Assembly: GCA_964412445.1 (NCBI GenBank)
Contig: CAYPOR010000001.1
Location: 15,586-79,585 of the forward strand
Direction of reading: 5' to 3'
Origin: an uncultured Nitrospira sp.
GTDB taxonomy: Bacteria; Nitrospirota; Nitrospiria; Nitrospirales; Nitrospiraceae
DNA: 64,000 nt
Part shown: positions 1 through 64,000 of the stretch, piece after piece
Layout: every line of letters begins with the position of its first letter
Position numbering within the stretch: the first letter of the stretch is position 1
The notes under the pieces: generated by a model
What the model saw: the letters and a program-made list of their open reading frames with translations, nothing else
What the model was told of the DNA's origin: nothing
Databases searched by the model: none
Program-made: the position numbers and the translations under genes

Positions 1-366
1 GCCGGACTTTTCCCTGGCAAGTGGGACCTGCGTGCAATGGGTTCGATGAAGACGATCAGCCAGTTCGACGACTATTACACCGCTCGCGATGGAGGCTATC
101 GGGACGGAGCCGATTACTACAACCGTGCAGGAGCCCGTCACGTGCTCAGACGGATCGCCGTTCCGGCATTGATCATTACCGCCCAGGACGACCCGTTCAT
201 CCCTTACGCTTTGTTCACCCGTCCGGAGCTTATCGAGAACCAATTCATCGCGCTCTTGGCTCCACGCCATGGCGGCCACTGCGGATTCTTCAGCCTGAGC
301 CACAACGGTGAAGACGCCTACTGGGCGGAAAACCGAATTATCGAGTTTGCGAGTCGCGCGCGGTAA
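1..366 (+). CDS. Alpha/beta-hydrolase, YheT-like (5' truncated by window edge)
   Basis: Frame 1 is open from base 1. The C-terminal part has FDDYYTA..G(Y)...DYY, IITAQDDPFIP (catalytic Asp) and GGHCGF (catalytic His), typical of YheT/ABHD-type hydrolases. Confidence 0.75.
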   Translation, partial: AGLFPGKWDLRAMGSMKTISQFDDYYTARDGGYRDGADYYNRAGARHVLRRIAVPALIITAQDDPFIPYALFTRPELIENQFIALLAPRHGGHCGFFSLSHNGEDAYWAENRIIEFASRAR

Positions 367-372
367 CTGACT

Positions 373-398
373 TGGCGGCCCCAGATATGAGGCCGCCA
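373..398. terminator. Stem-loop between convergent genes (possible bidirectional terminator)
   Basis: TGGCGGCC-N10-GGCCGCCA perfect 8-bp stem in the 46-bp gap between two convergent stop codons. No clear U-tract. Confidence 0.4.
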
Positions 399-412
399 CA
401 GGGGAGGGAGAG

Positions 413-871
413 CTAGGCGGCTTTCTTCAAACGCTGTGAATCGGTCGCAGCAACGAGCGGCGCGCAGGTTGTGACCCAGGTCATAATGAGCCAGGCGACG
501 GCAGCCACAATGCCCACGATAAACATCCAGTTATACATCCCTTTGGCGGACTTGGTCAGAAACGGTCCCCCGACCAGCAACAGGACACCGTAGGCCAGAA
601 TCACCGTAACCAGCGTCGTCACCGGAAGAATCAACGCCCGATAGGGCGACAACCATTTCAAATCTTCTGGAAGGTCCGCCGCCAGCTGGCGCGCGCCAAT
701 CCATGCCAGTGCCATCGCGCAACTATAGCCAAGGAACTGGACCAGATCTGAAGCTGTTAACTTTCCCACAGCCGTCTCGCGAAAGAGCGGGACCTGTCCA
801 AGAATCAGGGCGAATGCGCATGACAGCATCATCGCCACTCCGTATTGCATCATCCACGTCCGTGCTTTCAT
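413..871 (-). CDS. Hypothetical integral membrane protein (about 4 TM helices)
   Basis: ATG at 871 is preceded by AGGAGG. Four hydrophobic segments; no family recognised. Confidence 0.7.
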   Translation of the reverse strand: MKARTWMMQYGVAMMLSCAFALILGQVPLFRETAVGKLTASDLVQFLGYSCAMALAWIGARQLAADLPEDLKWLSPYRALILPVTTLVTVILAYGVLLLVGGPFLTKSAKGMYNWMFIVGIVAAVAWLIMTWVTTCAPLVAATDSQRLKKAA

Positions 872-996
872 AGTGACCCTCCTGCCGGCCACGGGGAACA
901 TCGACCGCGCCTTGCCAAGCATACCATCCAGACGGCCATTTCATAGAATCAACGTGTTATGCGCGCACGCGGTGAGATGAGCGAGTGACTGTCCGG

Positions 997-2481
997 TCAA
1001 ACGGATTGGAGGTAGGTGCGAACGTCCTGAACATACGTTTTGAACGGGTCGGGCATGGGAAACGGCGTACGGCCGTTGACCTGAAAGATCGACCAGTTGA
1101 TGACATACGCCGGAAAAAAATGTTCTCCCGGCGACGGATCGCCGATACCCTTCGCCGGACCGGCCGACAACAAATGCCGCACCAATTCACCACGGCCGAA
1201 GGCGCGCGTATTGCGCGGGGGATGTTCCATCGCCAGCGTAATCGCCTTGTCCGTCGTCATGCGAGGCGCCCGCCCCTCTTCGAGCAACCCGAAGTAGAGG
1301 CCGCGATCAACGTGCAAATTATGATACTCGAGATCAAGGCTCTTGAGCGCCGGATCCTGCCACTCCAGCTGTTCGGCGTCACGAAAGGATTCAAGCAGCC
1401 ATAATTTTGAGGCCCAATCGACCCGTCCGACCAGCTTGGCATAGTCGCCGCGCAAATCCGTCAGGACCGATTCCCACTGATCGAGCACCCAGTCCGTCTC
1501 CTCATCCTGCCCGGCATAGGCCTCCCGCGCGGCCGCGAGAAACTGCTCCTGAAGATCGACCGCCGACATCGTCCTGCCCGATTGCAGCCGCACGATCCAT
1601 TGGCGCGTCTGATCCTGCGAAATCTCTTGTAGCGTTTCGACCGGCTCATCGAGTTCCACACCGGACGGCGCCTTTCCCTCCTCGATCAGCTGCAAGACCA
1701 ATCCCGTCGTGCCCATTTTGAGCGCCGTCGCGACTTCGGCCATGTTCGAATCGCCGAGCAGCAGATGGATGCGCCGGTATTGATTGGGATCCGCCAGCGG
1801 CTCGTCCCTGGTATTGACGATCGCGCGGTTCTGCTGCACCCACTCGAAGAAATCGTTCACGATATGATCAGCCCGCTGCGAAATCTGATACGGAATCGTC
1901 GTCTGGGGGCCGTGCGAACGGAGCGCCCCGCGCGGCACGATCAGACGATCCATTTGAATCCAGGCATCCTGCGGATTGGCCGATCCGATACGGCCGGAGC
2001 CGGTGAAAATCTGTCTGGTGACCAGGAACGTCACCAGCGGACTCAGCCCTCTCCGGCTGAATGGAAACCGGCGGGTGACCAGATAGTTTTCGTGCGATCC
2101 GAACGTCGCGTCCGTCTCGTGATCGATATTGTTCTTGATGAGCGAAATGGTCTCGCCGAATCCCAAGGCTTCGATCGCCTCCTGCAGCAATTGATCGCCT
2201 GCCCGGTCGACCGCAACAAGATCGACGAGCGACTGGCATTCCGGCGAGGCATACTCCAGATGCCCCATGTCGAGATACATCCGGCCGGCATTGGTGAGAA
2301 ACCCTCCGTTCCCCGGCGGCTCGTCGTGCCCGCGATGGTGGAGATCCAGCACGCCCCGGTGCCGGGCATGAAACAGATGATCGAGGATCTTGTGGGCGAA
2401 CCAGGTAGGCGAGTGATCGGGACGATCCTCATTGACGAGGAGTCCGTACTCCGTTTCTATTCCGAAAATACGGTTTAACAT
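997..2481 (-). CDS. pafA: Pup/UBact-protein ligase PafA
   Basis: N-terminal RIFGIETEYG, GGFLTNAGRMYLDMGHLEYASPEC, GSHENY and RRIHLLLGDSN motifs. Last gene of the proteasome operon. Confidence 0.9.
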   Translation of the reverse strand: MLNRIFGIETEYGLLVNEDRPDHSPTWFAHKILDHLFHARHRGVLDLHHRGHDEPPGNGGFLTNAGRMYLDMGHLEYASPECQSLVDLVAVDRAGDQLLQEAIEALGFGETISLIKNNIDHETDATFGSHENYLVTRRFPFSRRGLSPLVTFLVTRQIFTGSGRIGSANPQDAWIQMDRLIVPRGALRSHGPQTTIPYQISQRADHIVNDFFEWVQQNRAIVNTRDEPLADPNQYRRIHLLLGDSNMAEVATALKMGTTGLVLQLIEEGKAPSGVELDEPVETLQEISQDQTRQWIVRLQSGRTMSAVDLQEQFLAAAREAYAGQDEETDWVLDQWESVLTDLRGDYAKLVGRVDWASKLWLLESFRDAEQLEWQDPALKSLDLEYHNLHVDRGLYFGLLEEGRAPRMTTDKAITLAMEHPPRNTRAFGRGELVRHLLSAGPAKGIGDPSPGEHFFPAYVINWSIFQVNGRTPFPMPDPFKTYVQDVRTYLQSV

Positions 2482-2482
2482 A

Positions 2483-3307
2483 TCAGCGCGTCACAACGGC
2501 CTGAAGATCGCCGGGAAGCAGTCGGGAAAGTTCGGCCGGCTTCAGCGCACGATATTTGGATGAACCGGCCTGCTGCCGCTCCAGGACCGCGCATTCCAGC
2601 GTCTTATCCGCCAATACCTCACGAAGATGCGCGTGCAACGCCGCCAGATCGGGAATCGATGCCGCCGCTCCGCGACCGGCCTCCTGCACTTCATCAATCG
2701 CCGCCTCGGCCGGATCCTGTTGATGCGCAAGCGACCCGATAGCCCAGGCGCGCAGCGCCAACAGCAAGCCCTGCTCAAGCGGACAGGCGGACGGCTTCTG
2801 CGCCTTCAGATATTCCTGCATACGCGCTTGCGCGGTCTTCGTCGCAGCCAGCACGGCATAATCTTTGAGTTCTTCAAACGTCCCGTCATAATTGATCGTG
2901 AGCAGCGTATCCTTCTCCGGCCTCTGGCCCAGCTCGGCCAGCAGAATCCTGACGATGAACGGCGCCTTATAGACCTCTTCAAAAGCCTGTTTGATGACCG
3001 GAGCGATTCCGTATTTCACCAGGCGGGAGCCGGTCACATCTGACGGAGACCGATTGAACCCCTCGGTGTGCGCCATCTCCAACAAGCTGAACCGGAGTTT
3101 TTCCAGATCCGCCGGATGCCCCATGCCTCCCAGGGCGATGCGATCGTAAATCTCGTACAGCTTCGACGTGCCCTTGCTGACGGTCGTCAGCAGCAGGCCC
3201 CCGTCGTAGCCCAGGGCCACCACCGGACTCCCCTGCCGAAACTGCTCATCGAGATAAGTCCGGCGGTTGCCGACTGCTTCGACCCACCGGTACGGTTCTT
3301 CATACAT
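2483..3307 (-). CDS. prcA: 20S proteasome alpha subunit
   Basis: N-terminal EPYRW..., GSPVVAL, KLYEIYDRIALGGMG resemble actinobacterial PrcA. Lies between prcB and pafA. Confidence 0.9.
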   Translation of the reverse strand: MYEEPYRWVEAVGNRRTYLDEQFRQGSPVVALGYDGGLLLTTVSKGTSKLYEIYDRIALGGMGHPADLEKLRFSLLEMAHTEGFNRSPSDVTGSRLVKYGIAPVIKQAFEEVYKAPFIVRILLAELGQRPEKDTLLTINYDGTFEELKDYAVLAATKTAQARMQEYLKAQKPSACPLEQGLLLALRAWAIGSLAHQQDPAEAAIDEVQEAGRGAAASIPDLAALHAHLREVLADKTLECAVLERQQAGSSKYRALKPAELSRLLPGDLQAVVTR

Positions 3308-4073
3308 GGCGCGACACCTTCGTTTCGAACAATTGTTTCAATGTGGAGTCCGGGACGGTCCTCAACCCTTCCTGCGTAATGAACTTGACGACCGGATAGA
3401 GACTTGCTTCCCGATTCACCCCGCCGGTAGCCGAATCGAACTCAGCAGCACTGGTCAAGAGGCGCAACGCCTGCACAGTCGCCTCTTCCTCCGTCAGCGC
3501 GGCCAGGGGACGTTCGCCCCAGGTGTTCACATAGTGCAGAATCCCGCGGATGGTCGGCGACCCGGAACCGGAGACCGCATACTCGACACCTTCAAACTCG
3601 GCCCCGAGAATGTCGTAGAAGAAGATCTTGGCCGCCCCCTGCTCGAAGTCATAGCCGGCAAACACGGGCACCACAGCGCCGGTCCCCGCCAGTGCCGCGG
3701 CGACATTTTCTTTTAACAGCTTCGACACCGCGCGCAGCTTTCCCTCGAAGCTCAATTCCTGCAGCTGAGTCCGCCGGTAGTATTTAAACGAGTGTTCAAG
3801 CACCCGCACCATCTCATAAGCCGTGGCCGGAACCCCCGCAATGGCCATGACGCTGTGCCGGTCGATTTCGAGGACCTTGTCCGTCCGGTCATACATCACC
3901 ATATTGCCGGCCGTCGCCCGGCGATCGCCGGCGACGAGAACGCCGTCACGATACTTGAACGCGAGAATCGTCGTCGCAGTCGGCAGCTCGACTCCCGATC
4001 CGGCAGCCGCCGGCTGGCCGAACTGATAACCCTGCTCCTTCAACAGCTGATAAAAATCCCCCTGCATCCCCAT
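3300..4073 (-). CDS. prcB: 20S proteasome beta subunit (Ntn-hydrolase, about 33-aa propeptide)
   Basis: TTILAF..GVLVAGDRRATAG...DK gives Thr1, Asp17 and Lys33 at correct spacing; SGSG motif present. Confidence 0.92.
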   Translation of the reverse strand: MGMQGDFYQLLKEQGYQFGQPAAAGSGVELPTATTILAFKYRDGVLVAGDRRATAGNMVMYDRTDKVLEIDRHSVMAIAGVPATAYEMVRVLEHSFKYYRRTQLQELSFEGKLRAVSKLLKENVAAALAGTGAVVPVFAGYDFEQGAAKIFFYDILGAEFEGVEYAVSGSGSPTIRGILHYVNTWGERPLAALTEEEATVQALRLLTSAAEFDSATGGVNREASLYPVVKFITQEGLRTVPDSTLKQLFETKVSRHV

Positions 4074-4084
4074 CGGTTCACCTT

Positions 4085-4167
4085 AGTGCTGAGTAAAAAG
4101 TGCTGAGTGCTGAGTTTTGAACCCTGAACCTGGCGTTTCGCTCAGCACTCAGGACCCAGCACTTTTT
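4085..4167. repeat. Heptamer (AGTGCTG / CAGCACT) tandem repeats arranged as an inverted repeat
   Basis: Left arm AAAAAGTGCTGAGTGCTGAG plus one more AGTGCTG copy; right arm CTCAGCACTCAGGACCCAGCACTTTTT. Located in the ubact-prcB gap. Confidence 0.7.
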
Positions 4168-4170
4168 CAA

Positions 4171-4365
4171 CTATTCCCCCGTCCGCTGCCGGTACCGCTC
4201 CGCCTGCTTCGGATCGACCTTCTTCATCCGCTTCATCAAACTGTCCTTGTCGGGCGATCCGGTATCGGGACGCTTCGGGCCGCCGCCCTCTTCCGACGGG
4301 CTCGGCGCCTTCGGCATCGGATCACCCGGTCCCTCGCGCCGCTCAGGCATCATGTGATAGATCAT
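4171..4365 (-). CDS. ubact: Ubiquitin-like protein UBact (Pup functional analogue)
   Basis: 64-aa, Pro/Gly/charged disordered protein ending ...ERYRQRTGE. Occupies the pup position between dop and prcB; ATGA overlap with the dop stop and an upstream GAAGGA. Confidence 0.85.
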   Translation of the reverse strand: MIYHMMPERREGPGDPMPKAPSPSEEGGGPKRPDTGSPDKDSLMKRMKKVDPKQAERYRQRTGE

Positions 4366-5894
4366 GACTGTGATTCCTTTCGTATCTCCCAGGCGGCCAG
4401 ACCATCGGCCGGAGCAGCCGCCCGTTCAAAAATTTCCGCACAGGCCCTCACCTCGCCCGGATCGAACAGGTCGCCCATCTCCAGCACTTTTCCCTTGCCC
4501 TTCAACCCGCCCGCGAACTGAATCCGTTCCCACTGCATCGCCTTGATCTGATCGGGAAACCGCCGCACACAGAGTCCGCGCAGCCCGCCTCGGGTATCAC
4601 CAGGACCGGCCGACAGCGCCTGCTCAATGTCGGCCTCCGTCGTCATGCGCCAGGCCTTGCCTTCGGCTTCCAACCCGAGATACAGCCCGCGGTCCGCATT
4701 CACATTGTGATACTCGAGATCCAGACTGGCCATCCAAGGATCATCCCAGCCGATGCGTTCTTCCCGGATGAACGTCTCGAACAACCAGAGTTTGGTCACC
4801 CAATCGAGCTTGCCGACCAGCCGGCCGCGATCCTGTTTGAGCAACTCCAAGGTGTCGCCCCATTCGCGCAACACCCAGTCCGTGTCCGCATCGGCGCCGG
4901 CCAGCATGCGCCTGGCCGCCGTGTAATACTGCTCCTGAATCTCGATCCCGGAAAGAGCCGACCCTTGCTTCTGCCTCACGGCGGCCTTGAGGTCGGGATC
5001 CCGGGAAATCTGCTTCACCGCTGCAACCGGATCGGCCAGTTCAATCGCCGGGGCCGCACCCCGGTCGATCAACTCCAGCACCAATTGCGTCGTGCCGACC
5101 TTCAACGCCGTGGCATACTCGCACATATTGGCATCGCCGATGATCAGATGCAGCCGCCGGTACTTCGTCCGGTCGGCATGCGGCTCATCCCTGGTGTTCA
5201 GAACGGGCCGGTTATGCATCGTATCGACGCTCAGATCCGTCTCCATGAAATCGGCCCGCTGGGAGAGCTGATACTGCCCCGGAACGAATCCGCTTTCCTG
5301 CGCCTCGATGCCGACCTTTCCCGCACCGGCAATCACCTGGCGGCTCACGAGGAACGGGAGGAGCCCTGCGACCAGTTGCGGGAACGGAATCGAGCGCGAC
5401 ACGAGATAATTGTCGTGACAGCCGTAACTATGGCCGTGCAGATCGGTGTTGTTCTTGTACAGCTGTACGTGCGGCCCGCCCAGAGCGCGATTTCTCCGCT
5501 CAGCCGCGCGCTGCACCACCCGCTCGCCGGCCCGATCGTGGGCGAGCAGATCGCGCAAGGTCCGGCATTCCGGAGTCGAATATTCCGGATGGGTATGGTC
5601 GTTATAAAACCGGGCGCCGTTCGGCAGCACCAGGTCGCTTTTCATCTCATGAAATGAAAAGGGCCGGTGCGCATCGATCCTGGCGAAGTCGTCTTCTTCC
5701 TTATCCTGTTGGAGTCCGGACACCCGGAATCCACGGGCGTCGTCGTGCGGATCTTCGCCGCCATAATCCCAGCGCCGTTCGAACGACGCCGTCAAATGGG
5801 CGCGCACCAGCTCCATGGACTCGACGACCGGATCCACTTCCTCAAGATCCTCGCGCGTAATCCCGTACTCTGTTTCAATCCCGTAGAGTCGCAT
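4362..5894 (-). CDS. dop: Depupylase/deamidase Dop
   Basis: Start MRLYGIETEYG at 5894 (the ORF-track extension to 5999 overlaps arc). GARFYNDHTHPEYSTPEC, YKNNTD and GHSYGCHDNY are Dop-type motifs. Confidence 0.9.
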   Translation of the reverse strand: MRLYGIETEYGITREDLEEVDPVVESMELVRAHLTASFERRWDYGGEDPHDDARGFRVSGLQQDKEEDDFARIDAHRPFSFHEMKSDLVLPNGARFYNDHTHPEYSTPECRTLRDLLAHDRAGERVVQRAAERRNRALGGPHVQLYKNNTDLHGHSYGCHDNYLVSRSIPFPQLVAGLLPFLVSRQVIAGAGKVGIEAQESGFVPGQYQLSQRADFMETDLSVDTMHNRPVLNTRDEPHADRTKYRRLHLIIGDANMCEYATALKVGTTQLVLELIDRGAAPAIELADPVAAVKQISRDPDLKAAVRQKQGSALSGIEIQEQYYTAARRMLAGADADTDWVLREWGDTLELLKQDRGRLVGKLDWVTKLWLFETFIREERIGWDDPWMASLDLEYHNVNADRGLYLGLEAEGKAWRMTTEADIEQALSAGPGDTRGGLRGLCVRRFPDQIKAMQWERIQFAGGLKGKGKVLEMGDLFDPGEVRACAEIFERAAAPADGLAAWEIRKESQS

Positions 5895-5896
5895 GA

Positions 5897-7624
5897 CTAG
5901 ATAATCTGATTGACCAAGCGCTCTTCCGTCTGCCGGCCGCGCCGGAAGGACGACACGCCGACGACCTGCTCGGGGTGATGATCGAGCAGCTTCAACCACT
6001 CTTCCGCCGCGTCGTCCGGCGGCAGCATCTCCCCTTCGCGGAATTCTTCCGACACAGAATCGGTGAGGTCCTTTGCGATGAGCCCCGCCGACTGTCCCGA
6101 CTGGATCATGCGATCGATCGCTTTTTCCTTCGCGCGCTGGACGATCGAGGAAAGAATCGCCCCGCTCACGAGATCGCCCCGATAGAGCACCTTGTGTTGG
6201 CCGCTCCGGAGCCGGATCGAGAGGAGGCGGTTCTCGTCCATCCGTTTGTAAATCTGTTCGATGACCTCTTCCACCAGCGAGGCAACGGCCTTCGCCTTGT
6301 CCCCGCCCTGCCCGGCAACGAGCGCCTGATCCAGCGGCAATTCGTTCGTGAGATACACCTTCAGAATCTCCGCAGCCGACTCGCGATTCGGACGGCTAAC
6401 CTTGATCTTGCGGTCGATCCGCCCGGGCCGCAGGACCGCGGGATCGATCAGATCCGGCCGGTTCGACGCGAGAATGATCACGACATCCCGCAGCGATTCA
6501 ATCCCGTCCATCTCGGAGCAGAACATCGGCACCAGCGTGCTCGAAATATTGAACGAGCGCGACGCCCGTCTGGTTCCCAGAATCGACTCGGCCTCGTCGA
6601 TGAAAATAAACGGCAGCGCGCCCTCGCGCCGGCGGGCTCTGGCCTTGGCAAAGAGATCGCGAACCATGCGCTCCGACTCGCCGAGCCACATGTTCAGAAT
6701 TTCAGGCCCTTTGATATGGAGGAATGCGCCGCCGGTGATCGCGGGCAGCGTCTCAGTCTTTCCGCCGGCCGCCATCGACTCGCTCACAAGCTTCGAGAGG
6801 CTGGCGGCGGCAGCCTGGCCGATCAGTGTTTTCCCGCAGCCCGGAGGGCCGTAGAGCAGAAAGCCCTTCGGCTGCGTGAACTTGAACTGCTGAAACGTCT
6901 CCGCGTGCATCAGCGGATATTCGATCGCCTTGCGGATGGCGCTGATCGCGTCCTGCTGGCCGCCGATCTGCTCCCAGCTCACCGTCGGCACTTCATCGAG
7001 GACATGGGTCTTGGCTTTGCGGTCTTCCAGCTTCTCGATCGCGATCCGGTGCCCCGGATCGATCCGCAGTTCATCTCCGGCCTTCAACTCCACCCCGACC
7101 AGGTCGCTCGACCGTTGCAGGATCAGCGACTGGCGGCCCATCTCCTGCTCGAAGCGCAGACGGCCATCCGGTAATGCTTCCGTCAGCTTGAGCACCGGCC
7201 CGTTCAGGTCATAGCCCAGCGTCTTGATGACCGCATAGGCTTCGTTCACCAGAATCTGCGCGCCGATCTTCAACTCAGCGGCAGCCACACGAGGATCCAC
7301 ATTCGCGTAATACTCGGCCCCGCCGACCACGATCCTGGCCAGGCCCTCGCCCGGCAGATCGAGCAACGTGCCGATCCGGTTGGCCGGCGCCGTCAGCTTC
7401 GCCACGACCTCGCTGATTTTTTTATATTCGGCTTCCCGCTGCTGCTGACCGGCGGCGGCCAGCATGACGGAGTGCCGGAGTTTGTAGAGAATCTGCTGAC
7501 GGGGATCGTTCTCAGGAAAGGAGGCCAGGCACTGCTCGATGAGATCGAGGGGGTCTGCGGTCGCCTGCGCCGGTCGCTTCGCTGCTCCGGCCTGCCCTGT
7601 ATCGTCTGGTCGATGGTCGCTCAT
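5897..7624 (-). CDS. arc: Proteasome-associated AAA ATPase (ARC/Mpa family)
   Basis: N-terminal coiled coil, interdomain OB-like region, Walker A GPPGCGKT, Walker B FIFIDEAE, IILASNRPDLIDPAVLRPGRIDRKI. Confidence 0.92.
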   Translation of the reverse strand: MSDHRPDDTGQAGAAKRPAQATADPLDLIEQCLASFPENDPRQQILYKLRHSVMLAAAGQQQREAEYKKISEVVAKLTAPANRIGTLLDLPGEGLARIVVGGAEYYANVDPRVAAAELKIGAQILVNEAYAVIKTLGYDLNGPVLKLTEALPDGRLRFEQEMGRQSLILQRSSDLVGVELKAGDELRIDPGHRIAIEKLEDRKAKTHVLDEVPTVSWEQIGGQQDAISAIRKAIEYPLMHAETFQQFKFTQPKGFLLYGPPGCGKTLIGQAAAASLSKLVSESMAAGGKTETLPAITGGAFLHIKGPEILNMWLGESERMVRDLFAKARARRREGALPFIFIDEAESILGTRRASRSFNISSTLVPMFCSEMDGIESLRDVVIILASNRPDLIDPAVLRPGRIDRKIKVSRPNRESAAEILKVYLTNELPLDQALVAGQGGDKAKAVASLVEEVIEQIYKRMDENRLLSIRLRSGQHKVLYRGDLVSGAILSSIVQRAKEKAIDRMIQSGQSAGLIAKDLTDSVSEEFREGEMLPPDDAAEEWLKLLDHHPEQVVGVSSFRRGRQTEERLVNQII

Positions 7625-7650
7625 AGCAATCTCCAGGTTGGTCAGGCGTC

Positions 7651-7659
7651 ATCATAACA
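7651..7659 (-). promoter_or_regulatory. Possible extended -10 promoter for arc operon
   Basis: Minus strand TGtTATGAT about 27 nt upstream of the arc ATG. No recognisable -35. Confidence 0.3.
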
Positions 7660-7686
7660 ACATGTCGAAGCCGGACGCTACCGGCG

Positions 7687-8826
7687 TCAGTTGACCGCCT
7701 GGAGGGTAAGGGAGAGCTGCTGCCGTTTGTTCGCGCGGAGAATCTCGAGCGTCACCTGATCGCCGACCTTATGCGCCTCCATGACATCCATCATGTCGTC
7801 GATCGTCTCGACCGGCTTCCCGTCGATGGCGACCACGATGTCGCCGAGTTCGATCCGGCCGGCCTGCGTCTCCCGCGCGCCCCGCAGCCCGGCGCGATCG
7901 GCACTCCCGCCGCGCGCCACCTTCCCGATCACCAGCCCCTTGATGCCCCACCGTTTGACGATGGAATCAGGCACCAGCGACACGCCCAATCCCGGCCTGA
8001 TGAGCTTCCCGTGCTTGATCAGCTCCGGCACGATACGATTCACCGTGTCCACCGGAACCGCGAACCCGATGCCGGCATAGGCGCCGCTGGGACTGACGAT
8101 TTGCGTGTTCACGCCGATCAGCCGCCCGCTGCTGTCGAGCAGCGGCCCGCCGGAGTTGCCCGGATTGATCGCCGCGTCGGTTTGTACCACGCCCTCGATC
8201 GTCCGGTTCGACATCGACTTGATGGTCCGTCCCAGCGCGCTCACCACCCCCGTCGTCAGGGTATGGTCCAGCCCGAAGGGATTGCCGATCGCCAGGACTT
8301 TCTGCCCGACCCGCAAATCGTGCGACGCGCCGATCGCCAGCGGCTCCAGCAGAGTCTCCGGAACCTTGATCTGGAGCACCGCCAGGTCATGATCCGGATC
8401 GGCCCCCACGATCTTGGCCTGGTGCTCGCTCCGGTCGGCCAGCGTCACCTTGATCGCATCGGCCCCGTAGATGACATGAAAATTTGTGACGATATAGCCC
8501 TGCTTGCTCCAGATAAATCCGGAGCCGGAGCCCTGCGGGACTTCCATCGTATCGAAGGACCAGATGTCGCGTTGAATGGCGGTATTGGCGATGAAAACGA
8601 CCGACTTGGTGGCCCGCTCGAACACCGCCATGGTCGCGCGCTCGTCCGGGCTGAGTTCGGCCGGGGCGGGCGTCACCGGCCTGGGTCTGCCATCCGCGCC
8701 GTCGTACGCCCCGCCGAGCGGTTTGCCCCACTCGGCTCCCGTGGCCCATGCGCCACAGGCCAGCACGGCGGCACCCGCTGTCGCGCGCACAAGCCCTCGC
8801 ATGACGGACCGCAGCCTCATGATCAC
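7687..8826 (-). CDS. HtrA/DegP-family periplasmic serine protease with one PDZ domain
   Basis: Signal/TM segment; triad motifs VTNFHVI, DHDLAVL, INPGNSGGPL; C-terminal PDZ (GLVIGKV...AGL...GDIVVAIDG). Confidence 0.9.
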   Translation of the reverse strand: MIMRLRSVMRGLVRATAGAAVLACGAWATGAEWGKPLGGAYDGADGRPRPVTPAPAELSPDERATMAVFERATKSVVFIANTAIQRDIWSFDTMEVPQGSGSGFIWSKQGYIVTNFHVIYGADAIKVTLADRSEHQAKIVGADPDHDLAVLQIKVPETLLEPLAIGASHDLRVGQKVLAIGNPFGLDHTLTTGVVSALGRTIKSMSNRTIEGVVQTDAAINPGNSGGPLLDSSGRLIGVNTQIVSPSGAYAGIGFAVPVDTVNRIVPELIKHGKLIRPGLGVSLVPDSIVKRWGIKGLVIGKVARGGSADRAGLRGARETQAGRIELGDIVVAIDGKPVETIDDMMDVMEAHKVGDQVTLEILRANKRQQLSLTLQAVN

Positions 8827-9245
8827 TCACCGATGATTTGGAAGATCAACTCGCGCGTGCGTGAACGCGTATCGAAATCGACCACGACGATCTGCTGCCA
8901 GGTGCCCAGCAGCAGCGCGCCCCCGGAAAACGGAATCGTGACGGACGGCCCCTGCAACTGCCCGCGAAGGTGGCTGTGCCCGTTGTCTTCGCCGGCATTT
9001 CTCGTATTGTGCTGCCACGCCGGATCGGCCGGCACCGCTCGATCCCAAAACGTTTTCGTGTCGGCGCGAATGCCCGGCTCGTCTTCGATGATCATGACCG
9101 ACGCCGTCGTGTGCTTCACGAACACCGTGACGATCCCGGCGCGCAGACCCGAATCGGCAACCGCGGCCTGCACCGGCTTCGTCAGATTCTCGATGTGCGT
9201 GTCGCCGCGCAGATCCACCCGGGAGACAACGGTGTTCACAGTCAT
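8823..9245 (-). CDS. yjbQ: YjbQ / UPF0047 family protein (secondary thiamine-phosphate synthase family)
   Basis: VFVKHTTASVMIIEDEPG, HN...EDNGHSHLR, LLLGTWQQIVVVDFD. Start at 9245 (MTVNTVVSR). Confidence 0.85.
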   Translation of the reverse strand: MTVNTVVSRVDLRGDTHIENLTKPVQAAVADSGLRAGIVTVFVKHTTASVMIIEDEPGIRADTKTFWDRAVPADPAWQHNTRNAGEDNGHSHLRGQLQGPSVTIPFSGGALLLGTWQQIVVVDFDTRSRTRELIFQIIGE

Positions 9246-9246
9246 G

Positions 9247-10113
9247 TCAATGCTCCATCCGGCGCAGAAACTTCCGCTCGGCCGGCGAGAGACGGCAGCC
9301 GCGCGCCTCTTCCAGCACCCGATCGAACTCGCCGCCGGCGGCCAATCCACGCAACGCCGACATCACCGTCCGGCTCAAGATACCTTCCCGCTGCAACGTC
9401 TCCAGATAGGCAAACGCATCGGCGAGCGTTTCCTTCTTGCGCACGTAGTAATCGCGCCCGCGCTGCTGATTGCTGTAAGCCTCGAACTGTTCGCAGGCGA
9501 CCAGGATTTCCGCCAACTGCTTCACCCAGGCCGGAGCCGCAGCCAGTTTTTCAGGATAATAATAGTAGAGCATCACCCGCTGCATCCAGGGCTCCCACCG
9601 CACGCCCATCCGCGTGATCTCGCCGCGCACGGTCCGCAGCCGGCGCGAGAGCCGCCGCGCATAGCCCAGCCGCATCTCGACCTGCTCGCTTGCCCAGGCC
9701 GTCATGGGAATGCCTGCCGCATCGAGATCGCCGCGATACCGGCGCAAGAACGCTTCGGTCTCGCGTCCATACCGGGTTTCCGGATGCAGGGCCCGCCATT
9801 CGCGCGGCCTGGTCGGAATCCCCTGCGCTTTCGCCCAGGACCAGATTTTCCCGAACAGCGCCCGGTCCAGGCCGGCCCGGCCCAAATCGTGAAGCACGCA
9901 GGCAATCTGATACTGGCGGACCCGCGCGGAATCATGGCCCAGCGCGGCCGCCACCGCGGCACACATGCGCGCAGTGCGCACGGCATGCGGCCGGTCGTAT
10001 CCACGAATGATGCGGCGCGGAATCGTCGGATGCGGATAGTCGTAGAGACGCAGCAGCCGGGCGACGAGAGCGTTGGAAATCAACAACGGAGCGCGAGACG
10101 TGTTGACTGTCAT
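9247..10113 (-). CDS. HD-domain protein (degenerate HD-GYP-like phosphohydrolase)
   Basis: HAVRTARMCAAVA and ACVLHDLGRAG give the H...HD pattern. C-terminal EILVACEQFEAY resembles IxAVADxFDA; no GYP motif. Confidence 0.7.
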   Translation of the reverse strand: MTVNTSRAPLLISNALVARLLRLYDYPHPTIPRRIIRGYDRPHAVRTARMCAAVAAALGHDSARVRQYQIACVLHDLGRAGLDRALFGKIWSWAKAQGIPTRPREWRALHPETRYGRETEAFLRRYRGDLDAAGIPMTAWASEQVEMRLGYARRLSRRLRTVRGEITRMGVRWEPWMQRVMLYYYYPEKLAAAPAWVKQLAEILVACEQFEAYSNQQRGRDYYVRKKETLADAFAYLETLQREGILSRTVMSALRGLAAGGEFDRVLEEARGCRLSPAERKFLRRMEH

Positions 10114-10159
10114 GTGTTGTGCAACCGGAAGGACATCGAAATCGACATCGACTGCGGCG

Positions 10160-10189
10160 AGAATAGCGTCAGGCGAAACGAGGTGTCAA
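10160..10189 (-). promoter_or_regulatory. Sigma70-type promoter upstream of HD-yjbQ-htrA genes
   Basis: Minus strand TTGACA-N18-TATTCT, about 47 nt before the ATG at 10113. Confidence 0.55.
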
Positions 10190-10287
10190 GACAACGCCCC
10201 CGTCCCGGGACTCGATCAATTCATCGATTCTTGCTATGCTGCGCCGTGTCCTTCCGTAATCGATTCTCCCGAGATCCGAGGCGCGCC

Positions 10288-10926
10288 ATGACCTGCACAA
10301 AACCGCCGTTCACGCTGCTGGCCGGCCTGGCGCTGTTCGCCGCGGCCATCGGGTACGGGACGGATTCGCCGGCATCCCCGTTCGAGCAGCTCACCGATCT
10401 GACCGGAAAGGTCCCGGTCATCGTCACCCTGACGGGACGCGACAATTTTACGAGCGAATACCGCTACGACGTCAGCGTCCGCAATCTGACCGCCGATCCG
10501 CTGATCGCCGACTCGCTGCTCGTCGTCCTCGATAAAATTACGAACCTGGCCGGAGAAGACCATGAGGCCCTGACGAACGAACCCTTCCTCAACCGGTTCG
10601 ACGTCCTCGGACAGGATGGCGCAACCGACGACGGCAAACCCTTCTTCCGCATTCCACCCGGCAGCACCGCGGACATCGCTTCACAGACCACCAGCCGCGC
10701 CGCCTCCGTCCGGATCCGCAACCGGGACTACGTCGCCGTCTTCACGCCGGTCTTCAAAGTCTACGGCAACAAACGGCCGCCGCCCGAACCGAAACAGCCG
10801 GCCGTCCAGGCGCAGCCCGCTCCCCCTCAACGCCAGACGGACAAGCAGACCGAACGATTGCTCCAGTTACTGCTTAAGAAGGGCGTCATTACGGAAGAGG
10901 AGTGGCGCAAAGCCAATCAACCATGA
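10288..10926 (+). CDS. Exported hypothetical protein with SHOCT-like C-terminal tail
   Basis: Signal-peptide-like MTCTKPPFTLLAGLALFAAAIG; Pro/Gln linker; tail LLQLLLKKGVITEEEW. This is the real part of the 1051-aa track ORF. Confidence 0.7.
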   Translation: MTCTKPPFTLLAGLALFAAAIGYGTDSPASPFEQLTDLTGKVPVIVTLTGRDNFTSEYRYDVSVRNLTADPLIADSLLVVLDKITNLAGEDHEALTNEPFLNRFDVLGQDGATDDGKPFFRIPPGSTADIASQTTSRAASVRIRNRDYVAVFTPVFKVYGNKRPPPEPKQPAVQAQPAPPQRQTDKQTERLLQLLLKKGVITEEEWRKANQP

Positions 10927-11351
10927 CCGAGCCGACCTGCAAAGCCTGTCAGGGCACCTGGCCGCGCGCCGACCACTTCATCGCCGACCTGGGGCTGTCC
11001 CAGGCCTACCTGCACGAAGACCAGTTCTTTCCCGGCTGGACGGTCGTCGTCTTCCGGCGCCACGCCACCGAACTGTTTCACCTGGCGCCGACCGAGCGTA
11101 TTCAGCTGATGGAAGAGGTCACGCTCGTGGCCAAAACGCTTGCACAGGTCTTTGGCGCCAGGAAAATCAATTACGAACTGTTGGGCAATCAACTGCCGCA
11201 TATCCACTGGCATCTCGTCCCCCGCCTGACGACGGATCCGGCCCCGCTGGAACCGGTCTGGCGGGTACCGCACGACCCGGTATACCCGACCGGCGAAATC
11301 CTTCAGGCCCGCATTGAACAGCTCAAAACAGGACTGACCAAGGCGCGCTAG
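10923..11351 (+). CDS. HIT family hydrolase
   Basis: CKAC zinc motif and PHIHWHLVPR histidine triad. ATGA overlap with the upstream gene. Confidence 0.9.
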   Translation: MTEPTCKACQGTWPRADHFIADLGLSQAYLHEDQFFPGWTVVVFRRHATELFHLAPTERIQLMEEVTLVAKTLAQVFGARKINYELLGNQLPHIHWHLVPRLTTDPAPLEPVWRVPHDPVYPTGEILQARIEQLKTGLTKAR

Positions 11352-11424
11352 CCCGATACTGCACGCGCCCTGCTCCGCCCTCGATTCACGGCCAGTCATC
11401 GGGAGTCCGCTGCTGCCGCGCAAG

Positions 11425-11433
11425 TGCTATAAT
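11425..11433 (+). promoter_or_regulatory. Extended -10 sigma70 promoter for TPR/activator operon
   Basis: TGcTATAAT about 40 nt upstream of the ATG at 11474, followed by GGGAGG. Confidence 0.5.
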
Positions 11434-11473
11434 CATCTCCGTACATACCTAGCCGGGAGGGTCACAGGTTTCG

Positions 11474-12748
11474 ATGTCTCGTCGCATGGTATCCGTGGCC
11501 ATCCTTATTGTCCCGCTGTTCGGTGCACTTCCCGGTGAGCCGTTCGCTCAAACTGCGGACGAACAGATGGCCGCACCGCCGACGCCCGAATCTCCCTCCC
11601 CCGTTCTCAATGCGGATCCCGATCCGGCCAGCCAACATCCGGTACAAGACGAACACCGCCTCGCCGAATCGACCGGGCAGGCGCGCACCGATGCGGTCGC
11701 CGAGCTGAGCGAGCTGCGCGGCGCCGTCAGAACGTTCCCGGCCGACGCGGCGGCGCGCTTGCAATTGGCGCAAGGGCTCTATCGCGTCGGCGACCTCGAC
11801 GCCGCGCTCGACGAATGCCGCATCGCGCTCAAACTGCAGCCGAATCATCCCGAGGCGCTGCTGCAACTCGGCATCGTCTTCATGACGAAACAGGACGGGC
11901 ATGCCGCCGCCACCGCCCTGATGGAGGCCATTCTCCTCAACCCCGAACTCACCCATGCGCACTACAGTCTCGGCAGCGTCCAGTACTCGCTCGGCAACCT
12001 CAAAGCCGCGGCGCAATCCTACCGGCGGGCGCTCGAACTGCAGCCGCACTTCCCCGACGCCCGCTATCGGCTCGCGCTGGTGTTGAAGCTGACGAATCGC
12101 GATCAGGAAGCGGCGCAGTTCATGGAAGAAGCGGCCGCCGGCGGAGTCCCGCAGGCGCAATTCTTTTCAGGGAACGCCTACAAAAGCGGCCAGGGTGTCG
12201 CGAAGGATCTCGGGCGGGCCGTGTTCTGGTGGACCAGAGCGGTTGAATTCGGCCACCAGCAAGCGGCGGATGCCCTCGTGAAACTCCGGCGGCAGGCGCT
12301 GGCGGCCGATCGGACCGATCGACGGCGCAACGAGGCACTCGAAGGGTTTCGCGCCTACCGCGTCCTGCTCTGGGAAGAATTCCCGGACTACAGTCGCTCA
12401 GGAGACAGCGACACGGTGGGCGTTGCGCTGCGTAAAGACAACCGGACCGATGTCGCGGTCCCGGTGCTCCTTCAAGAAAGCTATGCGCTGAGCGACGTCG
12501 CGCTGGCCGAACTCGCTGGACTGTACGAAGCCGGATGGGCCGGGCATCTCGCGCCCTTCGACAAAAAGATTTTCACCTGCATCGAGACCCTCGCCGGTGA
12601 GGGCTTCGCGCCGGCCAAGAAAGCGCTCGCGCGCATCCACGGCCTGGGCCTCGGGGTGGCTCCGGATCGGGTCAAAGCGAAAGCCTCGCTCAAAGGCCTC
12701 CCGAAGCCGGACGCAACCGCGCTGATCGACGAACTGGGCCTCCGATAA
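11474..12748 (+). CDS. Secreted tetratricopeptide / SEL1-repeat protein
   Basis: Signal-peptide-like N-terminus. TPR repeats (ARLQLAQGLY...DAALDECRIALKLQPNH; AHYSLGSVQY...AAQSYRRALELQP); SEL1 repeats (AQFFSGNAYKSGQGVAKDLGRAVFWWTRA). Confidence 0.85.
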   Translation: MSRRMVSVAILIVPLFGALPGEPFAQTADEQMAAPPTPESPSPVLNADPDPASQHPVQDEHRLAESTGQARTDAVAELSELRGAVRTFPADAAARLQLAQGLYRVGDLDAALDECRIALKLQPNHPEALLQLGIVFMTKQDGHAAATALMEAILLNPELTHAHYSLGSVQYSLGNLKAAAQSYRRALELQPHFPDARYRLALVLKLTNRDQEAAQFMEEAAAGGVPQAQFFSGNAYKSGQGVAKDLGRAVFWWTRAVEFGHQQAADALVKLRRQALAADRTDRRRNEALEGFRAYRVLLWEEFPDYSRSGDSDTVGVALRKDNRTDVAVPVLLQESYALSDVALAELAGLYEAGWAGHLAPFDKKIFTCIETLAGEGFAPAKKALARIHGLGLGVAPDRVKAKASLKGLPKPDATALIDELGLR

Positions 12749-12753
12749 TTTCC

Positions 12754-15372
12754 ATGCTCGACCGGCACACACTCTGGCGGTTCTTCATTACCTCGCTGCC
12801 GCTCCAGGCGCTTACGATCGGACTCCTCGCCGCCGTGTCAAGCCACCTGCTCTGGCTCGCCGCCCCCGCGACCTTCACCGCCCTCGACTGGACCGCCTAC
12901 GACACCTGGCTGCGCCATCGCGCACGCATTGCTGCGAGTCCCGCCCTGACGATCGTCGTACGCGACCCTGCAAGCAGCGGGCAGTTCGGAACCGGGCCGT
13001 TGGACCGGGCCGTCCTGGCTCAACTGATCGCCGCCGCCCATGACGCGGGGGCCGCCGCCATCGGTCTCGACCATCGTCTCGACCATGCCAGTCCTGCGCA
13101 TCTGGGCGGAGCCGCCAGCGATGCGCTGCTCCTGGAGGCCATCAACACCGCCGGCCGCGTCGTGACCGTCTACGATGAAGAAGCCCCGCTGGCATCGGAT
13201 TCAATTATTCAAGGACACCTCGCCCTGTCCTCTCACAGCGATCACGTGGCCCGCGCCGTTCCGCTCTTCATCGAACAAGGCTCCCGAATGACGCCGTCGT
13301 TCGGACTGGCGTTGTTTGCAAGCGCGACGAATCAGCCGCCGGCCGGCGCGACCGGCGACACACAGCTCATCAACCCGGTCGGCGGAGGTACATTGACCGA
13401 CTTGCCGGCCATCCCGCTGTCGTCGGTATGGAACGCCCTCCAACAGCACGATACGGCCGCCCTCGACGGATGGTTCAAAGGCCACGTCGTGACCATTCTG
13501 TCGCAGGCCTCCGCCTCGACACCCTGGCTGCTGCCGACCGGGCAATCCGTCGACGGCATGACCGCACACCTTCATCTCCTCAACAACCTGCTCACCGGCG
13601 ACCGGCTCTGCCGGATCGGGGCCGCCGGACGCGGCAGTCTCGCCATCGTCGTCGCGGCCCTCGTCGCCTGGTGCCTGCTGTACTTCCGCGGAACGGCCAG
13701 TCTGCTGCTCGCGGCCGGCGCCATTGCACTCTACGGCGCCGTCGCCGCCGCCGCCCTCGGCGGACTGCATCTCGTGCTGCCGGTCGCGCTGCCGCTCACC
13801 GCCGCGCTGTTTGTCCTGCTTGGCACCACCGCCTGGACGCACCTGACAGCGGGCCAGCGCATGAGGCTGCTGGAACAGGACATGCTCCGCATCCGACAGG
13901 ACACCGCCGCCGTGCGGGAAGCCCTCGTGCTGCGAGAGAATCGCGCCGAAGCCTTGCAGGAAGATCTGGACGCAGCCAAAACCGCCGCGGCGCACTCAGC
14001 CGGTAAGCGGCAGGATCTCGCCCGCACCACCGAGTCCCTGCGGGCCGAACTGGCCGAGGTGCAGGCGCAGGAACAGGCCGCCCGCGAACAGCTCGCACGA
14101 CTGGAGCGGCAACTGCACGATCTGCGAGCCGCCGGCGACGAATCCCGTGCCCTCGGCGACGCCGCGCTCAACCAGCTGGCCGTCGAATGCCGGCAACTCG
14201 GCATCATCACCGGAGACGCGTCGCTTCTGCGCCTGTTCCGGGATCTGAAGAAAGGCGCCGGATCGCCCCTGACCGTGCTGCTGCTCGGAGAACCGGGCAC
14301 CGGCAAGGAACTCCTCGCCCGCGCGGTCCACCGGCTCAGCCCCAGATCGGGCAAGACCTTCATCGCCGTCAATATGGCGGCCATCTCGCCGGAGCTGTTT
14401 GAAAGCGAACTCTTCGGCCACACCAAAGGCAGTTTCACCGGCGCCACTGTTGACCGGCGCGGCTATTTCGAACTGGCCGATCACGGCACGATCTTTCTGG
14501 ACGAAATCGGCGATCTCCGGCTGGATCACCAGAGCAAACTGCTCCGCGTGCTGCAAGAAAAGTCCTTCTATCGCGTGGGCGCGACGACGCCTATCACCGT
14601 AGATGTGCGCATCGTCGCCGCGACCAATCGCGACCTGCAACGCGGAGTCTCCGAAGGCTGGTTCCGGGAGGATCTCTATTTCCGGTTGAAAGGATTGGTG
14701 TTCAGACTGCCGCCGTTACGGGAGCGCACAGCGGACATCCCCCTGCTGGCCGACGTCTGCCTGGCCGACATCGCGACGCAGATGGGACGGCCGGTCCCGA
14801 AACTTTCCAATGAGGCGCTGCGCCTCTTGACCGAACACGACTGGCCGGGCAACGTCCGGGAGTTCCGCCATGCGCTGGAGCGGGCCGTCGCATTGAGCGA
14901 TGAGCCGGTGCTGACGAAAACGGCCTTCGCCCTGGAAGGATCCGGAGCGCCAGAACCGTCCAGCAGATCGACCCGGACGACTCTGCTGCCGGAGCCCGCC
15001 GGCGACGCCGCGGTGCTGAGCTGCCTGCGGCAGCACAGCTTCGATATGCAGGCCACGGCAAAAACGCTGGGCTGGGACCGCAGCACCGTCACCCAGCGAT
15101 TGAAAGGCCTGTGCTTCCAGGCTCTCGTCGAATCCCGAGGCGACCAGGCCAAAGCCGCGCTCGCCGTCGCCGGCGATCCAAGCCAGTTGAGGACCGTGGA
15201 ACTGAAGCTGCTGGACTACCACAGCCATCTCATGTCCGTCATTGCCCCGTTCACGAGCGCAGACAAAGCACTCCCCGACTGCAAACGACGTTTCAAGAAT
15301 CTACCGGACCGGCATTTCGCCTCGGTCGAATGGCTTGTACGCCGGCACTTTTCCCAAACCTCCCGCCCTTAA
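12754..15372 (+). CDS. Membrane-anchored sigma54-dependent activator: CHASE2 sensor + 3 TM + coiled coil + AAA+ + HTH
   Basis: TM, CHASE2-like region (IVVRD...RAVLAQLIAAAHDAGAAAIGLDHRLD), three TMs, long coiled coil, GEPGTGKELLARAVH, ESELFGHTKGSFTGA, GTIFLDEIGD, FREDLYFRL, WPGNVRE, HTH (ATAKTLGWDRSTVTQRLK). Confidence 0.88.
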   Translation: MLDRHTLWRFFITSLPLQALTIGLLAAVSSHLLWLAAPATFTALDWTAYDTWLRHRARIAASPALTIVVRDPASSGQFGTGPLDRAVLAQLIAAAHDAGAAAIGLDHRLDHASPAHLGGAASDALLLEAINTAGRVVTVYDEEAPLASDSIIQGHLALSSHSDHVARAVPLFIEQGSRMTPSFGLALFASATNQPPAGATGDTQLINPVGGGTLTDLPAIPLSSVWNALQQHDTAALDGWFKGHVVTILSQASASTPWLLPTGQSVDGMTAHLHLLNNLLTGDRLCRIGAAGRGSLAIVVAALVAWCLLYFRGTASLLLAAGAIALYGAVAAAALGGLHLVLPVALPLTAALFVLLGTTAWTHLTAGQRMRLLEQDMLRIRQDTAAVREALVLRENRAEALQEDLDAAKTAAAHSAGKRQDLARTTESLRAELAEVQAQEQAAREQLARLERQLHDLRAAGDESRALGDAALNQLAVECRQLGIITGDASLLRLFRDLKKGAGSPLTVLLLGEPGTGKELLARAVHRLSPRSGKTFIAVNMAAISPELFESELFGHTKGSFTGATVDRRGYFELADHGTIFLDEIGDLRLDHQSKLLRVLQEKSFYRVGATTPITVDVRIVAATNRDLQRGVSEGWFREDLYFRLKGLVFRLPPLRERTADIPLLADVCLADIATQMGRPVPKLSNEALRLLTEHDWPGNVREFRHALERAVALSDEPVLTKTAFALEGSGAPEPSSRSTRTTLLPEPAGDAAVLSCLRQHSFDMQATAKTLGWDRSTVTQRLKGLCFQALVESRGDQAKAALAVAGDPSQLRTVELKLLDYHSHLMSVIAPFTSADKALPDCKRRFKNLPDRHFASVEWLVRRHFSQTSRP

Positions 15373-15518
15373 TACTCCACTGCAAAGACGCCGCTTCAAA
15401 GACCTACAATGACCCCATCGCCCCATCCGGAAGACGCGCTGATGGGCGAAAGCCCTATGCCGGAGCCTCACCTGCCTGACGGCGCATGCAGTCACTTCTT
15501 ACACTCTAAAAACCCCCT

Positions 15519-15598
15519 GCCACAAATCATGGAAACCGTTACTGGAAGCCAACTTTCACCCTCTGCAGAATCGCCACAGATCATGAGGCAGTGTGGCG
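15519..15598. promoter_or_regulatory. Candidate upstream activator sequences
   Basis: Direct repeat GCCACA(A/G)ATCATG at 15519 and 15573 (54 bp apart). The second copy is part of the inverted repeat CGCCACA-N13-TGTGGCG (15572-15598), about 95-175 bp upstream of the sigma54 promoter. Confidence 0.45.
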
Positions 15599-15692
15599 GC
15601 CCAGGCCTACAGCTCGACTGACAACCGGTTCACCAAGCCGGAAACAACCTTGATTATTAGGCTCTTTTCTCATGTCATCTGATTACGTGCCA

Positions 15693-15708
15693 CGGCACCC
15701 GGATTGCA
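15693..15708 (+). promoter_or_regulatory. Sigma54 (-24/-12) promoter
   Basis: CGGCAC-CCGGA-TTGCA matches YGGCAC-N5-TTGCW with exact GG-N10-GC spacing. Lies directly downstream of a sigma54 activator gene. Confidence 0.75.
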
Positions 15709-15766
15709 CAAGTTTCCGCGCCCGCTTAGGACAATATTTATTTTTATTTATTCTTTGGATTTCTTC

Positions 15767-18700
15767 ATGACACCCTCTTCCTACAATAAAGAACTCCGCT
15801 TGACTCAGGCCTCTCTGGCTGTCACGACAACCGCCACCGCTCTGCTGATCTGGTCGACCGGTTCGGTCGCCAGAACAGCCTTCGAACAAGGACAGATCAG
15901 CCATCTGCTGGAAGCCTTGCTCTTCGGAGCCCTGGCCGGATTCCTGGTCTACGGCAATCTGTGTTACCAGTTGGCGCGGCTTGGGCAGCTGAGACGGGAC
16001 GCGGCATTCCGGATGACTGCCGCGCAGCCGGCCAGACCCTTCGATCCCCTGTCAGCTCCGGCCCTCACGGTCCTGGTGCCTTCTTACAAAGAAGAACTCC
16101 CCGTCATCCGCCAGACGCTCCTGTCCGCCGCACTGCAGAACTACCCGAACAAGCGGGTCGTGCTGCTTCTGGATAATCCGCCCGCCCCCAAGACGTTGTC
16201 TGACCGGGCCGAGCTCTGGGCGGCGCGCAATCTCCCCTTTGAATTGCAGACATTGCTTGACGAACCGGCGGCCAGGACGGACCACGCCCGCGCGGCGTTT
16301 CTGGCCAGACGATCGAGCGGCACAGTCACCATGGCCGACGAATGCGTGTGGCTCTCGGATTGTTTCCGGTCGGCCGCCCAATGGTTCGAAACCCAGGCGA
16401 AGCACTTCCCGACCGATTCGCACACCGATGTCTGGTTTGTCGAACAGATACTCAGCCGGCCGGCCGAATCCTGCCGCGAACAAGCCGCCCGATGGTTCGC
16501 CAGACGGAGAGAGCCGGCACCGGCCCCCGACGATCAACTCCTCGCCGGAATCGACGCCGCCTATGCGGAACTGGCCGCCCGTTTCCAGGTCGAGTTCGAC
16601 GTCTTCGAGCGGAAGCAGTACTGCAACCTGTCGCACGAGCCCAACAAGGCGATGAACTTGAACAGCTACCTGGGCCTGATGGGCAAGCGTGTACGCCCCG
16701 TCATGCGCCCGGCGGGGCTTGCGCTGGAAGAGTCCTCCCTGCCGAACGGCAGCCGCCTCATCGCGGATACGCCCTACGTCATCACGCTCGATGCCGACAG
16801 CCTGTTGAAACCTCACTACGCCAGCACCCTGGTGCGGCTGATGGAACAGCCGGACTATGCCCGGGTCGCCGTCGCCCAAACGCCCTACAGCGCCTTTCCC
16901 AACGCACCGGGCGTGCTGGAGCGAACCGCCGGGGCCACGACCGACATTCAATATCTGGTGCACCAGGGCTTCACCCGGTATGGCGCCACCTTCTGGGTCG
17001 GGGCCAATGCCTTGCTGAGAAAGTCGGCGCTCGACGACATCCGCAGCGAATCCGTCGAGGGCGGCCATATTGTTCGCCGCTACATCCAGGACCGGACCGT
17101 CATCGAAGACACCGAATCGACCGTCGATCTCCTCGCCAAAGGCTGGTCCCTGCACAATCACCCGGAGCGGCTGGCCTACAGCGCCACCCCGCCGGATTTC
17201 GGATCACTGGTCATCCAACGGGCCCGTTGGGCCAACGGAGGCTTGATCATTCTGCCCAAGCTGCTGTCGCTCCTGCGCCGCATGCCGAAGCGGATGAGCA
17301 CATTGCCGCAAGCCCTGCTGCAGATTCATTATCTGACCTCGCTCGCCTTCGCGCCATTGAGCGTGCTGCTCCTGCTGATCATCCCCTTTTCCTCCGAGTT
17401 GATGAATCCCTGGATGCCGCTCGCCGCGCTGCCCTACTTCGCGCTCTACGCCCGCGATCTGGCGAAGATCGGCTATCGCCCGTTCCGGGATCTGTTGCGG
17501 GTCTATGCCCTCAATCTGCTGTTGATCCCCATCCACCTCACCGGTGCAATCACGTCGATGCAGCAAGCCATCGCCGGCACGAAGATCCCGTTCCGCCGGA
17601 CACCCAAGATTTCCGGACGAACCAGAACGGCGGGGTTGGATCTGGCCCTGCAGCTGGGGATGGTCCTCACCAGCGTGACCTTGGGGCTCTTCTACGTTTC
17701 CCGGCTGCGATGGATTTCCGGAGCCTTTGCGCTGGCCAACGCCGGCCTCCTGCTTTACGGCATCAGACAATTCATCGGTTTCGCCGAAATGCAGCAGGAT
17801 CTCAGATTGAGCCTCACTGAAACCTTCGACAGCATCACCGGCAGAATACGCACAACCTGGTCGCCGCTCAGCGCCCGATCACTTGCCCCGCTGACCTTCG
17901 CGATGGAACGGAGCAAGGGGTTCGTCCTGCCCGTCCGTGCGCGGATCGCCTCGCGCCAGGCGCTCTGGAGCCTGCTGGTGGTGCTGGAGGCCTTCTCCCC
18001 GGCGCTCGCAACCGGCGAATCGACGCTTCCCCTCAATCCCGTACAAATCGAAAATCGCAAACCCGGCACCGGCGCCTGGATCCTCACCAAGCCGGCACGG
18101 AACCATGAGATCGAGGGCTATGCCTCGGCCACCAGCGTCAACCGGGGCGAAACCCTTCGCTTCTACGTCAATACACTCGCGCCGACCTACCGGCTCACGA
18201 TCTATCGTATGGGGTGGTACGGAGGCCTGGGAGCGCGGCAGATATCCGGCCCGACGGAACTACCGGGCTACCGGCAGCCGGCCCCCGTGCACGATCAGGA
18301 CACCGGATTGATCGAATGCCGGTGGGAACATCCGGCCGTACAGGCAATCCCGACCGGCGGCGAGGGAACGGAGCCCTGGGTATCGGGATACTATCTGGCC
18401 AAATTGACCGCGGAACCCACGGGAGAAGAAAGCTACATCCTGTTCATCGTGCGGGACGACCGGCGGCCTTCGACCTATCTCGTCCAGGCCAGTGTGACGA
18501 CCTATCAAGCCTACAACAATTGGGGCGGCCGCTCGCTCTACTCATTCAACAGCCCCGGAGGCCAGGCCACAAAAGTCTCGTTCAACCGTCCCTACGCAGG
18601 CAGCGCCATTCCGGCCGCGGCCACAGGCACCGGCGCGGGCGATTTCCTGATTTCCAATTCGATTCCGCCCGGCTACCAAGCCTCCCCCGCCGGCTGGGAA

Positions 18701-19474
18701 TACAACATGGTCCGCTGGCTGGAGCAGGAAGGCTACGACGTCACCTACGCCACGAATATCGACGTCCATGTGAAGCCTTCGCTGCTCGCCTCCCACAAAG
18801 CCTTTCTCTCGCTCGGACACGATGAATACTGGACCGGGGAGATGCGACGCCACATCGAGCAGGCGCGCGACCGGGGCCTGCATCTGGGCATCTTTTCATC
18901 GAATACCTGCTATTGGCAAATGCGGCTGGAGCCCAGCCGCCTCACGGGCGAACCGGACCGCACGATGGTCGCCTACAAAGAAAATACGCCGTGGCACGAT
19001 CCCTTTTCGACCGATCAGAATCCGGAGAACGATCACCTCGTGACGACACGCTGGCGCAGCGCCCCCGTGAATCGCCCGGAAGCGGATCTGCTCGGGTCCA
19101 TGTATATCGAAGTCGACCATCCCGTCGACGGCGACTTTGTGATCCAGGATGCCGAGCCCTGGCTGCTGGCGAATACCGGACTCAGTACAGGCTCTCTGCT
19201 CCCCGGCCTGGCAGGCTACGAAGTCGACGGACTGAGTACGTCCAGCCCGGTTGGCACGAGCGTCGTGGCGAGGATGGTCGATAGCCGGACGCCGGGCGCC
19301 GTCACACTCTACCGCGCCGCAAGCGGCGCGCTGGTATTTGCAACAGGATCAATGCAATGGAGCTGGGGGCTCGACGATTACCAGGCCCCGCACCTGCGCA
19401 CGTCCGTGCTAAATCCGGCGGTCCAACAGATCACCAGAAATGTGCTGGCCCGGTTCGCGCACGCAGACGACTGA
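15767..19474 (+). CDS. Processive GT2 polysaccharide synthase fused to a C-terminal N,N-dimethylformamidase large-subunit-like domain
   Basis: GT2 motifs VLVPSYKE, KAMNLN, TLDADS, QTPY, FWVGANALLR, IEDTES, QRARW, then TMs. After a signal-like segment: ENRKPG, IEGYAS..SV..GE, TYQAYNNWGGRSLY, VSFNRPY, LSLGHDEYW, GSMQWSWGLD. The in-frame TTG at 15704 lies inside the promoter, so ATG 15767 is preferred. Confidence 0.85.
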   Translation: MTPSSYNKELRLTQASLAVTTTATALLIWSTGSVARTAFEQGQISHLLEALLFGALAGFLVYGNLCYQLARLGQLRRDAAFRMTAAQPARPFDPLSAPALTVLVPSYKEELPVIRQTLLSAALQNYPNKRVVLLLDNPPAPKTLSDRAELWAARNLPFELQTLLDEPAARTDHARAAFLARRSSGTVTMADECVWLSDCFRSAAQWFETQAKHFPTDSHTDVWFVEQILSRPAESCREQAARWFARRREPAPAPDDQLLAGIDAAYAELAARFQVEFDVFERKQYCNLSHEPNKAMNLNSYLGLMGKRVRPVMRPAGLALEESSLPNGSRLIADTPYVITLDADSLLKPHYASTLVRLMEQPDYARVAVAQTPYSAFPNAPGVLERTAGATTDIQYLVHQGFTRYGATFWVGANALLRKSALDDIRSESVEGGHIVRRYIQDRTVIEDTESTVDLLAKGWSLHNHPERLAYSATPPDFGSLVIQRARWANGGLIILPKLLSLLRRMPKRMSTLPQALLQIHYLTSLAFAPLSVLLLLIIPFSSELMNPWMPLAALPYFALYARDLAKIGYRPFRDLLRVYALNLLLIPIHLTGAITSMQQAIAGTKIPFRRTPKISGRTRTAGLDLALQLGMVLTSVTLGLFYVSRLRWISGAFALANAGLLLYGIRQFIGFAEMQQDLRLSLTETFDSITGRIRTTWSPLSARSLAPLTFAMERSKGFVLPVRARIASRQALWSLLVVLEAFSPALATGESTLPLNPVQIENRKPGTGAWILTKPARNHEIEGYASATSVNRGETLRFYVNTLAPTYRLTIYRMGWYGGLGARQISGPTELPGYRQPAPVHDQDTGLIECRWEHPAVQAIPTGGEGTEPWVSGYYLAKLTAEPTGEESYILFIVRDDRRPSTYLVQASVTTYQAYNNWGGRSLYSFNSPGGQATKVSFNRPYAGSAIPAAATGTGAGDFLISNSIPPGYQASPAGWEYNMVRWLEQEGYDVTYATNIDVHVKPSLLASHKAFLSLGHDEYWTGEMRRHIEQARDRGLHLGIFSSNTCYWQMRLEPSRLTGEPDRTMVAYKENTPWHDPFSTDQNPENDHLVTTRWRSAPVNRPEADLLGSMYIEVDHPVDGDFVIQDAEPWLLANTGLSTGSLLPGLAGYEVDGLSTSSPVGTSVVARMVDSRTPGAVTLYRAASGALVFATGSMQWSWGLDDYQAPHLRTSVLNPAVQQITRNVLARFAHADD

Positions 19475-19549
19475 CTCGTCTCCGATCGAAAGAGGCCGGC
19501 GTCATGCCGGCCATCGACTCACCATCCGGCTCACGGGCAACGTAATTCT

Positions 19550-20620
19550 ATGACATCCGGAGCGACACCTCTCCAGACGACCGGACCGCTCCATGGCAGC
19601 CCTGCATCCGCCTCACACTCGGCCCGGTTCGACGTCATGCGGGTCGTCGCCTGCCTGGCGGTCATCCTGCTGCACCTGGCCGCCACCGTCGTGATGGAAC
19701 GCGAATTCCTGGGCAGCATCCACTGGCACATCTCCAATGCCATCGACGCCGCCACCCGCTGGTGCGTGCCGGTGTTCGTCATGCTGAGCGGCGCGCTGCT
19801 GCTCGACCCGCAGAAACACGCAAGCCCGCGCGAGTTCTGGACGAAGCGCATGGGCCGGCTGCTGCCCGCCATGCTCGCCTGGCCCGCCATGTATTTTGCC
19901 TGGCGCGCCTTCTACTGGCATGAGCCGCTCTCGCCCGGCACCATCGCGCACGACCTGGTCGTCGGCCGGCCCTATGTCCATCTCTACTTTTTGTTTCTTA
20001 TCGCCGGGCTCTACCTCGTCACGCCATTTCTGGCGAACACCCTCGGCACACTCAGCCTCCCGCAGCTCCGGCACCTGATTCTGATCATGGCCGGCCTGGC
20101 CATGGGAGCCAACCTGTTCGACTTTCTCGCGTCCAGCGCTTTCACCATGTTCGTGCCCTATCTGACCTACTACCTCGCCGGCTGGTATTGCGCGCGGCGG
20201 TTGCACGATCGCCCAAGCGCCTCCGCGCTGGCCATCGGCCTCGCCGCCGGCCTCACTACCGGACTGACGGCCCTCCTGGTTTCAACCAGAGGATTCGACG
20301 ACCGCTGGGCCTTCTATTTCTATGAGGACTTCAGCCCCACCGTCATGGTCATGGCCGTAAGCCTCTTTCTCCTGACTTTGCAGGGAACGATCCCGCCACG
20401 AATCGAATCTCTCGCCGGGACGCTTGCGCCGCTCACGCTCGGCGTCTACCTGGCCCACCCCATCGTGGTGGAGCTGCTGCGCTACGGCTACTACCTGGCC
20501 ATCCCGATCCTGCTCCGCCCTCCCTACTATGTACCCGTTACGTTCCTCATCACCTGCGCCATCACCTTCAGCCTCGTCGCCCTCATGCAGCGGGTGCCGG
20601 GCCTGCAACGGATCGTCTAG
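19550..20620 (+). CDS. Acyltransferase family 3 (WecH/OafA-like membrane O-acyltransferase)
   Basis: FDVMRVVACLAVILLH, RWCVPVFVMLSGALL, HLYFLFLIAGLYL, TLGVYLAHP; about 10 TM helices. Confidence 0.88.
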   Translation: MTSGATPLQTTGPLHGSPASASHSARFDVMRVVACLAVILLHLAATVVMEREFLGSIHWHISNAIDAATRWCVPVFVMLSGALLLDPQKHASPREFWTKRMGRLLPAMLAWPAMYFAWRAFYWHEPLSPGTIAHDLVVGRPYVHLYFLFLIAGLYLVTPFLANTLGTLSLPQLRHLILIMAGLAMGANLFDFLASSAFTMFVPYLTYYLAGWYCARRLHDRPSASALAIGLAAGLTTGLTALLVSTRGFDDRWAFYFYEDFSPTVMVMAVSLFLLTLQGTIPPRIESLAGTLAPLTLGVYLAHPIVVELLRYGYYLAIPILLRPPYYVPVTFLITCAITFSLVALMQRVPGLQRIV

Positions 20621-20717
20621 CGAGCGAACCGGGGAAAGTGCTCAGCCAACTCGGTGCCAAAACTAGCGAAGAATTGAGCGCCTGTCGAAGAAAGGCCGTA
20701 CTCCGGTGAACGAAGGG

Positions 20718-21224
20718 TTACAGACCTGACGGCTGCCAGGTGGCGGGTTTGAAGTAGGCTCGTGATTGAGTCCCCCTGATGGCGTTACGAACGACGAGAA
20801 AATGCTGTTGGCAGGGCAGGCGGTCGATTTCATCGTCGGTGAAGAAGCGCGCACCGGACGTTTCCTCATGATCCGGACGGGGCGTCCCGCAAATGACACG
20901 AGCGGCGAACACTGTCGTGACGGCGGCAAGTTGATCGCCATTGTCGTAGGTCTTGGAGAAATGTTCCCCGGCGAAGACTCCGAGAATGCGGGTCAACTCC
21001 ACAAACACCCCGGCTTCCTCCCAGGTCTCCCGCACCGCCGCGTCAGACGGCAATTCATGCGGGTCGATAATCCCGCTCGGCACTCCCCAGAGGCCGGAGC
21101 TGAGGTCCTGCACGAGCAACAGCCGCCCCTGATCGTCATAGGCACAGGTTGAAACAACCGGCAACTGCAGCAACTCCGTGCCGATCTTGGAACGGAGGGA
21201 TTTGATGAACTCTGGAATAGGCAT
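20718..21224 (-). CDS. NUDIX hydrolase
   Basis: Nudix box variant SGIIDPHELPSDAAVRETWEEAG; Y.NGDQ motif of the MutT-like group. Confidence 0.85.
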   Translation of the reverse strand: MPIPEFIKSLRSKIGTELLQLPVVSTCAYDDQGRLLLVQDLSSGLWGVPSGIIDPHELPSDAAVRETWEEAGVFVELTRILGVFAGEHFSKTYDNGDQLAAVTTVFAARVICGTPRPDHEETSGARFFTDDEIDRLPCQQHFLVVRNAIRGTQSRAYFKPATWQPSGL

Positions 21225-21352
21225 GAGCGCGACAACCACCAACTTGTTCTGCGTAGGAGCCTACTATTCCGGCCTGAATGGCCTCACATCATAATAGGCA
21301 GTGAATCACTGCACACCCGCCGGATCAGTATACCGTTACGGGAGTTTTCCGT

Positions 21353-21736
21353 TCAGGACGACAGATCACGCAGCGGCCCCGGCTTGCCCTTTTTGCCGAA
21401 ATAGTACCCGGCCGCAATTCCGGCAGCCCATCCGCACACAATCAGAATGGACATGGCATGCGAATCATGCTTATCGCGGAACATAGGAATTACCATCCCC
21501 AACGGCATCGCGCCGCACACAATAAGCATCCAGCCCTGGTTGCCGGAACTGCCGGTCCGTGTGACGGCAAAGGAGAGCGCGAGAAACGGGAGCATCATCA
21601 GCAACTGATACGCCCACGGAGTCCCGGCCCACAAGAGGCCGAAACCAAGAAACGACAGCGCAAAGCCGCCGGCGATCGCGGCAAGCCCGAGCACCATCGG
21701 CTTCCACTGTGTTCGCGGCGCATCCTCTGTCATCAT
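21353..21736 (-). CDS. Small hypothetical membrane protein (about 4 TM)
   Basis: 127-aa ORF with four hydrophobic segments; no family recognised. Confidence 0.65.
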   Translation of the reverse strand: MMTEDAPRTQWKPMVLGLAAIAGGFALSFLGFGLLWAGTPWAYQLLMMLPFLALSFAVTRTGSSGNQGWMLIVCGAMPLGMVIPMFRDKHDSHAMSILIVCGWAAGIAAGYYFGKKGKPGPLRDLSS

Positions 21737-21773
21737 TCCATTCCTACGTAAGCCGGCAGGCCCACTGTCAGGA

Positions 21774-22412
21774 TTAGCCGTTTTTCAACAGCCACACATG
21801 TTCTTTCGCCGGACATTTCCCCTTCAATCCGCCGGGAACATCGGAGCTGACAAGCAACGTGAGGTCGTAGCTATCGGTATAGTGCCGCCGGACTTCGTCG
21901 TCGCTCACGGAAAAAGGCGGGCCGCCTGCCATGCTCTGGTCATATTCGTAAGCAATCACCAGCTGCGGCGCGTTATCGGAAATCTGCACGAGATGCTCCG
22001 CATATCGATCGCGCATCTCTTTGGGCAGAGCCACCAGCGCAGCCCGGTCATAGATGGCATCGACCGGACCAAGCATGTCGCGAGTCACATCAAAGAGATT
22101 GCCAAGAAAGATGTCGACGTTCTGCGCACGGTAACGAGAGACGCGGCCGATCTCGGATATCTTCGGTACCACGCCAAGCCCCGCAAACAACTCCTTCACC
22201 GCAATCTCGCTCAACTCCGCTCCGGCCACTCGATAGCCATGAGACAGCAGCCACGCAATATCCAGAGTCTTCCCGCACAACGGCACAAACACCCGGCTGC
22301 CTTTGGCCAAGGACAGCTCTTTGAAATATTTGACTAGAAAAGGGTTCGCTTCACGTTCGTGAAACGCAATCTCACCCTTCTCCCATCTCGCTTTCCAAAA
22401 ATCCGCATCCAT
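21774..22412 (-). CDS. tpm: Thiopurine S-methyltransferase
   Basis: MDADFWKARW...IAFH, RVFVPLCGKTLD, G.ELSE.AV, YDRAALVALP, GPPFSV. Confidence 0.9.
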   Translation of the reverse strand: MDADFWKARWEKGEIAFHEREANPFLVKYFKELSLAKGSRVFVPLCGKTLDIAWLLSHGYRVAGAELSEIAVKELFAGLGVVPKISEIGRVSRYRAQNVDIFLGNLFDVTRDMLGPVDAIYDRAALVALPKEMRDRYAEHLVQISDNAPQLVIAYEYDQSMAGGPPFSVSDDEVRRHYTDSYDLTLLVSSDVPGGLKGKCPAKEHVWLLKNG

Positions 22413-22546
22413 AAAACCCCTTAGAACGAACTCGCATGTACAGATGATGTAAGGAGTCTTTTATCTCACAACGATGTGCGTAAGTCTCCCTGTTTGCCAG
22501 AATCGCCAATGGTTCCTGTGTGATACCTTTTTCTCTCCTGTTTTCC

Positions 22547-22572
22547 CCGTCTGCTGCAACTGGACCTTAGAC
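22547..22572 (-). mobile_element. Left half of a decayed integron attC-like site
   Basis: Minus strand GTCTAAG-GTCCA-GTTGCAGC-AGACGG. The DUF1398 stop codon lies in the RYYTAAC-like box; the right half is not found. Confidence 0.35.
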
Positions 22573-22974
22573 ATCATGTGGCCTTGCGCCGGGAAACCAC
22601 TCGGTATGTTGATCGCCTTGGCGACCGAAATATGTGACTCGCTTGCCTCGAAGATACGCAATGTATCCCTGCACCCCGGCCTGTATGGCCCGCTCGCAAA
22701 AGGCCCGAAACTTTTGCCCGTGCTGTTGACTGTCGAGAATCGCCGCCTTAAGTGCGCTCACATCGAAGTCCTCTGATATCGAGGGCAGTCGCTCGAATGT
22801 GAGCGGCGCGACCACCGCTGCTCCTGATGCGCTGTAGAAGGTGAATGAGCCTGCGGCGTAGTCGACGTGGTAATACTCGACGCCGTTGGCCATGAGCTTA
22901 CCCACAGCTTCAGGAAACGGGATCGAACCATCCAGCGTGGCCTTTGCCAGTCCGACAATCTCATTCGCATTCAT
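22567..22974 (-). CDS. DUF1398 family protein
   Basis: G.IPFPE.VGKL...GVEYYHVD, LKAAILDSQ..GQKF..FC.RA..AGV.GY, RVTYFGR.GD.H.EWFP. ATG 22974 has an upstream GAAAGG. Confidence 0.8.
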   Translation of the reverse strand: MNANEIVGLAKATLDGSIPFPEAVGKLMANGVEYYHVDYAAGSFTFYSASGAAVVAPLTFERLPSISEDFDVSALKAAILDSQQHGQKFRAFCERAIQAGVQGYIAYLRGKRVTYFGRQGDQHTEWFPGARPHDV

Positions 22975-23064
22975 GACTGACCTTTCAAGTGAAGCGGTAT
23001 CTTTGATATGACGTCTGCCAAAGGCTTCGCACCGGCAGAAATGTAGAATGCCCCTATGAACGCC

Positions 23065-23127
23065 CCCCAATGCAGAGCTAGGCAGCGCTCCGTCGTTTGG
23101 CGCGGCCGCTTGCGCGGGTAGTGAGGC
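23065..23127 (-). mobile_element. Degenerate integron attC site (63 bp)
   Basis: Minus strand GCCTCAC-TACCC-GCGCAAGC-GGCCGCGC-loop-GCGCTGCCTAGC-TCTGC-ATTGGGG aligns with the generic attC layout GCCTAAC-N5-GCTCAAGCGGACGC...GCGCCGCTTAGC-N5-GTTAGGC at correct spacings, with several substitutions. Confidence 0.6.
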
Positions 23128-23404
23128 GTGACGGTTTCTCCGTAAACCGGCCTGTCACAAACTTATGCAACACGCTGGCAATGAGGGTTTGGTACGGCAC
23201 GCCTTCTTCGGCCGCACGGGTTTGAATATCCATTAGATCGGGTGAGGATAATCTCACATTGACCCTCCGGTCCTTGATGAACGTCGCCCTGGCCGATTCC
23301 TTGAAGCTTTTCAGTTCAGCTTTTGATGGCGCAACTGACGTAAACCGGCCCTTCTCATAGTCTTCTGAAATTCGTTCTTCATACGAAGGTCTATGCTTTT
23401 TCAC
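23078..23404 (-). CDS. CopG/RHH-type antitoxin (BrnA-like partner)
   Basis: KDRRVNVRLSSPDLMDIQTRAAEEGVPYQTLIASVLHKF ribbon-helix-helix signature. 4-nt overlap with the toxin gene. Confidence 0.8.
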   Translation of the reverse strand: MKKHRPSYEERISEDYEKGRFTSVAPSKAELKSFKESARATFIKDRRVNVRLSSPDLMDIQTRAAEEGVPYQTLIASVLHKFVTGRFTEKPSRLTTRASGRAKRRSAA

Positions 23405-23682
23405 TTCACACCGCCTTTCAAATAGTCACGGGTCGCTTTCCTGTTCGGGATAACCGTTTTCAGGAAGTAGGCGTCCGCCTCTTCCACAAACGGGACCAAG
23501 TACGCATAGTGTTCGACCGCAACAATGAACATCCGTTGATTCGGATACTTGCCGGGATTGGCATGCGCGACGATGTCGAGCAATCCGTCGGCTTCAATGG
23601 CCAGCACAATTTCCTCAAAGGAGATGTCCCGCTCCGCTTTCAGTTGCGCATTCTTCTCGTGACTCCAACGAAACGGCTTCAT
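23401..23682 (-). CDS. BrnT-like (RelE/ParE-fold) toxin
   Basis: F.W..EKN..LKAERDISFEEIV, H.NP.KYPNQRMFIV, YAYLVPFVE, FLKTVIPNRKATRDY. Confidence 0.85.
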   Translation of the reverse strand: MKPFRWSHEKNAQLKAERDISFEEIVLAIEADGLLDIVAHANPGKYPNQRMFIVAVEHYAYLVPFVEEADAYFLKTVIPNRKATRDYLKGGVK

Positions 23683-23688
23683 GCGCCT

Positions 23689-23722
23689 AGTCTAGCCGAA
23701 CGTGTGCCTTTTGTCATCACAC
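23689..23722 (-). promoter_or_regulatory. TA promoter (probably leaderless) with overlapping operator
   Basis: Minus strand ATGACA-N17-TAGACT followed 6 nt later by the toxin ATG. Inverted repeat GTGTG-N11-CACAC (23702-23722) straddles the -35. Confidence 0.55.
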
Positions 23723-23798
23723 CTGCGGACGCCGATCGTTAGGTCTACACTCTCTAATTCCTCTTCTCCAACCCCACCCCTTCCTCGCCAGGAAGCCG

Positions 23799-23876
23799 CC
23801 AGACCGTCCTTCACTGCGCGCATTGAGCGACCACCGTTTCATCGTGGGGGCTCAGCGAGCAAGAAGGATGGTCTGG
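23799..23876. repeat. Long imperfect palindrome (REP/MITE-like intergenic element)
   Basis: CCAGACCGTCCTTC pairs with GAAGGATGGTCTGG; inner stems TGAGC/GCTCA and CCAC/GTGG. Confidence 0.55.
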
Positions 23877-23899
23877 AGACTCCCCCCCTTCCTTTTCTC

Positions 23900-24092
23900 A
23901 GCCTCGGAGGGAAGCGATGGGCACGAAGGCTTTCGACATAGCGCACGATGCCGGCCGATTGGCACACCAGGCGCCGCGGCGCCGTTCTTCTCGCCCTGCA
24001 AGGCGCCCGGCCAACGGTACAACGATCAGTTCGTGTCTGAGCCCATCGCATTATGGCGAAGCCGGAGTTGCCCACGCTTCACAGCCGAGGCT
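23900..24092. other. Nested inverted-repeat element, possible structured RNA
   Basis: AGCCTCGG/CCGAGGCT and GAAGCG(A)TGGGCA/TGCCCACGCTTC outer stems; alternative pairing GCGATGGGC/GCCCATCGC; inner GGCGCC-GC-GGCGCC hairpin. Confidence 0.4.
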
Positions 24093-24106
24093 CCCTCCTC
24101 CCCTCT

Positions 24107-24151
24107 TGCGGGGCTATCCCCGCATCCCATGCTGGGCTAGGCTTCCCCGCA
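24107..24151. promoter_or_regulatory. Candidate activator-binding palindrome upstream of second sigma54 promoter
   Basis: TGCGGG-N5-CCCGCA at 24107-24123 plus a second CCCCGCAT half-site at 24144-24151, about 80-120 bp upstream of the -24 box. Confidence 0.3.
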
Positions 24152-24227
24152 TCGCCTTCACTTCTCCCCAATTCTCTGAACCCCTGAATTTCCCTCACAT
24201 CTTTCTCAACTCGTTCGCACTTTCCAC

Positions 24228-24243
24228 CGGCACTCCGGTTGCT
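24228..24243 (+). promoter_or_regulatory. Sigma54 (-24/-12) promoter
   Basis: CGGCAC-TCCGG-TTGCT with exact GG-N10-GC spacing, about 150 nt upstream of the OmpA-domain gene. Confidence 0.72.
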
Positions 24244-24391
24244 CAAGCACAGGACCGTCGGCGGGCAGCGCTGACGGCCGGAAAGGAGGTGACGCAGGAA
24301 CGAGGCCGTCGAAAAAACCAGATCGCCGCCGGATCAGCCGACGAGAGAGATCACAACTTTCAACCATTGAACGTACGAGGAGGAAGCCATC

Positions 24392-25189
24392 ATGCAGAAA
24401 GGTCCGTCCCAGGTTTCGTCAGGCAACATCACCCCCGCCGTCATGGGGCCGCAAAGAGACACCAAGGATATCGTCATCCTCTCCAGCCTCGTCCTGATCC
24501 TGGCAGGGCTCTCGGCCGTGGCCTGGATCTATACCGAATCCCGAGATCCGAAGGCCCTCACCGCGCCGACAGACAAAGTCGACTCAACCAAGGTGTCGGA
24601 ACTCCTTCAAAAGGCCAGCGGGCTCTCCCAAGCCGAGGCTTCCATCGCTCCCTCCACCCCGGTGACGGCTCCGGTCTCGACCGTGGCCGACATCATTCAC
24701 AGCGACGTCTACTTCGAAGTGGGCCGCAAGGGGTTGACGGATGAAGCCAAGGCGCAACTCGCCGCCCAGGCCGACCTGCTCAAGCAGAACCAGGACTATG
24801 CGGTGCTGATCCAGGGCTATACCGACCAGCAGGGGTCGGCCACCTACAACAAGAAACTGGGGATGCAGCGGGCCGAAACCGTGAAGCAGGAACTGCTGAA
24901 CGCCGGGGTCGCCGAACACCAGATGAAAGTCGTCAGCCTCGGTGAAGACGGCGTGCTCTGCGTAGACAACAGCGACGTCTGCCGGCACCTGAATCGGCGG
25001 GTGCACCTCGACATCCGGAAGATCGGCCAGGAGCACATGGTCATCCCGACGGTCGCCACCACCACGGCCATCGACCCGGCCGACTCAAGCATCGAGCAAC
25101 AGGCCTCGGGGCAGCCCGACGGCTCGACCGGCGCCACCTCTCCCTCTTCGCCGGCCGTCACCACGTTTGACCCGGCATCGGGCAGCTAA
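24392..25189 (+). CDS. Inner-membrane-anchored OmpA-like peptidoglycan-binding domain protein
   Basis: SD GAGGAGG; one N-terminal TM; Ser/Thr/Pro linker; VYFEVG...LT, IQGYTD..GS..YN.KLG..RA..VK, NRRV; low-complexity tail. Confidence 0.85.
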   Translation: MQKGPSQVSSGNITPAVMGPQRDTKDIVILSSLVLILAGLSAVAWIYTESRDPKALTAPTDKVDSTKVSELLQKASGLSQAEASIAPSTPVTAPVSTVADIIHSDVYFEVGRKGLTDEAKAQLAAQADLLKQNQDYAVLIQGYTDQQGSATYNKKLGMQRAETVKQELLNAGVAEHQMKVVSLGEDGVLCVDNSDVCRHLNRRVHLDIRKIGQEHMVIPTVATTTAIDPADSSIEQQASGQPDGSTGATSPSSPAVTTFDPASGS

Positions 25190-25204
25190 CGTCGATGTCT
25201 GGTT

Positions 25205-25236
25205 CTGCTGCGCGAGGAGTACACCTCGCGCAGCAG
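25205..25236. terminator. Strong intercistronic hairpin (no U-tract)
   Basis: CTGCTGCGCGAGG-AGTACA-CCTCGCGCAGCAG, perfect 13-bp stem. Confidence 0.5.
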
Positions 25237-25285
25237 CCAAATCCAGCATAGGTACCCCCATCACACTGAATCAGACGAGGACTCT

Positions 25286-27379
25286 ATGACCAGACATCTG
25301 TTTCTTCGCGCAACGTTCGCCCTGGTTCTCTCGCTGGGCGCCGGCAGCCTGTCGCTCGCGCCGGCCTGCGGGAATGAACTGGAACAACCGGACCGGACGA
25401 TTGCGTTGAGTGAAGTGAACGGCGGCAGGCTGCTCTTCAAGACGAATCAGCCCGGCCGCTTTCTTCCCGCCCCTACCCTCAAAACCGACGTCCGCATCTC
25501 CGTCACCGGCCTCATCGCCCGCGCCACCGTGTCACAGGAATTTCTGAACCCAAGTCTGGAGAAAGACGCCTGGGCTGAGGGGATCTATGTGTTCCCTCTT
25601 CCGGACACCGCCGCAGTCGATCACCTGCGCATGAAGATCGGCGAGCGGATCATCGAAGGCCAGATCAAGGAAAAGATGGAAGCCAAGAAAATCTACGAGC
25701 AGGCGAAGCAGGAGGGCAAACGGACCAGCCTGGTCGAGCAGGAGCGACCGAACATCTTTACAACCTCAGTAGCCAACATCGGCCCCGGCGAACGCATCAC
25801 CGTCGAGATCGAGTATCAGGAGACGATCCGCTACGACCAGGGGGTCTTCTCGTTGCGGTTTCCGATGGTCGTCGGCCCGCGTTACATCCCCGGGACGCCG
25901 GTGGTAATGGAGGATCAGCCGCCGGGCAACGGCTGGTCACTCGATACGGATCGCGTGCCGGATGCCTCGCGGATTACGCCGCCGGTGCAGCATCCTGATT
26001 ATGGCTCAATTAATCCGGTCAGCCTGACCATCGATCTCGCGCCGGGCTTCTCCCTCGGCAAGCTTGAATCGCCCTATCACCAGATCCTCACCATCGCCGA
26101 ACCGGACGGCCGGCAACACATCACGCTGCGCGAAGATACAGTCCCGGCCGATCGTGATTTCGTTCTGACCTGGAAACCCACGACAGGCCAGGCACCCACC
26201 CTCTCCGTCTTTCGTGAACAGCAGGGCGACGAGCAGTATGCCTTTCTGATGGCGATGCCGCCGGTCGGCTCAGATCACTCGCAAGCGCCGGTGGCGCGCG
26301 AAACGATCTTCGTCATCGACACTTCCGGCTCCATGTCCGGCACCTCGATTGAGCAGGCCAAGGCCGCGCTGCTGCTCGCCCTGAATCGCCTGACCGCGCA
26401 GGATCGCTTCAACGTGATTCAATTCAACAGCGTCACCCATGTGCTGTTTTCCCAAGCGCAGCCGGTGAAACCGGACACGCTGCGCAAGGCCGTACACTAC
26501 GTCGACAATCTGAAGGCCAACGGCGGTACGGAGATTCTCCCCGCGTTGAAAATGGCCTTGAAAGGCAGCGCGCCTGCCTCGCACCTCCGGCAAATCATCT
26601 TCCTGACGGATGGCCAGGTCGGCAACGAGGATGAACTGTTCGAGGTTATCCGCACGCAACTCGGCGCAAGCCGCCTCTTCACCATCGGCATCGGCTCGGC
26701 GCCGAACAGCCACTTCATGCACAAGGCGGCGGAATTCGGACGCGGCACCTTCACCCACATCGGCAGCACCAGCGAAGTGAAAGCGCAGATGGATGCCATC
26801 TTCCGCAAGCTGGAACGGCCTGCGCTGACGGACCTCCACATCGAGGGCTTAGACGAACAGGTCGAAATGTTTCCCTCCCGCATTCCGGATCTCTATGAGG
26901 GCGAACCGGTCCTGGCGGTCTTGAAGGGAACAGCCCTTCCGGACACCGTCACGATCCACGGCCTGATCGGGTCTGCCCCCTGGACGACATCGATCACGCT
27001 GAAACACCGTGACAGTCGTGAAGGCTTGTCCGTCTACTGGGCGCGGCAGAAGATCGCCGCCCTGATGGACCAGCAGCGCTATGGGCAAGATGAGGCTGCG
27101 ACGAGGCAAGCCGTGCTCGATGTGGCCCTCGCCCATCACCTTGTCAGCAAGTACACCAGCCTCGTTGCAGTGGATGTGACGCCGGTGCGCCCGCGCGACC
27201 AGGCGCTGCAATCCCATGCGATGAAGACGAATCTGCCGAACGGGCAGGACTATCAGACGATCTTCGGGCTGCCGCAGACCGCCACGAGCGGGCAGCTGCA
27301 AATTCTGCTGGGCCTTGCCGCGCTGCTGGCAGCCTGGCTGATGTGGAGCGTGCGGGGATATCGGAAACGCATCGCATGA
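25286..27379 (+). CDS. VIT + vWA domain sortase target protein (marine proteobacterial sortase target type)
   Basis: Signal peptide; VIT domain (V..EF.NP...WAEGIYVFPLP..AAV..L.M.IG.RII.G); MIDAS DTSGSM, IIFLTDG; C-terminal LPQTAT + hydrophobic helix + RKR. Confidence 0.9.
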   Translation: MTRHLFLRATFALVLSLGAGSLSLAPACGNELEQPDRTIALSEVNGGRLLFKTNQPGRFLPAPTLKTDVRISVTGLIARATVSQEFLNPSLEKDAWAEGIYVFPLPDTAAVDHLRMKIGERIIEGQIKEKMEAKKIYEQAKQEGKRTSLVEQERPNIFTTSVANIGPGERITVEIEYQETIRYDQGVFSLRFPMVVGPRYIPGTPVVMEDQPPGNGWSLDTDRVPDASRITPPVQHPDYGSINPVSLTIDLAPGFSLGKLESPYHQILTIAEPDGRQHITLREDTVPADRDFVLTWKPTTGQAPTLSVFREQQGDEQYAFLMAMPPVGSDHSQAPVARETIFVIDTSGSMSGTSIEQAKAALLLALNRLTAQDRFNVIQFNSVTHVLFSQAQPVKPDTLRKAVHYVDNLKANGGTEILPALKMALKGSAPASHLRQIIFLTDGQVGNEDELFEVIRTQLGASRLFTIGIGSAPNSHFMHKAAEFGRGTFTHIGSTSEVKAQMDAIFRKLERPALTDLHIEGLDEQVEMFPSRIPDLYEGEPVLAVLKGTALPDTVTIHGLIGSAPWTTSITLKHRDSREGLSVYWARQKIAALMDQQRYGQDEAATRQAVLDVALAHHLVSKYTSLVAVDVTPVRPRDQALQSHAMKTNLPNGQDYQTIFGLPQTATSGQLQILLGLAALLAAWLMWSVRGYRKRIA

Positions 27380-27960
27380 ATCCGATCCGCCCTACTCCCC
27401 GCACGCTGACTGCCCTCATAGTGTGCCTCCTCGCCCTCGGTTGTTGGCAGCTCGGGGAGGGATCCTGGATTTATGCGAAGGCCGGGCTCGCGCAGCATTT
27501 GCTGCAGCGGGCCTGGTCCCGCACCCTCGCCGGGAAAACCGGCGTGAAACCCTGGCCCTGGGCCGATACTTGGCCGGTGGCGCGGCTGCTCGTGCCCTCG
27601 CAGCACATCGATCAGATTGTGCTGGAAGGGGCCTACGGAAGAATGCTGGCCTTCGCGCCAGGCCATGTCGAATCAATGCAGCCGATCGAAACGGCGAGCG
27701 CGATCATTTTGACCGGCCATCGCGATACCCATTTCAGATTTTTGCAATGGCTGAAGCCGAACGAGGTGATTGAACTGGAAATGACCACCGGCCACCGCCG
27801 GCGCTATCGGGTGGAGAAAACCCGCATCGCAGACTCGCGCAGCGCGTGGATCGGCAACACGCAGGACCAGGCTCAGCTTATTCTGGTGACCTGCTATCCC
27901 TTCGATGCGATCCGGACCGGAGGGCCGCTCCGCTACGTGGTCACGGCGATTATTGATTGA
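27376..27960 (+). CDS. Class GN sortase
   Basis: N-terminal TM, AKA.LAQ.LL.RAW, PWPWADTWPVARL, GHRDTHF (His), LVTCYPF (Cys), LRYVV (Arg). ATGA overlap with the target gene. Confidence 0.9.
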   Translation: MNPIRPTPRTLTALIVCLLALGCWQLGEGSWIYAKAGLAQHLLQRAWSRTLAGKTGVKPWPWADTWPVARLLVPSQHIDQIVLEGAYGRMLAFAPGHVESMQPIETASAIILTGHRDTHFRFLQWLKPNEVIELEMTTGHRRRYRVEKTRIADSRSAWIGNTQDQAQLILVTCYPFDAIRTGGPLRYVVTAIID

Positions 27961-27987
27961 GAGGATATTTCCGAGGGAGATGAAAGA

Positions 27988-28063
27988 TGGAGCCGACGAC
28001 CCGGATTGAACGGGCGACCTGCTGTTTACGAAACAGCTGCTCTACCAACTGAGCTACGTCGGC
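27988..28063 (-). tRNA. tRNA-Thr(CGT)
   Basis: GCCGACGTAGCTCAGTTGGTAGAGCAGCTGTTTCGTAAACAGCAGGTCGCCCGTTCAATCCGGGTCGTCGGCTCCA folds as a 76-nt cloverleaf with encoded CCA. Confidence 0.97.
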
Positions 28064-28126
28064 GATCCTGACCAGCGGAGAATGGCTCGGGGATAATTCT
28101 GTGTCCTATCCGGCGAGCCAGTCGTC

Positions 28127-28156
28127 ATGATAGCGGCGCACCCTGCGGCCTGTCAA
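28127..28156 (-). promoter_or_regulatory. Sigma70 promoter of tRNA-Thr
   Basis: TTGACA-N18-TATCAT on the minus strand. Confidence 0.65.
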
Positions 28157-28181
28157 CGAAGGAGCGGGACTCTTTCCGATT

Positions 28182-30221
28182 TTACTGGCCCGGCCCGACC
28201 CCGGCCGGCTGCTGGTTCGCCCCCTCTCCCGAAGCAGGAGCCTCTTTTTTAACCGGCACGACCGGTTTGGGATTGTTGCCTTTGGCCAACGGATGAATCC
28301 TGACCAACGCCCCCTGGCCCGGGGCAGGCAGACACACCGGCTCCTGGCTGCTCCCGAATTGCTCCCCCGCCATCCGCGCGACTTCTCCGCGGGCAAACGC
28401 GCAGAGTTCTCCCGCCGCCACCGTCCCGTCACGATCCAGGTCGGCCGGTCCTTGCAAGCCCCTGAGCAAGTGGTAGGTGAAGAGTCCGTGCCGTCCCCGT
28501 TCATACGCGTGGGTATCTTGGAGCCCGCTGTTTCCGATCATCCACATCATTTTGGAGCCGGCATCCGTTGCGCTGATCTCCCATGACGGAGCGGCACCCG
28601 TCGCCGGATCCGACCCCGGCGCATGTTCCAGCGAGGCATCGACCATGAGGATGGCCCGTTGGACCGGCAACCTGGCCAGCGACTCCTGCAGACGCCGCAG
28701 GGAGTAGACCCGGCCCCCCGAGGCGGTACTGCCGTCATACGGCACCAGCGAGACCGCGCCGGTCACGCCGTCGATCAGTGCCCGCCCGGAAAAATACACA
28801 TAGACGACCGTACCGGGATCGCTCCGCTTGGGCAGCCACTCTTCGAATGTTTCGGCCAGGTCCTGCTTGAGCGCATGTCCGTCCACCAGCACCCGCACAC
28901 GGTCGGCGGACAGCCCTCCGATGGACTGCAGATACGAGGCCATGACCTCGGCATCGCGCGCGGCAAACTTCATGGGCGCCACCTGCGCATCGCGGAAATG
29001 GCCCACGCCGATCGCAATGACCACGGCTTTCTGTTGTTTGAGCGCCGCAAAGGCCTTCGGCGGCAGATCGACATCCGCCGGAACCTGGCTCTCGTCGCGG
29101 TCGGCCGGCTTGACCATGACCGTAAATTTCTTGAGCGGCGGCAGCTGCGCCATCGGCGAACTGGACCGCAGGCTCAACCATAATTCCCCGCGCAACGGGT
29201 CCTTGACGCCGGGGGCCGGCTTGGTCATCGTCGCCCGCTTGATCTCCCCCGGCGGAACATCCCCGATCACAATCGTCGCCGGAAGTTGCGCCGTCAATGT
29301 TCCGGTTCCTCCCACCACCACCTCAACGTCTTTCGCCTCGGTCGACCCGTCGTTTTTGACTTCAAGCTCGATCGTGAGCGGCTCGTCGGGCTGAAGAATG
29401 TGGTCCCGATTGTCATCGCGCAGGATCGCGCGGAAAGTCAACACCGTCGGAGCAGCCTCGTTCGTTGCATTCACCGTGGACCGCACGGCCGCGGCGACCG
29501 GCGCGTCAGGCGGGTGATCGGGTGACACCGGTGAGGTCGGCAGGCTCTGCAGCGGCGACGGAGCCTGAGCGGCCACGCCTGGTCCTTTGCTCCGCTGAGC
29601 CCCGGCATACTCACGAATTCTGATCGATTCGCCGGCCTGCTTGGCGGCCCCTTCGGCCACGAGGTCCACGGCGTCCTTCACCACGGCGTCCAGGCCGGTG
29701 ACATCGCAGGAGGACTCCTGCACGTCCACTTCCCCCAAACCGGAGCTTTGGATTTTTTTCGTCCAGAGCGTCGTGCCATCGTCCGCGACGAACGACACAT
29801 CGAGTCCGACCGTGACGGTCACGGGATAGGATTTCTTGCCCCGGCGGAGAATCGCCAGATCGATCTGTTTCAGCCCCACCGCCGCTTCGATCGCACCCTC
29901 CGCCGGCACGGCGGGATCGAGCAGGACACGCTGAAACACCCGGCCCATTTTCTGCTGGAGCGCGGCCACGAGCGGACTGCCGATCGGCATCGTCACCGAC
30001 GCCCCGCAGGCGTTCTGATAGGTGACGGTCGTCGTCCCAACCGACGGCGGAAGACGCAAGACGGGCGAGAGCGGGATCGGCGCGATTCCCGCCAATCCGT
30101 CGGCTCGCTTGAACCAGACACAGCCGGCCGGCATGGCCAGCAACAGCCCCGCGAGCACGAGCCCGATGGGACCGCGAACATACGGAACAGGCTGTCGGCG
30201 TTGCGTCACTCGTTGCACCAC
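28182..30221 (-). CDS. Putative lipoprotein with Ig-like (CARDB-type) domain and catalytically inactive caspase-like (peptidase C14) domain
   Basis: LLLAMPAGC lipobox-like sequence; DDNRDHILQPDE..VKNDG; KAVVIAIGVG...MKFAARDA; YFSGRA in place of SGHG and VDAS in place of DAC. Start codon uncertain. Confidence 0.75.
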   Translation of the reverse strand: MVQRVTQRRQPVPYVRGPIGLVLAGLLLAMPAGCVWFKRADGLAGIAPIPLSPVLRLPPSVGTTTVTYQNACGASVTMPIGSPLVAALQQKMGRVFQRVLLDPAVPAEGAIEAAVGLKQIDLAILRRGKKSYPVTVTVGLDVSFVADDGTTLWTKKIQSSGLGEVDVQESSCDVTGLDAVVKDAVDLVAEGAAKQAGESIRIREYAGAQRSKGPGVAAQAPSPLQSLPTSPVSPDHPPDAPVAAAVRSTVNATNEAAPTVLTFRAILRDDNRDHILQPDEPLTIELEVKNDGSTEAKDVEVVVGGTGTLTAQLPATIVIGDVPPGEIKRATMTKPAPGVKDPLRGELWLSLRSSSPMAQLPPLKKFTVMVKPADRDESQVPADVDLPPKAFAALKQQKAVVIAIGVGHFRDAQVAPMKFAARDAEVMASYLQSIGGLSADRVRVLVDGHALKQDLAETFEEWLPKRSDPGTVVYVYFSGRALIDGVTGAVSLVPYDGSTASGGRVYSLRRLQESLARLPVQRAILMVDASLEHAPGSDPATGAAPSWEISATDAGSKMMWMIGNSGLQDTHAYERGRHGLFTYHLLRGLQGPADLDRDGTVAAGELCAFARGEVARMAGEQFGSSQEPVCLPAPGQGALVRIHPLAKGNNPKPVVPVKKEAPASGEGANQQPAGVGPGQ

Positions 30222-30303
30222 TGTTTTATACAGAAAAGGCGGGAGCGATCACAACTCATCCGCCAAATTGACAGCCCGGTTTCCCTGGGCTATCGTCCAC
30301 ATC

Positions 30304-31197
30304 ATGCCGGACCGTCCGATTCCCTCATCGACGCTCACCGTGAGACTGCCCTGGGCGGGATGGCTGCGCCTCATTCGCTTCCGGAACCAGACCGGCACGG
30401 CGCTCTTGCTGCTGCCGACCTGCTGGACGCTGGCGCTGGCGGAACGGGGCCTTCCGTCGCCGCGCCTGCTCGGTATTTTTATCGCCGGATCGTTTCTCAT
30501 GCGCAGCGCCGGCGTGGTGATGAACGATCTCGCCGATCAATCGTTCGATCGCCGGGTCGCTCGAACGAAAACCCGCCCGCTGGCTTCCGGTGAGTTGTCG
30601 CAGCAGCAGGCCTTCATCGCACTCGGCCTGCTGCTGCTCCCGGCCGCCGCTCTTCTCTGGTTGCTGAACCCGCTGACGCTGTGGCTCTCACCGGTCGCCC
30701 TGATCCTCGCCGCACTCTACCCGTTTTCAAAACGGTACATTCATATTCCCCAGGCGATGCTGGGACTGGCGTTCGGGTGGGGCACGATCATGGCCTGGAC
30801 GGCGGCGACCGGAACGATCGCGGCGCCCGCCTGGACGGTGTTTGCGGCGACGTTTGTCTGGGCGATCGCCTACGACACCATCTATGCCATCCAGGACCAG
30901 GCGGATGACCGGCGCATCGGCGTCAACTCGTCGGCGCTGTTCTTCGGATCCTCCACCTGGATCGCGGTCGGTGTGACCCTCGGGGTCATGCTGCTGCTGT
31001 TAACTGCGGCAGGCATACAGACCGGAATAGGCCGGCCCTATTTTCTCGTGCTGAGCGCTGTCGGTGTTTTTTTCGCGATGCAGACGGGACGCCTGCGCGG
31101 GGCGGTCACCCCGTCGCAGGCATTCCGGATGTTTCAGGCGCATGTCTGGGTCGGACTGGCGATCTTTGCGGGGATGATCGCCGGATTCGTCTGGTAA
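30304..31197 (+). CDS. ubiA: 4-hydroxybenzoate polyprenyltransferase (UbiA family)
   Basis: LMRSAGVVMNDLADQSFDRRVARTKTRPLASG, LYPFSKR, YDTIYAIQD..DD..IGVNSSA; about 8 TMs. Confidence 0.88.
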   Translation: MPDRPIPSSTLTVRLPWAGWLRLIRFRNQTGTALLLLPTCWTLALAERGLPSPRLLGIFIAGSFLMRSAGVVMNDLADQSFDRRVARTKTRPLASGELSQQQAFIALGLLLLPAAALLWLLNPLTLWLSPVALILAALYPFSKRYIHIPQAMLGLAFGWGTIMAWTAATGTIAAPAWTVFAATFVWAIAYDTIYAIQDQADDRRIGVNSSALFFGSSTWIAVGVTLGVMLLLLTAAGIQTGIGRPYFLVLSAVGVFFAMQTGRLRGAVTPSQAFRMFQAHVWVGLAIFAGMIAGFVW

Positions 31198-31204
31198 GCG
31201 CGGA

Positions 31205-32224
31205 TCAGCTGGCAGGCTTGGCAGCCGCCGGCTCTTCCGCTTTCGGTGCGCGCAGCGTGCTCAAATACATGCTGACGGCTTTGGCGTCGGCATCGCTCAG
31301 CCCCAGCGCCGGCATTCTGGTCTCCGGCTTCATCGCCTGCGGATTCTTGAGCCACCGGTAGACCCACGTAGCGTTCAAACGGAATCCAGCCCGATCCAGC
31401 GCGGGACCGACCTTGCCGCCCTCTCCCCCGATACTATGGCAACCGTTACACCCGTATTTGTTCTGATACAGGCGCTTGCCCAGTTCGGCCTGCTGCGCGG
31501 CCTGATCGGCGGTCGCGGTCATGTCTGGACGTGCGACGTTGCCGCCTTTGCCGGGCCGGCCTGAGAAATTATTGAGCGTGACCTGCGCCGCATCGAGATC
31601 CTTTTTCGCCTGTGTCATTGCCGCCTGCTCTTTCGCATAGGCGGATTCATCCACATCGACATCCTTCTTCATTTCGGCGCTCTTCTTCTCCGCTTCTTCG
31701 CTGGCTTTCTTCTCCGCGGCTTCGTACATCTGCTTGGACGACTCGAACTTCTCCTGTGCGGCCTTCAGGCCTTCGGCCAACTCTTTCTTGCGCTCTTCGA
31801 CCTTGAACTCCAGCTTCATGCCGTGCAACGTCCGCACATAGCCGACGATCGACCAGATTTCATCCTCGGACAGCGTGTACTTGAACGTGGGCATCGTCGG
31901 CACGGCAAAATCATCGTCGCCGATCTTATCGCCGCCAGGGCTGGTGTCCTTCATGTCGCGAGAGATCGTATTGAAAATATCCTCGTCTTTGAACGTCCCC
32001 ATTTCCGACTTATTCGAGAGATCTTTGGGCTTGGGATCCGGCATGGATGACCAGTTGAAGCCTTCGTTCTGCCGGCCGGTTTCGCCGTGGCAGTGCATGC
32101 AGTAATGGGCATAGAGTTCCCGCCCGCGCTTCTGCTGTTCGTTGGCGCAGCCGCCCGCAGTCATGGCCCACACTCCGATGAGGCCGGCGACCGTCCCGAT
32201 GACTTGTAGTCTTGCCGCCTTCAT
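31205..32224 (-). CDS. Diheme c-type cytochrome (lipoprotein-like) with central coiled coil
   Basis: CMHCH and CNGCH heme motifs, MP ligands, AGGC lipobox-like N-terminus, Lys/Ala/Glu-rich linker. Start MKAARLQ at 32224. Confidence 0.85.
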   Translation of the reverse strand: MKAARLQVIGTVAGLIGVWAMTAGGCANEQQKRGRELYAHYCMHCHGETGRQNEGFNWSSMPDPKPKDLSNKSEMGTFKDEDIFNTISRDMKDTSPGGDKIGDDDFAVPTMPTFKYTLSEDEIWSIVGYVRTLHGMKLEFKVEERKKELAEGLKAAQEKFESSKQMYEAAEKKASEEAEKKSAEMKKDVDVDESAYAKEQAAMTQAKKDLDAAQVTLNNFSGRPGKGGNVARPDMTATADQAAQQAELGKRLYQNKYGCNGCHSIGGEGGKVGPALDRAGFRLNATWVYRWLKNPQAMKPETRMPALGLSDADAKAVSMYLSTLRAPKAEEPAAAKPAS

Positions 32225-33057
32225 GCTTCCTGCCCTTTCTTCAATTTGCGGATCAGGACGAACTGGAAGCCCACGGCCAGTCCCACCGCCAACACGGCAT
32301 AGAGATACGGAGAATAGTCGGGCGGCGGTTCGGCGCGGAAATACCACCAGGAGGACACCGCCTTCTGCGAGCCCTTCTCCACCAGTTCTCCGGAGCCGTC
32401 CTTACGGCCGTCCCAGACAGCGAACGCGACGTTAATGAAGTTGCCGGGAATGATTTGCGTATCTTCCTCGGCATGCTCGGTCGCGAGCGGCCTGGAGAAC
32501 ACGACCTTCCAGGTGCCGCTGCTGTAGGCGCCGGACGCCTTCACATCCTGATGGGGCTGCACTTTCAACGTGCCGAACCCCATCGCGTTCATGTCGACGC
32601 CCTTCTTGTCCTTGTTCTTCCAATACCAGATATTGACCGGCCCGCCTTCAACCTGCATCATCGGCTGGCCGTGGGCGAAATGCGCCTTTTTGTCGCCGAC
32701 CATGAACTCCAATGCGGCGGCATCGTCGGGATCTTCCGTGGGATCGGCGTATTCCAGCAGGAATGCGACCTGGTTCCCGTCATGAAGGGCGCGGACTTTC
32801 ACGTCCTTGACGGTGACTTCCTGGATACGATTCTGCCAATGCACCTGCGGCGACATCGGAAACGACGCCTGCGGCGCGGTGTTCCAGATCGCGGCGTTGG
32901 GGTCATCGGTCGGGAGCGCGCCTTTGGCGAGCACGGCCCGTACCGCCACGCTCTGCTGTGCGAAGCCCGGCGTCACACCGGCGGAGAAGAGCGCGACCAC
33001 GGCGCCTACCGCTCCGATCCAGAAACCCGGCCTATGTCGTTCGGTCACCCTTCTCAT
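32221..33057 (-). CDS. Ethylbenzene-dehydrogenase-gamma-like heme b protein (NxrC-like candidate), C-terminally membrane anchored
   Basis: Signal peptide; V.VRALHDG..VAFLLEYAD; QPMM..GGPVNIWYW; W.VVFSRPL; AFAVWDG...E...QKAVSSW; C-terminal TM. Confidence 0.8.
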   Translation of the reverse strand: MRRVTERHRPGFWIGAVGAVVALFSAGVTPGFAQQSVAVRAVLAKGALPTDDPNAAIWNTAPQASFPMSPQVHWQNRIQEVTVKDVKVRALHDGNQVAFLLEYADPTEDPDDAAALEFMVGDKKAHFAHGQPMMQVEGGPVNIWYWKNKDKKGVDMNAMGFGTLKVQPHQDVKASGAYSSGTWKVVFSRPLATEHAEEDTQIIPGNFINVAFAVWDGRKDGSGELVEKGSQKAVSSWWYFRAEPPPDYSPYLYAVLAVGLAVGFQFVLIRKLKKGQEA

Positions 33058-33081
33058 ACGTGCCTCGTCGCTGCCAGATGG

Positions 33082-33798
33082 TTACTCCCACGTTCTCGGG
33101 GATTGATGAGCGCCGTCGTACTCGCCCATGATGATTTTCCAGATCCACTCGTCGGGCAATTCGACTTCCCAGCGGGGCATGGCGGATTTCCATGGCATGC
33201 CCTCGATCGGCAATCCCACGCCGCCCTTCTTGATGCGCCAGAACAAGTAGCTCTCCTGCAACATCGCGATGGTGGTCGGATCGGCAAAGTTCGCCGGCGG
33301 CGGGTTGAAGCCGCGCGCGGCCGGACCTTTGCCGTCGAAATTTCCGCCGTGGCAGGGCGAACAGAACGCGGCGTAGAAGCCCTTGCCCTGCATGATGTTC
33401 TCCGGCGTCTTGGAGACCGGATTAGACAAGCCGGTATATTCTCCGGGAGGCGCCGGGTGAATGGTACGATTCTCAGCCGGCGGCGCGTCGCTCACGGCGG
33501 TGCTGCCGAACGTCTGCCACCCTACAAGCAACGGAAACACGACGAGGACCGCGTAACGGGCCGACGATAACGCGCCAAGATTTTCACCCGTCAGAAACCG
33601 TTGAATCGGCCCCCAAAAGGCTTCCTTGGACTCGCTGCTCATCGTGTAGAAAATCACGATTCCAGCCGTGACCAGCATGAGATAGAGGAAAATCAAGCTG
33701 GCCGGCAGCGGGGCCGATCCGGGAATATTGGGCACCACGAACTTCAGGAACAAGTAGACGGCAACCAGTAGGATTGCCGGTTTCGTTAACGCTCCCAT
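33082..33798 (-). CDS. Membrane-anchored monoheme cytochrome c
   Basis: Three N-terminal TMs, CSPCH, PPPANFAD, YLFWRIK.GG, AMP.W. Confidence 0.85.
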   Translation of the reverse strand: MGALTKPAILLVAVYLFLKFVVPNIPGSAPLPASLIFLYLMLVTAGIVIFYTMSSESKEAFWGPIQRFLTGENLGALSSARYAVLVVFPLLVGWQTFGSTAVSDAPPAENRTIHPAPPGEYTGLSNPVSKTPENIMQGKGFYAAFCSPCHGGNFDGKGPAARGFNPPPANFADPTTIAMLQESYLFWRIKKGGVGLPIEGMPWKSAMPRWEVELPDEWIWKIIMGEYDGAHQSPRTWE

Positions 33799-33808
33799 CG
33801 AAGCCTCC

Positions 33809-34432
33809 TCAGTGTGCCTGTGCGACGGCGACGGGCGCCGCTTCCGCCGCCTTGACCGGTGCGGAAGGCGTCTTACCCGGCATTTCGAGTTCAGACGGAT
33901 TGACCGAAATCGGTTCTCCGCTCATTTGCTGCAAGAACGCGATGATCGACAGGATTTCGTTCTTGGACAGCCCGATCGGATCCTTGTTGATGTACGGCAT
34001 ACGCGCGGGATATTCCTTCGGGATGCCTTCGTGACGGTAATCAAGGTAGATATAGGCCTGCGGCTGCGTCAGACTTTCGAAGATGAACTCCCGGCTCAGC
34101 TTCGCGCCGATGCCCTTGAGATCCGGGCAACGAGCTGATTCGCTCGGGCCGATGGAATGACACAACGCGCACTGGCCCTTGCTGAAGAAAATCTTCTGGC
34201 CGATGGACGCCATGTCGGCCGGGGTCTTGATGCTGGCAATGTCGATGCTCTCTTCGGCCGGAGGCAACGACGCCATCTGCGGCACGGCCAGCGCGACCAG
34301 AGAAAAAAGGCCGAGGACGATGGACACAAACCCGATCACCCGCAAAAATTGCGAGCGGATAAAGAGCAGGATGAGGACTCCGGACCCGACGACCGAGAGG
34401 CCCAGCAACTGTAATTTGACGACTTCACTCAT
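33809..34432 (-). CDS. Membrane-anchored monoheme cytochrome c
   Basis: Two N-terminal TMs, CALCH, CPDL.GIG, ARMP. Confidence 0.85.
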   Translation of the reverse strand: MSEVVKLQLLGLSVVGSGVLILLFIRSQFLRVIGFVSIVLGLFSLVALAVPQMASLPPAEESIDIASIKTPADMASIGQKIFFSKGQCALCHSIGPSESARCPDLKGIGAKLSREFIFESLTQPQAYIYLDYRHEGIPKEYPARMPYINKDPIGLSKNEILSIIAFLQQMSGEPISVNPSELEMPGKTPSAPVKAAEAAPVAVAQAH

Positions 34433-34459
34433 AGGACTCCTCTGAGCAAGACGATCCCG

Positions 34460-36316
34460 TTAGATCTGCTTGTCCAATGTTTGAGACCCACCTGCCATGG
34501 CCGGCAACGCCCCATGGCTGTCGGCGCCCTTTTCCTTGCCGCCATGCGTGTTCTTGCCCTTATCGCCCATGGTCGCCACCCAAAAGATGAACGCCACGAT
34601 CATGCAGAAGAAGAACGTGTTGGCCGCCATGAGGGCCGCCGCGTAGCCGAGAGCCGGCGAGAACGCATATTGCGACGAATCCCGCATCACGCCGTAGACA
34701 TGCCAGTGCACGCGCGAAGACGACCGGGCATAGCCCATCAAGGTCATCAGCAGAATGACCATCACCGCGTTCAGGACGAGCGAGTAGCCGGCGCGCGGCG
34801 GCATGCGGCCCCAGACCATTTCCGTGGTGGTCTTCGCGCTCTTGAGAATCGCGGAGGTCAACAGCGTGAAGGTCACCAACACGAAGAGGACGATGCCGAC
34901 CTGCGAGGTCGAGAAGTAGTTGATGCGGATGATGGCCGGCACAAAGTATCCGTAGACGCCGAGCGAAATAACGGCGATACCGGCGATGACGAGCAGCGCA
35001 TTCATGACGGCTTTCGCGACGCGCGCCCATCCGACCGTAGCCTGCTTACCGGCCTGCCAGTACATCAGAAAGCTCATGAAGGTGACGAGCACCATCAGAT
35101 TCGAGACTGTCATCTTCGCCGACATGACGCCGAAGACACCTAGCAACGGATGGTGCGTGCCGCCCATCTTCTGGGCTTCTTCGAGGCTCGCGACCAGCGA
35201 GTGCGGAGTCATCCAGACGCCGAGGCAGAGCAGGAGAATCACCAACATCGTCAGAATCGGCTTCTTGTATTGTGCTTCCGATCCAGGGATGCGGTGGGTA
35301 ATACCCATCCAGAAATAGTAGTTCGACCCGAGGAAGAGCACGCCGATGAGCATGGCCTGCAGGATGAACAGCCAGGACAGAAATCCGCCCATCAGGGTGA
35401 TGCCCATCTGCTGGTTGTACTGATAGATTTCGCGCATGAGCCAGTACCCGGCAAAGGGCAGCGGGAGCAACCCGAAGACGCCGATGAAGTTCCCGACGTA
35501 GCCCATCCAGTCGTAATGCTCACGCTCCTCCGGTCCCTTGGCTGACAGATAACGAATGCCGGCGTACGCGCCGCAGATATAGCCGCCGAGCACGACGTTG
35601 GCGATCAGGCGATGGATGTTGACCGGCCACCAGGTCGGGTTCCAGGTCGCCGCCCAGGCTCTGGCAAGATCGGAACCTTCGGCGATGACCACCGGACTCG
35701 CCTGGAACGTGGCCCAGGAGTTCGGGATGATCATGATGAAAAACGCAAAGAAATTGAGCATGAATCCGAGGAACAGATGGAACACTTTCGAGCCGCCCTC
35801 GGACATCGCATCCCACCCGTACCAGTACATGTACAAAGTGGCCGTCTCGAGCAGGAAGAGCGCGCAATACACCATGAACGACGGGAAGAAAATGTCGCTC
35901 AGGTACGCCATCAGCTTCGGATAGGCGCCGATCAGGATGAAGAGGAGAATGCCGCCGAAGAGCGCCGTCGTAGAATAGGCCGAACTCAGGAGCTTGGTGA
36001 ACTCCTTGGCCAGTTTGTCATACCGCTTTTCACCGGTTTTCCAGCCGACGACTTCGCAGAGCCAGGCGAAAATCGGCACGCCGAGCACGAAGCCGGCAAG
36101 CAACAGATGCAACTGCGCGATCACCCAGACCAGGTTGCGGCTGCCGACACCAGGAACATCCCGGTAGGCTACGGCCGAGGTGAAGCCAGAATCCGCCGCC
36201 AGCCCGACCATCGGAGCGGCAAGCGCTCCCATCGTCGCAACAAAGGCCGCCACTGCAGCAGGCGATCCGGCCACACGCCGAATAAGCCGTTGAATCATTC
36301 CAGGCCGTTCCATCAT
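34460..36316 (-). CDS. Cytochrome bd-like oxidase subunit I (CydA-like, Nitrospira type)
   Basis: AQLHLLLAGFVLGVPIF, ATLYMYWYGW, NSWATFQASP, NPTWWPVNIHRLIANV; many TMs. SD GGAGAGG favours ATG 36316. Confidence 0.85.
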   Translation of the reverse strand: MMERPGMIQRLIRRVAGSPAAVAAFVATMGALAAPMVGLAADSGFTSAVAYRDVPGVGSRNLVWVIAQLHLLLAGFVLGVPIFAWLCEVVGWKTGEKRYDKLAKEFTKLLSSAYSTTALFGGILLFILIGAYPKLMAYLSDIFFPSFMVYCALFLLETATLYMYWYGWDAMSEGGSKVFHLFLGFMLNFFAFFIMIIPNSWATFQASPVVIAEGSDLARAWAATWNPTWWPVNIHRLIANVVLGGYICGAYAGIRYLSAKGPEEREHYDWMGYVGNFIGVFGLLPLPFAGYWLMREIYQYNQQMGITLMGGFLSWLFILQAMLIGVLFLGSNYYFWMGITHRIPGSEAQYKKPILTMLVILLLCLGVWMTPHSLVASLEEAQKMGGTHHPLLGVFGVMSAKMTVSNLMVLVTFMSFLMYWQAGKQATVGWARVAKAVMNALLVIAGIAVISLGVYGYFVPAIIRINYFSTSQVGIVLFVLVTFTLLTSAILKSAKTTTEMVWGRMPPRAGYSLVLNAVMVILLMTLMGYARSSSRVHWHVYGVMRDSSQYAFSPALGYAAALMAANTFFFCMIVAFIFWVATMGDKGKNTHGGKEKGADSHGALPAMAGGSQTLDKQI

Positions 36317-36342
36317 GGATATCACCTCTCCGTCGCCCAGTC

Positions 36343-37341
36343 TTAGGGTGTTGCTGGCGCCTTCACCGGTGCCTTGGCATCGGCGGGCTTGGCCTTATTA
36401 CCGGCCTTCCCCTTGTCCTTATCTTTTGCCGCTTCTTCTTCAGCCTTCAGCTTTTCAATCGCGTCCACCTGCGCGGTCAACTGCGCGATTGTCTTCTCAT
36501 CTTTATTGAGCGTATCGACGGGCTTGTAGAGCGGCGCGGCTTTCACTTCCGGCTTCTTACAACATTCATGCGGGTGGGGCGTACTGACCGGGAGCGCCGA
36601 CCAGAACAGCATCGAGAGCACCAGGCCGGCCAGTGTCATCGCGGTGAGCATCAGGCCCTGATCGGCCGGCACCCGCATCAAATCCCATCTCATCACCAGC
36701 CCCTGATAGTCGCCGACCGCGGGAGCGGCGTCTTGCGCGGCTCTGCGAATCAAGCGCCCGACCAGCGACACGCCGAGCAGCATCATGGCGATCAGCACGC
36801 CGCTTGAGATGGTGCCCCAGAGGGACAATTCGATTCCGATTTTCTCCGCGACCGGAACGCCTTTCAGCATCTCGGTTTCGAAGAGGCTGTGCGAGAGGTC
36901 GATGGAGGTCTGCGTCGTAAACCCGACTACCAGCCACAACAGCGGCATGAAGAGCGCGCCGGCGATGGCGCTTTTGAGCCAGAGAGAAAGGCCGATGCCG
37001 TCTTGCGGCTCACGCCGCAGCTTTTCGAGGAACAATGTTTTCGCCACCACACCGGTCGCCCAGATGTCGATGGGGATGCAGATCAGAAACAGCAGTGCGA
37101 TACCCGCCCCCTCACCGAGATGCGGCTCAAACAGCATCGCCAGAATGGGCATGGCAAACACCGTCACCGGACTGGCGAGGTACATCAGGAACGCCAGGCC
37201 GATACGCGACTCAAAATGAATGAGCCCCAGGGCCATGAACAACAGGCAGATTCCAATCTTGATTGGGAACCCGGTCCAGCAGGTCGACCAGAGGACGTTC
37301 AATCCAAGCTTGACGGGAGACGGCAATTCTCGCTCGGTCAT
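36343..37341 (-). CDS. Hypothetical polytopic membrane protein of the respiratory cluster
   Basis: About 6 TMs, HPHECC motif, Lys-rich tail. Start MTERELP at 37341; the longer track ORF overlaps cytochrome b. Confidence 0.7.
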   Translation of the reverse strand: MTERELPSPVKLGLNVLWSTCWTGFPIKIGICLLFMALGLIHFESRIGLAFLMYLASPVTVFAMPILAMLFEPHLGEGAGIALLFLICIPIDIWATGVVAKTLFLEKLRREPQDGIGLSLWLKSAIAGALFMPLLWLVVGFTTQTSIDLSHSLFETEMLKGVPVAEKIGIELSLWGTISSGVLIAMMLLGVSLVGRLIRRAAQDAAPAVGDYQGLVMRWDLMRVPADQGLMLTAMTLAGLVLSMLFWSALPVSTPHPHECCKKPEVKAAPLYKPVDTLNKDEKTIAQLTAQVDAIEKLKAEEEAAKDKDKGKAGNKAKPADAKAPVKAPATP

Positions 37342-37379
37342 AGTTTCATTTGAGGCGCGGTTCACGTCGCCCCACTCGA

Positions 37380-38492
37380 CTAGTCCAAAAATTCCCGGTT
37401 GATAATGGCAGCCACGGTAAAGAGGAGAATCATCGCCATCACGACAATCCAGCCGATCAGGGCGATGGGGCGCTTGAAAATATTGCGCTCCGGATCTTTG
37501 TCGATGAAGGGCAGCGCGGCCAGCAGGGCCATGAACGCCCCCGGCAATGCGATGGCTCCCAGAAACTGCCCGAACTCTCCGCCGAACATCTTGAGCCGCA
37601 ACAACTGGAACAGGAACAGGAAGTACCACTCCGGCTCAGGATGATAATCGCCTGGATCCGGCGTCGCCTCTTCGAGGAGCACGACCGGCTCCCAGAAGGC
37701 GAGGGCGCAAATCGTAAAGAACACGGCGATCATGCCGACGATGTCTTTCCAGATCTGACGCGGGAAGAAGTAGTCGGTCTTGGCCTTGATTTCCTCGGGT
37801 GTCCCGCGGAATGGACCGGCAGGACCGGCGGCTCTGAACAGGAAGATGTGCAACCCGGCCAGCCCCATCAGGGCCGCCGGAAGAATCATGACGTGCACGA
37901 CAAAGAACCGGCTGAGCGTCATTTGCCCGGGAACCGCACCTCCTTTGAGGAAGCGGGCCATGAAGTCTCCGATGACCGGGGTCTTGTCCATGATTTCCAC
38001 GCCGACCGTGGTGGCCCAATAAGCCCGCTGATCCCACGGCAGCAGATACCCGGTAAAGCCGAATCCCATGACAATGCCGAAGAGGGCCAGCCCCACCAGC
38101 CAGATCAGTTCGCGCGGACTCTTGTAGGCCCCCCAGAGAAAGACCTGCGACATATGGGCGAACACACAGACTACCATCGCGGTCGATCCCCAGAAATGGT
38201 AGCTGAGGAGGAACCAGCCGTAGTCGACTTCGTGAATGATGTACTGGGTGCTGGCAAACGCGTGATCGGCGGTCGGCACGTAGTAGAACATCAGCAGGAT
38301 ACCGGTGACCGCCTGCATGATGAAGATGAACAGGAGAATCGAGCCGAACACGTAGGCCCAGCGGGACCCGCCTGGCACCGGCTCATTGAGCATTTTCGCT
38401 TGAATCGTCTTGAGCCCCACCCGCTCGTCGACGAAGGCGATCACTTTTTCGAGTGCGGTAAGCCCGGCTGAAGAAGTCGGTGTCTGTTGCAT
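37380..38492 (-). CDS. qcrB: Cytochrome b subunit of a Rieske/cytochrome b complex
   Basis: SYHFWGS...FAH and VVH...GLH heme ligand pairs, GFTGYLLPWDQ, PEWY motif in the fused subunit-IV-like part. Confidence 0.9.
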   Translation of the reverse strand: MQQTPTSSAGLTALEKVIAFVDERVGLKTIQAKMLNEPVPGGSRWAYVFGSILLFIFIMQAVTGILLMFYYVPTADHAFASTQYIIHEVDYGWFLLSYHFWGSTAMVVCVFAHMSQVFLWGAYKSPRELIWLVGLALFGIVMGFGFTGYLLPWDQRAYWATTVGVEIMDKTPVIGDFMARFLKGGAVPGQMTLSRFFVVHVMILPAALMGLAGLHIFLFRAAGPAGPFRGTPEEIKAKTDYFFPRQIWKDIVGMIAVFFTICALAFWEPVVLLEEATPDPGDYHPEPEWYFLFLFQLLRLKMFGGEFGQFLGAIALPGAFMALLAALPFIDKDPERNIFKRPIALIGWIVVMAMILLFTVAAIINREFLD

Positions 38493-38497
38493 AGTGA

Positions 38498-39433
38498 TCA
38501 GATGATCCGGATTTGAGTTTTAGTGCCGGCTTTGAATTCCATATCGATGATTTCCACCTCGCCGCCCGCCGACACCCTGATCGGTAGCGCGTCGAGCGCA
38601 CGCGGGGCCGGACCATCGAGCACCTTGCCGGACGCATCGTAGATGCTCAAATGACAGGGACACAGAAACACCTGCCCCAGCACTTTATGCTGGCGCCACT
38701 TGTAGCCGCAGCCCAGGTGCGGACATTTACCCGAGAAGGCCACGTACGGGAAATCTTTTTTGTTCGTCCAGACGGTCTTACCGAAGGCGTCCTTAAACTC
38801 CATGTCCTTGCCCTGGTAGATTTTTTCCTGGACGCCGGGAGTGACCTTCAACACCCAGACGTTTTTCTCGATTTCGGACTCCGGCATGTAAGCTTCTTTG
38901 ACTTTGCGCTTGTACTTGAACTGGAAGCCGATGTCGTCCTGCTTGATCTTGCTGACGTTGCCGATCTTGAGCCAGCCGTTGTCGAACGGGGAATACATCG
39001 GCTTCATGAGATAGCGCAAGACCGGGAAGGCGATCGGGAGGCCGATCAGGAAGCCGATCACGTGTGTGAAATTCATGAAGAAGGTGCGCCGCTTGACGCT
39101 CTTCTCTAATTCCGGGAACGGGACCAGCACTTCACCCGGCGTGACATGCACACGCTCTTCCAGGTGGGCGATCTCGACCTCATGGGTCGTCACGAAGTCG
39201 TCCCGCTTGAAGGGCGGCAACTCAAGAATGTCGCCGGCCGCCGCGCGCAGCTCGACCAGACTGTCGGTGACCGACTGGACGAAGGCCATCGATACCTGCC
39301 GCTCTCCGCTGCCGTTCATCGAGACCACGATATGGCTGATCTCGTGCGAAAGCGGATCGACAACGACCTTCGACACTTCTCCGATTTCACGGTCCGTCGC
39401 GCGGACCTTGGATTTAAGTTTCGGCTGCATCAT
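38498..39433 (-). CDS. qcrA: Rieske iron-sulfur protein with N-terminal PRC-barrel domain
   Basis: CPHLGC and CPCH boxes, GPAPR.L; internal KRRTFF + TM; N-terminal V...DREIGEV..VVVDP PRC-barrel pattern. Confidence 0.88.
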   Translation of the reverse strand: MMQPKLKSKVRATDREIGEVSKVVVDPLSHEISHIVVSMNGSGERQVSMAFVQSVTDSLVELRAAAGDILELPPFKRDDFVTTHEVEIAHLEERVHVTPGEVLVPFPELEKSVKRRTFFMNFTHVIGFLIGLPIAFPVLRYLMKPMYSPFDNGWLKIGNVSKIKQDDIGFQFKYKRKVKEAYMPESEIEKNVWVLKVTPGVQEKIYQGKDMEFKDAFGKTVWTNKKDFPYVAFSGKCPHLGCGYKWRQHKVLGQVFLCPCHLSIYDASGKVLDGPAPRALDALPIRVSAGGEVEIIDMEFKAGTKTQIRII

Positions 39434-40239
39434 TACTTCATCTTGATGGGTTTCGGTGTATTGACCGACGTGTTCTTGAACGTCGAGAGCCAGGCAGCCA
39501 GCGCCTGCACATCCTTCAGCTCCATCAGGTCCTTGTATTTATCCGGCATCTTGCCCTTGTCATACTCGGCATCGAACCCTTCCGCCTTGTACGATTTCGG
39601 ATCAAGAATCTTCTTCGCGATCTCTTCCTGCGGCAGAAGCGTTCCGATGTTATCCAGCTCAGGTCCCCGCTTCTTTCCGCCCTCACCCTTCAACTTGTGG
39701 CAGTTATAACATTCCTGGAGCTGCCACTGCTCTTCACCGATCTTCAGGACATCGCCCCCTGACGCTCCGGCAGAAGCAGGAACCGCCGCAGCCGCGCCGG
39801 CATCTTGACCGGCAGCACCCTGCACGGTTCCCAGCGCCTTGATCCGCTCGGTCAGCTCCTTAGCCTTCTGATCCAGCTCCTTCGTGCGCGCAATGACTTC
39901 GTCCGCCTTCCAGGGATCCAGGATGTTCGGCTTCCCCTTCAAGATCTTGACGATTTTCCCCTTCTCATCTTCCGGATCGTATTGCGGCCAGAGGGATGCG
40001 CCGGAAATGAAGACCGTACAAAGAACCGCATAGAACACCAGAAGCGAGACGAGCGCTTTTCCGCCGCTCATCACTTTCATCGTCGGCGCATCGAGGATCA
40101 AGAAAACGATGGTCCCCAGCACGGCATACCCAAAGAAAAGCCATCGGAAGACAGGGGGGAAATCGAACGCCATCGTGGCCATATACAGGCCGGCGCCGAT
40201 CACGAGTCCGACGATAATCTTGATGATTGCCTTGCCCAT
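39433..40239 (-). CDS. Membrane-anchored cytochrome c (cytochrome c1 surrogate)
   Basis: Three TMs, coiled coil, CYNCH, GPEL..IG, KMP. Confidence 0.85.
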   Translation of the reverse strand: MGKAIIKIIVGLVIGAGLYMATMAFDFPPVFRWLFFGYAVLGTIVFLILDAPTMKVMSGGKALVSLLVFYAVLCTVFISGASLWPQYDPEDEKGKIVKILKGKPNILDPWKADEVIARTKELDQKAKELTERIKALGTVQGAAGQDAGAAAAVPASAGASGGDVLKIGEEQWQLQECYNCHKLKGEGGKKRGPELDNIGTLLPQEEIAKKILDPKSYKAEGFDAEYDKGKMPDKYKDLMELKDVQALAAWLSTFKNTSVNTPKPIKMK

Positions 40240-40289
40240 AATGCTCCTCGCTCTAAATCCCTATGAATGCACCAGGATAAATTCGAACG

Positions 40290-41993
40290 CTACTTCGCTC
40301 CGGCCGGAACAGGACTGCCCTCCGGCGCATGTTCCTTCGGATGCGATGCCCGCAGCGTCACGATGATCGCGAAACTGACCACGGCATAGAACACCACGGT
40401 GATGCCGGTGATATACCAGGCCGAATAGGCCAGGGTCGGCGTAAACGACTCCGCCGTAAAGTCCGGCAGCAAGTTATACGTATGGAAGTACTTCCGCAGG
40501 AGCGACCGCACCGCGCCCATCAAGCCCATCGTCCAGATTGCGCTGAATGCCAGGAAAATCAGGACGAACTGCGACGCGTAATCGATCTTGCCCCAGACAA
40601 TCGTCCCCTGGGTCACCGCCCGATTGTAGATGATGTAGTTGACGACCGTGACGAATACCAGCGTGAAGGCCGCGGAGTTCTTCGCCGGCATCAACGCCAG
40701 GAAGTTCCAATCCGACGGCAATTCCAATTCCGCCACCAGCTTGGCGCCGGTCGGCACAAACCCGTGCGGCGTCAGCCAGATGGCATTGCCCACCACCACC
40801 ATCAAGAATCCGATCTTGATGACCGTGCGAGACGACACCGTGATCGGAATAAACCGACCGAGGATCGCGGGAGCCAGCAACATCGGCAGGAGGAACATCA
40901 ATGACTTGGGATCCGGCGCCGGATAATCGGTCAGGACCTTGGTCATGACCAGGGGCAGCGCGACCATCACGATCGGGGCGATAATGGTCATGCGGACCTT
41001 CTCGACCCCCTCGATGCGCTTCATACTCAGCCAGATATAATAGTTACTGGCCAGGAAGATCAGGCCGATCATGGCTCCCTGCATTTCGAAGAACATCGAC
41101 AGCTGGTCGGCCATCATGTACGGGCAGATCGATGCGTCGTAGTCGCACAGCTCATAGGCCAACAGATAGCCCATGAAGGGAAGGAACAAGAGCGCTCCCA
41201 CACCGATCATGTTGCCGACGAAACCCATCCAATCGTAATAGGCCCGCTCTTCATCTTTCGTCGAGCCCATGTACATGTACGCGGCGATCAGCCCGGCGAC
41301 GAATCCGCCGAACGTGACGTTGCCGACCAGCCGGTGCAGATTGAGCGGCATCCAACTGTAGTTGAACATCTTGTCCCAGATGCTGGCCGTCGCCAGGAAC
41401 TCGACCGGAGAGACACCTTCCGCCTTCACCGGCGTATTCATGAACGACGTCGGACCATCGATCACGAAGAGCGTGATCGATCCGATCAGATTCAACAGCA
41501 CACCGAGAGCGATATGCCGCGCTTTCTTATTTCCCTTCCACGCATCCCACGTATAGAAATACATGTAGAGGACGAATGTCTCGCCGATAAACAACAGTGG
41601 ATAGATCACGGCAAAGACGATGAAGAAGTGATTGATCAGCCAGGTGGTGAACTGCGGATAGGTCGCCAGCAGCACGAAGATGAACAAGCCGCCGGTCAAC
41701 GCGGTCATACTGTAGAGAATGACCGTGACCTTCGTGACTTCTTTCGCCAGTCGATCATAGCGGGGATCCTGCTTCCGGTACCCCAGCCACTCCGAGATCA
41801 CAACGAATATCGGCGCTCCAAGAATGAACCCGGCAAACAAGATATGGAGCTGGGCGACGATCCAGACCGCTGTCCGGTTCCCGGTATAGGGGAATTCAAC
41901 CGGCGGCGTCCCAGGGGCCTGTGCATAGGCCGCCCCGCCGAACAGCGCCAGAAGCGCAATGAGAGCCATGAGACTGCGCTGCCATGTTTTCAT
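40290..41993 (-). CDS. Second cytochrome bd-like oxidase subunit I (CydA-like)
   Basis: AQLHILFAGFILGAPIF, LYMYFYTW, TSFMNTP, WMPLNLHRLVGNV. Paralogous to 34460-36316. Confidence 0.85.
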   Translation of the reverse strand: MKTWQRSLMALIALLALFGGAAYAQAPGTPPVEFPYTGNRTAVWIVAQLHILFAGFILGAPIFVVISEWLGYRKQDPRYDRLAKEVTKVTVILYSMTALTGGLFIFVLLATYPQFTTWLINHFFIVFAVIYPLLFIGETFVLYMYFYTWDAWKGNKKARHIALGVLLNLIGSITLFVIDGPTSFMNTPVKAEGVSPVEFLATASIWDKMFNYSWMPLNLHRLVGNVTFGGFVAGLIAAYMYMGSTKDEERAYYDWMGFVGNMIGVGALLFLPFMGYLLAYELCDYDASICPYMMADQLSMFFEMQGAMIGLIFLASNYYIWLSMKRIEGVEKVRMTIIAPIVMVALPLVMTKVLTDYPAPDPKSLMFLLPMLLAPAILGRFIPITVSSRTVIKIGFLMVVVGNAIWLTPHGFVPTGAKLVAELELPSDWNFLALMPAKNSAAFTLVFVTVVNYIIYNRAVTQGTIVWGKIDYASQFVLIFLAFSAIWTMGLMGAVRSLLRKYFHTYNLLPDFTAESFTPTLAYSAWYITGITVVFYAVVSFAIIVTLRASHPKEHAPEGSPVPAGAK

Positions 41994-42032
41994 GATGCCT
42001 CGCCGCTCCTCCTCACGAGATTAATCTGCTGA

Positions 42033-42569
42033 CTACTTACCGGCCTCAGGGGCTGCCGCAGGAGCTGCCGCCGCAGGTGCAGCCGCTACAGCCGCCGCAT
42101 CAACCCACGCCTTTTTGCCTTCATCCCAGCCCTTGCCGGCCAGACCGAAGCTGCGCTCAAACAACACGAGCTTCCAACGATCTTCATCCGACAATTTGCT
42201 CTTCCACGCCTTCATCTTGGTGTTCGGCACGCCTTCCGAAATGCGCCAGAACCACACGGCATCCGAATACAGCTTCATCCGGTCGCCGACACGGAAGTCG
42301 CGGGCGCCCGCCTTGACCGGCTTGCCGTCCTTGCCGTGACAGCTGGCACAGTTCACATCGGGATTCGTCTCGCCGATGAAAAGCTTCCGGCCTTCCTCAA
42401 GCTTGGCCGCATCCGTCCACCAACCGGCCGGCATATGTTTATCCGCATATTCCGCGGGAGCAGGAGGAGGAGGAACGACCGGGCCTTCACCGCCGCCTTC
42501 GCCGCCGCCGCACGCCGCCACCGTCAAGCCCAAACCCAGAACCAACATCAGATGCCACGACATTTTCAT
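42033..42569 (-). CDS. Lipoprotein monoheme cytochrome c
   Basis: Lipobox VAAC, CASCH, WFWRISEG...TKM..W, Ala/Pro tail. Confidence 0.88.
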   Translation of the reverse strand: MKMSWHLMLVLGLGLTVAACGGGEGGGEGPVVPPPPAPAEYADKHMPAGWWTDAAKLEEGRKLFIGETNPDVNCASCHGKDGKPVKAGARDFRVGDRMKLYSDAVWFWRISEGVPNTKMKAWKSKLSDEDRWKLVLFERSFGLAGKGWDEGKKAWVDAAAVAAAPAAAAPAAAPEAGK

Positions 42570-42774
42570 ATGATTTCCTCCACTCCTTTTCTACGACCCA
42601 CAATGCTTTTCAATGCGACTCAGCTTCTTCAAGGCAGAAAAAAACGCCTCCGCAAGGGGCCAACCCTTACAAAAGCGCTACTCTGCGTTCACCAGAACAA
42701 CCACAGCTTTGCGTGCCCCAACATGTCCAACCTTCGACTCCGGCGAGCTCACCCCATGCCCACGGAACAGCCGG

Positions 42775-43320
42775 TCACTTTTTTCGCTTACTCTGCCCCT
42801 TCTCCTGCCTTCCGCCCTGCCTGCGCTGAGACCGAACGACTTTCATGCCAACCAGCAGAACGACCACCCCGCCAACCACCGCCAGAGCACCCCACGCCCA
42901 TACCGGAGGGGCCGATCGATCAACGATGCATCCGGATCCGAAATTGACCTGGATCTTTCGCTCACTCTCAAGATCCTTCGGATCGAACTGAATCTTATGA
43001 TGCTGCTGTTCGCCCTTTACCTCTACCAGAAGCGGATCACCTAGGTTGTCGTTATGCAGGTGAAACGCTGCCCTGTAATACCCCCCGTCATCCGTTGTGA
43101 CGGTCTGCCCGTATGAAATTCTCGTGTCCTTGACCAGGACTTCGGTATTGGCGCTCGGCTTTCCATCGGTAGTACAGACAAACCCTTCGACCGTGTACCG
43201 ATGGTCCGCTTCATGCGTCGCATGCAGAACGGCTGGATGTGCAATGAAGGCGCAGATACCGGCTGTCGCAACTGCTCGCTTCCACCGAAAGCCAGACTTC
43301 CTTCTTAGTTTCCACTCCAC
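42775..43320 (-). CDS. Exported protein (carboxypeptidase-regulatory-like beta domain) with C-terminal TM anchor
   Basis: Signal peptide, HEADHRYTVEG.V...DG, TDDGGYY, C-terminal TM + basic tail. First gene of the respiratory cluster. Confidence 0.65.
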   Translation of the reverse strand: MEWKLRRKSGFRWKRAVATAGICAFIAHPAVLHATHEADHRYTVEGFVCTTDGKPSANTEVLVKDTRISYGQTVTTDDGGYYRAAFHLHNDNLGDPLLVEVKGEQQHHKIQFDPKDLESERKIQVNFGSGCIVDRSAPPVWAWGALAVVGGVVVLLVGMKVVRSQRRQGGRQEKGQSKRKK

Positions 43321-43414
43321 TCGTCTGTGCCGATTCCCTTATTGTCATTCATCAGATGAGGCGCGGCGACTTGCTGAACATACTCACACGCCCCAGCCGA
43401 TTTTAAGGCCGATT

Positions 43415-43443
43415 CTTCTAACACAGCCCCTATTCTTTGTCAA
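43415..43443 (-). promoter_or_regulatory. Sigma70 promoter of the respiratory cluster
   Basis: TTGACA-N17-TAGAAG with TG extension on the minus strand. Confidence 0.55.
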
Positions 43444-43587
43444 TTACAAGACGGGGAAGAATGGTCCGCGTGCGTGATGGATTCCGGATAGACAAAAAGG
43501 CAGTTGACGACAACAAAGCGGGTATGCTTGCAGAGAAATCGGGCAGAAAAAACCGGGAAGACGGCACATAAGAACGGGGAGCACCGA

Positions 43588-43980
43588 CTAGAGGAGACCC
43601 CGCGCGCGCGCCTCGGCCTCAACACGATCGGCCTCTGCGCGCCGCTCCGAGTCTTTTTTCAACGCCCACGCTTCCCACGAATTGCCGCTGGCGGTATCCG
43701 CCCCCGTAAATGCGATGGAGACGATCTCGGCATAGGGAATCTGCCGGGGTGCGGGGTTGTCGGCCGGAAACATTTCGATGACCGGACGAGCGCCCGTCGC
43801 GAGCCTGTTATAGATATACCCCTTAAGCGATTCACCGCCACGAAGTTCGAGCGTCACATCGCCCCGATAGTCGAATGCGAGGTCGATCGCCTCCGCGGTT
43901 TCAGCCGCGGAGGCGGGACGAAACACCCGTCCCTCAAGCGAACCGCTTCCGCCGGTTTCATGGCTCTTCGTGTCAGTCAT
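43588..43980 (-). CDS. Hypothetical protein (possible Sm/SH3-like small beta barrel)
   Basis: SD GAGG; AIDLAFDYRGDVTLELRGGESLKGYIYNR...IPYAEIVSIAF. 19 bp downstream of hpnH. Confidence 0.7.
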   Translation of the reverse strand: MTDTKSHETGGSGSLEGRVFRPASAAETAEAIDLAFDYRGDVTLELRGGESLKGYIYNRLATGARPVIEMFPADNPAPRQIPYAEIVSIAFTGADTASGNSWEAWALKKDSERRAEADRVEAEARARGLL

Positions 43981-43999
43981 ACGACAAACCGCCTCTTAT

Positions 44000-45016
44000 T
44001 TACCGCGACGTGGGCAACAGTGTGAGCTTCGCAGTCCGGGCAAATCCGGCCACCGTGCCGAACGTGTCGCTGACCGCCGACGCCTCGTATCCGCAATGCA
44101 CCATGCATTCGGCGCACTTTTCATTTTTACTCGTGCCGTAGTCCTGCCATTCGGTGGCATCCATCAATTCCCGGAAGGTCTTCGCATAGCCTTCCTGCAG
44201 GAGGTAACAGGGCTTCTGCCAGCCGAACACGTTGTACGTCGGATTCCCCCAGGGCGTGCACTGATATTCTTTTTTTCCCATCAGAAAATCGAGGAAGAGC
44301 GGCGACTGATTGAACTTCCACCTTGCCTTCGGCCGACTCAGGATTTTCGAGAACAGGTCTCTCGTCTTCGCCTTCTTCAGGAAATGCTGCTGATCGGGAG
44401 CCTTCTGGTAGCTGTACCCCGGCGAGATCATCATGCCCTCGACGCCCAGATCCATCATCTCGTCGAAGAACTTTCTCACACGGTCCGGATTGGCGTCGTC
44501 GAACAGCGTGGTGTTCGTCGTGACCCGATGCCCGCGCTTCAACGCCTCCTTGATCGCCTTCACTGCAATCTCGTAGACCCCGTCCCGGCAGACCGCGAGG
44601 TCGTGCTCATTCTTCAGCCCGTCCATGTGGACACTGAAGGTCAGATACTTCGACGGTGTGAATTCCTTGAGTTTCCGCTCCAACAGAATGGCGTTCGTGC
44701 AGACGTACAGATAGCGTTTTTGCGCCACCAACCCGTCGACGATCCGCCCGATTTCCGGATGGATCAGGGGTTCGCCGCCGGGGATCGCCACAATGGGGGC
44801 GCCGCATTCCTCAGCCGCGGCCCAGCATTGCTCGGGCGTCAATCGCTTATCGAGAATGTGGTCGGGATATTGAATCTTCCCGCAGCCGGCGCAGGCCAGA
44901 TTGCAGCGAAAGAGCGGCTCCAGCATCAAGACCAGCGGATAGCGCTTGATTCCCCGGAGTTTCCGACTCAGCACATACGACGCAACTGTATACATTTGGG
45001 AAACCGGAACGGCCAT
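44000..45016 (-). CDS. hpnH: Adenosyl-hopene transferase HpnH (radical SAM)
   Basis: YPLVLMLEPLFRCNLACAGCGKIQYP, GGEPL, YLCTN-like VCTNA, CTPWGNPT..VFGWQKPCYLL, C..CMVHCGYE. Confidence 0.93.
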   Translation of the reverse strand: MAVPVSQMYTVASYVLSRKLRGIKRYPLVLMLEPLFRCNLACAGCGKIQYPDHILDKRLTPEQCWAAAEECGAPIVAIPGGEPLIHPEIGRIVDGLVAQKRYLYVCTNAILLERKLKEFTPSKYLTFSVHMDGLKNEHDLAVCRDGVYEIAVKAIKEALKRGHRVTTNTTLFDDANPDRVRKFFDEMMDLGVEGMMISPGYSYQKAPDQQHFLKKAKTRDLFSKILSRPKARWKFNQSPLFLDFLMGKKEYQCTPWGNPTYNVFGWQKPCYLLQEGYAKTFRELMDATEWQDYGTSKNEKCAECMVHCGYEASAVSDTFGTVAGFARTAKLTLLPTSR

Positions 45017-45095
45017 TTCCCACTCCTTCCGACGAAGTTATATGGTGACGGCTGCTGATCGCAGCCGGGCATGGAAGCATTCAGAAATCCGGCGA

Positions 45096-45124
45096 ATTTT
45101 AGCACCTGCCCCAGACCTCGTCAA
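45096..45124 (-). promoter_or_regulatory. Sigma70 promoter of hpnH
   Basis: TTGACG-N17-TAAAAT with TG extension. Confidence 0.65.
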
Positions 45125-45259
45125 TTTCAGCGCAACCGGATCACGACTCCTGCAACGCTCCGGTCATGCGATCGCAATCGTGATCGGATAGCCACACCCG
45201 TCGCGCACAGGATCTCAACAGGCTCTGACTCTTGGCGAGAAAACAGGGCGGCAGGAAAT

Positions 45260-45334
45260 TGGAGGCGCCGGGCGGGTTCGAACCGCCGCATCGCAGTTTT
45301 GCAGACTGCTCCCTTACCACTTGGGTACGGCGCC
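45260..45334 (-). tRNA. tRNA-Cys(GCA)
   Basis: GGCGCCGTACCCAAGTGGTAAGGGAGCAGTCTGCAAAACTGCGATGCGGCGGTTCGAACCCGCCCGGCGCCTCCA, 75-nt cloverleaf with CCA. Confidence 0.97.
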
Positions 45335-45348
45335 TCGCGAAGGTGCGC

Positions 45349-45378
45349 ATTATAGCGGCCCTTGATCTCGTATCTCAA
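45349..45378 (-). promoter_or_regulatory. Sigma70 promoter of tRNA-Cys
   Basis: TTGAGA-N18-TATAAT followed by a GC-rich discriminator (GCGCAC). Confidence 0.6.
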
Positions 45379-45426
45379 CAGCCGTTTGATGGGATAGCGC
45401 GTTGCCGGGGCAGACGGACAATTGCC

Positions 45427-46608
45427 CTAGATGTTCGGAAGAACGGGAATCTCTTTGCCCAGCGTGGTCGATTGCGAGGGATCCGGCCCCAACGTCTCCC
45501 ATCCCTCGTGAGAAGAAGCAGCGACTTCCCCGTTTCCCTCGGCTTCTTTCTCTTTCGCGAGAATCTCGACCTCTTCGATCAGCGTATCCATCAGCTCTTC
45601 GATAGGAACTTTGCGGACGAGCTTGCCCTTCTTGAACAGAATGCCTTTGCCCTCGCCGCCGGCCACCCCGATGTCCGCTTCTTTTCCCTCGCCGATACCG
45701 TTGACGACACAACCGAGCACCGAGACATTGAGCGGCGTTTTGATATGGCCGAGTTTCTTTTCCAGCTCGTTCGCCATCTTCACGACATCGATCTCGACAC
45801 GCCCGCAGGTCGGGCAGGCAATCACATTGATTCCGCGATGGCGCAACTCCAGCGATTTCAAAATCTCAAAACCGACTTTTACTTCTTCGACAGGGTCCGC
45901 CGCGAGGGACACCCGCAGCGTGTCACCGATCCCCTGGGAGAGCAAGTAGCCGAGCCCCATCGCCGATTTGACGGCTCCGGTCATCGCCGTCCCGGCTTCG
46001 GTGATCCCGATATGGAGGGGATAATCGGACTGCATGGCAAAAAGATAGTACGCATCAATCGCATGATGCACATCGGAGGCTTTCAGCGACACCTTCATAT
46101 TGGTGAAGCCGACGTCTTCCAGCGCATGCACCGCATTCAGCGCGGACTCCGCCAGCGCTTCCGGCGAAGGCCATCCGTACTTGTCAAGGAGATGCCGTTC
46201 GAGCGATCCGCCGTTCACCCCGACCCGGATAGGCACGCCGTTGTCATTCACCGCCTTGATGACTTCTTCGACTTTCCACCAGGCGCCGATGTTCCCCGGG
46301 TTGATGCGCACACAATCCACGACTTTTGCGGCTTTGAGCGCGAGCCGGTGATCGAAGTGAATGTCTGCAATAAGCGGAACGGTCATCGCCGCCTTGATTT
46401 TCGGCAGGGCGGCAGCGGCCTCGTCGTCCGGCACCGCTACACGAATCACTTCACAACCCGCCGTCTCAAGCTGGCGGATTTGCTCAACCGTCGCAGTGAC
46501 ATCGCGTGTGTCGGTCGAACACATCGACTGGACAGAAACCGGAGCGTCCCCGCCGATTTTGAGAGAGCCGACTTTGATCTGCCGGGTTTTTCGTCTGGCG
46601 ATATGCAT
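45427..46608 (-). CDS. ispG: (E)-4-hydroxy-3-methylbut-2-enyl-diphosphate synthase IspG
   Basis: RRKTRQIKVG...GG.AP.SVQSM, ADIHF, RINPGNIG, PLHIGITEAG, IGDTLRVSL, CPTCGR, GCVVNG.GE. Confidence 0.95.
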   Translation of the reverse strand: MHIARRKTRQIKVGSLKIGGDAPVSVQSMCSTDTRDVTATVEQIRQLETAGCEVIRVAVPDDEAAAALPKIKAAMTVPLIADIHFDHRLALKAAKVVDCVRINPGNIGAWWKVEEVIKAVNDNGVPIRVGVNGGSLERHLLDKYGWPSPEALAESALNAVHALEDVGFTNMKVSLKASDVHHAIDAYYLFAMQSDYPLHIGITEAGTAMTGAVKSAMGLGYLLSQGIGDTLRVSLAADPVEEVKVGFEILKSLELRHRGINVIACPTCGRVEIDVVKMANELEKKLGHIKTPLNVSVLGCVVNGIGEGKEADIGVAGGEGKGILFKKGKLVRKVPIEELMDTLIEEVEILAKEKEAEGNGEVAASSHEGWETLGPDPSQSTTLGKEIPVLPNI

Positions 46609-46620
46609 AGTGTAAGACCG

Positions 46621-48570
46621 CTAGCTCCCCTGCTCGTCTCCGTGCGGGAGATGATCCATTGAGGCGCCGACCGCAAATCTGTCGTGCTTCGTGACCGGAG
46701 CCTTCCCGACCAGCTCCTTGACGCTCTGATAAATGCCCTCGGCCGTCAGCCCGTAGCGCTCCCGCAAGAAATCCTGGGGGCCCTGCTCGATATACCAATC
46801 CGGCAGTCCCAGGACTTTCGTCGTCACGTCGGTAATGCGGGCATCGGACAGCGCCTCAAGGACGGCGGATCCGAATCCACCCATCTTGCAGCCTTCTTCG
46901 ACCGTCACCACATACCGCACCCGCTTCGCCACATCGACGATCAACTCCTGATCAAGCGGCTTGACGAATCGCGCATTCACCACGGCGGTTGAAATGCCCT
47001 CTTTGCTCAGCCGTTCCGCAGCCTGCATGGCCTGCCAGACCGACACGCCGATTGCGACGATCGCGACCTCTGATCCGTCCTTCATCAACTCGCCCTTGCC
47101 GACCGGAAGCGCCGCAGGCACGGCATCCATCTGGACACCAAGAGTCACTCCGCGCGGGTACCGGAGAGCGATGGGCCCGTCGTGTTGGATGCAGGTCTTC
47201 ATCATGTGCTGCAATTCATTTTCATCCTTCGGCGCCATCACCACCATGTTCGGAGCATGGCGCAGATAGGCGTAGTCGAAGGCTCCGTGGTGCGTCGTGC
47301 CGTCCTCGGCGACCAGCCCCCCGCGATCGAGACAAAAGACGACCGGGAGATTCTGCGTCGCCACGTCGTGCACCACCTGATCGTAGGCCCGCTGCAGGAA
47401 CGTCGAGTACATCGCGACAACCGGCTTAATGCCCTGTGTGGCAAGGCCTGCGGCAAACGTGACGGCATGCTGTTCCGCAATCCCCACATCATACAAACGA
47501 TCGGGGAATTCTTTTTCGAATCCGGTGAGACCGGTTCCTTCACACATCGCCGCCGTAATGGCAACGATCCGCTTATCCTCCCGGGCCAGCTTGACCAGGG
47601 AATCCATCGCGATTTGCGTATAGGAAGGACGGGCGGCTTTCTTCGCCGGCACGCCGGTCTCACGCACAAAGGGCGGACAGGCATGGAACCAGACTGGATT
47701 ATTGATAGCAGGCTCATACCCGAGCCCCTTCTTTGTAATCACGTGCAACAACACCGGGCCCTTCATCTTCAACACATTTTCAAGGGTCGGAAGCAAATGT
47801 TCAAAGTTATGACCATCAATCGGACCGCAATACTGGAAACCCAATTCTTCAAACAGCAGTCCCGGAAGAATCGCCCCTTTAGCAAGCTCCTCGGCCCGGC
47901 GAGCCAGCTTCTGCATATCGGCGCCGATATGGGGAATCTTCCGCAGAAGTTGGCCGGTTTCCTCCCGCATCTTCCCGTAGAATTCACCCGTGATCGTTCG
48001 GCTCAGATACGCGGAAATCGCGCCGACGTTCTTAGAGATCGACATTTGATTGTCGTTCAGGATCACCAGAAAATCCTTACCCAACCCGCCGGCATGATGC
48101 AACCCTTCCAGTGTCATCCCTGCCGTCATCGCGCCATCGCCGACTACACACACGACTTTATTCTTCTGCCCCAGTTGTTCTCGCGCTTCGACGAGCCCGA
48201 ACGCCGCCGAGACGCCGGTGCCGGCATGCCCAGCGTTGAACGAATCGTAGGCGCTTTCTTCTCTTTTGCAGAACCCGCTCAACCCGCCGTATTGACGCAA
48301 GGTATGGAACTGTTCACGGCGCCCTGTCAGCAATTTATGCGTGTAGGCCTGATTGCTGGTATCCCAGACGATCTTGTCGTCCGGTGTTTTCAGGAGATAG
48401 TGCAACGCCACCGTCAGCTCCACGACACCGAGATTCGAGGCCAGATGGCCGCCAACGCTCGAGACCGTGCTGATGATCTGCTCGCGGATTTCTTCGCACA
48501 GAGCCGGCAGCTGACTCGTCGGTACGCGCTTCAAATCAGCCGGGCTTTGAATTGTTTTTAAGATCGACAT
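46621..48570 (-). CDS. dxs: 1-deoxy-D-xylulose-5-phosphate synthase
   Basis: GGHLASNLGVVELT, HKLLTGR, AGHAGT, VGDGAMT.G, LNDN.MSIS.NVG, YCGPIDGH, DVGIAEQHAV, YSTFLQRAYDQ. Confidence 0.96.
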   Translation of the reverse strand: MSILKTIQSPADLKRVPTSQLPALCEEIREQIISTVSSVGGHLASNLGVVELTVALHYLLKTPDDKIVWDTSNQAYTHKLLTGRREQFHTLRQYGGLSGFCKREESAYDSFNAGHAGTGVSAAFGLVEAREQLGQKNKVVCVVGDGAMTAGMTLEGLHHAGGLGKDFLVILNDNQMSISKNVGAISAYLSRTITGEFYGKMREETGQLLRKIPHIGADMQKLARRAEELAKGAILPGLLFEELGFQYCGPIDGHNFEHLLPTLENVLKMKGPVLLHVITKKGLGYEPAINNPVWFHACPPFVRETGVPAKKAARPSYTQIAMDSLVKLAREDKRIVAITAAMCEGTGLTGFEKEFPDRLYDVGIAEQHAVTFAAGLATQGIKPVVAMYSTFLQRAYDQVVHDVATQNLPVVFCLDRGGLVAEDGTTHHGAFDYAYLRHAPNMVVMAPKDENELQHMMKTCIQHDGPIALRYPRGVTLGVQMDAVPAALPVGKGELMKDGSEVAIVAIGVSVWQAMQAAERLSKEGISTAVVNARFVKPLDQELIVDVAKRVRYVVTVEEGCKMGGFGSAVLEALSDARITDVTTKVLGLPDWYIEQGPQDFLRERYGLTAEGIYQSVKELVGKAPVTKHDRFAVGASMDHLPHGDEQGS

Positions 48571-48742
48571 AGGATGGTCTCCCTAAATTCGCCTTACTCT
48601 TGCCTAATTTCTGTTTGATTTCGTATCTACACTGGCCGGGGAAAACCGTGCCGCCGAAGATTGACAGATCCATACACTGTGTGCAGTTTCACATAGAGGT
48701 CATTTGGTGTCAAGAAGTTAGGTCCGGCAGTGACGTGCTGGC

Positions 48743-49768
48743 TCATGAGCCGAACTGAAACGTCACGACTGTGGACAGCGTAAAGTCGGCGGCACTCCCG
48801 ACGATGAAATCGAGATTTTCGACGGCGTACACCTGCCAGAGCAGTTGAGGACGCAGCCGATAACTAAAGCCGAGCACGCCTTCCGTCACGCCCTTATCGA
48901 ACACATGCGTGCCGGTCCCATACAGAGGCGATGAAAAGTAGTCGAAATGCCCCACGAGGGAGAAATCCTCCGACCAGAGGTACTCTACTGCAAAAACTCC
49001 TGATACGACAGGCTGCAGGCCGAATCCAGCGATTCGACCGGTCGGAATCACCCCGTTCAAATTCGCATAGACCATCCAGTCCTTGGCAATATGCTTTTCG
49101 ATGGCCAGCCCAAATCCGTAATCCGGGCTTCCGCTTCCCAAAAGGTGCGGCTCGTCTCCCGTCGGCAGTTTCAACGCGGCGCGAACAGACACCGCCGGCA
49201 GCGCATTCGTCTCGGTCAATACCTGGTACTTCCCCATCACGGAAGCATCGCCCAATCCTACGGCACCCTCCCGTGCGTTGATCACCGTTCTTCCGCCCGA
49301 TGTCACCTGGTACGCGTACCCGGTGCCTTGTAAGGCCCTTCGATCAGGCGCTAACCCGGTCGTGGCCCGTTCAACGGCCGTGATCATGCCTTCCATAATG
49401 CCCCGATACCGGTTCAGCACCGGAACTTCCACAGCCATTTCCAGCCGCTCGGTCACCCCGTACCGGAGGAAGATGCCCGACCGAATGCTTTCAAACTTCA
49501 TCGCGACGGACGCTTGAGGAGTGGAATCGGAAAAGACGTTGGCCGTATTGGCGAGCTCAACGCGCAGATCGAGCGCGCCGGGCTTCAACACCGCGGCGCG
49601 ATCACCGGGCATCCCGAGCACCAGTTGATGAAGCGGCTGGAAGTTTCTGACCGGGAACGGCCCGAACCCTTCGGCGCTTCCAAGCTGGGGATTCGCCCCT
49701 CCGGCCAACACGATGCTCACGAAAAGGAGGGCGAATAGCATCTGGCCCCGCGACATCCGACAACTCAC
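48743..49768 (-). CDS. DUF3187-like exported protein, probable outer-membrane beta barrel
   Basis: Signal peptide, GPFPVRN.QP, GLGD...GKY, LKLPTG...LGSG..D, alternating beta-strand pattern, C-terminal TFQF. 1-nt overlap with the upstream gene. Confidence 0.7.
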   Translation of the reverse strand: MSCRMSRGQMLFALLFVSIVLAGGANPQLGSAEGFGPFPVRNFQPLHQLVLGMPGDRAAVLKPGALDLRVELANTANVFSDSTPQASVAMKFESIRSGIFLRYGVTERLEMAVEVPVLNRYRGIMEGMITAVERATTGLAPDRRALQGTGYAYQVTSGGRTVINAREGAVGLGDASVMGKYQVLTETNALPAVSVRAALKLPTGDEPHLLGSGSPDYGFGLAIEKHIAKDWMVYANLNGVIPTGRIAGFGLQPVVSGVFAVEYLWSEDFSLVGHFDYFSSPLYGTGTHVFDKGVTEGVLGFSYRLRPQLLWQVYAVENLDFIVGSAADFTLSTVVTFQFGS

Positions 49769-50970
49769 TAGTAGGGGAAATCGAGACCGGCGAAAATGGC
49801 GCCGCCCTCGCGACTGAATCCGTAATCGAGACGACCCACCACATTCGGCCGTACAATGCCACGGATGCCGAGGCCCGGAGTCATCCGGTAATCTTTGACG
49901 CTGACGTCTTTGAAATTGCCGAACACTTGCCCCGTATCAAGGAACGGAGCCAATTCAAAATCCGCCATGACCCCGGCCAGCCTGGTGCGGGCGATATGGA
50001 TCCGCTCTTCAATACTCACGGCCAGCAAGTGTTTGTCGATATACCGGTCGACGCCGAATCCGCGCAAATTATTCTGGCCGCCCAGTGAACTCTGCTCGAA
50101 AAACGGAACCTGCGTGCCGATCGTGGCCTGCAGATTCGCCCGCACGACAAGAATGGCCCGCTTCGACTCGCTCGGGAAGAGCTTCTTGACCTCGAGTTCA
50201 TATCGCGAATAGACCGGGTGCTCGCTATTCCGGACATTCTGATTCAACTCCGCATAGGCGGTGATCGCCATGCCGTCAGTCGGCGTCACGAGATTATTGC
50301 GGGTGTCATAGTGAAAACTGATGCGATGCCCGACAATCATCGACTGCCCGTTGACCCCGTCGACATCCCCGAACCGCTCGCCGGTAAACGGAAGGTTGGT
50401 CGCGCCGCGCTGCAGCTGGACGTCACGAACGCGCTGCGCCAGCGCAATCTGCGTCACTTCGTTCGCGTACACGCCAAAGCGCCAGTTCGCCCGTATTTCC
50501 CGTGCCGTGTAATTGGTTTCATTGCCTTCCAAGGAGTCCTGTCCGGGGCCGAAGAACCGGGACGTGGCGTTCTTGAAAAACGATCCGCCGAACTGGAGGA
50601 AATACCGCCCGTTGCTGAAGGCGGGATCCAGATAGTTAAACACCAGCTTGCGCTCGATCTTCTCCGTAAACGAACCGATGAATTGAATTTGCCGCCCGCC
50701 CGGTTCGTATTGAAAGAAATTGAACGCGCCTCTGGTTCCGACGATCGAATTCCGAATCACCATCGGCGCCATCAGGTATTTCAGCTCTCCGTCAGGATCC
50801 GTCACCAGAATCGGCATGATCAGTCCGACGTCGTTGCCGTCGTTGCGCGTCGTCGAGACCGACGGAACGGGAATGACCTGCGTGTCGGCCCAGGCGGAAG
50901 AAAGACACACCCCTCCGCTCCCTGCCCACAGGCACACGATGGAAATAGCGAGTCGACGCAGGGAGGACAT
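49768..50970 (-). CDS. Omp85/BamA-TamA superfamily outer-membrane protein lacking POTRA domains
   Basis: Signal peptide, YDTR.N...PT.G, LGG.NNLRGF..DRY (loop-6 xRGF motif), FLD.GQV, terminal aromatic residue (DFPY). Confidence 0.8.
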   Translation of the reverse strand: MSSLRRLAISIVCLWAGSGGVCLSSAWADTQVIPVPSVSTTRNDGNDVGLIMPILVTDPDGELKYLMAPMVIRNSIVGTRGAFNFFQYEPGGRQIQFIGSFTEKIERKLVFNYLDPAFSNGRYFLQFGGSFFKNATSRFFGPGQDSLEGNETNYTAREIRANWRFGVYANEVTQIALAQRVRDVQLQRGATNLPFTGERFGDVDGVNGQSMIVGHRISFHYDTRNNLVTPTDGMAITAYAELNQNVRNSEHPVYSRYELEVKKLFPSESKRAILVVRANLQATIGTQVPFFEQSSLGGQNNLRGFGVDRYIDKHLLAVSIEERIHIARTRLAGVMADFELAPFLDTGQVFGNFKDVSVKDYRMTPGLGIRGIVRPNVVGRLDYGFSREGGAIFAGLDFPY

Positions 50971-50990
50971 GAACAGGCGCCTGAATGGTC

Positions 50991-51674
50991 TTACGGAGAC
51001 TTGAGCTTATCGGATTTTTTCCGGAGTTGATCGACGAGATCGGGGTAGGAGGACGCGCGGAGGATCTTCGTAAATTGCCCGCGGTAATTGTTGACCAGAC
51101 TCACCCCATCGACTACCACATCATACACCCGCCAGTCGGTGCCGTGATTGATGAGTCGATAGTCGAGCGGAATTTCCGTTTTTCCGGAAAGGATCTTGGT
51201 CCGCACCTCGGCATAATCTTTTTCAGTCCGTTCATTCAAGTACTGGACGCCCTCGCCGGAATAGGACTCCACTTTTTCCGCATAGGAATTGGTCAAGAGC
51301 GTTTGAAACAACGACACGAATTCCTGCTTCTCTTTGTCCGAGAGCTGATTCCACGGAGCTCCGAGCGCGCGGCGCGACATCTCCTGATAATCGAACCGCT
51401 CGGCCACCACCTTTTCCAGCAACGATCGCCGCTCTTCGGCTTTGGCCGTCTGCTTCAGTTCCTTATCGCGAATGATGCGAAGCACTTCGTCGATCGTACC
51501 CTTCATCGAATCGGTCGGAGGGCCGGCGAACGCCGGCGTGAATCCGAGCCCGAAAAACAAGCAGATCCCCATGATACCGACGACGGCCATTCGGCCGATC
51601 TGCGCTGGCAGCGATTTACCTTGCCGCAATATCAATATATTGTTCGTCACCATGCAAGACTCCTGTGTATTCAC
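50991..51674 (-). CDS. mlaC: MlaC/Ttg2D (HpnM-like) periplasmic lipid-shuttle protein
   Basis: FDY.EMSR.ALG..W, F..LF..LL..SY, P.DYRL, WRVYDVVVDGVSLV.NYR.QF. Start codon uncertain. Confidence 0.85.
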   Translation of the reverse strand: MNTQESCMVTNNILILRQGKSLPAQIGRMAVVGIMGICLFFGLGFTPAFAGPPTDSMKGTIDEVLRIIRDKELKQTAKAEERRSLLEKVVAERFDYQEMSRRALGAPWNQLSDKEKQEFVSLFQTLLTNSYAEKVESYSGEGVQYLNERTEKDYAEVRTKILSGKTEIPLDYRLINHGTDWRVYDVVVDGVSLVNNYRGQFTKILRASSYPDLVDQLRKKSDKLKSP

Positions 51675-51710
51675 ATCCTGCGATGCAATCCCCGGGGGGA
51701 GATCGATGGA

Positions 51711-52160
51711 TCAGTTGACTTTACCATGAACGTATTGGCTCACCAACTCTTCGAGGTCCAAGCCGGACTCGGTATCGCGAATGGTGTCTCCCGACTTCAA
51801 CAGGTCGCCGCCGCCGCCAGGAGACAGCGTCAGAAACTTTTCTCCGATAATCCCTCTCGTTTTGATCGATGCAATCGTATCCGTATAGAGCTTCACGCCG
51901 TTGCCGACGGCGAGCGTGACGATCGCGCGATCCTCTTTGAGGGCGATCCCCCTCACACGCCCCACCTCCACGCCGGCGATTTCGATCGCGGCTCCCGATT
52001 TCAGACCGGTCGCGGTATTGAAGAGCGCGGTCACTTCATACAGATCGCCGCCGATCACCTCCAGCTTCCCCAGCTTGATGGAGAGATAGCCCAGACACAG
52101 AATCCCGACCAGGACAAACGCACCGACCGCCAGTTCAAGCTTGGTATTTTCCATCGCCAT
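51711..52160 (-). CDS. mlaD: MlaD single-MCE-domain protein
   Basis: E..VG.FVL, F....GLK.GA.I.IAGV.VG.V, ASIKT.GIIGEKFL.LSPGG, LEELV.QYV. Confidence 0.9.
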   Translation of the reverse strand: MAMENTKLELAVGAFVLVGILCLGYLSIKLGKLEVIGGDLYEVTALFNTATGLKSGAAIEIAGVEVGRVRGIALKEDRAIVTLAVGNGVKLYTDTIASIKTRGIIGEKFLTLSPGGGGDLLKSGDTIRDTESGLDLEELVSQYVHGKVN

Positions 52161-52167
52161 ACTCCCG

Positions 52168-52926
52168 TTACGAACCCGCAGCCGCGCCGGACAGCACGAC
52201 CGGCCCGCCGACTGAAATAAATTCCTGAATCTCCGGATCTGTCGTTCGGATAAACTCAGCAGGCGGAGCCATCACCGCGATCCGTCCCTGTTTCAGGATA
52301 CCGACGTAGTCCGACAGGCCGAAAATCTCCGGAATTTCATGGCTGACCATGACCGCCGTAAATCCGAATGTCCGTTGCGTCGCCGTGATCAGCTCATGAA
52401 TGGCTTTCGCCATCAACGGATCCAGCCCCGTGGTCGGCTCATCGAACAGAACGATCTCGGGCCGCATCACCAGGGCGCGGGCCAGACCGGCACGCTTGCG
52501 CATCCCGCCGCTGAGCTCCGCCGGGAACTTATGCCCCATGCCGGCCAACCCGACCTGCTCGAGCATCTCGTCTACTCTCGCCGCCGCCTCCGGCCCTTTC
52601 ATTCGCAGCTTTTCTTTCAGCGGGAAGGCGACGTTCTCGAACACGGACATCGAGTCGAACAGCGCCGCCCCCTGAAACAACATCGCAAACCGCTTCCGCA
52701 CTTCATTCAGCGGCTGCCCGCGCAGGCGCGAGATATCGACGTCGCCGACCCAGACCTGCCCTTCATCCGGCTGAAGCAGCCCGATCATGTGCTTCAACAG
52801 CACACTCTTGCCTTCTCCGCTGCGCCCGATGATGGTCGTCAATTTTCCGGCCGGAATCGTCAGGTCGACTCCACGCAGCACGGGCTGAGTCCCCAGCGTT
52901 TTTTTCACTCCGACAAGCTTGAGCAT
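52168..52926 (-). CDS. mlaF: MlaF ABC transporter ATPase
   Basis: GRSGEGKS, MLFQGAALFDSM, ELSGGMRKRAGLARAL, LFDEPTTGLDP, VSH. Start MLKLVG at 52926. Confidence 0.9.
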   Translation of the reverse strand: MLKLVGVKKTLGTQPVLRGVDLTIPAGKLTTIIGRSGEGKSVLLKHMIGLLQPDEGQVWVGDVDISRLRGQPLNEVRKRFAMLFQGAALFDSMSVFENVAFPLKEKLRMKGPEAAARVDEMLEQVGLAGMGHKFPAELSGGMRKRAGLARALVMRPEIVLFDEPTTGLDPLMAKAIHELITATQRTFGFTAVMVSHEIPEIFGLSDYVGILKQGRIAVMAPPAEFIRTTDPEIQEFISVGGPVVLSGAAAGS

Positions 52927-52928
52927 AC

Positions 52929-53696
52929 TTACAGCAAGACCGACGTCAGAAAATAATCCCACACCAGGATCACCACCGAAGACAGCACCACCGCCTCCGT
53001 CGTGGCCGAGCCCAGGCCTTCGGCACTCATGCGCGTATAGAACCCTTTGTAGCAGCAGACCCAGCTGATGATCAGCCCGAAGCTGATCGATTTCAGAATC
53101 CCGCCGTAGATATCCTTCCACTCCACGGCCGACTCGATCGACGTCCAGTAGGATCCGGCATTGACGCCGAGCAGGTCCACACCGACCAGATAGCCGCCGT
53201 AAATCCCGACAACGTCAAAGAGCGCCACCAGCAACGGCACCCCGATCAAGCCCCCCACCACTTTCGGCGCAATAAGATACTGATGCGGATTGATGGCCAT
53301 AGTGTCGAGCGCGTCGATTTGCTCCGTAATCCGCATGATGCCGATTTCCGCGGTCATCGCCGAACCGGCCCGCGCCGTCACCATCAGCGCCGCCAGAACC
53401 GGCCCCAGTTCGCGAATCATACTCAAGGCGACCGCCGACCCGAGCAACCCTTCGGAGCCGAACTTCCGCAAGGTGTAATAGCCCTGAAGCGCGAGCACCA
53501 TGCCGGTGAATCCGGCCGTCAACACGACGACGAATGTGGATTTATACCCGATGAAATGCAGCTGTTTCACGAACTGAATGAACCGGAACGGCGGGCGCAC
53601 GAGCCATCCGAACGACGACAAAAGGAAAATGAGCATCCGGCCCATTTCCCGGACATACGTCAGCGCCACCCGCCCGATCGACGCGAGCATTGTCAT
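52929..53696 (-). CDS. mlaE: MlaE ABC transporter permease
   Basis: FTGMVLALQ, IRELGPVLAALMV.ARAGSA..AEIG.M...EQIDAL..MA..P, GLGSATT.AVV. ATGA overlap with the hpnG stop. Confidence 0.92.
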   Translation of the reverse strand: MTMLASIGRVALTYVREMGRMLIFLLSSFGWLVRPPFRFIQFVKQLHFIGYKSTFVVVLTAGFTGMVLALQGYYTLRKFGSEGLLGSAVALSMIRELGPVLAALMVTARAGSAMTAEIGIMRITEQIDALDTMAINPHQYLIAPKVVGGLIGVPLLVALFDVVGIYGGYLVGVDLLGVNAGSYWTSIESAVEWKDIYGGILKSISFGLIISWVCCYKGFYTRMSAEGLGSATTEAVVLSSVVILVWDYFLTSVLL

Positions 53697-54538
53697 GATG
53701 TCATCGCCATGGGTGAACCCGGCCTGACTGCGAAGCGGGTCTCGGCTGCGGCCCGCAGACACATTGTGAGCGACTCGGCGGCTCGTGCACTTTGCCGCCG
53801 CAACCGGGCGAGTCCCAGTACACTCGACGGATGCGCGAGCAACGCCCCTAGGCCTTTCAGCCATCCAGTGGGCCTGAGAAAGAGATTGAAGTCAAGAGGC
53901 AGTTCTTCCATCACGAGATCCGATACCGCGCGCACGATTAAGAATGGCACGCCGGCGGACCGGGCTTCGTTCGCCAGCGCGGCGCTCTCCATATCCAGCC
54001 CCGCAGCATGCGTGCGCTGAGCCAACGCCGTCTTTTCCGCAGCCCGCCACACAATGCGATCTAAGGAGATAAAGTCACCGCGGCTCGCAACACTATTGGT
54101 CAGGTTCACGTCAAGGGCGGCACACCAGCGGTCACGCTCCTGCCCCTCGACTTCCATGTAATCGAGCGCCGCCGTCGGCTCGGCCGAAACCGCCGCAACT
54201 CTGGTTCCGATCAAAATATCCCCGACGCTCGCCTGCCGCAATGCGCAGGCATACCCGCTCGAAATCGCCAGCGCGAACGACTGCTGCGCGAAAACCGCCT
54301 TCGCTGCTTCACGGGCCTTCTGCGGACCCACCCCCGTCTGAATCACCCAGCACTCGCCGGCGCCTGTTCGAACACGATACCGTGATCGCCCGTGCACCGT
54401 GTCGCTTTCTCCGCCGGGCAATGCAGCTCGCACGGCGGACGACTCCCAGATCGTAGCCACGAAAATTGCGATACCGGCAGGGGGTGAGGAAACGGAAGGC
54501 GTGGGCGGCCGCGTCGTCACAACGTGCGCGTCCGTCAA
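53693..54538 (-). CDS. hpnG: Hopanoid-associated nucleoside phosphorylase HpnG-like
   Basis: PNP/MTAN fold motifs TGVGP..A, SSGYACAL...GD, GLDMESAALA, F.IVRAVSD. Directly after shc. Confidence 0.75.
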   Translation of the reverse strand: MTDAHVVTTRPPTPSVSSPPAGIAIFVATIWESSAVRAALPGGESDTVHGRSRYRVRTGAGECWVIQTGVGPQKAREAAKAVFAQQSFALAISSGYACALRQASVGDILIGTRVAAVSAEPTAALDYMEVEGQERDRWCAALDVNLTNSVASRGDFISLDRIVWRAAEKTALAQRTHAAGLDMESAALANEARSAGVPFLIVRAVSDLVMEELPLDFNLFLRPTGWLKGLGALLAHPSSVLGLARLRRQSARAAESLTMCLRAAAETRFAVRPGSPMAMTS

Positions 54539-56709
54539 TGATCAAACCGATAGCATCCGGATGACTCCACATGCTCTCGAAGCTCTTCGGCCCGCATACG
54601 TCCCCGTGACCGGAGGTTGCGATACATCGCAAGCGCCCACAGCGGGAAGTATTGACAGTACCAATGGTAGCGGAGGTAGAACACGCGCGGGAACCCCGTG
54701 CCGGTATGCATCACCTCTTCCCAGGAGCCGTCCTTCAGCTGATGGCGGAGGAGAAACTGCACACCGCGCGCAATGCTCAGCGAATCCGTCATGCCCGCGG
54801 ACATCAACGCCATCAGCGCCCAGGCTGTTTGCGACGGTGTGCTCTGGCCTTTCCCGCTATGGGCTTCTTCCGCATACGAAAGACAGGCCTCACCCCAGCC
54901 GCCATCGGGATTCTGCTTGGATTCAAGCCAGGATACCGCCCGGCGAATATAGGGAGAGGACACCTCCTCTCCAATCGCCCTCAGTCCTGCGAGCACCGAC
55001 CAGGTTCCGTAAATGTAGTTCACACCCCACCGGCCGTACCAGCTGCCGTCAGCCTCCTGCTGTCTCTTGAGAAACGCCAGCGCCGGCTGCGCCGCGGGAT
55101 GGGAACGGTCATAGCCCAACGCGCCCAGCATTTCCAAACAGCGCCCGGCCAGATCGGCCGTACTCGGATCGAGCAGGGCTTTATGGTCCGCGAACGGAAT
55201 ATAATTGAACACGACCCGGTTGTTATCCTTGTCGTACGCGCCCCAGCCGCCGTCCGAACTCTGCATGGCCAGCACCCACTGCATGCCGCGGCGAATCGAT
55301 TCCCGCAAATCAGCCGGCTCGGGCATCTTGAGTTTCGACAGCGCCATCAGCACGACGGCGGAATCGTCCACGTCGGGGTACAATTCATTTTCAAACTGGA
55401 AATACCATCCGCCCGGCTCCGCCTGTGGAGACGACACCGTCCAATCGCCGACCGTGTTCGTCTGCCGGGAGAGCAGATAGGCGCCGGCTTTGACCAGCGC
55501 CGGATGATCCTGCGGCATGCCGGCTTCGATCAACGCGTTCATCAGCAAGGCCGTGTCCCAGATCGGAGAATGACAGGGTTGCAAATGCAGCGTCGGCAGC
55601 CGTTGGCCGTCTATCGTCACGGACTCATGCACTTCCAGATCTTCGATTTCCCGGAGCGCTTTCTGAACCAGCGGATCGTCCATCTCATAGCCCAGGCACC
55701 GGAGCGCTAGGACCGAGTTGGCCATCGCCGGATAAATCGCGCCCAGCCCGCCGCTGCCCTTCAAGTGATCCAGCATCCAGGTCGCCGCTTTATGCATCGC
55801 CTTCTCACGCAGCCACAGCAACGGCATCCGGTCATACAGCTTCAGCACCGCATCGAGCATGACGAAGAAATTATGCGGGGTGAACCAGGCTTGATCCTTG
55901 TTGAACGGCGGATATTTCCAGTACGGGACCTTCCCTCGCGGCTCAAGATACAGTTCCTCGATCCCCTGCTCGCGGGGAATCCGGCACACCGGTTGATGCG
56001 CAAAGACAATCAGCAGCGGAATCAGCACGGCTCTCGACCAGTAGGAGATCGCGTAGATGCTGAAATAGAACCGCTTCGGCAACAGCATGAGCTCGACCGG
56101 CATGTGGGGCACGCCTTCCCAGTCATACTGGTCGAACAAGGCCAGTGCAATCTTCGTAAAGACGTTCGCCTGCACGACTCCGCCCATCGCCAGGATGCGC
56201 TCGCGCGCACGCACCAGACAGGGATCGGAGGCGGGGATCCCGCTGAGCTTCAGCGCGAAGTACGCCTTCACCGACGCGCTGATTTCCGCCGGCCCGCCGT
56301 AGTAAATCGGCCAGCCGCCGTCCGGCAGCTGCATCGTTCTCAAATACCGGACCGCTTTGTCTTCCTTGACCGGATCGACACAATCGAGAAACCGCCGCAG
56401 CATCAGATACTCGGAGGTCAGCGTCGTGTCGGCCTCGAGTTCCGCCACCCAATAGCCCTCGGTGGGATGTTGCTTGGATAAAAACCAGCTTTGACTGCGG
56501 CGGATGGCATCATCAATGGCATCCGGCTGGCTCACGGTATGAGCCGACGGCCGACGAGCGGCATCTGCCGCCGTCAAGGGGCCGACTTTATCCGAGACAA
56601 GCCGGAGCGGGGGCGTTTGCGCATACTCGATGGCCGGATTGAATTTTCCGGGAATCGTCGCGAGCAAACTGCTGGAAAGCCGGTCAAACAGTGCGCGAAA
56701 GAGTTTCAT
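54535..56709 (-). CDS. shc: Squalene-hopene cyclase
   Basis: GYW.AELEAD, QLPDGGW, SPIWDT, GGWYFQF.N..YPDVDDSA (DxDD), repeated QxxxGxW motifs, TGFP.VFYL.Y..Y..YFPL.AL. Confidence 0.95.
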   Translation of the reverse strand: MKLFRALFDRLSSSLLATIPGKFNPAIEYAQTPPLRLVSDKVGPLTAADAARRPSAHTVSQPDAIDDAIRRSQSWFLSKQHPTEGYWVAELEADTTLTSEYLMLRRFLDCVDPVKEDKAVRYLRTMQLPDGGWPIYYGGPAEISASVKAYFALKLSGIPASDPCLVRARERILAMGGVVQANVFTKIALALFDQYDWEGVPHMPVELMLLPKRFYFSIYAISYWSRAVLIPLLIVFAHQPVCRIPREQGIEELYLEPRGKVPYWKYPPFNKDQAWFTPHNFFVMLDAVLKLYDRMPLLWLREKAMHKAATWMLDHLKGSGGLGAIYPAMANSVLALRCLGYEMDDPLVQKALREIEDLEVHESVTIDGQRLPTLHLQPCHSPIWDTALLMNALIEAGMPQDHPALVKAGAYLLSRQTNTVGDWTVSSPQAEPGGWYFQFENELYPDVDDSAVVLMALSKLKMPEPADLRESIRRGMQWVLAMQSSDGGWGAYDKDNNRVVFNYIPFADHKALLDPSTADLAGRCLEMLGALGYDRSHPAAQPALAFLKRQQEADGSWYGRWGVNYIYGTWSVLAGLRAIGEEVSSPYIRRAVSWLESKQNPDGGWGEACLSYAEEAHSGKGQSTPSQTAWALMALMSAGMTDSLSIARGVQFLLRHQLKDGSWEEVMHTGTGFPRVFYLRYHWYCQYFPLWALAMYRNLRSRGRMRAEELREHVESSGCYRFDH

Positions 56710-56815
56710 GGATTCCTAGTGAGTGCATGCAGATGGGAGTAAAGAGACGCGACTGCGTGCCGCCAGTCATCGAATCGCCGGCACCTTGCCACACAAGAGC
56801 AGCCCATCCGTGGGG

Positions 56816-56844
56816 GATATAACAGACACCCCTACCTGAGTCAA
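56816..56844 (-). promoter_or_regulatory. Sigma70 promoter of the shc operon
   Basis: TTGACT-N17-TATATC with TG extension, about 105 nt upstream of shc. Confidence 0.5.
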
Positions 56845-56893
56845 GCAACGCGAGCGGAAAGTTCTCAGCGATATTCAAGCGTTGCGGCTATCT

Positions 56894-59800
56894 TCATACG
56901 GGCTGCAGATCCCCCAGCCGCACCGAGACCAGCTTGGACACACCCGGCTGTTCCATCGTCACACCGAACAACGAATCGGCGATCGCCATCGTGCGCTTGT
57001 TATGGGTAATGACGAGAAACTGCGCATTCTTCGACATCTCCCGAAGGACACTGGTAAAGCGCCCGATATTTTCTTCATCGAGCGGAGCGTCGATTTCATC
57101 CAGCAGACAGAACGGCGTCGGCCGGATCAAGAAACTGGCAAACAGTAGCGCCATTGCCGTTAACGTCTTTTCTCCACCGGACAGCATCGTGATGCTCTTC
57201 AATCGCTTGCCCGGAGGCTGCGCCACGATGTCCACGCCCGGCTCTTGATTGCCGGCGCTCTCCCCGTTTTCACCGGCCGGCTCATCGACCAGCAGTAACT
57301 CAGCACGCCCGCCGGGGAAAAACTGGCTGAAGACTTCGGTGAATTTCTGCTGCAATTCGGCGAAGGTCGTGACGAACATATCCTTCGTGGTCTTGTTGAT
57401 CCGCTGAATAATTTCCTTGAGGGAGCTGATCGAGGTCGCAAGATCCTGTTCCTGCGTCGTCAGAAAGGTATAGCGCTGCTCAAGCTCCTGATGCTCGCTG
57501 ATCGCCGCCAGATTGATGGGCCCCATCCGGTCAAGCCGGTCCCGCAGCTTTTGGAGTTGCTCTTTCAATTCAGCCTGCGGCACCTGCGCCAACGGATTGG
57601 CACTGGCCTGGGCCGCACCTTCGACGCTCGCATCTGCGGCAGGCTCGGAGCCCGGCGCCGCGCCATCCGCCAGCGCGACCGGATCCAGCTGATACGTTCC
57701 CGACAAGGTGCTCTCGACGGCGCTCAATTGCGTCCGCAGCTCAGCCCGACGGACTTCCACCGCCATCCGTGCATCCCGCACGGACGACATGTCCCGACGC
57801 ACGGCATCCAGGCTAGCCTCTAATGACTGTCCGACCGCCATCTCCTGAGTCTGTTGTTCCTGGGCGGCAATCAATTGCGCTTTAATCTTGGCCGCAGCCT
57901 CGCCGAATTCCTGGCACAACGCTTCCTGGCGGGTGCGCTCTTCATGGCTATGCTGAATATCGCGCGCCAATCCCTCCAGATGACTCTGCAACATCTGCCG
58001 GCGCTGCTCGCTTTCCACCTGCTGCTGCCTGATGCGAAGGCGATTCGCCTGTTCATGCCCTTGTTTGGCGCGCAGCCCTTCGGACAGCAGCCGCGCTTCC
58101 GTCACCCGCTCTTGAAACAGCCGGCCCTCCAAATCGATCGCCGTGAGCCGTTCCCGCACGCGGCCCAGGCTCGCTTCCTGTCCGGTCTTCTCGCTGACCC
58201 ATTGCTCCAACTGGGCCTGCGCCGAACGTGCGTCCTGCTCGAACCGCTGCCGATCCACCATTCCTTTTTGTATTTCGGCGGCAATCCCGCCGAGACGGAC
58301 ATCCAGATCCGCCATAAACTGACGGAGATTTTCTTCGTCCTTCCGTAACGACAGATCCTGCATTTCCGTGTCGCGCAACGACTCGGCCAACTGTCGACTC
58401 TGCAGCCCCAGGCCTTGCCCCCGATCCTGCAAGGCAAGACGCCGTTGCTTATCGGATTCGAGCGCCGCGGTCAGTTCGTCGCGTTTCGTCTCCAGACCGA
58501 CCACCTCACGCCGGCGTTCCAGCAGCCCCTGCCCCGCATGAGCATGTCCTCCGCTGATGACGCCGGATGCGTCCATGACTTCACCGGCCAGCGTCACCAG
58601 CACCGGCCCGTCGGGCCCCGTCCACAGCCGGCGCTCCCACAGTCGCACCGCATGGTCCAGCGATTCCACGATCACGATGCGATCGAACAGGCAGTCTTTC
58701 GCCGCCGTGCGGGCGTCATCCGCACGGATCAAATCGACGGCCCGGCCGACGACACCGGCCTGATCCGCAAGTACGTTCCACCAGGCCCGTGCGTCGGCTC
58801 CGGACAGTTCCCATCGCGGCTGTTGAGGAATAAACGTTCCGCGCCCGAGTTCTTTTTCTCGAAGAAAACCGATCGCACGTTGCGCCACGGCCGGCTCATC
58901 GACAAACCACCCGTGTACGCGCTCCCCCAGAACCGCTTCCACGGCCCGATCCATGCCGGGAGGAATCACGAGCCATTCGGCAATCGCATCACGAACCCCT
59001 TCGCAGGATTTGAGCGCCGTGCTTTCATCCTGCCCTTCCCGCCCGTACCCCATCTCTTCACGCACGACGCCCTGCAGCGCCTGCAGCCGGGAATCGACGG
59101 CAGCCAATTCCTCCGATCGTTGCAGAATCAGCCGGTCGAGTTCCTGCTGCTCAACCGCAACCTGCGCCGCATCGGCCTGCACGGTCTCCTGCTGAGCCCG
59201 AATGGCGGCCACCATACGCCCCGCCTCGCCGTACTCATGCCGCAGGGCTTCATGCCGGGTCAGCGCCGTCGACCGGTGCGCCTCCAACTCCTCTTGTTCA
59301 GCCGCCAGCCGGGTCCCCCGCTCAGCGACTTCGCCCATCCGGGCAATCAGCTGCGTCACGCTCTGCTCGGTATTCGCCACCAGAACGGCCAGCTGCATGA
59401 TGTCGAGACGCCCGCGCTCCTCCTCCGCGACCGCAGCGGCCCGCTGATGCAGCAGGCGCTCCATATCCTGATCGAGCTCCGCAAACGCCTGTTCGCGGGA
59501 AAGCAACTCCTCTTCCAGCGAGACGAGCGCCGCTTCGATGGCCTCCAGCGAATGCGCCAGCTCCTCCTGGGCATGCGCCAGCCCTTCCAGCTCATGCGAC
59601 TCTTGCTGCTGCTGCTGTTCGAATAACTGGCTCCGGTTCCGCTCGACCTCGGCCGCCGTCAACGCCTGGGCCTGCTGATGTTCGATCCGCCCGAGTTCCT
59701 CGCGGATCTTGCCGGTCGACTCGCCGATTTCGATCGCCCGCAAACGGGACTGCTCCAGATCCGTGGCAAACCGCGCCTGTCCGGCGGCTTTTTCGGATTC

Positions 59801-60595
59801 TTGCTGGTCGAGGCTCAGCACCTCCGCTTCGACCTCCTTCAAACCGGCCCGTAACGTCACAAACTCCCTGGTCAGCAATTCGATCTCGACGGCCCGGGCT
59901 TCCTGCTGCAGCGTCTGATACGTACGCGCCTGCCGCGCCTGCCGTTCAAGCGAATTAAGCTGCTTTTTGACTTCCGCGATGATGTCACGCACCCGCAGGA
60001 TATTTTGCTGAGTGGCATCGAGTTTCCGGAGGGCTTCAGCCTTTTGCTTTTTGTACCGGACGATCCCGGCCGTCTCTTCGATCAATTCACGCCGGTCTTG
60101 CGGAGAGGCATTCAGGATCTGATCGATCTGTCCCTGCGCAATGACCGTATGCCCCTTGCTGCCGGCGCGCGTGTCCATGAGCAGCGTCCGGATATCTTTG
60201 AGCCGGCAGGCCGTCTTGTTGATAAGATATTCACTGTCGCCGTTCCGGTAGAGCCGCCGCGTGATCATGAGCTCCTGAAACTCGGTCAACTCGCTCGGCA
60301 ACCCCGATCCACCTTCCTGCGGCAACACCGCACGATCGAGCCCGCCGATGATGAGCGAAACCTCCGCCATACCGAGCGGCTTGCGCAATTCAGTGCCGTT
60401 GAAGATCACATCTTCCATTTTTTCGCTGCGCAACGTCTTGGTGCTCTGCTCGCCCAGCACCCACAGAATGGCATCGACCACGTTGCTTTTGCCGCTGCCG
60501 TTGGGGCCGACGATGGCCGTCACTCCTTGTGGAAACTCGATTCTCGATTCGGCAAACGACTTGAACCCCAGCATATCGAGCGATTTCAAATACAT
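56894..60595 (-). CDS. smc: Chromosome segregation protein SMC
   Basis: [15 protein letters not shown], long coiled coils flanking a hinge (GRGTFIP), LSGGEK signature, [14 protein letters not shown]. Confidence 0.95.
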
Positions 60596-60694
60596 TGATG
60601 TACCCTCGGTTGAGCAGCCGGATCGGCTGAGCGGAAAAACAATTCGGCCCTTGTAACACAGGGCTATGAGGAAATCAAAAGAAAATACCGCAGG

Positions 60695-60722
60695 TAGTAG
60701 GGGGCCGAGCAGCCCCCTACTA
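60695..60722 (-). terminator. Probable intrinsic terminator after ispH
   Basis: TAGTAGGGGGC-CGAGCA-GCCCCCTACTA 11-bp stem, followed on the minus strand by a T-rich run. Confidence 0.55.
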
Positions 60723-60750
60723 GATATATGGATTTATCTGAGACTTGGGA

Positions 60751-61713
60751 TTATCTGGCGACGCCGGCAGCGGACTTTCCAGCCGAATCGATTTGCACGA
60801 GTTCTTTGGGCAGGAGAAATTCGACGTCCTCCTCGATCACGGTCAGCTCTTCCACCTCTGAAGGACCAGAACTCCTGAGAAAGGCGACCACCTCCGTCAC
60901 GAGAACTTCCGGAGCCGACGCGCCGGCGGCGATGCCGACCGCCTTCGCGGCTTTCAACCAGTCCGGATTGATGTCACTGGCCGAATCGATCAGGTAGGAG
61001 GGAATTCCGCACTGCTCGCCCAACTCGCGCAGGCGGTTGGAATTCGAGCTGTTCGGCGACCCGATGACCAGAATCACATCCACCAGGCGGGAGAGCTCCT
61101 TCACCGCATTCTGCCGGTTTTGCGTGGCATAGCAGATGTCTTCCTGGTGCGGGCCCTTGATATTCGGGAACCGCTTATTGAGTGCGGCGACAATATCCCG
61201 GCATTCATCCACGCTGAGCGTCGTTTGCGTCACATAGGAAAGGTTTCGCGTATTGTCGACATGGAGTTTCTCGACATCATCGACCGAGGACACCAGGTGG
61301 AACTTATCGGGAATCTGTCCCAGCGTCCCGATGACCTCGGGATGCCCGGCATGGCCGATCAGAATCAGCTCATAGCCCTGAGTGTATTCACGATTCACTT
61401 CGTTGTGGACCTTGATGACCAGCGGACAGGTGGCATCGATCACGTGCAGCCGGCGCTGATTCGCCTCGGCCCACACCGACTTGGCCACGCCATGCGCGCT
61501 GAAAATTACCACCGAGCCTTCCGGCACTTCACTCAACTCTTCCACAAACACGGCGCCCTTTTGACGAAGCGAGTTCACTACATGGCGGCTATGGACGATT
61601 TCATGGCGGACATAAATGGGGGCGCCGTACTTCTTGAGCGACAGATCCACGATATCGATCGCCCGATCGACCCCGGCACAGAATCCCCGCGGATTGGCAA
61701 GGTATATCTTCAT
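60751..61713 (-). CDS. ispH: 4-hydroxy-3-methylbut-2-enyl diphosphate reductase IspH
   Basis: [57 protein letters not shown]. Confidence 0.95.
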
Positions 61714-61854
61714 AGCGATTCAGACTCCTGGGATGGTTGACGAGACTCAGCCGAATCCGGCTGGCTCACTGCACGCGTTTCACCTTACGTCAGATCATCG
61801 GATATCGTCAACAGATTTGCCCCGACAACCAGCCTTTCAGAGACTCCACGTCGC

Positions 61855-61883
61855 TTGACAGCGGACGACTGTCTCCGTAGGCT
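61855..61883 (+). promoter_or_regulatory. Sigma70 promoter of the two-component system
   Basis: TTGACA-N17-TAGGCT, ending only 9-12 nt before the start codon. Confidence 0.6.
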
Positions 61884-61895
61884 GAGGCCACCGTG

Positions 61896-62606
61896 ATGAG
61901 TACGAATTCCGTCAAGAAAATCCTCATCGTCGAAGATGAGAAAGACATTCTTCAACTCGTCAAGCTCTACCTGGAAAAGGAAGGCTACCGGACCGTGACG
62001 GCCTCGACCGGATCGGAAGGGCTGGCCCAGGTTCGCACGGAAAAGCCCGATCTCATCGTCCTCGACCTGATGCTTCCCGAAATCGACGGCCTTGAAATCT
62101 GCAAGCGCCTGCGGTCAGCCCCCGAGACGGCCATGCTGCCGATCATCATGCTCACCGCCAAGGCCGAAGAGTCGGATACGATCATCGGCCTCGAGTTAGG
62201 CGCGGACGACTATGTGACCAAGCCCTTCAGTCCCAAAACCCTGGTCGCGCGGGTGAAAGCGTTGTTTCGCCGGCTTGAACGCAAACCGGAAGACGGGCCG
62301 GCCCGCTTCACGTACGGCCCGCTGATTCTGGATCTCACCCGTCATGAAGTCACGGTGAAGGGAAAGGAAATCCCGCTCACGGCGAAGGAATTCGGCCTCC
62401 TGGAACATCTGCTCCGCCATCCAGGACGAGTGCTGACGCGCGACGTACTGCTCAACGCCGTCTGGGGCTACGAGTACTATGGCACCACCCGGACCGTCGA
62501 CGTGCACGTCCGGCGTCTGAAACAGAAGCTGCCGTTGCTGGATGAGGCCATTCTCTCGGTGAAGTCACTCGGCTACAAGCTCAAAGAAGCGGATGGTTCC
62601 GGATGA
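61896..62606 (+). CDS. phoB: OmpR-family response regulator, PhoB-like
   Basis: IVEDE, DLMLP (phospho-Asp), LTAK, GADDY.TKPF, winged helix (LTAKEF.LL, VWG, RTVDVHVRRL). The symbol rests mainly on the PhoR-like partner. Confidence 0.85.
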   Translation: MSTNSVKKILIVEDEKDILQLVKLYLEKEGYRTVTASTGSEGLAQVRTEKPDLIVLDLMLPEIDGLEICKRLRSAPETAMLPIIMLTAKAEESDTIIGLELGADDYVTKPFSPKTLVARVKALFRRLERKPEDGPARFTYGPLILDLTRHEVTVKGKEIPLTAKEFGLLEHLLRHPGRVLTRDVLLNAVWGYEYYGTTRTVDVHVRRLKQKLPLLDEAILSVKSLGYKLKEADGSG

Positions 62607-64000
62607 GACTGTCCATCCGCTGGAAGGTGACGCTCGGGAGTCTCCTCGCGGTCACCTGCGGACTTGCAGTCGCCGGTCTGCTGGCCCTGCAATCGCTCGA
62701 ACAGCAAGCAATCGCCCAGCTGAACGACATGCTGGACGCCAGAAGCAATCTGGTGGAATACAGCCTCCGGCCGACGTTCTCGGCCCCGCCCCCCCCCGAT
62801 CAACACACACGCTTGGGAACTATTGTCCGCCAATTGGGCGACAGGGCCCTGGCCCGTGTCACCGTCGTCACCGCCGACGGGACGGTGATCGCGGACAGCG
62901 CCGTGGATGACGCCGGGCTCTCCACAGTCGACAACCATCTCTCACGACCGGAAATCCGGCAGGCCCTTGCGACAGGAGTGGGACGGGATATTCGCGCCAG
63001 CCAGACGACCGGCACCCGCACCATGTATCGCGCCCTCCGGACGGAGCTGCGCTATCACGACAAGATCGTGATCCTGCGCCTCGGCCTTCCGATGACGATG
63101 CTGGAACGGGAAACCGGCAAGCTCCAGCGCCATCTGGCCATCGCCATCGGAGCCGCCTTCCTGATGGCCCTCCTGCTCAGCCTCTGGATGGCCCGCAGCA
63201 TTACGAAGCCGCTTTCGGACATCGCCGGCGTGGCGCGCCGGCTTTCGGCGGGAGATGCCACGATTCGCATCCAGACGCACTCATATGACGAAGTCGGCCT
63301 GCTGGGCGAAACCCTCAATCATATGACCGACCAGCTCCGCACGAAGATCGACGAACTCTCGGAAGATCGCGCGCAACTGCTCGCGATGCTGACCTCCATG
63401 GTCGAAGGCGTCATGGTCCTGGACTGCCGGGGACGTATTCTCCAGATCAATCCGGCCCTCGAACGGATGTTCGATGTCAGCCGCACGGAGATCCGCGGAC
63501 AGATCAGCACGGAGGTGCTGGCCCACCCTGAATTGAACAGCCTGATCACCACCATCCTCACGAATCGGGCCGGCCAGGAAGCCGAGATCGTGCTCATGCC
63601 CGGAGGCCGCTGCCTGCATATCGAGACGTCGGTGGCCGGGTGCGAGCGGGAAAACGAAGCCTGCGCCGTGCTGGTCTTCCACGACATCACCGAACTGCGC
63701 CGTCTGGAAAAAATCAGAAAAGACTTCGTCGCCAACGTGTCGCATGAATTGCGCACCCCTCTGACCTCGATCAAGGGCTACGTCGAGGCGCTCTTGGACG
63801 GAGGGAAAGACGATCCGGACACGGCCGTCAATTTTCTCACCATCATTCTGAAACAAAGCGACCGGCTCAACCTGATTCTGGAAGATCTGCTGGAATTGTC
63901 CAAAATTGAGTCGGGGCGAGTCTCCTTCAAAGAAGATCCGCTGGATCTCCGCAGCCTGATCGAACGAACGCTCTCGATGATCAAACCCCTGGCCGACAAA
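62603..64000 (+). CDS. phoR: Sensor histidine kinase, PhoR-like (3' truncated; absent from the ORF track)
   Basis: Translated by hand from ATG 62603: MRLSIRWKVTLG, TM, RVTVV.ADG.VIADS / NH..RPE Cache-like domain, TM, HAMP (DEVG.LG..LNHM), PAS, H-box KDFVANVSHELRTPLTSIKGY. Confidence 0.88.
   Translation, partial: MRLSIRWKVTLGSLLAVTCGLAVAGLLALQSLEQQAIAQLNDMLDARSNLVEYSLRPTFSAPPPPDQHTRLGTIVRQLGDRALARVTVVTADGTVIADSAVDDAGLSTVDNHLSRPEIRQALATGVGRDIRASQTTGTRTMYRALRTELRYHDKIVILRLGLPMTMLERETGKLQRHLAIAIGAAFLMALLLSLWMARSITKPLSDIAGVARRLSAGDATIRIQTHSYDEVGLLGETLNHMTDQLRTKIDELSEDRAQLLAMLTSMVEGVMVLDCRGRILQINPALERMFDVSRTEIRGQISTEVLAHPELNSLITTILTNRAGQEAEIVLMPGGRCLHIETSVAGCERENEACAVLVFHDITELRRLEKIRKDFVANVSHELRTPLTSIKGYVEALLDGGKDDPDTAVNFLTIILKQSDRLNLILEDLLELSKIESGRVSFKEDPLDLRSLIERTLSMIKPLADK

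Follow-up and report, generated by a model that had tools for sequence, protein, structure and literature searches.

The gene cluster and its products

The locus lies within a 64,000-nucleotide stretch of DNA (the window) from a Nitrospira genome close to N. lenta. Reading the sequence directly, we found an OmpA/Pal-like gene followed by the gene for a VIT-vWA protein (the target) and then by a class GN sortase gene, with a sigma-54-type promoter and a palindromic candidate enhancer upstream (Table 1). An earlier note on this DNA had proposed this gene order, with a membrane-anchored peptidoglycan-binding protein encoded first, a vWA protein with an LPQTAT-transmembrane-basic sorting signal second and a sortase with intact His, Cys and Arg third. 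Gene positions and profile scores bear out the order, and every part that the note listed was found, with minor corrections only. The tRNA-Thr gene beyond the sortase had high metatranscriptome depth.

Table 1. Features of the locus; coordinates refer to the window
Feature	Position	Strand	Basis or remark
18-nt palindrome TGCGGGG-CTAT-CCCCGCA, candidate enhancer (UAS)	24107..24124	+	conservation
Third half-site TCCCCGCAT	24144..24152	+	27 bp after right arm of palindrome
Block AACCCCTGAATTT(T/C)CCTCA between enhancer and promoter	24179..24199	+	conserved
Sigma-54-type -24/-12 promoter CGGCAC-N5-TTGCT	24228..24243	+	conservation
GAAAGGAGGTGA in 5' untranslated region	24281..24292	+	conserved
OmpA/Pal-like peptidoglycan-binding protein, 265 aa	24392..25189	+	PF00691
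Hairpin CTGCTGCGCGAGG-AGTACA-CCTCGCGCAGCAG, 13 bp, GC-rich	25205..25236	+	sequence read directly
Sortase target, 697 aa	25286..27379	+	TIGR03788, PF08487, PF13768
Class GN sortase, 194 aa	27376..27960	+	TIGR03784
tRNA-Thr(CGT)	27988..28063	-	ARAGORN; convergent with sortase, bounds cluster
Sigma-70-like promoter upstream of tRNA-Thr	28156-28127	-	

The product of the first gene matches PF00691 at 67.1 bits (cut-off 27.2; residues 107-196), and its best structural relatives are Pal proteins. It is composed of an N-terminal tail (residues 1-26) that is conserved among 53 orthologues, a hydrophobic segment (residues 27-47), a linker, an OmpA-like domain (residues ~100-210) and a low-complexity C-terminus. 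The hydrophobic segment ends in an A-x-A motif and may be either a membrane anchor or a cleaved signal peptide. The peptidoglycan-binding motifs TDQQGSATYNKKLGMQRAETV and NRR align with those of the Pal structures 4B5C and 2HQS, and the motifs TD..G...YN..LG..RAE.V and NRR are conserved in the protein. An OmpA-like domain and a peptidoglycan-binding motif are likewise found in Pal, in other proteins with an OmpA C-terminal domain and in their MotB-like, inner-membrane-anchored relatives. Against these proteins, however, the Nitrospira protein stands out by having no lipobox, by a gene that has no tol neighbours, by an N-terminal predicted membrane segment with a conserved 26-residue tail, and by its predicted sigma-54 control.

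GN sortase pairs that are linked to an OmpA-like gene have already been catalogued, the gene being that for PdsO (TIGR03789). We rejected the identification of our protein as PdsO, since it scored 60.9 bits with TIGR03789 against a cut-off of 152.2. The match covered only profile positions 135-242 of 243, which is the OmpA domain, whereas in Gammaproteobacteria the proteins encoded beside the target match almost the whole profile, at 111-144 bits. No ORF in the whole genome exceeded the TIGR03789 cut-off. PdsO has a signal peptide, a glycine zipper and a coiled-coil N-terminal half; the Nitrospira protein has no glycine zipper, and in place of this whole PdsO region it has its predicted cytoplasmic tail and a 21-residue predicted membrane segment.

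The target scored 800 bits with TIGR03788 (cut-off 551.65), and its VIT and vWA domains scored 127.6 bits (PF08487) and 80.6 bits (PF13768). A signal peptide is followed by the VIT domain, the vWA domain, whose DxSxS metal site reads DTSGS, and the C-terminal sorting signal, which consists of LPQTAT (27269-27286), a hydrophobic segment and RGYRKRIA. No other ORF in the genome has such an LPxT-TM-basic C-terminus. Across the target family, the sorting motif reads [LF]P[QAK]TAT.

The sortase, present in one copy in the genome, scored 205.6 bits with TIGR03784 (cut-off 158.25), with the same score in a whole-genome search. Its start is likely the ATG at 27376 rather than the GTG at 27343, and this ATG overlaps the stop codon of the target as ATGA. 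The protein has an N-terminal hydrophobic anchor, and its catalytic residues lie in GHRDTH (His), LVTCYPF (Cys) and PLRYV (Arg). These residues (H115, C173 and R186 in the 194-residue numbering) are invariant in 41 diverse GN sortases and align with those of the class D sortase structure 2LN7. The nearest families outside class GN are those of class D (B. anthracis SrtD/SrtC, PDB 2LN7), which are specific for LPxTATN and act on LPNTA(T) substrates. The GHRDT, TCYPF and R motifs of the two classes align and their substrate motifs both end in TAT, but at 66 bits the Nitrospira sortase scores far under the class D cut-offs (165 and 140) and, unlike the Firmicutes enzymes, it sits in a diderm host with one dedicated VIT-vWA substrate.

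The promoter, the hairpin and transcription

The promoter matches the consensus TGGCAC-N5-TTGCW, with the GG and GC of its GG-N10-GC core at 24229-30 and 24241-42, and its position predicts a transcription start at about 24253-24255. Base composition predicts about 16 occurrences of GGCAC-N5-TTGC[AT] in the genome, and we counted 20. The bare motif is thus not above chance, and we therefore made the promoter call from conservation alone. GG-N10-GC is kept in all of the ~55 orthologous Nitrospira loci examined, in intergenic DNA that has otherwise diverged, and the distance from the -24 element to the ATG ranges from 133 to 295 bp among species. We found no sigma-70-like site on the plus strand upstream of the OmpA-like, target or sortase gene. 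Metatranscriptome contigs start at or after 24275, which is compatible with the predicted start; these contigs, and those below, derive from relatives at 85-95% identity and may include DNA.

Two further elements are conserved around the promoter. The block between enhancer and promoter shows 80-95% column conservation in a 55-sequence alignment, is also kept in a second alignment, and might be bound by a DNA-bending protein. No start codon follows the element of the 5' untranslated region, which reads as a perfect Shine-Dalgarno-like sequence. It is at least 95% conserved in the 55-sequence alignment and retained in another genus too, and its exact 11-mer lies 50-54 nt past the -24 GG in 23 species.

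Between the OmpA-like gene and the target, starting 16 nt past the stop codon, is a strong hairpin that has no T-run. Hairpins of 10-16 bp and varying sequence occupy the same place in all but two of ~54 loci, whether these are full, hold a sortase remnant or have the OmpA-like gene only. We regard the hairpin as a candidate attenuator or stabiliser of the mRNA 3' end. If it were a full terminator, the target and sortase genes would require an unrecognised promoter of their own. The OmpA-like gene would then be monocistronic up to the hairpin, the second promoter would lie in the next 49 nt, and the sigma-54 circuit would have nothing to do with the sortase. Such a division would agree with the presence of the hairpin even where a gene on the opposite strand comes after the OmpA-like gene, and with one metatranscriptome in which the depth of the OmpA-like gene was 5-10 times that of the target, although this gap could stem from relatives that have the OmpA-like gene only. 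Against it stand the missing T-run, our failure to find a sigma-70-like or a second sigma-54-like site between the two genes, and an 812-nt RNA-library contig of a relative (24701-25512) that reads from the OmpA-like gene across the hairpin into the target. We therefore consider two separate transcription units unlikely. Another contig of a relative joins the target to the sortase (26959-27408). Of the single operon claimed in the earlier note, the promoter and gene order stand, qualified by the hairpin and by read-through into the target being seen in the contig of one relative only.

The palindrome and control in trans

The palindrome had previously been described as TGCGGG-N5-CCCGCA. It is present, but with a spacer of six nucleotides (TGCGGG-N6-CCCGCA). 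It occurs a single time in the host genome. Allowing at most one mismatch, we detected it in the genomes of 50 out of 101 Nitrospira species, at about one copy each and, among the matches listed, nearly always at the OmpA-like locus; the pattern reversed as a control had no match. With up to two mismatches it is present in ~51 orthologous loci, and in 50 of 51 species it is separated from the -24 GG by 122-124 bp. The third half-site is kept in most orthologous loci. This conservation agrees with the earlier claim of a sigma-54-type promoter with an enhancer-like palindrome upstream of the cluster, and shows that the two form one conserved unit belonging to the OmpA-like gene.

The palindrome might instead be the operator of a repressor or other regulator, or a structural DNA or RNA element, next to a fortuitous -24/-12 match. 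This would be in keeping with the chance frequency of the -24/-12 motif by itself and with the position of any activator gene away from the cluster, and TGCGGGG-N4-CCCCGCA matches no activator site that we know of. However, the spacing to the -24 element holds even though that to the ATG varies by over 100 bp, the promoter GG and GC are invariant, and the layout is the classical one for enhancer dependence, with a site ~120 bp upstream, a -24/-12 box and a conserved block in the middle. Nor is the palindrome a terminator of the upstream genes, because these differ between species. Altogether, we give a role other than that of an enhancer very little weight.

Because the candidate enhancer occurs about once per genome, its cognate activator probably controls little besides the OmpA-like locus. 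No activator gene adjoins the cluster; an rpoN ORF with an RpoN box is located on another contig (C23), and at least 19 ORFs resembling enhancer-binding proteins lie elsewhere in the genome, as expected from the earlier suggestion that control is exerted in trans. The best whole-genome matches to PdsR (TIGR03787, 157.2 against a cut-off of 335.7) and PdsS (TIGR03785, 105.5 against 612.2) fell below their cut-offs and away from the locus, whereas PdsS/PdsR genes adjoin ~35 of 61 GN sortase loci of other lineages. The arrangement resembles that of sigma-54 envelope-stress circuits with a small dedicated regulon, such as PspF-psp of E. coli, in its candidate site for a trans-acting activator some 120 bp ahead of the -24/-12 promoter, its presumably envelope-protective gene and its probably very small regulon; the genes themselves, however, are unrelated in sequence to those of psp. 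The cell exterior is a common theme of sigma-54 regulons (PMC3162934).

Distribution and a model for the locus

The OmpA-like gene and its promoter are kept in ~55 Nitrospira species, with or without the sortase pair. Approximately 30 of these have the gene, promoter and enhancer with neither target nor sortase, and five Nitrospira species hold a decayed sortase fragment at the locus. The OmpA-like gene and promoter are thus the stable core, which most Nitrospira retain despite loss of the sortase pair.

The earlier note had suggested that the OmpA-like protein tethers the complex to the wall or is itself the acceptor of the cleaved vWA protein, either of which would make it an obligate partner of the sortase. 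Each of the 18 intact Nitrospira pairs examined sits directly behind the OmpA-like gene, the same membrane-anchored type precedes the target in marine Nitrospirales and in one Rokubacteria locus, and PdsO occupies the equivalent place in some Gammaproteobacteria. The predicted co-occurrence therefore holds within Nitrospira, but it breaks down elsewhere: in other lineages, an OmpA-like gene beside the target is missing from ~45 of 61 GN sortase loci, which leaves the idea of the OmpA-like protein as acceptor weak. An obligate partnership is also hard to reconcile with the ~30 species that have no sortase pair, with the peptidoglycan-binding domain being all that PdsO and the Nitrospira type have in common, and with the failure of pdsO overexpression to substitute for SO2195 in Shewanella (PMC13712847). 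We thus do not favour the tether or acceptor role, and find an obligate partnership highly improbable.

The earlier note also held that the role of GN sortase systems is unknown, which is no longer wholly so. In S. oneidensis, pdsO-SO2195-SO2196 form one operon that is induced through PghKR by cell-wall damage, with beta-lactams and D-cycloserine as inducers, and SO2195 protects spheroplasts and preserves envelope integrity, while overexpression of the sortase left tolerance unaffected (PMC13712847). In S. algae, all members are up-regulated when pdsS is mutated (PMC11580497). Nitrospira has already been named as a carrier of the sortase system in a 2026 paper (PMC13712847), and one-sortase/one-substrate Gram-negative systems were catalogued previously. 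The Nitrospira locus shares with Pds (S. oneidensis SO2194-SO2196 and PghKR) the target and sortase families, both over equivalog cut-offs, the order of OmpA-like gene, target and sortase, the one-sortase/one-substrate organization and an xPxTAT-type motif. It differs in having a sigma-54-type promoter and a candidate dedicated palindromic enhancer instead of PdsS/PdsR, and an OmpA-like gene whose evolution is independent of that of the sortase pair.

We propose that envelope or cell-wall stress would activate a trans-encoded enhancer-binding protein, which would bind the palindrome and the additional half-site and open the sigma-54 promoter. The main product would be the OmpA-like protein, whose N-terminus would face the cytoplasm and whose OmpA domain would bind peptidoglycan in the periplasm. 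The conserved hairpin past its stop codon would limit or shape read-through, and the read-through transcripts would yield the target and, by translational coupling at the ATGA overlap, the sortase. The target would be exported by Sec, and its C-terminal segment would keep it in the inner membrane until the membrane-anchored sortase cut LPQTAT between T and A and passed it to an amine. In class D sortases, the acceptor is the diaminopimelate amine of peptidoglycan, and Gram-negative walls offer the same group. By analogy with class D sortases, its nearest relatives among Gram-positive enzymes, the sortase here would most plausibly use as acceptor the meso-diaminopimelate side chain of either peptidoglycan or its lipid-linked precursor. 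Under stress, the OmpA-like protein and the target together would tie inner membrane and wall more firmly to each other, in the manner of SO2195 in Shewanella spheroplasts; we infer this stress function by carrying it over from a distant gammaproteobacterium.

Altogether, what sets this locus apart from Pds is its predicted sigma-54 control, an OmpA-like partner that is not PdsO, and an OmpA-like gene and promoter that form the stable core. On balance, we favour the view that it is an inducible module for envelope reinforcement whose sortase arm is optional, and in which a dedicated Gram-negative sortase system has been attached downstream of a sigma-54-controlled Pal-like gene.

Composition of the cluster and its relation to the Pds system

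The cluster comprises three co-oriented genes, for an OmpA-like protein, a VIT-vWA sortase target and a class GN sortase. It lies in a 3.45-Mb Nitrospira genome of 59% G+C whose nearest named relative, judged by the OmpA-like protein, is N. lenta (89% identity), and the DNA sequencing runs in which the stretch was found derive from metagenomes of biofilters, bioreactors and drinking water. At the C-terminus of the target, LPQTAT is followed by a hydrophobic segment and RGYRKRIA, and the sorting motif over 55 targets from many lineages is [LF]P[QAK]TAT. The His, Cys and Arg of the sortase are invariant in 41 diverse homologues and can be aligned with the class D sortase structure 2LN7; its start is most likely the ATG at 27376, which overlaps the target stop codon as ATGA. 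The source genome holds a single GN sortase gene, and the target is its sole ORF with an LPxT-TM-basic C-terminus, which makes this a dedicated one-enzyme, one-substrate system.

On the right, the tRNA-Thr(CGT) gene lies 28 nt past the sortase stop, with a good sigma-70-like promoter on its strand; tRNA genes are common integration sites. On the left, the enhancer is immediately preceded by genes for a BrnT-like toxin and a CopG-like antitoxin, a pair that only a subset of relatives share in that position (for example at the compared loci L056 and L064). The left flank of the locus is thus variable, and the enhancer is not.

Features of the cluster and its flanks (window positions)
Feature	Position	Strand	Description
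BrnT-like/CopG-like pair	23078-23682	-	toxin and antitoxin
Palindrome	24107-24124		TGCGGGG-CTAT-CCCCGCA; candidate enhancer
Further half-site	24144-24152		TCCCCGCAT
-24/-12 element	24228-24243		CGGCAC-N5-TTGCT; sigma-54-type
Leader box	24281-24292		GAAAGGAGGTGA; perfect Shine-Dalgarno-like sequence
Three-gene cluster	24392-27960	+	
OmpA-like gene	24392-25189	+	265 aa; PF00691, 67.1 bits
Hairpin	25205-25236		13 bp, GC, no T-run; 16 nt past OmpA-like stop codon
Target gene	25286-27379	+	697 aa; VIT + vWA; TIGR03788 'marine proteobacterial sortase target', 800 bits (cut-off 551.65)
Sortase gene	27376-27960	+	TIGR03784, class GN sortase, 205.6 bits (cut-off 158.25)
tRNA-Thr(CGT)	27988-28063	-	convergent with sortase; bounds cluster
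Sigma-70-like promoter	28156-28127	-	

The cluster is the counterpart of the 'proteobacterial dedicated sortase' (Pds) system of NCBIfam/TIGRFAMs, whose members are pdsS, pdsR, pdsO and the genes for target and sortase. The S. oneidensis genes pdsO-SO2195-SO2196 form a single operon beside pghKR and are induced by carbenicillin and D-cycloserine via PghR; the target SO2195 protects spheroplasts from lysis, its anchoring site is not known according to the authors, and homologues with an adjacent sortase in Nitrospira have already been stated (PMC13712847). When pdsS is mutated in S. algae, pdsO and the target and sortase genes are up-regulated by factors in the hundreds (PMC11580497). These Shewanella data make outdated the view of the earlier note that the role of GN sortase-target pairs is unknown (PMC13712847, PMC11580497). 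An OmpA-like partner of such pairs is already catalogued, as PdsO.

The Nitrospira cluster differs from the Pds system in being without PdsS and PdsR, neither of which was found above its cut-off in the source genome (best scores 105 against 612.2 for PdsS and 157 against 335.7 for PdsR). Nor is the OmpA-like protein a PdsO: it scores 60.9 bits against that family (cut-off 152.2), with the match confined to the OmpA-domain part of the profile, whereas the gene in the same place in four Gammaproteobacteria matches almost all of the profile, at 140-144 bits. The gammaproteobacterial products have a signal peptide, a glycine zipper and a coiled coil. In place of these, the Nitrospira protein has a conserved N-terminal tail of 26 aa (MQxGPSQVSSGNIAP..GPQ..TK), followed by a hydrophobic segment of 21 aa, a linker and a Pal-like domain with a conserved Cys pair. 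The same, putatively membrane-anchored type is found upstream of targets in marine Nitrospirales and at one Rokubacteria locus (L185, Candidatus Rokubacteria GWA2_73_35), where the OmpA-like domain is 44.7% identical and has the same Cys pair, TKE precedes the hydrophobic segment, the gene overlaps the target start, and no sigma-54 motif was found.

Another 61 GN sortase loci, all outside Nitrospira and with sufficient sequence upstream, were compared: about 35 carry a divergent pdsS-pdsR pair, only about 16 have any OmpA-like gene adjoining the target, and none carries the sigma-54 motif or the palindrome. GN sortase-target pairs also occur at L198 (Trueperaceae), L163 (Gemmatimonadota) and L166 (Holophagae), whose MAG labels (Deinococcota, Gemmatimonadota and Acidobacteriota) lie well outside the 'proteobacterial' name of the families. 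As a genuine variant of a known system, the cluster has new regulation and a different accessory protein; it is not a new kind of system.

Predicted promoter and enhancer

The earlier note had proposed a sigma-54 promoter with an upstream palindrome, TGCGGG-N5-CCCGCA. The palindrome is present, with a spacer of six rather than five nucleotides between hexamer arms. Motif statistics lend the promoter no support, since GGCAC-N5-TTGC[AT] occurs 20 times in the genome against about 16 expected (not significant), and its case therefore rests on conservation. When the orthologous locus was retrieved from about 55 Nitrospira species, the GG-N10-GC element was found in all of them and the palindrome in almost all, with the rest of the intergenic region diverged. 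In 50 of 51 species, 122-124 bp separate the palindrome from the -24 GG; the distance from the promoter to the ATG varies from 133 to 295 bp. The palindrome has one copy in the source genome. A search of 101 Nitrospira species genomes that allowed one mismatch found it in 50, at about one copy each and, among the matches listed, nearly always at this locus; a reversed control pattern gave no match. One RpoN-box protein and at least 19 GAFTGA/Walker-A proteins are encoded in the source genome, and no sigma-70-like site was found on the plus strand upstream of any of the three genes. Retention of the element across about 55 species and of its spacing from the palindrome in 50 of 51 upholds the proposal, and we conclude that these predicted elements form a real enhancer-dependent promoter, with a dedicated, predicted activator encoded elsewhere.

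That no activator gene is adjacent, as had been said before, agrees with the comparison: a scan of some 4.5 kb of sequence preceding the target at the 61 wider loci found no GAFTGA-type ORF, and there is no activator among the ORFs flanking the OmpA-like gene at 11 Nitrospira loci inspected. A second palindrome copy marking the activator's own gene was sought in the source genome and none was found. Three related genomes that have only the OmpA-like gene carry a second near-match to the pattern (ATGCGGGG....CGCCGCAT) about 6.4-7.8 kb downstream of it (G014:C4:99238, G035:C5:94387 and G100:C36:27614, as genome, contig and position), with a core that differs from that of the main palindrome. A NarL-type response regulator gene recurs near such second sites in several loci.

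Persistence of the OmpA-like gene and decay of the sortase pair

The OmpA-like protein was matched in 58 of 101 Nitrospira species, with about 54 full-length orthologues. Of two cultured species, N. lenta carries the complete cluster and N. moscoviensis the OmpA-like gene without the sortase pair. Scored by tblastn, the fetched loci include 18 full clusters, five remnants in which the OmpA-like gene is followed only by the last ~124 sortase codons, and about 30 with the OmpA-like gene alone, where the next gene, at the loci inspected, is typically on the other strand. The remnants (L021, L023, L075, L085 and L099, in genomes G024, G013, G092, G061 and G078) retain sortase residues ~78-202, share a deletion junction, and carry an in-frame stop or substitutions at catalytic positions, marking them as pseudogenes left by a deletion that removed the target gene along with the 5' portion of the sortase gene. 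Remnant species do not form one clade on the OmpA-like tree, and one remnant is sister to a full locus; this hints at recombination or limited tree resolution. In a different genus of the order (L022, from the complete genome G058), frameshifts split the target into three frames and the sortase into two, and a diverged palindrome TGCGTGGACATCCCCGCA and a GGAAAGGAGGTGA box are still present upstream of the OmpA-like gene. An apparent truncation of the sortase in genome G006 proved to be a scaffold gap.

Full clusters are scattered over both main clades of the OmpA-like tree, requiring at least four to five state changes; this distribution, in the tree of a short protein, fits ancestral linkage with repeated loss of the sortase pair. 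Promoter, enhancer and leader are equally conserved in the full, remnant and OmpA-only states; the stable unit is therefore the sigma-54-driven OmpA-like gene, with the sortase pair as a dispensable downstream module. The idea that the OmpA-like protein is the acceptor or an obligate tether for the target is not favoured, because most Nitrospira retain its gene without the pair, and in other lineages the majority of GN sortase loci have no such neighbour.

Transcript structure and a proposed envelope module

The Shine-Dalgarno-like box GAAAGGAGGTGA is located some 30 nt downstream of the predicted leader's start and about 100 nt ahead of the real ribosome-binding site. Its conservation across Nitrospira is at least 95%, and it is retained in another genus. 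A small ORF behind it was rejected, since there is no start codon at a usable distance and interspecies length differences are not multiples of three. We take the box to be similar to the 'STAB-SD' mRNA stabilisers of Bacillus. An Rfam scan of the leader gave only a chance-level match (P10, at 15.7 bits; gathering score 37).

The hairpin behind the OmpA-like gene may be a transcription attenuator or a 3'-end protector. A comparable GC-rich hairpin (10-16 bp, without a T-run) occupies the corresponding position at every one of the roughly 54 loci examined except two, its sequence varying by species and its structure retained, and may represent a terminator type or 3'-end protector typical of Nitrospira. 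RNA runs from the source organism itself were sought and none was found; the RNA evidence comes from metatranscriptomes with relatives 85-95% identical, a kind of library that can contain DNA. Contigs of these relatives cover the OmpA-like gene; one of 812 nt runs from 24701 over the hairpin to 25512 within the target, and another contig (26959-27408) spans the target/sortase junction. They support read-through from the OmpA-like gene into the target, with DNA carry-over possible. Depth over the OmpA-like gene was several-fold above that over the target in one run, compatible with attenuation or with relatives carrying only the first gene. The three genes had been called an operon; the contigs that cross the hairpin and the junction speak for this, and the hairpin after the first gene in nearly all loci qualifies it.

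An inducible envelope module is the most likely reading of the cluster, and one that we consider reasonably probable. A predicted trans-encoded activator would respond to a signal and then fire the sigma-54 promoter. The signal is plausibly wall or envelope stress, given the analogy with Shewanella and the general link of sigma-54 to the cell exterior (PMC3162934). The main product would be the membrane-anchored peptidoglycan-binding protein; read-through would yield the vWA substrate and translational coupling the sortase, which is predicted to cut LPQT/AT and join the target to an amine. Since class D, LPxTATN-specific enzymes are the nearest non-GN sortase families, we infer that this amine would most plausibly be the wall's diaminopimelate side chain. 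Far more tentatively, and with doubt about the claim as a whole, the ancestral Nitrospira wall-damage response might be a minimal sigma-54 circuit in which a single dedicated enhancer-binding protein acts through one enhancer in each genome on a sole output gene, for a membrane-anchored Pal-like protein; the GN sortase and its vWA substrate would be optional additions downstream. Functionally, the circuit would replace the proteobacterial two-component system PdsSR/PghKR, and the leader box and hairpin would set the product ratio.

The core finding, a member of a catalogued system, is an incremental gain. The first functional data on Gram-negative sortases date from 2026, in Shewanella. Nitrospira offers a natural experiment, in which close relatives have the full cluster, a decayed remnant or the OmpA-like gene only, under one conserved promoter and enhancer; these three states separate the contribution of the sortase arm from the wall-binding protein's own role. 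The palindrome region is a short, well-defined DNA probe for the activator, and hence for the signal. In nitrifiers of water treatment, inducible envelope protection could, speculatively, affect tolerance to disinfectants or wall-active compounds.

Follow-up and report, generated by a model that had tools for sequence, protein, structure and literature searches.

Clusters of the kind studied here have already been described in genome and transcriptome papers on Nitrospira, including Mundinger et al. 2019 (PMC6606698), in which the cluster of N. moscoviensis was highly transcribed on nitrite and a supercomplex of complex III, complex IV and NXR was put forward that would pass electrons from nitrite to O2 and/or into reverse electron flow. 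The proposal that one of the two cytochrome bd-like proteins is the terminal oxidase dates from 2010, and according to a 2025 comparative paper on the Nitrospirales, in which the O2 affinity of OR-N was stated as unknown, OR-N is the only candidate oxidase of some cultured Nitrospira species. Anammox bacteria, which are anaerobic, have conserved a homologous module of a bd-like protein, two cytochromes c and NxrC (literature quoted in PMC6606698); O2 reduction therefore does not follow from the scaffold by itself. The first-pass annotation had noted that such clusters appear in Nitrospira genome papers and that no biochemistry was known, which was accurate: in the literature searched we found no biochemical characterisation of the cluster products, and no report of the purification of an OR-N protein or of O2 reduction by one.

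The window, a 64,000 nt stretch of DNA from an uncultured Nitrospira sp., carried twelve co-directional genes (g1–g12) on the minus strand between 31205 and 43320 (Table 1). They encode two CydA-like proteins (g3 and g8), a Rieske protein and a cytochrome b (g5 and g6), an NxrC/EB_dh-like haem b protein (g11), five c-type cytochromes (g2, g4, g9, g10 and g12) and two orphan membrane proteins. All of the components that the first-pass annotation had listed were found where it had placed them, and its count of six CxxCH sites was correct; residue shuffles gave an expectation of 0.0075 sites, with never more than 1 in 2000 shuffles. The cluster is orthologous to NITMOv2_0730–0741 of N. moscoviensis (CIII_1, bd-like_1/OR-N1, bd-like_2/OR-N2 of the NIDE0901 type and alt_NxrC_1) and to the NIDE0901 region of N. 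defluvii, and the order hpnH-g1..g12-ubiA was shared by about 80 Nitrospirales loci, these two species among them.

Table 1. Positions of the genes and predicted regulatory features of the cluster in the window
Feature	Position	Strand	Description
Promoter	43415..43443	-	Sigma-70-type; TTGACA (43443-43438), 17-nt spacer, TAGAAG (43420-43415); TG at -15/-14
Conserved box TCGGCCTTAAAATCGG	43397..43412	-	Spans predicted transcription start
g1	42775..43320	-	Exported protein; signal peptide, C-terminal TM anchor, weak CarboxypepD_reg-like fold
Hairpin	42636..42679	-	g1-g2 spacer; 16-bp stem + U7; scanner match
g2	42033..42569	-	Monohaem cytochrome c lipoprotein, CASCH; PF13442/PF00034
g3	40290..41993	-	CydA-like, OR-N1 type (bd-like_1); PF01654, E 1e-21; signal peptide; without Q-loop
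g4	39433..40239	-	Cytochrome c, CYNCH; PF00034; about three N-terminal TM helices
g5	38498..39433	-	Rieske 2Fe-2S, PF00355; PRC-barrel-like N-terminal domain; one TM helix
g6	37380..38492	-	Cytochrome b; b6-like N-terminal half fused to subunit IV-like half
g7	36343..37341	-	Orphan membrane protein, about five TM helices; charged C-terminal tail
g8	34460..36325	-	CydA-like, OR-N2 type (NIDE0901 / bd-like_2 / 'complex IV'); PF01654, E 1e-13
g9	33809..34432	-	Membrane-anchored cytochrome c, CALCH; PF00034
g10	33082..33798	-	Membrane-anchored cytochrome c, CSPCH; PF13442
g11	32221..33057	-	NxrC/EbdC-type periplasmic haem b protein, C-terminal TM anchor (alt_NxrC_1); PF09459, E 2e-24
g12	31205..32224	-	Dihaem cytochrome c lipoprotein, CMHCH + CNGCH; PF00034/PF13442 twice; long charged linker

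The predicted promoter scored below the rule of the consensus scanner. It was borne out by comparison, its TTGACA and TGnTA elements being kept in 11 of 11 aligned Nitrospira loci, and by the N. moscoviensis locus, where the RNA contigs of four runs began at 2943–2964, 8–29 nt past the -10 box (2930–2935), with zero depth upstream. The box TCGGCCTTAAAATCGG directly followed the -10 hexamer in the 11 aligned sequences, was present in 15 of the fetched loci (motif search, three mismatches at most) and had a single other near match across the 3.45 Mb genome; an operator and an initial transcribed element are both possible roles. Published transcript data ranked the N. moscoviensis orthologues 47 to 386 among all genes in nitrite oxidation, so that silence under these conditions, which had been named as grounds against the original interpretation, was not found. 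In related strains, metatranscriptome contigs spanned g2–g12, crossing gene borders.

The gaps between genes ranged from -4 to 50 nt, as the first-pass annotation had described, except for the 205 nt between g1 and g2, which hold a terminator-like hairpin (free energy -31.2 kcal/mol, z -5.2) that is unique in the genome. This strongly conserved hairpin was found in 26–27 aligned lineages, where nine of its 17 pairs had changed on both sides and the basal stem (CGCUUUUG/AAAGCG) did not vary in sequence. It also stood 5' of g2 in two lineages without g1, and may be an intrinsic terminator or an attenuator-like leader of g2. The g1 protein had no recognisable respiratory domain (Pfam PF13620 at E 1e-4 fell below the cut-off), and g1 went undetected in a set of 22 loci from Nitrospirales assemblies that are more distant and group separately. 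Its mature N-terminus reads x-H-E-A-D-H-R, followed by an HLHN motif, and H36, D39, H40, H87, H89, C49 and C131 were invariant in 34 orthologues. The named homologues were from Nitrospira or other Nitrospirota throughout, except for one binned as Bryobacteraceae, and NITMOv2_0730, the N. moscoviensis orthologue, ranked 56th in expression.

Genes g2–g7 form block A: a lipoprotein cytochrome c, the bd-like protein OR-N1 and a Rieske/cytochrome b complex, to which g4, as its membrane-anchored cytochrome c, and the orphan subunit g7 belong. In g2 (orthologue NITMOv2_0731, expression rank 47th) the lipobox Cys20 and C74, C77, H78 and M119 were invariant. The g3 protein matched CydA of G. thermodenitrificans (5DOQ_A, E 2e-11) and kept the equivalents of His19, Glu99 and His186, as did g8, but lacked the g8 residues H375, H391, H392 and H540. 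Invariant residues of g4 included C177, C180 and H181; its stop codon overlaps the start of the Rieske gene (TAATG), which makes g4 a likely stand-in for cytochrome c1/f. The CPHLGC...CPCH motifs of g5, whose annotation is also carried by NITMOv2_0734, were invariant, as were His99/113, His200/215 and the PEWY motif of g6 (PF00033, E 1e-47, and PF00032; 62 % of columns at least 97 % identical), leaving the Qo site of the Rieske/cytochrome b pair intact. The start of g7 at 37341, internal to the longest ORF, was conserved. This protein occurred in these Nitrospirales clusters only; it had no Pfam, NCBIfam or PDB sequence match, and its AF2 model (pLDDT 71) gave no fold match (best E 0.64). Its invariant residues were W18, W22, D92, W94, E166, E171, W219, D220, R223, H256 and H258, and an invariant TPHPH motif was periplasmic by our topology reading.

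In block B (g8–g12) the bd-like protein OR-N2 is joined by two cytochromes c with membrane anchors (g9 and g10), by the NxrC-type haem b protein g11, itself TM-anchored, and by the dihaem cytochrome c g12. The AF2 model of g8, the putative O2-reducing subunit, had a pLDDT of 82 and matched bd oxidase subunits (CydA/CydB) only, so that its predicted fold is of the bd type and not haem-copper. Nine histidines of g8 were invariant, and H391 and H540 occurred in the g8-type clade alone; the histidines particular to this clade are located in periplasmic loops, three of them at the would-be Q-loop position. All 25 genomes sampled from the order carried a g8 orthologue (at least 75 % identity), whereas in the rest of the phylum 15 of 96 sampled genomes had homologues, of only 39–57 % identity. 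In two g8 relatives, P0002 and P0006, a TM segment and cytochrome c domain homologous to g9 was fused to the oxidase C-terminus (46 % identity, E 3e-49, and 32 %, E 1e-23), and by this sequence evidence g9 is probably a fixed subunit of g8. A g10 paralogue (36 % identical) held the same position in a second module on contig C32, in which a bd-like gene, two cytochrome c genes and an NxrC-like gene stood in the same order. The score of g11 against TIGR03477 (112 bits) was below the cut-off of 169.85; its PDB matches were 7B04_C (NXR-C, E 9e-14) and 2IVF_C (EbdC, E 1.5e-13). The haem ligands of EbdC we take to be Met108 and Lys201, and the invariant M133 and K232 of g11 lie in or near the corresponding segments, K232 just past the printed alignment. 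The g12 start at 32224 (Met42 of the long ORF, thus internal to the longest ORF) overlaps the g11 stop (ATGA), and C42, C45, H46, C259, C262 and H263 of g12 were invariant.

The reading that we favour, with some reserve, is that block B is a cytochrome c-fed O2 reductase and block A a Rieske/cytochrome b link, the two being separable and not one obligatory machine. Block B would be an O2 reductase on a cytochrome bd scaffold that takes its electrons from cytochrome c (and haem b). Donors in the periplasm, which for nitrite oxidisers means nitrite by way of NXR, would deliver electrons through g11, g12, g10 and g9 to the b558-like haem of g8, at the site used for quinol binding in bd oxidases, and O2 would be reduced at the His73-ligated haem site of g8; we infer the route across the five cytochromes solely from gene order and topology. 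Cytochrome c as donor is indicated by the lack of a Q-loop and of CydB in the cluster and by the fusions of g8 and g9 homologues, and to that extent the first-pass interpretation was supported by the fusion, the CydA-type haem ligands and the intact Qo site. A need for such an oxidase is suggested by the absence of any COX1 match above the cut-off in this genome and by the Nitrospira species reported to have OR-N as their sole candidate oxidase. Block A would connect the same cytochrome c pool with the quinone pool, and the blocks may be co-expressed for stoichiometry and may associate. Neither nxrA nor nxrB was detected in this assembly, and for the nitrite link we rely here on relatives.

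A heterodimeric oxidase of the CydAA' type made of g3 (OR-N1) and g8 (OR-N2), with g3 in the structural role of CydB, was proposed in the 2025 Nitrospirales comparison, and we regard it as doubtful. Both proteins are CydA homologues, 33–34 % identical to one another, and their genes always occur together within the order; the heterodimers of bd oxidases are pseudo-symmetric, and CydB chains are among the weak matches of the g8 model. The two genes are, however, separated by four others, and by 1.1 Mb in one closed Nitrospirota genome, OR-N1/N2 were named by Murali et al. as a possible exception to the pairing rule, OR-N2 often occurring without a second cydA (Murali et al.), and P0002 had none within 18 kb. 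Conservation also differed threefold, 58 % of g8 columns (81 orthologues) but 20 % of g3 columns (72 orthologues) being at least 97 % identical, and g3 retains its own haem ligands, unlike CydB.

It is unlikely that all or most of the twelve products form one obligatory, stable complex III–complex IV particle, as the first-pass annotation and Mundinger et al. 2019 read the cluster, in which soluble NxrAB docks via g11 and nitrite electrons are channelled directly to O2. The tight co-directional operon with its overlapping or short junctions, uniformly high expression, gene order conserved order-wide and the homology of g11 to NXR-C of the solved Kuenenia NXR all agree with such a particle, as does the closest g8 relative outside the Nitrospirales, which is again encoded with a cytochrome b, an EB_dh fusion and a dihaem cytochrome c, and also with MrpD-like subunits. 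That cluster, however, matches the TO_2 complex of manganese oxidisers, which express the same kind of module highly and are not described as nitrite oxidisers; as it too contains the NxrC-like module, this need not be an NXR dock. Moreover, in a closed Nitrospirota genome g8–g12 stood alone, 1.1 Mb from g2–g5, where the g5 match was restricted to its N-terminal portion and the 13 kb fetched around it held no match to g6 or g7, and in N. moscoviensis the alt_NxrC_1 transcript was well below nxrAB (about 725 versus about 3450; supplementary table, PMC6606698).

Quite improbable, finally, is the role already proposed for the homologous anammox module, that the bd-like proteins are haem-bearing membrane conduits connecting cytochromes of the periplasm, or NXR, with the quinone pool or with other acceptors while O2 is reduced elsewhere: it accords with the lack of OR-N enzymology and with the canonical cydA (split by an assembly frameshift) and sub-threshold COX1-like ORF of this genome, which weaken the argument by elimination for this organism, but the quinol-binding Q-loop is absent, H391 and H540 of g8 are additional to the histidines of anammox-type paralogues, the conservation of g8 equals that of cytochrome b, some cultured Nitrospira reportedly have no other oxidase, and the canonical cyd genes of N. 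moscoviensis were barely expressed on nitrite (PMC6606698).

The cluster and the supercomplex hypothesis were thus already known, and the present analysis adds modest new detail: the oxidase–cytochrome c fusion in relatives, the clade-specific periplasmic histidines, a predicted fold of the bd and not the haem-copper type, and the separation of the cluster halves in one closed genome. The cluster is a core respiratory operon of the Nitrospirales with one conserved promoter, in which, on the favoured cytochrome c-fed reading, block A would run in reverse, driven by the proton motive force, to provide the reductant that CO2 fixation needs, and in the forward direction when the donors are of low potential.

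Twelve ORFs lie head-to-tail on the minus strand from 43320 down to 31205 (g1–g12, numbered in order of transcription), in agreement with the first-pass annotation, which had described a twelve-gene respiratory cluster on one strand. All the components that it named were recovered with Pfam and NCBIfam models, namely two cytochrome bd subunit I-like proteins, a Rieske protein, a cytochrome b, an NxrC-type protein and five cytochrome c genes (g2, g4, g9, g10 and g12); the six CxxCH motifs that it had counted all fall in these five genes, with residue shuffles averaging 0.0075. Its description of the gaps as short held for junctions of −4 to 50 nt, the exception being the g1–g2 spacer of 205 nt. 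The starts of g7 and g12 were placed at 37341 and 32224, respectively, from ortholog alignments. The upstream flank consists of hpnH and a small conserved ORF, and the downstream flank of a convergent ubiA prenyltransferase gene.

Features of the respiratory cluster, its flanks and two loci on other contigs of the same genome
Feature	Position	Strand	Description	Evidence
g1	42775-43320	minus	Orphan	Weak CarboxypepD_reg match
g3		minus	Cytochrome bd subunit I-like, 567 aa	PF01654 above cut-off
g5		minus	Rieske protein, PRC-barrel-like N-terminus	PF00355
g6		minus	Fused b6/subunit IV-type cytochrome b	PF00033, PF00032
g7	36343-37341	minus	Orphan	No Pfam/NCBIfam match
g8		minus	Cytochrome bd subunit I-like, 621 aa	PF01654 above cut-off
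g11		minus	EB_dh/NxrC-type haem b protein, C-terminal anchor	PF09459
Box TCGGCCTTAAAATCGG	43397-43412	minus	Immediately 3' of the -10 hexamer	Conserved in lineages I and II
Leader hairpin	42636-42679	minus	16-bp hairpin then U7, g1-g2 spacer	-31.2 kcal/mol, z -5.2
130-aa ORF	43588-43980	minus	Directly 3' of hpnH, upstream of the mapped promoter	Conserved, no known function
ubiA	30022-31197	plus	UbiA-family prenyltransferase, convergent	
cydA	C7:91754-93126		Canonical cydA, split into two frames near 92050	
Membrane ORF	C8:37896-39203		432 aa, polytopic, several His-rich helices	COX1 28 bits vs 34.8 cut-off

When genomes were scanned at one per species, g8 had 307 relatives. Of these, the 80 best were examined, and each belonged to an assembly carrying the name Nitrospira, Nitrospiraceae, Nitrospirales or Nitrospirota/Nitrospirae; N. 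moscoviensis and N. defluvii are among them. Where a locus was long enough to show it, the order was almost always hpnH-g1..g12-ubiA; in one large set of assemblies bearing the label Nitrospirales or Nitrospira, g1 could not be detected. The 130-aa ORF after hpnH was kept also in g1-less assemblies, with the motif ELAFxYRGDxTLEL...FTGEDTASG. The ubiA gene, which stops 7 nt from the g12 stop, was next to g12 in almost all 80 loci, and a quinone-biosynthesis link to the Rieske/cytochrome b complex is possible. In an even sample of the phylum, a g8 orthologue (75–94 % identity) was present in 25 of 25 genomes of the same order, whereas outside the order g8 homologues were found in 15 of 96 sampled genomes, with identities of only 39–57 %. 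Columns at least 97 % identical among orthologues made up 62 % of cytochrome b and 58 % of g8, compared with 20 % of g3 and 12 % of g7.

The cluster is already known, and the interpretation in the first-pass annotation repeats a published hypothesis. The regions around NITMOv2_0730–0741 in N. moscoviensis and NIDE0901 in N. defluvii (Luecker, 2010; Mundinger et al., 2019) share the identical gene order between hpnH and ubiA, protein identities of 65–94 %, the annotation of a PRC-barrel Rieske protein and the proposed function, with nothing essential different; the present cluster belongs to an uncultured lineage near N. lenta, whose g1 counterpart is 85 % identical, and nxrAB are missing from its assembly. 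Orthology with NITMOv2_0730–0741 is fixed by the supplementary tables of Mundinger et al. (2019; PMC6606698), in which the region comprises CIII_1, bd-like_1, bd-like_2 (putative complex IV), alt_nxrC_1 and several cytochromes c. All these N. moscoviensis genes were strongly transcribed, with transcript ranks on nitrite of 56 (g1), 47 (g2), 112 (g3), 97 (g4), 148 (g5), 237 (g6), 185 (g8), 386 (g9), 219 (g11) and 126 (g12), and a complex III–IV supercomplex that might dock NXR was proposed (Mundinger et al., 2019; PMC6606698 and its supplement). Such bd-like proteins have been placed in the OR-N family of the cytochrome bd superfamily, of which OR-N1 and OR-N2 have 14 helices and no quinol site, OR-N2 often occurring without a second cydA (Murali, Gennis and Hemp, 2021). 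A 2025 comparison of Nitrospirales treated NIDE0901-like OR-N2 together with OR-N1 as the likely terminal oxidase and stated the O2 affinity to be unknown. Neither complexome, cryo-EM or purification work on the cluster products nor enzymology for any OR-N member was found in the literature examined.

On the basis of the NIDE0901 equivalence in the literature and of the histidine comparison, g8 is predicted to be OR-N2 and g3 OR-N1. Comparison of g3 with the CydA of Geobacillus thermodenitrificans (5DOQ_A) revealed equivalents of His19, Glu99 and His186. A profile of the g8 family matched the canonical CydA of the window's own genome with an HHalign probability of 97.7 %, placing H73 on His19, E160 on Glu99, H238 on His186 and M401 near Met393, so that the CydA-type core and a His19-equivalent ligand were present in both g3 and g8. 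The AlphaFold model of g8 (pLDDT 82, pTM 0.81) was read as a signal helix followed by 13 membrane helices, corresponding to the approximately 14 TM helices of OR-N1 and OR-N2, and the operon offers alternative electron donors in its cytochromes c, Rieske/cytochrome b and EB_dh proteins. Both proteins resemble OR-N1 and OR-N2 as defined by Murali et al. (2021) in their CydA core, His19 ligand, lack of a quinol site, helix number and alternative-donor operon. When the g8 model was searched with Foldseek, CydA was retrieved with E 1.6e-8, CydB of solved bd oxidases more weakly, and no haem-copper oxidase gave a match. NCBIfam gave no match for g1, g3, g7 or g8.

Compared with canonical CydAB (Escherichia coli 6RKO/6RX4 and G. 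thermodenitrificans 5DOQ), g8 shares the fold adopted by the first helices, His19, Glu99, His186 and probably Met393. Unlike those enzymes, the OR-N proteins here lack CydB, CydX and the Q-loop, have four extra helices and carry a cleavable signal peptide, and their likely donor is cytochrome c instead of quinol. PF01654 (subunit I) was the only bd family matched by any of the 12 products, and in the g8 model the Q-loop was replaced by two extra TM helices and a loop of about 30 residues. A further difference is a periplasmic cluster of histidines in g8 (H375, H391, H392, H540 and H542), the loops being assigned to the periplasm by the authors' reading of the model topology. H375, H391 and H392 lie at the Q-loop position, adjoining the presumed electron-entry haem, and H540 and H542 follow helix 12. 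The histidines conserved family-wide among orthologues, paralogues and distant representatives were H73, H183, H238 and H542; H375 and H392 were common to two further paralogues on contig C32 of the same genome, and H391 and H540, which complete HH and HWH motifs, were confined to the g8-type clade.

An added metal site, CuB-like, was reportedly proposed for NIDE0901-type proteins in 2010. As placed in the model, the loop histidines of g8 appear to fit that idea, with homology to haem-copper oxidases unsupported. Identification of g8 as a haem-copper oxidase was rejected, there being no Pfam COX1 match and, in the Foldseek search, only E 0.25 (probability 0.14) to NOR 3O0R_B. The HH and HWH motifs were read in periplasmic loops, whereas the HH and HxH ligands of the 12-helix COX1 fold are inside helices; a copper site in g8 is conceivable.

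The best evidence in this work on how g8 may receive electrons comes from gene fusions. A protein of 807 aa that is 60 % identical to g8 (P0002) continues at its C-terminus into a TM segment and a cytochrome c with 46 % identity to g9 (E 3e-49), and a second g8 relative of 889 aa (P0006) has the same arrangement with 32 % identity to g9 (E 1e-23). These fusions point to g9 as a fixed subunit of g8 whose cytochrome c would feed the enzyme.

In the Rieske/cytochrome b pair, the Rieske motif CxHxGC...CxCH, the four haem histidines of cytochrome b and the PEWY Qo motif were invariant in 65–69 orthologues. In these motifs, in the b6-type 14/15 spacing of the haem histidines and in the membrane-anchored cytochrome c gene adjoining the Rieske gene, g5/g6 resemble bc1/b6f complexes; unlike these, the cluster is without a c1 or f homologue, has an extra PRC-barrel on the Rieske protein and includes the orphan g7. 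The adjoining cytochrome, g4, is of class I with N-terminal TM helices, its stop overlaps the Rieske start, and it is a putative subunit of the Rieske/cytochrome b complex. In contrast to the CIII2CIV supercomplexes of bc1 with cbb3 or aa3, the partner oxidase here is bd-like and not haem-copper. The NxrC-like protein g11 scored 87.5 bits with PF09459 (cut-off 33.3) and below the cut-off of TIGR03477, and was aligned to 7B04_C and 2IVF_C, the NXR-C of Kuenenia stuttgartiensis and the EbdC of ethylbenzene dehydrogenase. It shares with them the EB_dh fold, and the invariant M133 and K232 lie at or near the presumed positions of the Met/Lys pair that binds haem b; unlike them, it carries a TM anchor at its C-terminus, and its gene does not adjoin genes for alpha/beta catalytic subunits. 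No molybdopterin alpha or FeS beta genes were found in the cluster with Pfam and NCBIfam.

The first-pass annotation had further inferred a membrane supercomplex. Its oxidase and complex III parts were supported by the foregoing comparisons; an obligatory supercomplex was not, in view of a split cluster and of separate modules. Contig C32 carries a second module in matching order (bd-like protein, g9-like cytochrome c, g10-like cytochrome c and NxrC-like protein), and g8 is 42 % identical to the bd-like protein of this module, compared with 34 % to g3. In a closed genome of 2.46 Mb (CP070743.1), g8–g12 occupy a site at 0.49 Mb, flanked by a fatty acid hydroxylase gene on one side and RNase PH on the other, among genes unrelated to the cluster, the other block being 1.1 Mb distant; there, at 1.63 Mb, hpnH-g2-g3-g4 are accompanied by a g5 match covering the N-terminal part only, and no g6 or g7 match was detected in 13 kb around them. 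The closest g8 relative outside Nitrospirales, the fused P0002, is encoded at locus L081 (GCA_900491425.1, UOGE01000106.1) next to two MrpD-like antiporter subunits, a 761-aa cytochrome c–EB_dh fusion, a dihaem c and a cytochrome b.

In its gene content, the L081 cluster is TO_2-like, matching TO_2 of manganese-oxidising Nitrospirota. In Ca. Manganitrophus, TO_1 combines a bd-like protein and a pair of cytochromes c with an EB_dh-type cytochrome b in the periplasm, and TO_2 has a membrane cytochrome b in addition; both are highly expressed, TO_1 being the most highly expressed oxidase candidate in manganese oxidisers, and O2 reduction and quinone feeding have been proposed for them (Yu & Leadbetter, 2020; Yu et al., 2022 preprint). 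The window differs from TO_1 and TO_2, whose electron donor is Mn(II) and not nitrite, in encoding a Rieske protein, an OR-N1 paralogue and g7 and in having no genes for MrpD-like subunits. Linkage of the genes for the putative CIII and CIV parts is broken in the closed genome and kept in the TO_2-like cluster, and the recurring company of a cytochrome b suggests functional coupling. Taken together, the C32 module, the split in the closed genome and the TO_2-like cluster indicate that there is no need to place all twelve products in a single particle, or to read the NxrC-like protein as a dock for NXR.

The two orphans have conserved histidine motifs. In g1, the mature N-terminus x-H-E-A-D-H-R, an HLHN motif and two cysteines were invariant; its named homologues all belonged to Nitrospira/Nitrospirota except for one binned as Bryobacteraceae, and none outside Nitrospirota was informative on function. 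In g7, an invariant TPHPH lies just beyond the last helix on the side read as periplasmic, and no match was obtained when its model was used for fold identification. A His-rich g7 tail (HDHDHGDHKH type) occurred in 16 of 22 loci without g1 compared with one of 32 with g1, and follows one clade. The motifs and tails hint at metal handling, with phylogeny as a confounding factor.

In the promoter claimed ahead of g1, TTGACA is separated by 17 nt from TAGAAG, with TG at −15/−14, and TTGACA and TGnTA were kept in 11 of 11 aligned loci. The box TCGGCCTTAAAATCGG coincides with mapped RNA 5' ends and is possibly an operator, or else an initial transcribed element. In the N. moscoviensis locus (L020), where the −10 box occupies 2930–2935, RNA contigs of four runs started at 2943, 2954, 2960 and 2964, with zero RNA depth over the 130 nt upstream of the contig starts. 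Metatranscriptome contigs from strains 90–95 % identical, originating from four environments, covered g2–g12 and crossed gene borders.

The hairpin in the g1–g2 spacer, which is unique in the window's own genome, was found in 26–27 aligned lineages, with changes on both sides at nine of 17 pairs and a sequence-invariant basal stem. It stays upstream of g2 in two g1-less lineages and is therefore more than a terminator of g1; it may act as an attenuator of the respiratory operon, or as its leader. In N. moscoviensis, contigs from three RNA runs ended in the 5' arm of the hairpin at 3681–3686 and a contig from one run began at the first T of the T-run and continued into g2, so that the RNA contigs at the hairpin were ambiguous. 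A second sigma-70 promoter before g2 is a possibility because g2 expression was at least that of g1 in this species; a promoter scan and the 11-locus alignment revealed nothing conserved of this kind between hairpin and g2. A sigma-54 promoter in the spacer was rejected, the weak GG-N10-GC match in the window not being conserved on inspection of the alignment. No Rfam family was hit in the region of promoter, g1 and leader. A riboswitch-like structure upstream of the hairpin was discarded, since RNAalifold backed the terminator stem only, as was a hand-found GGUCCG/CGGAUC pairing that was not kept in the closest relatives.

Searches of the window's own assembly, rated 99.5 % complete, with TIGR03479, TIGR03478 and PF00384 found neither nxrA nor nxrB, and NxrC-like paralogues were present on contigs C81, C87 and C32. 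Absence of the multi-copy nxrAB is probably an assembly or binning gap, and the link to nitrite is putative for this organism, being drawn by homology only. No amoA was found in the assembly in a search run without a positive control. The split in the canonical cydA reflects a pseudogene with a frameshift or else an error of assembly. Nitrospira reportedly lack haem-copper oxidases, which is why the membrane ORF on C8, its COX1 score being below the cut-off, is of note.

A bolder joint reading, which we consider unlikely, would make OR-N2 a respiratory O2 reductase of a fourth, convergent kind, with g1 and g7 as metal accessories and the hairpin as an attenuator. A bd scaffold would be fed by a built-in cytochrome c; the loop histidines H375, H391, H392, H540 and H542 would hold a metal, probably copper; g1 and g7 would be metal-handling accessories of the OR-N2 enzyme; and the hairpin and U-run before g2 would tune oxidase output from a single promoter.

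The window holds no new class of object and adds experimental targets, these being the g8–g9 fusion as a minimal subunit set, the clade-specific H391 and H540, the orphans g1 and g7, and the mapped promoter and leader hairpin of the cluster. A large share of the nitrate formed in soils, waters and treatment plants comes from Nitrospira, and we know of no isolation of their O2-reducing enzyme, for which this cluster is the prime candidate. An oxidase on a bd scaffold fed by cytochrome c, if it exists, would add a class to the known terminal oxidases and would account for the way in which these bacteria conserve energy with so weak an electron donor.

Follow-up and report, generated by a model that had tools for sequence, protein, structure and literature searches.

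A Nitrospira hopanoid operon with Mla-type transporter genes and a POTRA-less Omp85 barrel as a candidate lipid-trafficking locus

In a 64,000-nucleotide stretch of DNA from an uncultured Nitrospira sp. (the window), we found an operon of eight packed minus-strand genes, comprising shc, an hpnG-like gene, mlaE, mlaF, mlaD, an mlaC-like gene, and genes for a POTRA-less Omp85 barrel and a DUF3187 barrel, and we put at about even the chance that this operon couples hopanoid synthesis (shc and the hpnG-like gene) to an envelope lipid-trafficking module. Hopanoids, often regarded as bacterial "sterols", are enriched in bacterial outer membranes. As judged from sequence comparisons, the Omp85-type barrel is the widest-reaching signal of the locus, its linkage to hopanoid genes extending far outside Nitrospira. 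Because its relatives recur in hopanoid clusters of several lineages, the barrel is a testable candidate for the step of hopanoid trafficking that takes place at the outer membrane. Hopanoid trafficking systems have been proposed before, and the locus described here, which belongs to lineage II Nitrospira, is put forward as a further version from computation alone.

Organization and boundaries of the hopanoid operon

Profile matches recovered all eight genes of the initial annotation, in the order and at the positions given there. The first gene, shc (54535..56709), encodes a squalene-hopene cyclase of 724 aa that matched TIGR01507 with 781 bits (cutoff 431) in addition to PF13243 and PF13249, and the second (53693..54538) encodes a nucleosidase/phosphorylase of the PNP_UDP_1 type (PF01048, 58 bits). 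The best NCBIfam match of the latter was HpnG (TIGR03468) at 105 bits, below the cutoff of 187; genes at the hpnG position in four non-Nitrospiraceae loci (L081, L082, L124, and L126) scored 105-117 bits on this model, also below the cutoff, and these hpnG-like genes seem to form an HpnG clade that is divergent and non-proteobacterial. The identity of the hopanoid locus is backed by two equivalogs that score over their cutoffs, Shc and HpnH; hpnH (44000..45016), for the adenosyl-hopene transferase of extended hopanoids, matched TIGR03470 with 541 bits (cutoff 225) and encodes Radical_SAM and DUF3463 domains. A hopanoid/MEP supercluster thus surrounds the operon on one strand in the order ispH, smc, operon, dxs, ispG, and hpnH. 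Its MEP pathway genes are ispH/lytB upstream of smc (60751..61713; PF02401, 329 bits) and, downstream of the operon, dxs (46621..48570; TIGR00204, 832 bits) and ispG/gcpE (45427..46608; PF04551, 495 bits); this context, including hpnH, had been understated in the initial annotation.

Within the operon, shc and the hpnG-like gene overlap by 4 bp, as do the hpnG-like gene and mlaE, where an ATGA carries the stop of the former and the start of the latter. The gaps between mlaE and mlaF and between mlaF and mlaD are 2 and 7 bp, respectively, with GGGAG upstream of the mlaD ATG, and that between the mlaC-like gene and omp85 is 20 bp, while the omp85/DUF3187 junction ranges from a 1-bp overlap to a 26-bp gap. 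Overlaps or gaps of 50 bp or less had been claimed throughout; this holds at all of these junctions, and the mlaD/mlaC gap, which is 36 or 57 bp depending on the choice of start codon, may slightly exceed it. A promoter-like element precedes shc (56816..56844, minus strand) and consists of TTGACT, a 17-nt spacer, and TATATC, with TG two bases upstream as in an extended -10 element. A simple consensus scanner made no call at this element, and it is the sole conserved block in the smc-shc spacer among 16 Nitrospira sequences from different lineages, including N. moscoviensis and N. defluvii. A second promoter-like block, TTGACA ... TGTGAAACT (48685..48713, minus strand), lies before dxs and is also conserved across the 16 sequences, which indicates that the operon ends after the DUF3187 gene. 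These two conserved footprints bound the operon, in agreement with the single promoter originally suggested for it. In a metatranscriptome, contigs of a related Nitrospira covered shc, mlaE/F/D, and omp85, and one contig of 687 nt spanned the mlaF-mlaD junction, with a depth over dxs about 5-10 times that over the operon; these expression data are thin, coming only from a single metatranscriptome, the assembled contigs of which belong to a relative of 90-95% similarity, and DNA carry-over is possible.

Predicted transporter, carrier, and outer-membrane proteins

The mlaE product (52929..53696, 255 aa from the ATG at 53696) is an ABC permease that falls within the MlaE family, with 280 bits for PF02405 and 269 bits for TIGR00056 against a cutoff of 212. 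The adjacent gene (52168..52926, 252 aa) encodes an MlaF-like ATPase with an ABC_tran domain (PF00005, 118 bits), the best NCBIfam match of which is MlaF (PRK11831, 197 bits; cutoff 441). MlaD (51711..52160, 149 aa) has an N-terminal membrane anchor and a single MCE domain (PF02470, 69 bits), and its score on TIGR04430 is borderline (134.7 bits against 135). The mlaC-like gene (50991..51653) encodes a predicted periplasmic lipid carrier of 220 aa with a signal peptide and a PF05494 match of 174 bits. Among the window ORFs of at least 150 aa, no domain match was obtained for MlaA/VacJ (PF04333), for MlaB/STAS, or for RND/MMPL/HpnN, as the initial annotation had noted for mlaA/vacJ, mlaB, and hpnN; MlaB-size proteins are below this length, and the operon has no room for an additional gene. 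The absence of MlaB is common outside Proteobacteria.

The carrier gene lies in the same operon as shc, with four genes between them, and HpnM had been described as MlaC-like. The carrier scores 105 bits on the HpnM model TIGR03481, below the cutoff of 160, and 33 bits on the enterobacterial MlaC equivalog PRK15117. Over the same region of the HpnM model, E. coli MlaC scores 68, Ttg2D 50, and the PDB sequences 2qgu, 8dte, and 11hy 64, 80, and 69 bits, compared with 101 bits for the window protein, and its orthologues in L081 and L083 reach 90 and 85 bits. We discarded the best match to HpnM as evidence, as phospholipid-type MlaC/Ttg2D proteins reach 50-80 bits against 101-105 bits and all of these values are under 160; the HpnM-like label does not discriminate. 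The closest PDB sequences are of the MlaC/Ttg2D type. Literature searches on PDB entries 8DTE and 11HY and on Mla in Nitrospira returned nothing useful.

The next gene (49768..50970) encodes a 400-aa protein with a signal peptide and a 58-bit match to PF01103. An AlphaFold2 model built on a diverse alignment (pLDDT 86, pTM 0.80) has a 16-stranded barrel at residues 63-397; a model built on a Nitrospira-only alignment had a pLDDT of 57 and was discarded. By Foldseek, the barrel matched those of BamA, TamA, and Sam50 with E values of 1e-10 to 1e-12, the best matches being BamA and TamA at about 1e-12. The loop-6 motif LRGFG (302-306) has invariant L302, R303, G304, and G306 among 42-47 diverse homologues, in which F343 and G347 of the beta-13 motif are also invariant and D345 nearly so, and the motif positions coincide with L6 and beta-13 of the predicted barrel. 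The protein gave no Pfam match to a POTRA domain and the model contains none, in line with the original description of the barrel as POTRA-less; ahead of the barrel, the model has only short strands over some 30 residues, and the N-terminus forms a short conserved beta-meander, the conserved segment spanning residues 29-57. On the BamA model TIGR03303 the protein scores 39 bits (cutoff 297), and the family comprises 123 clusters at E<1e-30.

The last gene of the operon (48743..49756/49768) encodes a DUF3187 outer-membrane protein of 337-341 aa with a signal peptide (PF11383, 91.6 bits; threshold 24). It shows weak profile similarity to COG4313/Phenol_MetA_deg channels (PF13557, 24.5 bits) and to FapF (E 0.007), and probably forms a plugged barrel that takes hydrophobic substrates; unlike those proteins, it belongs to a Pfam family of its own without a characterized member. 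The initial annotation had cast it as a co-terminus at the outer membrane. Among the best 80 of 443 matched loci, however, about 15 Nitrospira species, N. moscoviensis among them, lack the gene in this slot, and of the other arrangements only that of L081 includes it. This patchy distribution points to an accessory protein rather than a co-terminus.

Conservation of the locus and distribution of the barrel

A scan of a genome collection recovered 443 matches, the best 80 of which are all from Nitrospiraceae, and the order smc-shc-hpnG-mlaEFDC-omp85-(DUF3187)-dxs-ispG is kept in each of these 80 species loci. Synteny inside one family can last without functional coupling, and smc, which is not lipid-related, is equally conserved in the block. 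The same order also occurs in two more distant lineages (L081 and L140), whose barrels are 42-43% identical to that of the window.

Outside Nitrospiraceae, the barrel gene adjoins hopanoid or MEP genes in 16 of the 26 informative loci, in five arrangements. Besides the Nitrospira-type order with mlaEFDC-omp85 in L081 and L140, these are shc-hpnG-omp85-dxs (L082 and L126), hpnH-hpnG-omp85-hpnA-hpnC/D (L088, L089, L092-L094, L110, L124, L154, and L155), omp85-ispH-hpnJ-x-hpnI (L132 and L172, with 729 and 724 bits for HpnJ and 365 bits for HpnI), and an RND gene (MMPL/HAE3, HpnN-like) followed by mlaC-like-omp85-dxs-ispG (L083). In L083, the HpnN-like RND gene directly precedes the carrier and barrel genes at the position that MlaFED takes in Nitrospira; its product, incomplete at the contig end, scores 95 bits on the HpnN model (cutoff 752). 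This layout is what a modular pathway made up of an inner-membrane engine, a periplasmic carrier, and an outer-membrane barrel would predict. Most hopanoid-linked barrels outside Nitrospirales have no adjoining mla gene, carrier, or inner-membrane transporter, so the link of Mla to hopanoids is narrower than that of the barrel. Seven homologues instead have as neighbours an HpnL-like protein (185 bits, cutoff 196), an ArnT/PMT-type (PMT_2) glycosyltransferase, or both, and three have no lipid context. The initial annotation had suggested looking for both barrels beside hopanoid genes in other genomes: the Omp85 barrel recurs there, whereas in the other arrangements DUF3187 does so only in L081. 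In the literature, the hopanoid cluster of Leptospirillum ferriphilum lists an Omp85 gene (PMC12654047). An acidobacterial gene named "ug1" beside hpnG/hpnA was considered as a further barrel and rejected, as the supplement gives a Zn-dependent alcohol dehydrogenase (PMC5462960).

A proposed pathway, its alternatives, and known systems

In the pathway that we propose, the inner-membrane ABC/MCE complex MlaFED would exchange hopanoids with the soluble MlaC-like carrier in the periplasm, and the carrier would dock at the POTRA-less Omp85-family barrel, an outer-membrane station in place of the MlaA-porin complex. DUF3187 would add, where present, a second barrel, of the type that forms channels for hydrophobic substrates. 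We infer that hopanoids are the cargo, that carrier and barrel interact, and that net flow is from the inner to the outer membrane; the export direction, the dedication to hopanoids, and the replacement of MlaA-OmpC had been part of the initial annotation and are likewise what the pathway would entail. In a broader reading, which we hold to be less likely than not, the POTRA-less Omp85 subfamily would be a conserved hopanoid receptor/insertase of diderm outer membranes, fed via an MlaC-type carrier by interchangeable engines, namely MlaFED in Nitrospirales and an HpnN-like RND protein in one further lineage.

The locus could instead hold a general MlaFEDC phospholipid system that became fixed in the envelope/isoprenoid supercluster, with a cargo that is not hopanoid-specific and barrels that are general outer-membrane proteins. 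MlaE, MlaD, and MlaC indeed fit generic Mla families, the HpnM score is non-discriminating, the lipid-unrelated smc is conserved in the block to the same extent, most hopanoid loci with the barrel outside Nitrospirales are without mla genes, and the operon may be a general phospholipid system if it is the sole mla locus of the genome. We nevertheless consider this explanation unlikely, given the ATGA overlap of the hpnG-like stop and the mlaE start, the operon's own conserved promoter-like block before shc, the persistence of the block where the barrel is just 42-43% identical, and the HpnN-like RND at the MlaFED position with the same carrier-barrel pair in L083; moreover, a general outer-membrane protein would hardly be expected beside hopanoid genes in five arrangements.

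Two further explanations accept the hopanoid link and differ in what the components do. The same proteins might serve hopanoid retrieval or balance (transport from the outer to the inner membrane, or homeostasis) rather than export. E. coli Mla is generally held to act in the retrograde direction, so export is not the default expectation; no sequence feature fixes the direction, and MlaD is so short (149 aa) that a shuttle carrier would be needed whichever way lipids move. Retrieval seems quite improbable to us, because new hopanoids must get to the outer membrane and Nitrospirota are without a reported HpnN (PMC12324291), and because the partner in L083 is an HpnN-like RND protein, characterized HpnN being an exporter as cited in PMC12324291. 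The barrel might also be hopanoid-linked without being a transport terminus, with its adjacency to Mla secondary: it would insert or stabilize a hopanoid-dependent outer-membrane protein or lipoprotein, or act with HpnL-like and ArnT/PMT-type enzymes on a modified glycolipid, seven homologues being encoded beside such enzymes. Its characterized close structural relatives (BamA, TamA, and Sam50) all handle proteins, and its L6 lid-lock motifs, which are typical of insertases, are conserved. Against this, it lacks a POTRA domain for receiving protein substrates, no candidate protein substrate is conserved alongside, and its gene directly follows the lipid carrier gene in the Nitrospira-type and L083 arrangements; we therefore give this explanation a low probability.

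The pathway proposed here, in which MlaFED, the carrier, and the barrel act on hopanoids, resembles the E. coli MlaFEDB-MlaC-MlaA/OmpC-OmpF system in having MlaE, an MlaF-like ATPase, a single-MCE MlaD, and a soluble MlaC-type carrier encoded in the same E-F-D-C order. It differs in that MlaB is absent from the operon and MlaA from the window, in that the mla genes are packed in an operon with shc and the hpnG-like gene, the cargo being presumed hopanoids, and in that an Omp85-type barrel gene follows them, whereas the E. coli mla genes are unlinked to the outer-membrane component. TamA-TamB is a known case in which an Omp85 protein anchors an AsmA-like lipid transporter, TamB being bound by the three POTRA domains of TamA. 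The Nitrospira barrel is likewise a proposed outer-membrane partner of a lipid-trafficking machine, and TamA is among its best structural matches; unlike TamA, it lacks POTRA domains, and there is no AsmA-like gene in its vicinity. The 2014 classification by Heinz and Lithgow reportedly includes a POTRA-less 'noNterm' class in the Omp85/TpsB superfamily, and we know of no function assigned to this class. The Nitrospira protein, which has about 400 aa, resembles it in being a barrel-only Omp85 and in carrying the L6 and beta-13 motifs, and its subfamily differs from the class at large in being specifically associated with hopanoid genes. In Methylococcus, BstA/BstB/BstC move sterols, and NCBIfam holds a model for BstC; a weak match to it (37 bits) by a TPR protein in L132 is the one sequence trace of these proteins. 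Both systems would handle a polycyclic triterpenoid with a transporter at the inner membrane, a binding protein in the periplasm, and a protein associated with the outer membrane, encoded beside biosynthesis genes, and the Nitrospira locus uses other protein families.

For Proteobacteria, a hopanoid route through HpnN, HpnM, and HpnS (MlaC-like/MlaA-like) has been proposed (Lawrence, Pan, Ollikainen, Belin; bioRxiv 10.1101/2025.07.29.667474; PMC12324291). HpnN, the sole characterized hopanoid transporter, is common in no groups other than Pseudomonadota and Desulfobacterota (PMC12324291), which leaves other diderm hopanoid producers without a known route. The preprint makes no mention of Omp85, MlaD/E, or Nitrospira loci (PMC12324291). 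The two proposals share the Mla-analogous idea and an MlaC-family carrier in a hopanoid locus, and L083 pairs such a carrier with an HpnN-like RND protein. In Nitrospirota, the engine would be an ABC/MCE complex and not an RND pump, and the outer-membrane candidate is an Omp85 barrel and not an MlaA-like lipoprotein.

The locus offers three concrete purifiable candidates, namely the MlaFED complex, the MlaC-like carrier, and the Omp85-like barrel, and the recurrence of the barrel across lineages makes this a family-level hypothesis open to genetics and lipidomics. If the proposal is true, a barrel-only Omp85 protein would be assigned a function for the first time, and TamA would be joined by a second Omp85 protein that serves lipid traffic; if the subfamily reading is also true, the Omp85 superfamily would gain a new role in handling lipids, and phyla without HpnN would have the hopanoid export route that they are missing. 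Nitrospira are key nitrite oxidizers and proposed sources of sedimentary hopanes, and their hopanoid cell biology is therefore of interest to geobiologists.

Operon structure and its surroundings

ORF calling and profile searches identified eight minus-strand ORFs between 56709 and 48743: shc (TIGR01507, 781 bits), a gene for an HpnG-like PNP_UDP_1 protein (best NCBIfam match HpnG, 105 bits with a cutoff of 187), mlaE, an mlaF-like ABC ATPase gene, mlaD, an mlaC-family gene, omp85 (49768-50970; 400 aa, with an Omp85 domain but without POTRA) and a DUF3187 gene. Mla-family tests placed MlaE, MlaD, and MlaC in their families, and the ATPase matched MlaF best but below its cutoff (197 against 441 bits). 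All family assignments agreed with the initial annotation, which had described a hopanoid operon carrying these eight genes. With plausible start codons, the junctions span a 4-bp overlap at one extreme and a 57-bp gap at the other, so its spacing of 50 bp or less may be slightly exceeded at one gap. The shc/hpnG and hpnG/mlaE junctions are ATGA/TTGA overlaps. In line with the stated lack of mlaA, mlaB, and hpnN, domain scans of window ORFs of at least 150 aa found no MlaA, STAS, or RND domain. On the same strand, ispH and smc lie upstream and dxs, ispG, and hpnH (TIGR03470, 541 bits) downstream, so that the transporter and barrels are enclosed in a hopanoid/MEP supercluster, a setting understated previously, when ispH, dxs, ispG, and hpnH were left unmentioned. 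The source is a lineage II Nitrospira; sequence search showed the Omp85-like protein to share 96% identity with its counterpart in Nitrospira sp. CG24D and 92% with the one in N. lenta, and drinking-water biofilter metagenomes contain the window sequence.

A consensus scanner called no promoter before shc. In an alignment of the smc-shc spacer from 16 Nitrospira sequences drawn from different sublineages (N. moscoviensis and N. defluvii among them), the sole conserved block was TTGACT, 17 nt, and TATATC preceded by TG (56816-56844), the site at which the initial annotation had begun its finding. The 172-bp spacer before dxs has a second conserved block, TTGACA...TGTGAAACT (48685-48713). In contigs of one biofilter metatranscriptome, from a relative 90-95% similar, depth was 2-11 over shc, mlaE/F/D, and omp85 and approximately 40 over dxs, and one 687-nt contig crossed the mlaF-mlaD junction. 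On strong footprints and weak RNA evidence, we read shc to DUF3187 as an eight-gene unit and dxs-ispG as having its own promoter.

Elsewhere, the window contains a complete Pup-proteasome cluster (997-7624, minus strand), in which the two proteasome subunits, alpha and beta (2483-4073), are accompanied by an AAA ATPase of the Mpa/ARC type (5897-7624) and by two genes of the Pup-ligase family (997-2481 and 4362-5999). A minus-strand run of cytochrome c genes with a Rieske protein, cytochrome b, and two cytochrome bd-like oxidase subunit I homologues (34460-36325 and 40290-41993) at 31205-43320 is in keeping with Nitrospira. The plus strand encodes a 1256-aa GT2 glycosyltransferase-DMFA2_C fusion (15704-19474) and a VIT-VWA protein followed by a sortase-domain protein (25286-27960), a sortase being unusual in a diderm; a 679-aa caspase-domain (Peptidase_C14) protein is encoded at 28182-30221 (minus). 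A 1051-aa plus-strand ORF (7771-10926) without a Pfam match, overlapping several minus-strand ORFs, is probably an artefact of high-GC DNA and not a gene.

Conservation in Nitrospiraceae

In a genome-collection scan, the best 80 of 443 matches were 80 species-level loci, all from Nitrospiraceae. Read by tblastn with the window proteins, the order smc-shc-hpnG-mlaE-F-D-C-omp85-(DUF3187)-dxs-ispG was found in every sufficiently long locus among these best 80. Identities to the window proteins were 81-99% for MlaE, 75-97% for MlaD, 61-95% for MlaC, 72-96% for the barrel, 55-93% for DUF3187, and 38-83% for the HpnG-like protein. Split mlaF, mlaD, and ispG matches in some metagenome contigs suggest frameshifts or assembly errors. 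In some Nitrospiraceae loci (L028, 11200-12574; also L130 and L148), an insert of about 1.4 kb other than DUF3187 lies between the barrel gene and dxs.

The DUF3187 slot was empty in about 15 species among the best 80 of 443, one of them N. moscoviensis (L043), in which about 200 bp separate the barrel gene from dxs. DUF3187 is thus dispensable for the operon's function, which tells against its earlier assignment as part of the outer-membrane terminus, a role we now consider doubtful. In profile comparisons, DUF3187 was weakly similar to the Phenol_MetA_deg/COG4313 and FapF barrels.

The barrel family and its hopanoid neighbours

An exhaustive search over 50%-identity representatives with the barrel sequence gave 123 clusters at E < 1e-30, nearly all of 380-500 aa and aligned over residues 25-400, which by sequence form a defined barrel-only family. 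In the AlphaFold2 model from a diverse alignment (pLDDT 86, pTM 0.80), residues 63-397 form 16 strands, with strands 11 and 12 joined by a long loop, and residues 29-57 contribute four short strands where POTRA domains would stand. Foldseek matched it to the BamA, TamA, and Sam50 barrels (E 1e-10 to 1e-12, 11-16% identity). Both Omp85 signatures are conserved, LRGFG (302-306) in loop 6 and F343-x-D345-x-G347 in strand 13. With the BamA model TIGR03303 the protein reached 39 bits (cutoff 297), and POTRA was absent. The protein is therefore a true Omp85-superfamily member and not BamA, TamA, or TpsB, and its description as a POTRA-less Omp85 barrel stands.

Barrels at most 45% identical to that of the window, collected by twelve context look-ups and one metagenome scan and screened by tblastn and HMMs, occurred in 31 places, of which 5 were too short to show neighbours and 26 were informative. 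Type A retains shc-hpnG-mlaEFDC-omp85-(DUF3187)-dxs-ispG (L081 and L140, distant lineages). Type B is (hpnA-CarotSynth-hpnH-)shc-hpnG-omp85-dxs (L082, L126), and type C is CarotSynth-hpnH-hpnG-omp85-hpnA-hpnC/D with shc divergent (L088, L089, L092, L093, L094, L110, L124, L154, L155; HpnA 458 bits, cutoff 368). Type D is redoxin-omp85-ispH-hpnJ-x-hpnI (L132, L172; HpnJ 729 and 724 bits, cutoff 578; HpnI 365, cutoff 310), and type E is MMPL/HAE3 RND-mlaC-like-omp85-dxs-ispG (L083). In type F, an HpnL-like protein and/or an ArnT/PMT-type glycosyltransferase adjoins the barrel (L084, L086, L167-L169, L173, and the P0455 place), and three places (L085, L170, L171) have neighbours without lipid relation. 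In a crude neighbour-joining tree, types A, B, D, and E form one superclade and type C another.

Hopanoid or MEP genes thus adjoin the barrel in 16 of the 26 places, which are not independent but show five differing arrangements; the initial annotation had proposed looking for co-occurrence of the barrels with shc. We infer that, in a 4-Mb genome with a lone shc, about 0.5% of random genes would lie within 10 kb of it, so the association is not due to chance. The barrel is probably tied functionally to hopanoids. A published gene list of the Leptospirillum ferriphilum hopanoid cluster includes an Omp85, reported without comment and in agreement with type D (PMC12654047). We found no paper discussing this barrel.

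Several neighbours deserve mention. Ahead of hpnH, several barrel-carrying hopanoid loci (L093, L094 at 1656-2615, L124, and L082) encode a Caroten_synth (PF04240, CruF-like) membrane protein. In L132, hpnJ and hpnI flank a gene (4888-5649) for a 253-aa TPR protein that weakly matches BstC, a sterol-transporter outer-membrane protein (37 bits, cutoff 350); the match may reflect only its TPR repeats. Type F barrels are a separate clade of the same Omp85-like family; their HpnL-like flippase-type membrane protein (TIGR03476, 185 bits, cutoff 196) and ArnT/PMT_2-type glycosyltransferase (L084, 5510-9768) may constitute a distinct envelope-lipid modification module.

A candidate route for hopanoids

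Shc, HpnH, and HpnG would make hopanoids at the inner membrane, and MlaFED, the ABC/MCE part, would pass them to the MlaC-like carrier. The carrier would bring them to the Omp85-like barrel, which would receive or insert them in the outer membrane, with DUF3187 as a putative lineage-specific accessory channel. The analysis shows the gene content and its conservation, the structure of the operon, the fold, and the genomic association; cargo, protein contacts, and direction we infer, and we give the whole an even chance. The same machine might instead serve retrieval or homeostasis, which we regard as improbable.

We put the odds that the Mla module serves hopanoids specifically at even or slightly below. 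The Mla genes share translational coupling with hpnG and persist even in the distant lineages L081 and L140, and in L083 an HpnN-like RND pump takes the place that MlaFED has in Nitrospira, just ahead of the same carrier and barrel; these observations favour a functional tie. The L083 protein is truncated at a contig edge and scored 95 bits against the HpnN cutoff of 752, so that "HpnN-like" here denotes the MMPL/HAE3 class with HpnN among the best matches. Against over-reading the tie, most hopanoid-linked barrels (types B, C, and D) have no adjacent carrier or inner-membrane transporter. The HpnM likeness drawn earlier for MlaC also weakened, although its MlaC-family membership held: over the same 145-176-residue region, window MlaC scored 101 bits on the HpnM model, but E. 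coli MlaC (68), Ttg2D (50), and three other solved MlaC-type proteins (64-80) also scored, all below the 160 cutoff. A housekeeping Mla system held in the cluster by synteny is an alternative, to which we assign a minor probability. Synteny in Nitrospiraceae can persist without an evident functional link, since smc (56894-60595, minus strand) always lies between ispH and the shc operon, in the window and in all Nitrospiraceae loci. A hopanoid-linked barrel acting on protein or a modified glycolipid, for which the HpnL-like and ArnT-like neighbours in type F speak, seems just as improbable as retrieval.

Among Omp85 proteins, TamA with TamB comes closest as a precedent for a role in lipid traffic; TamA relies on POTRA domains, which the window barrel lacks. 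A Belin-laboratory preprint proposed HpnN-HpnM-HpnS/HpnT hopanoid transport in Proteobacteria and mentions neither Omp85 nor MlaD/E nor Nitrospira loci (PMC12324291). The overall logic of that HpnN-HpnM-HpnS route is the same as in the window operon, whereas its engine is an RND pump instead of an ABC/MCE complex, its outer-membrane candidate is an MlaA-like lipoprotein instead of an Omp85 barrel, and its phylum differs. HpnN is rare outside Pseudomonadota and Desulfobacterota (PMC12324291); for hopanoid-producing diderms outside these two phyla, the operon offers a concrete outer-membrane candidate and a candidate HpnN-independent route.
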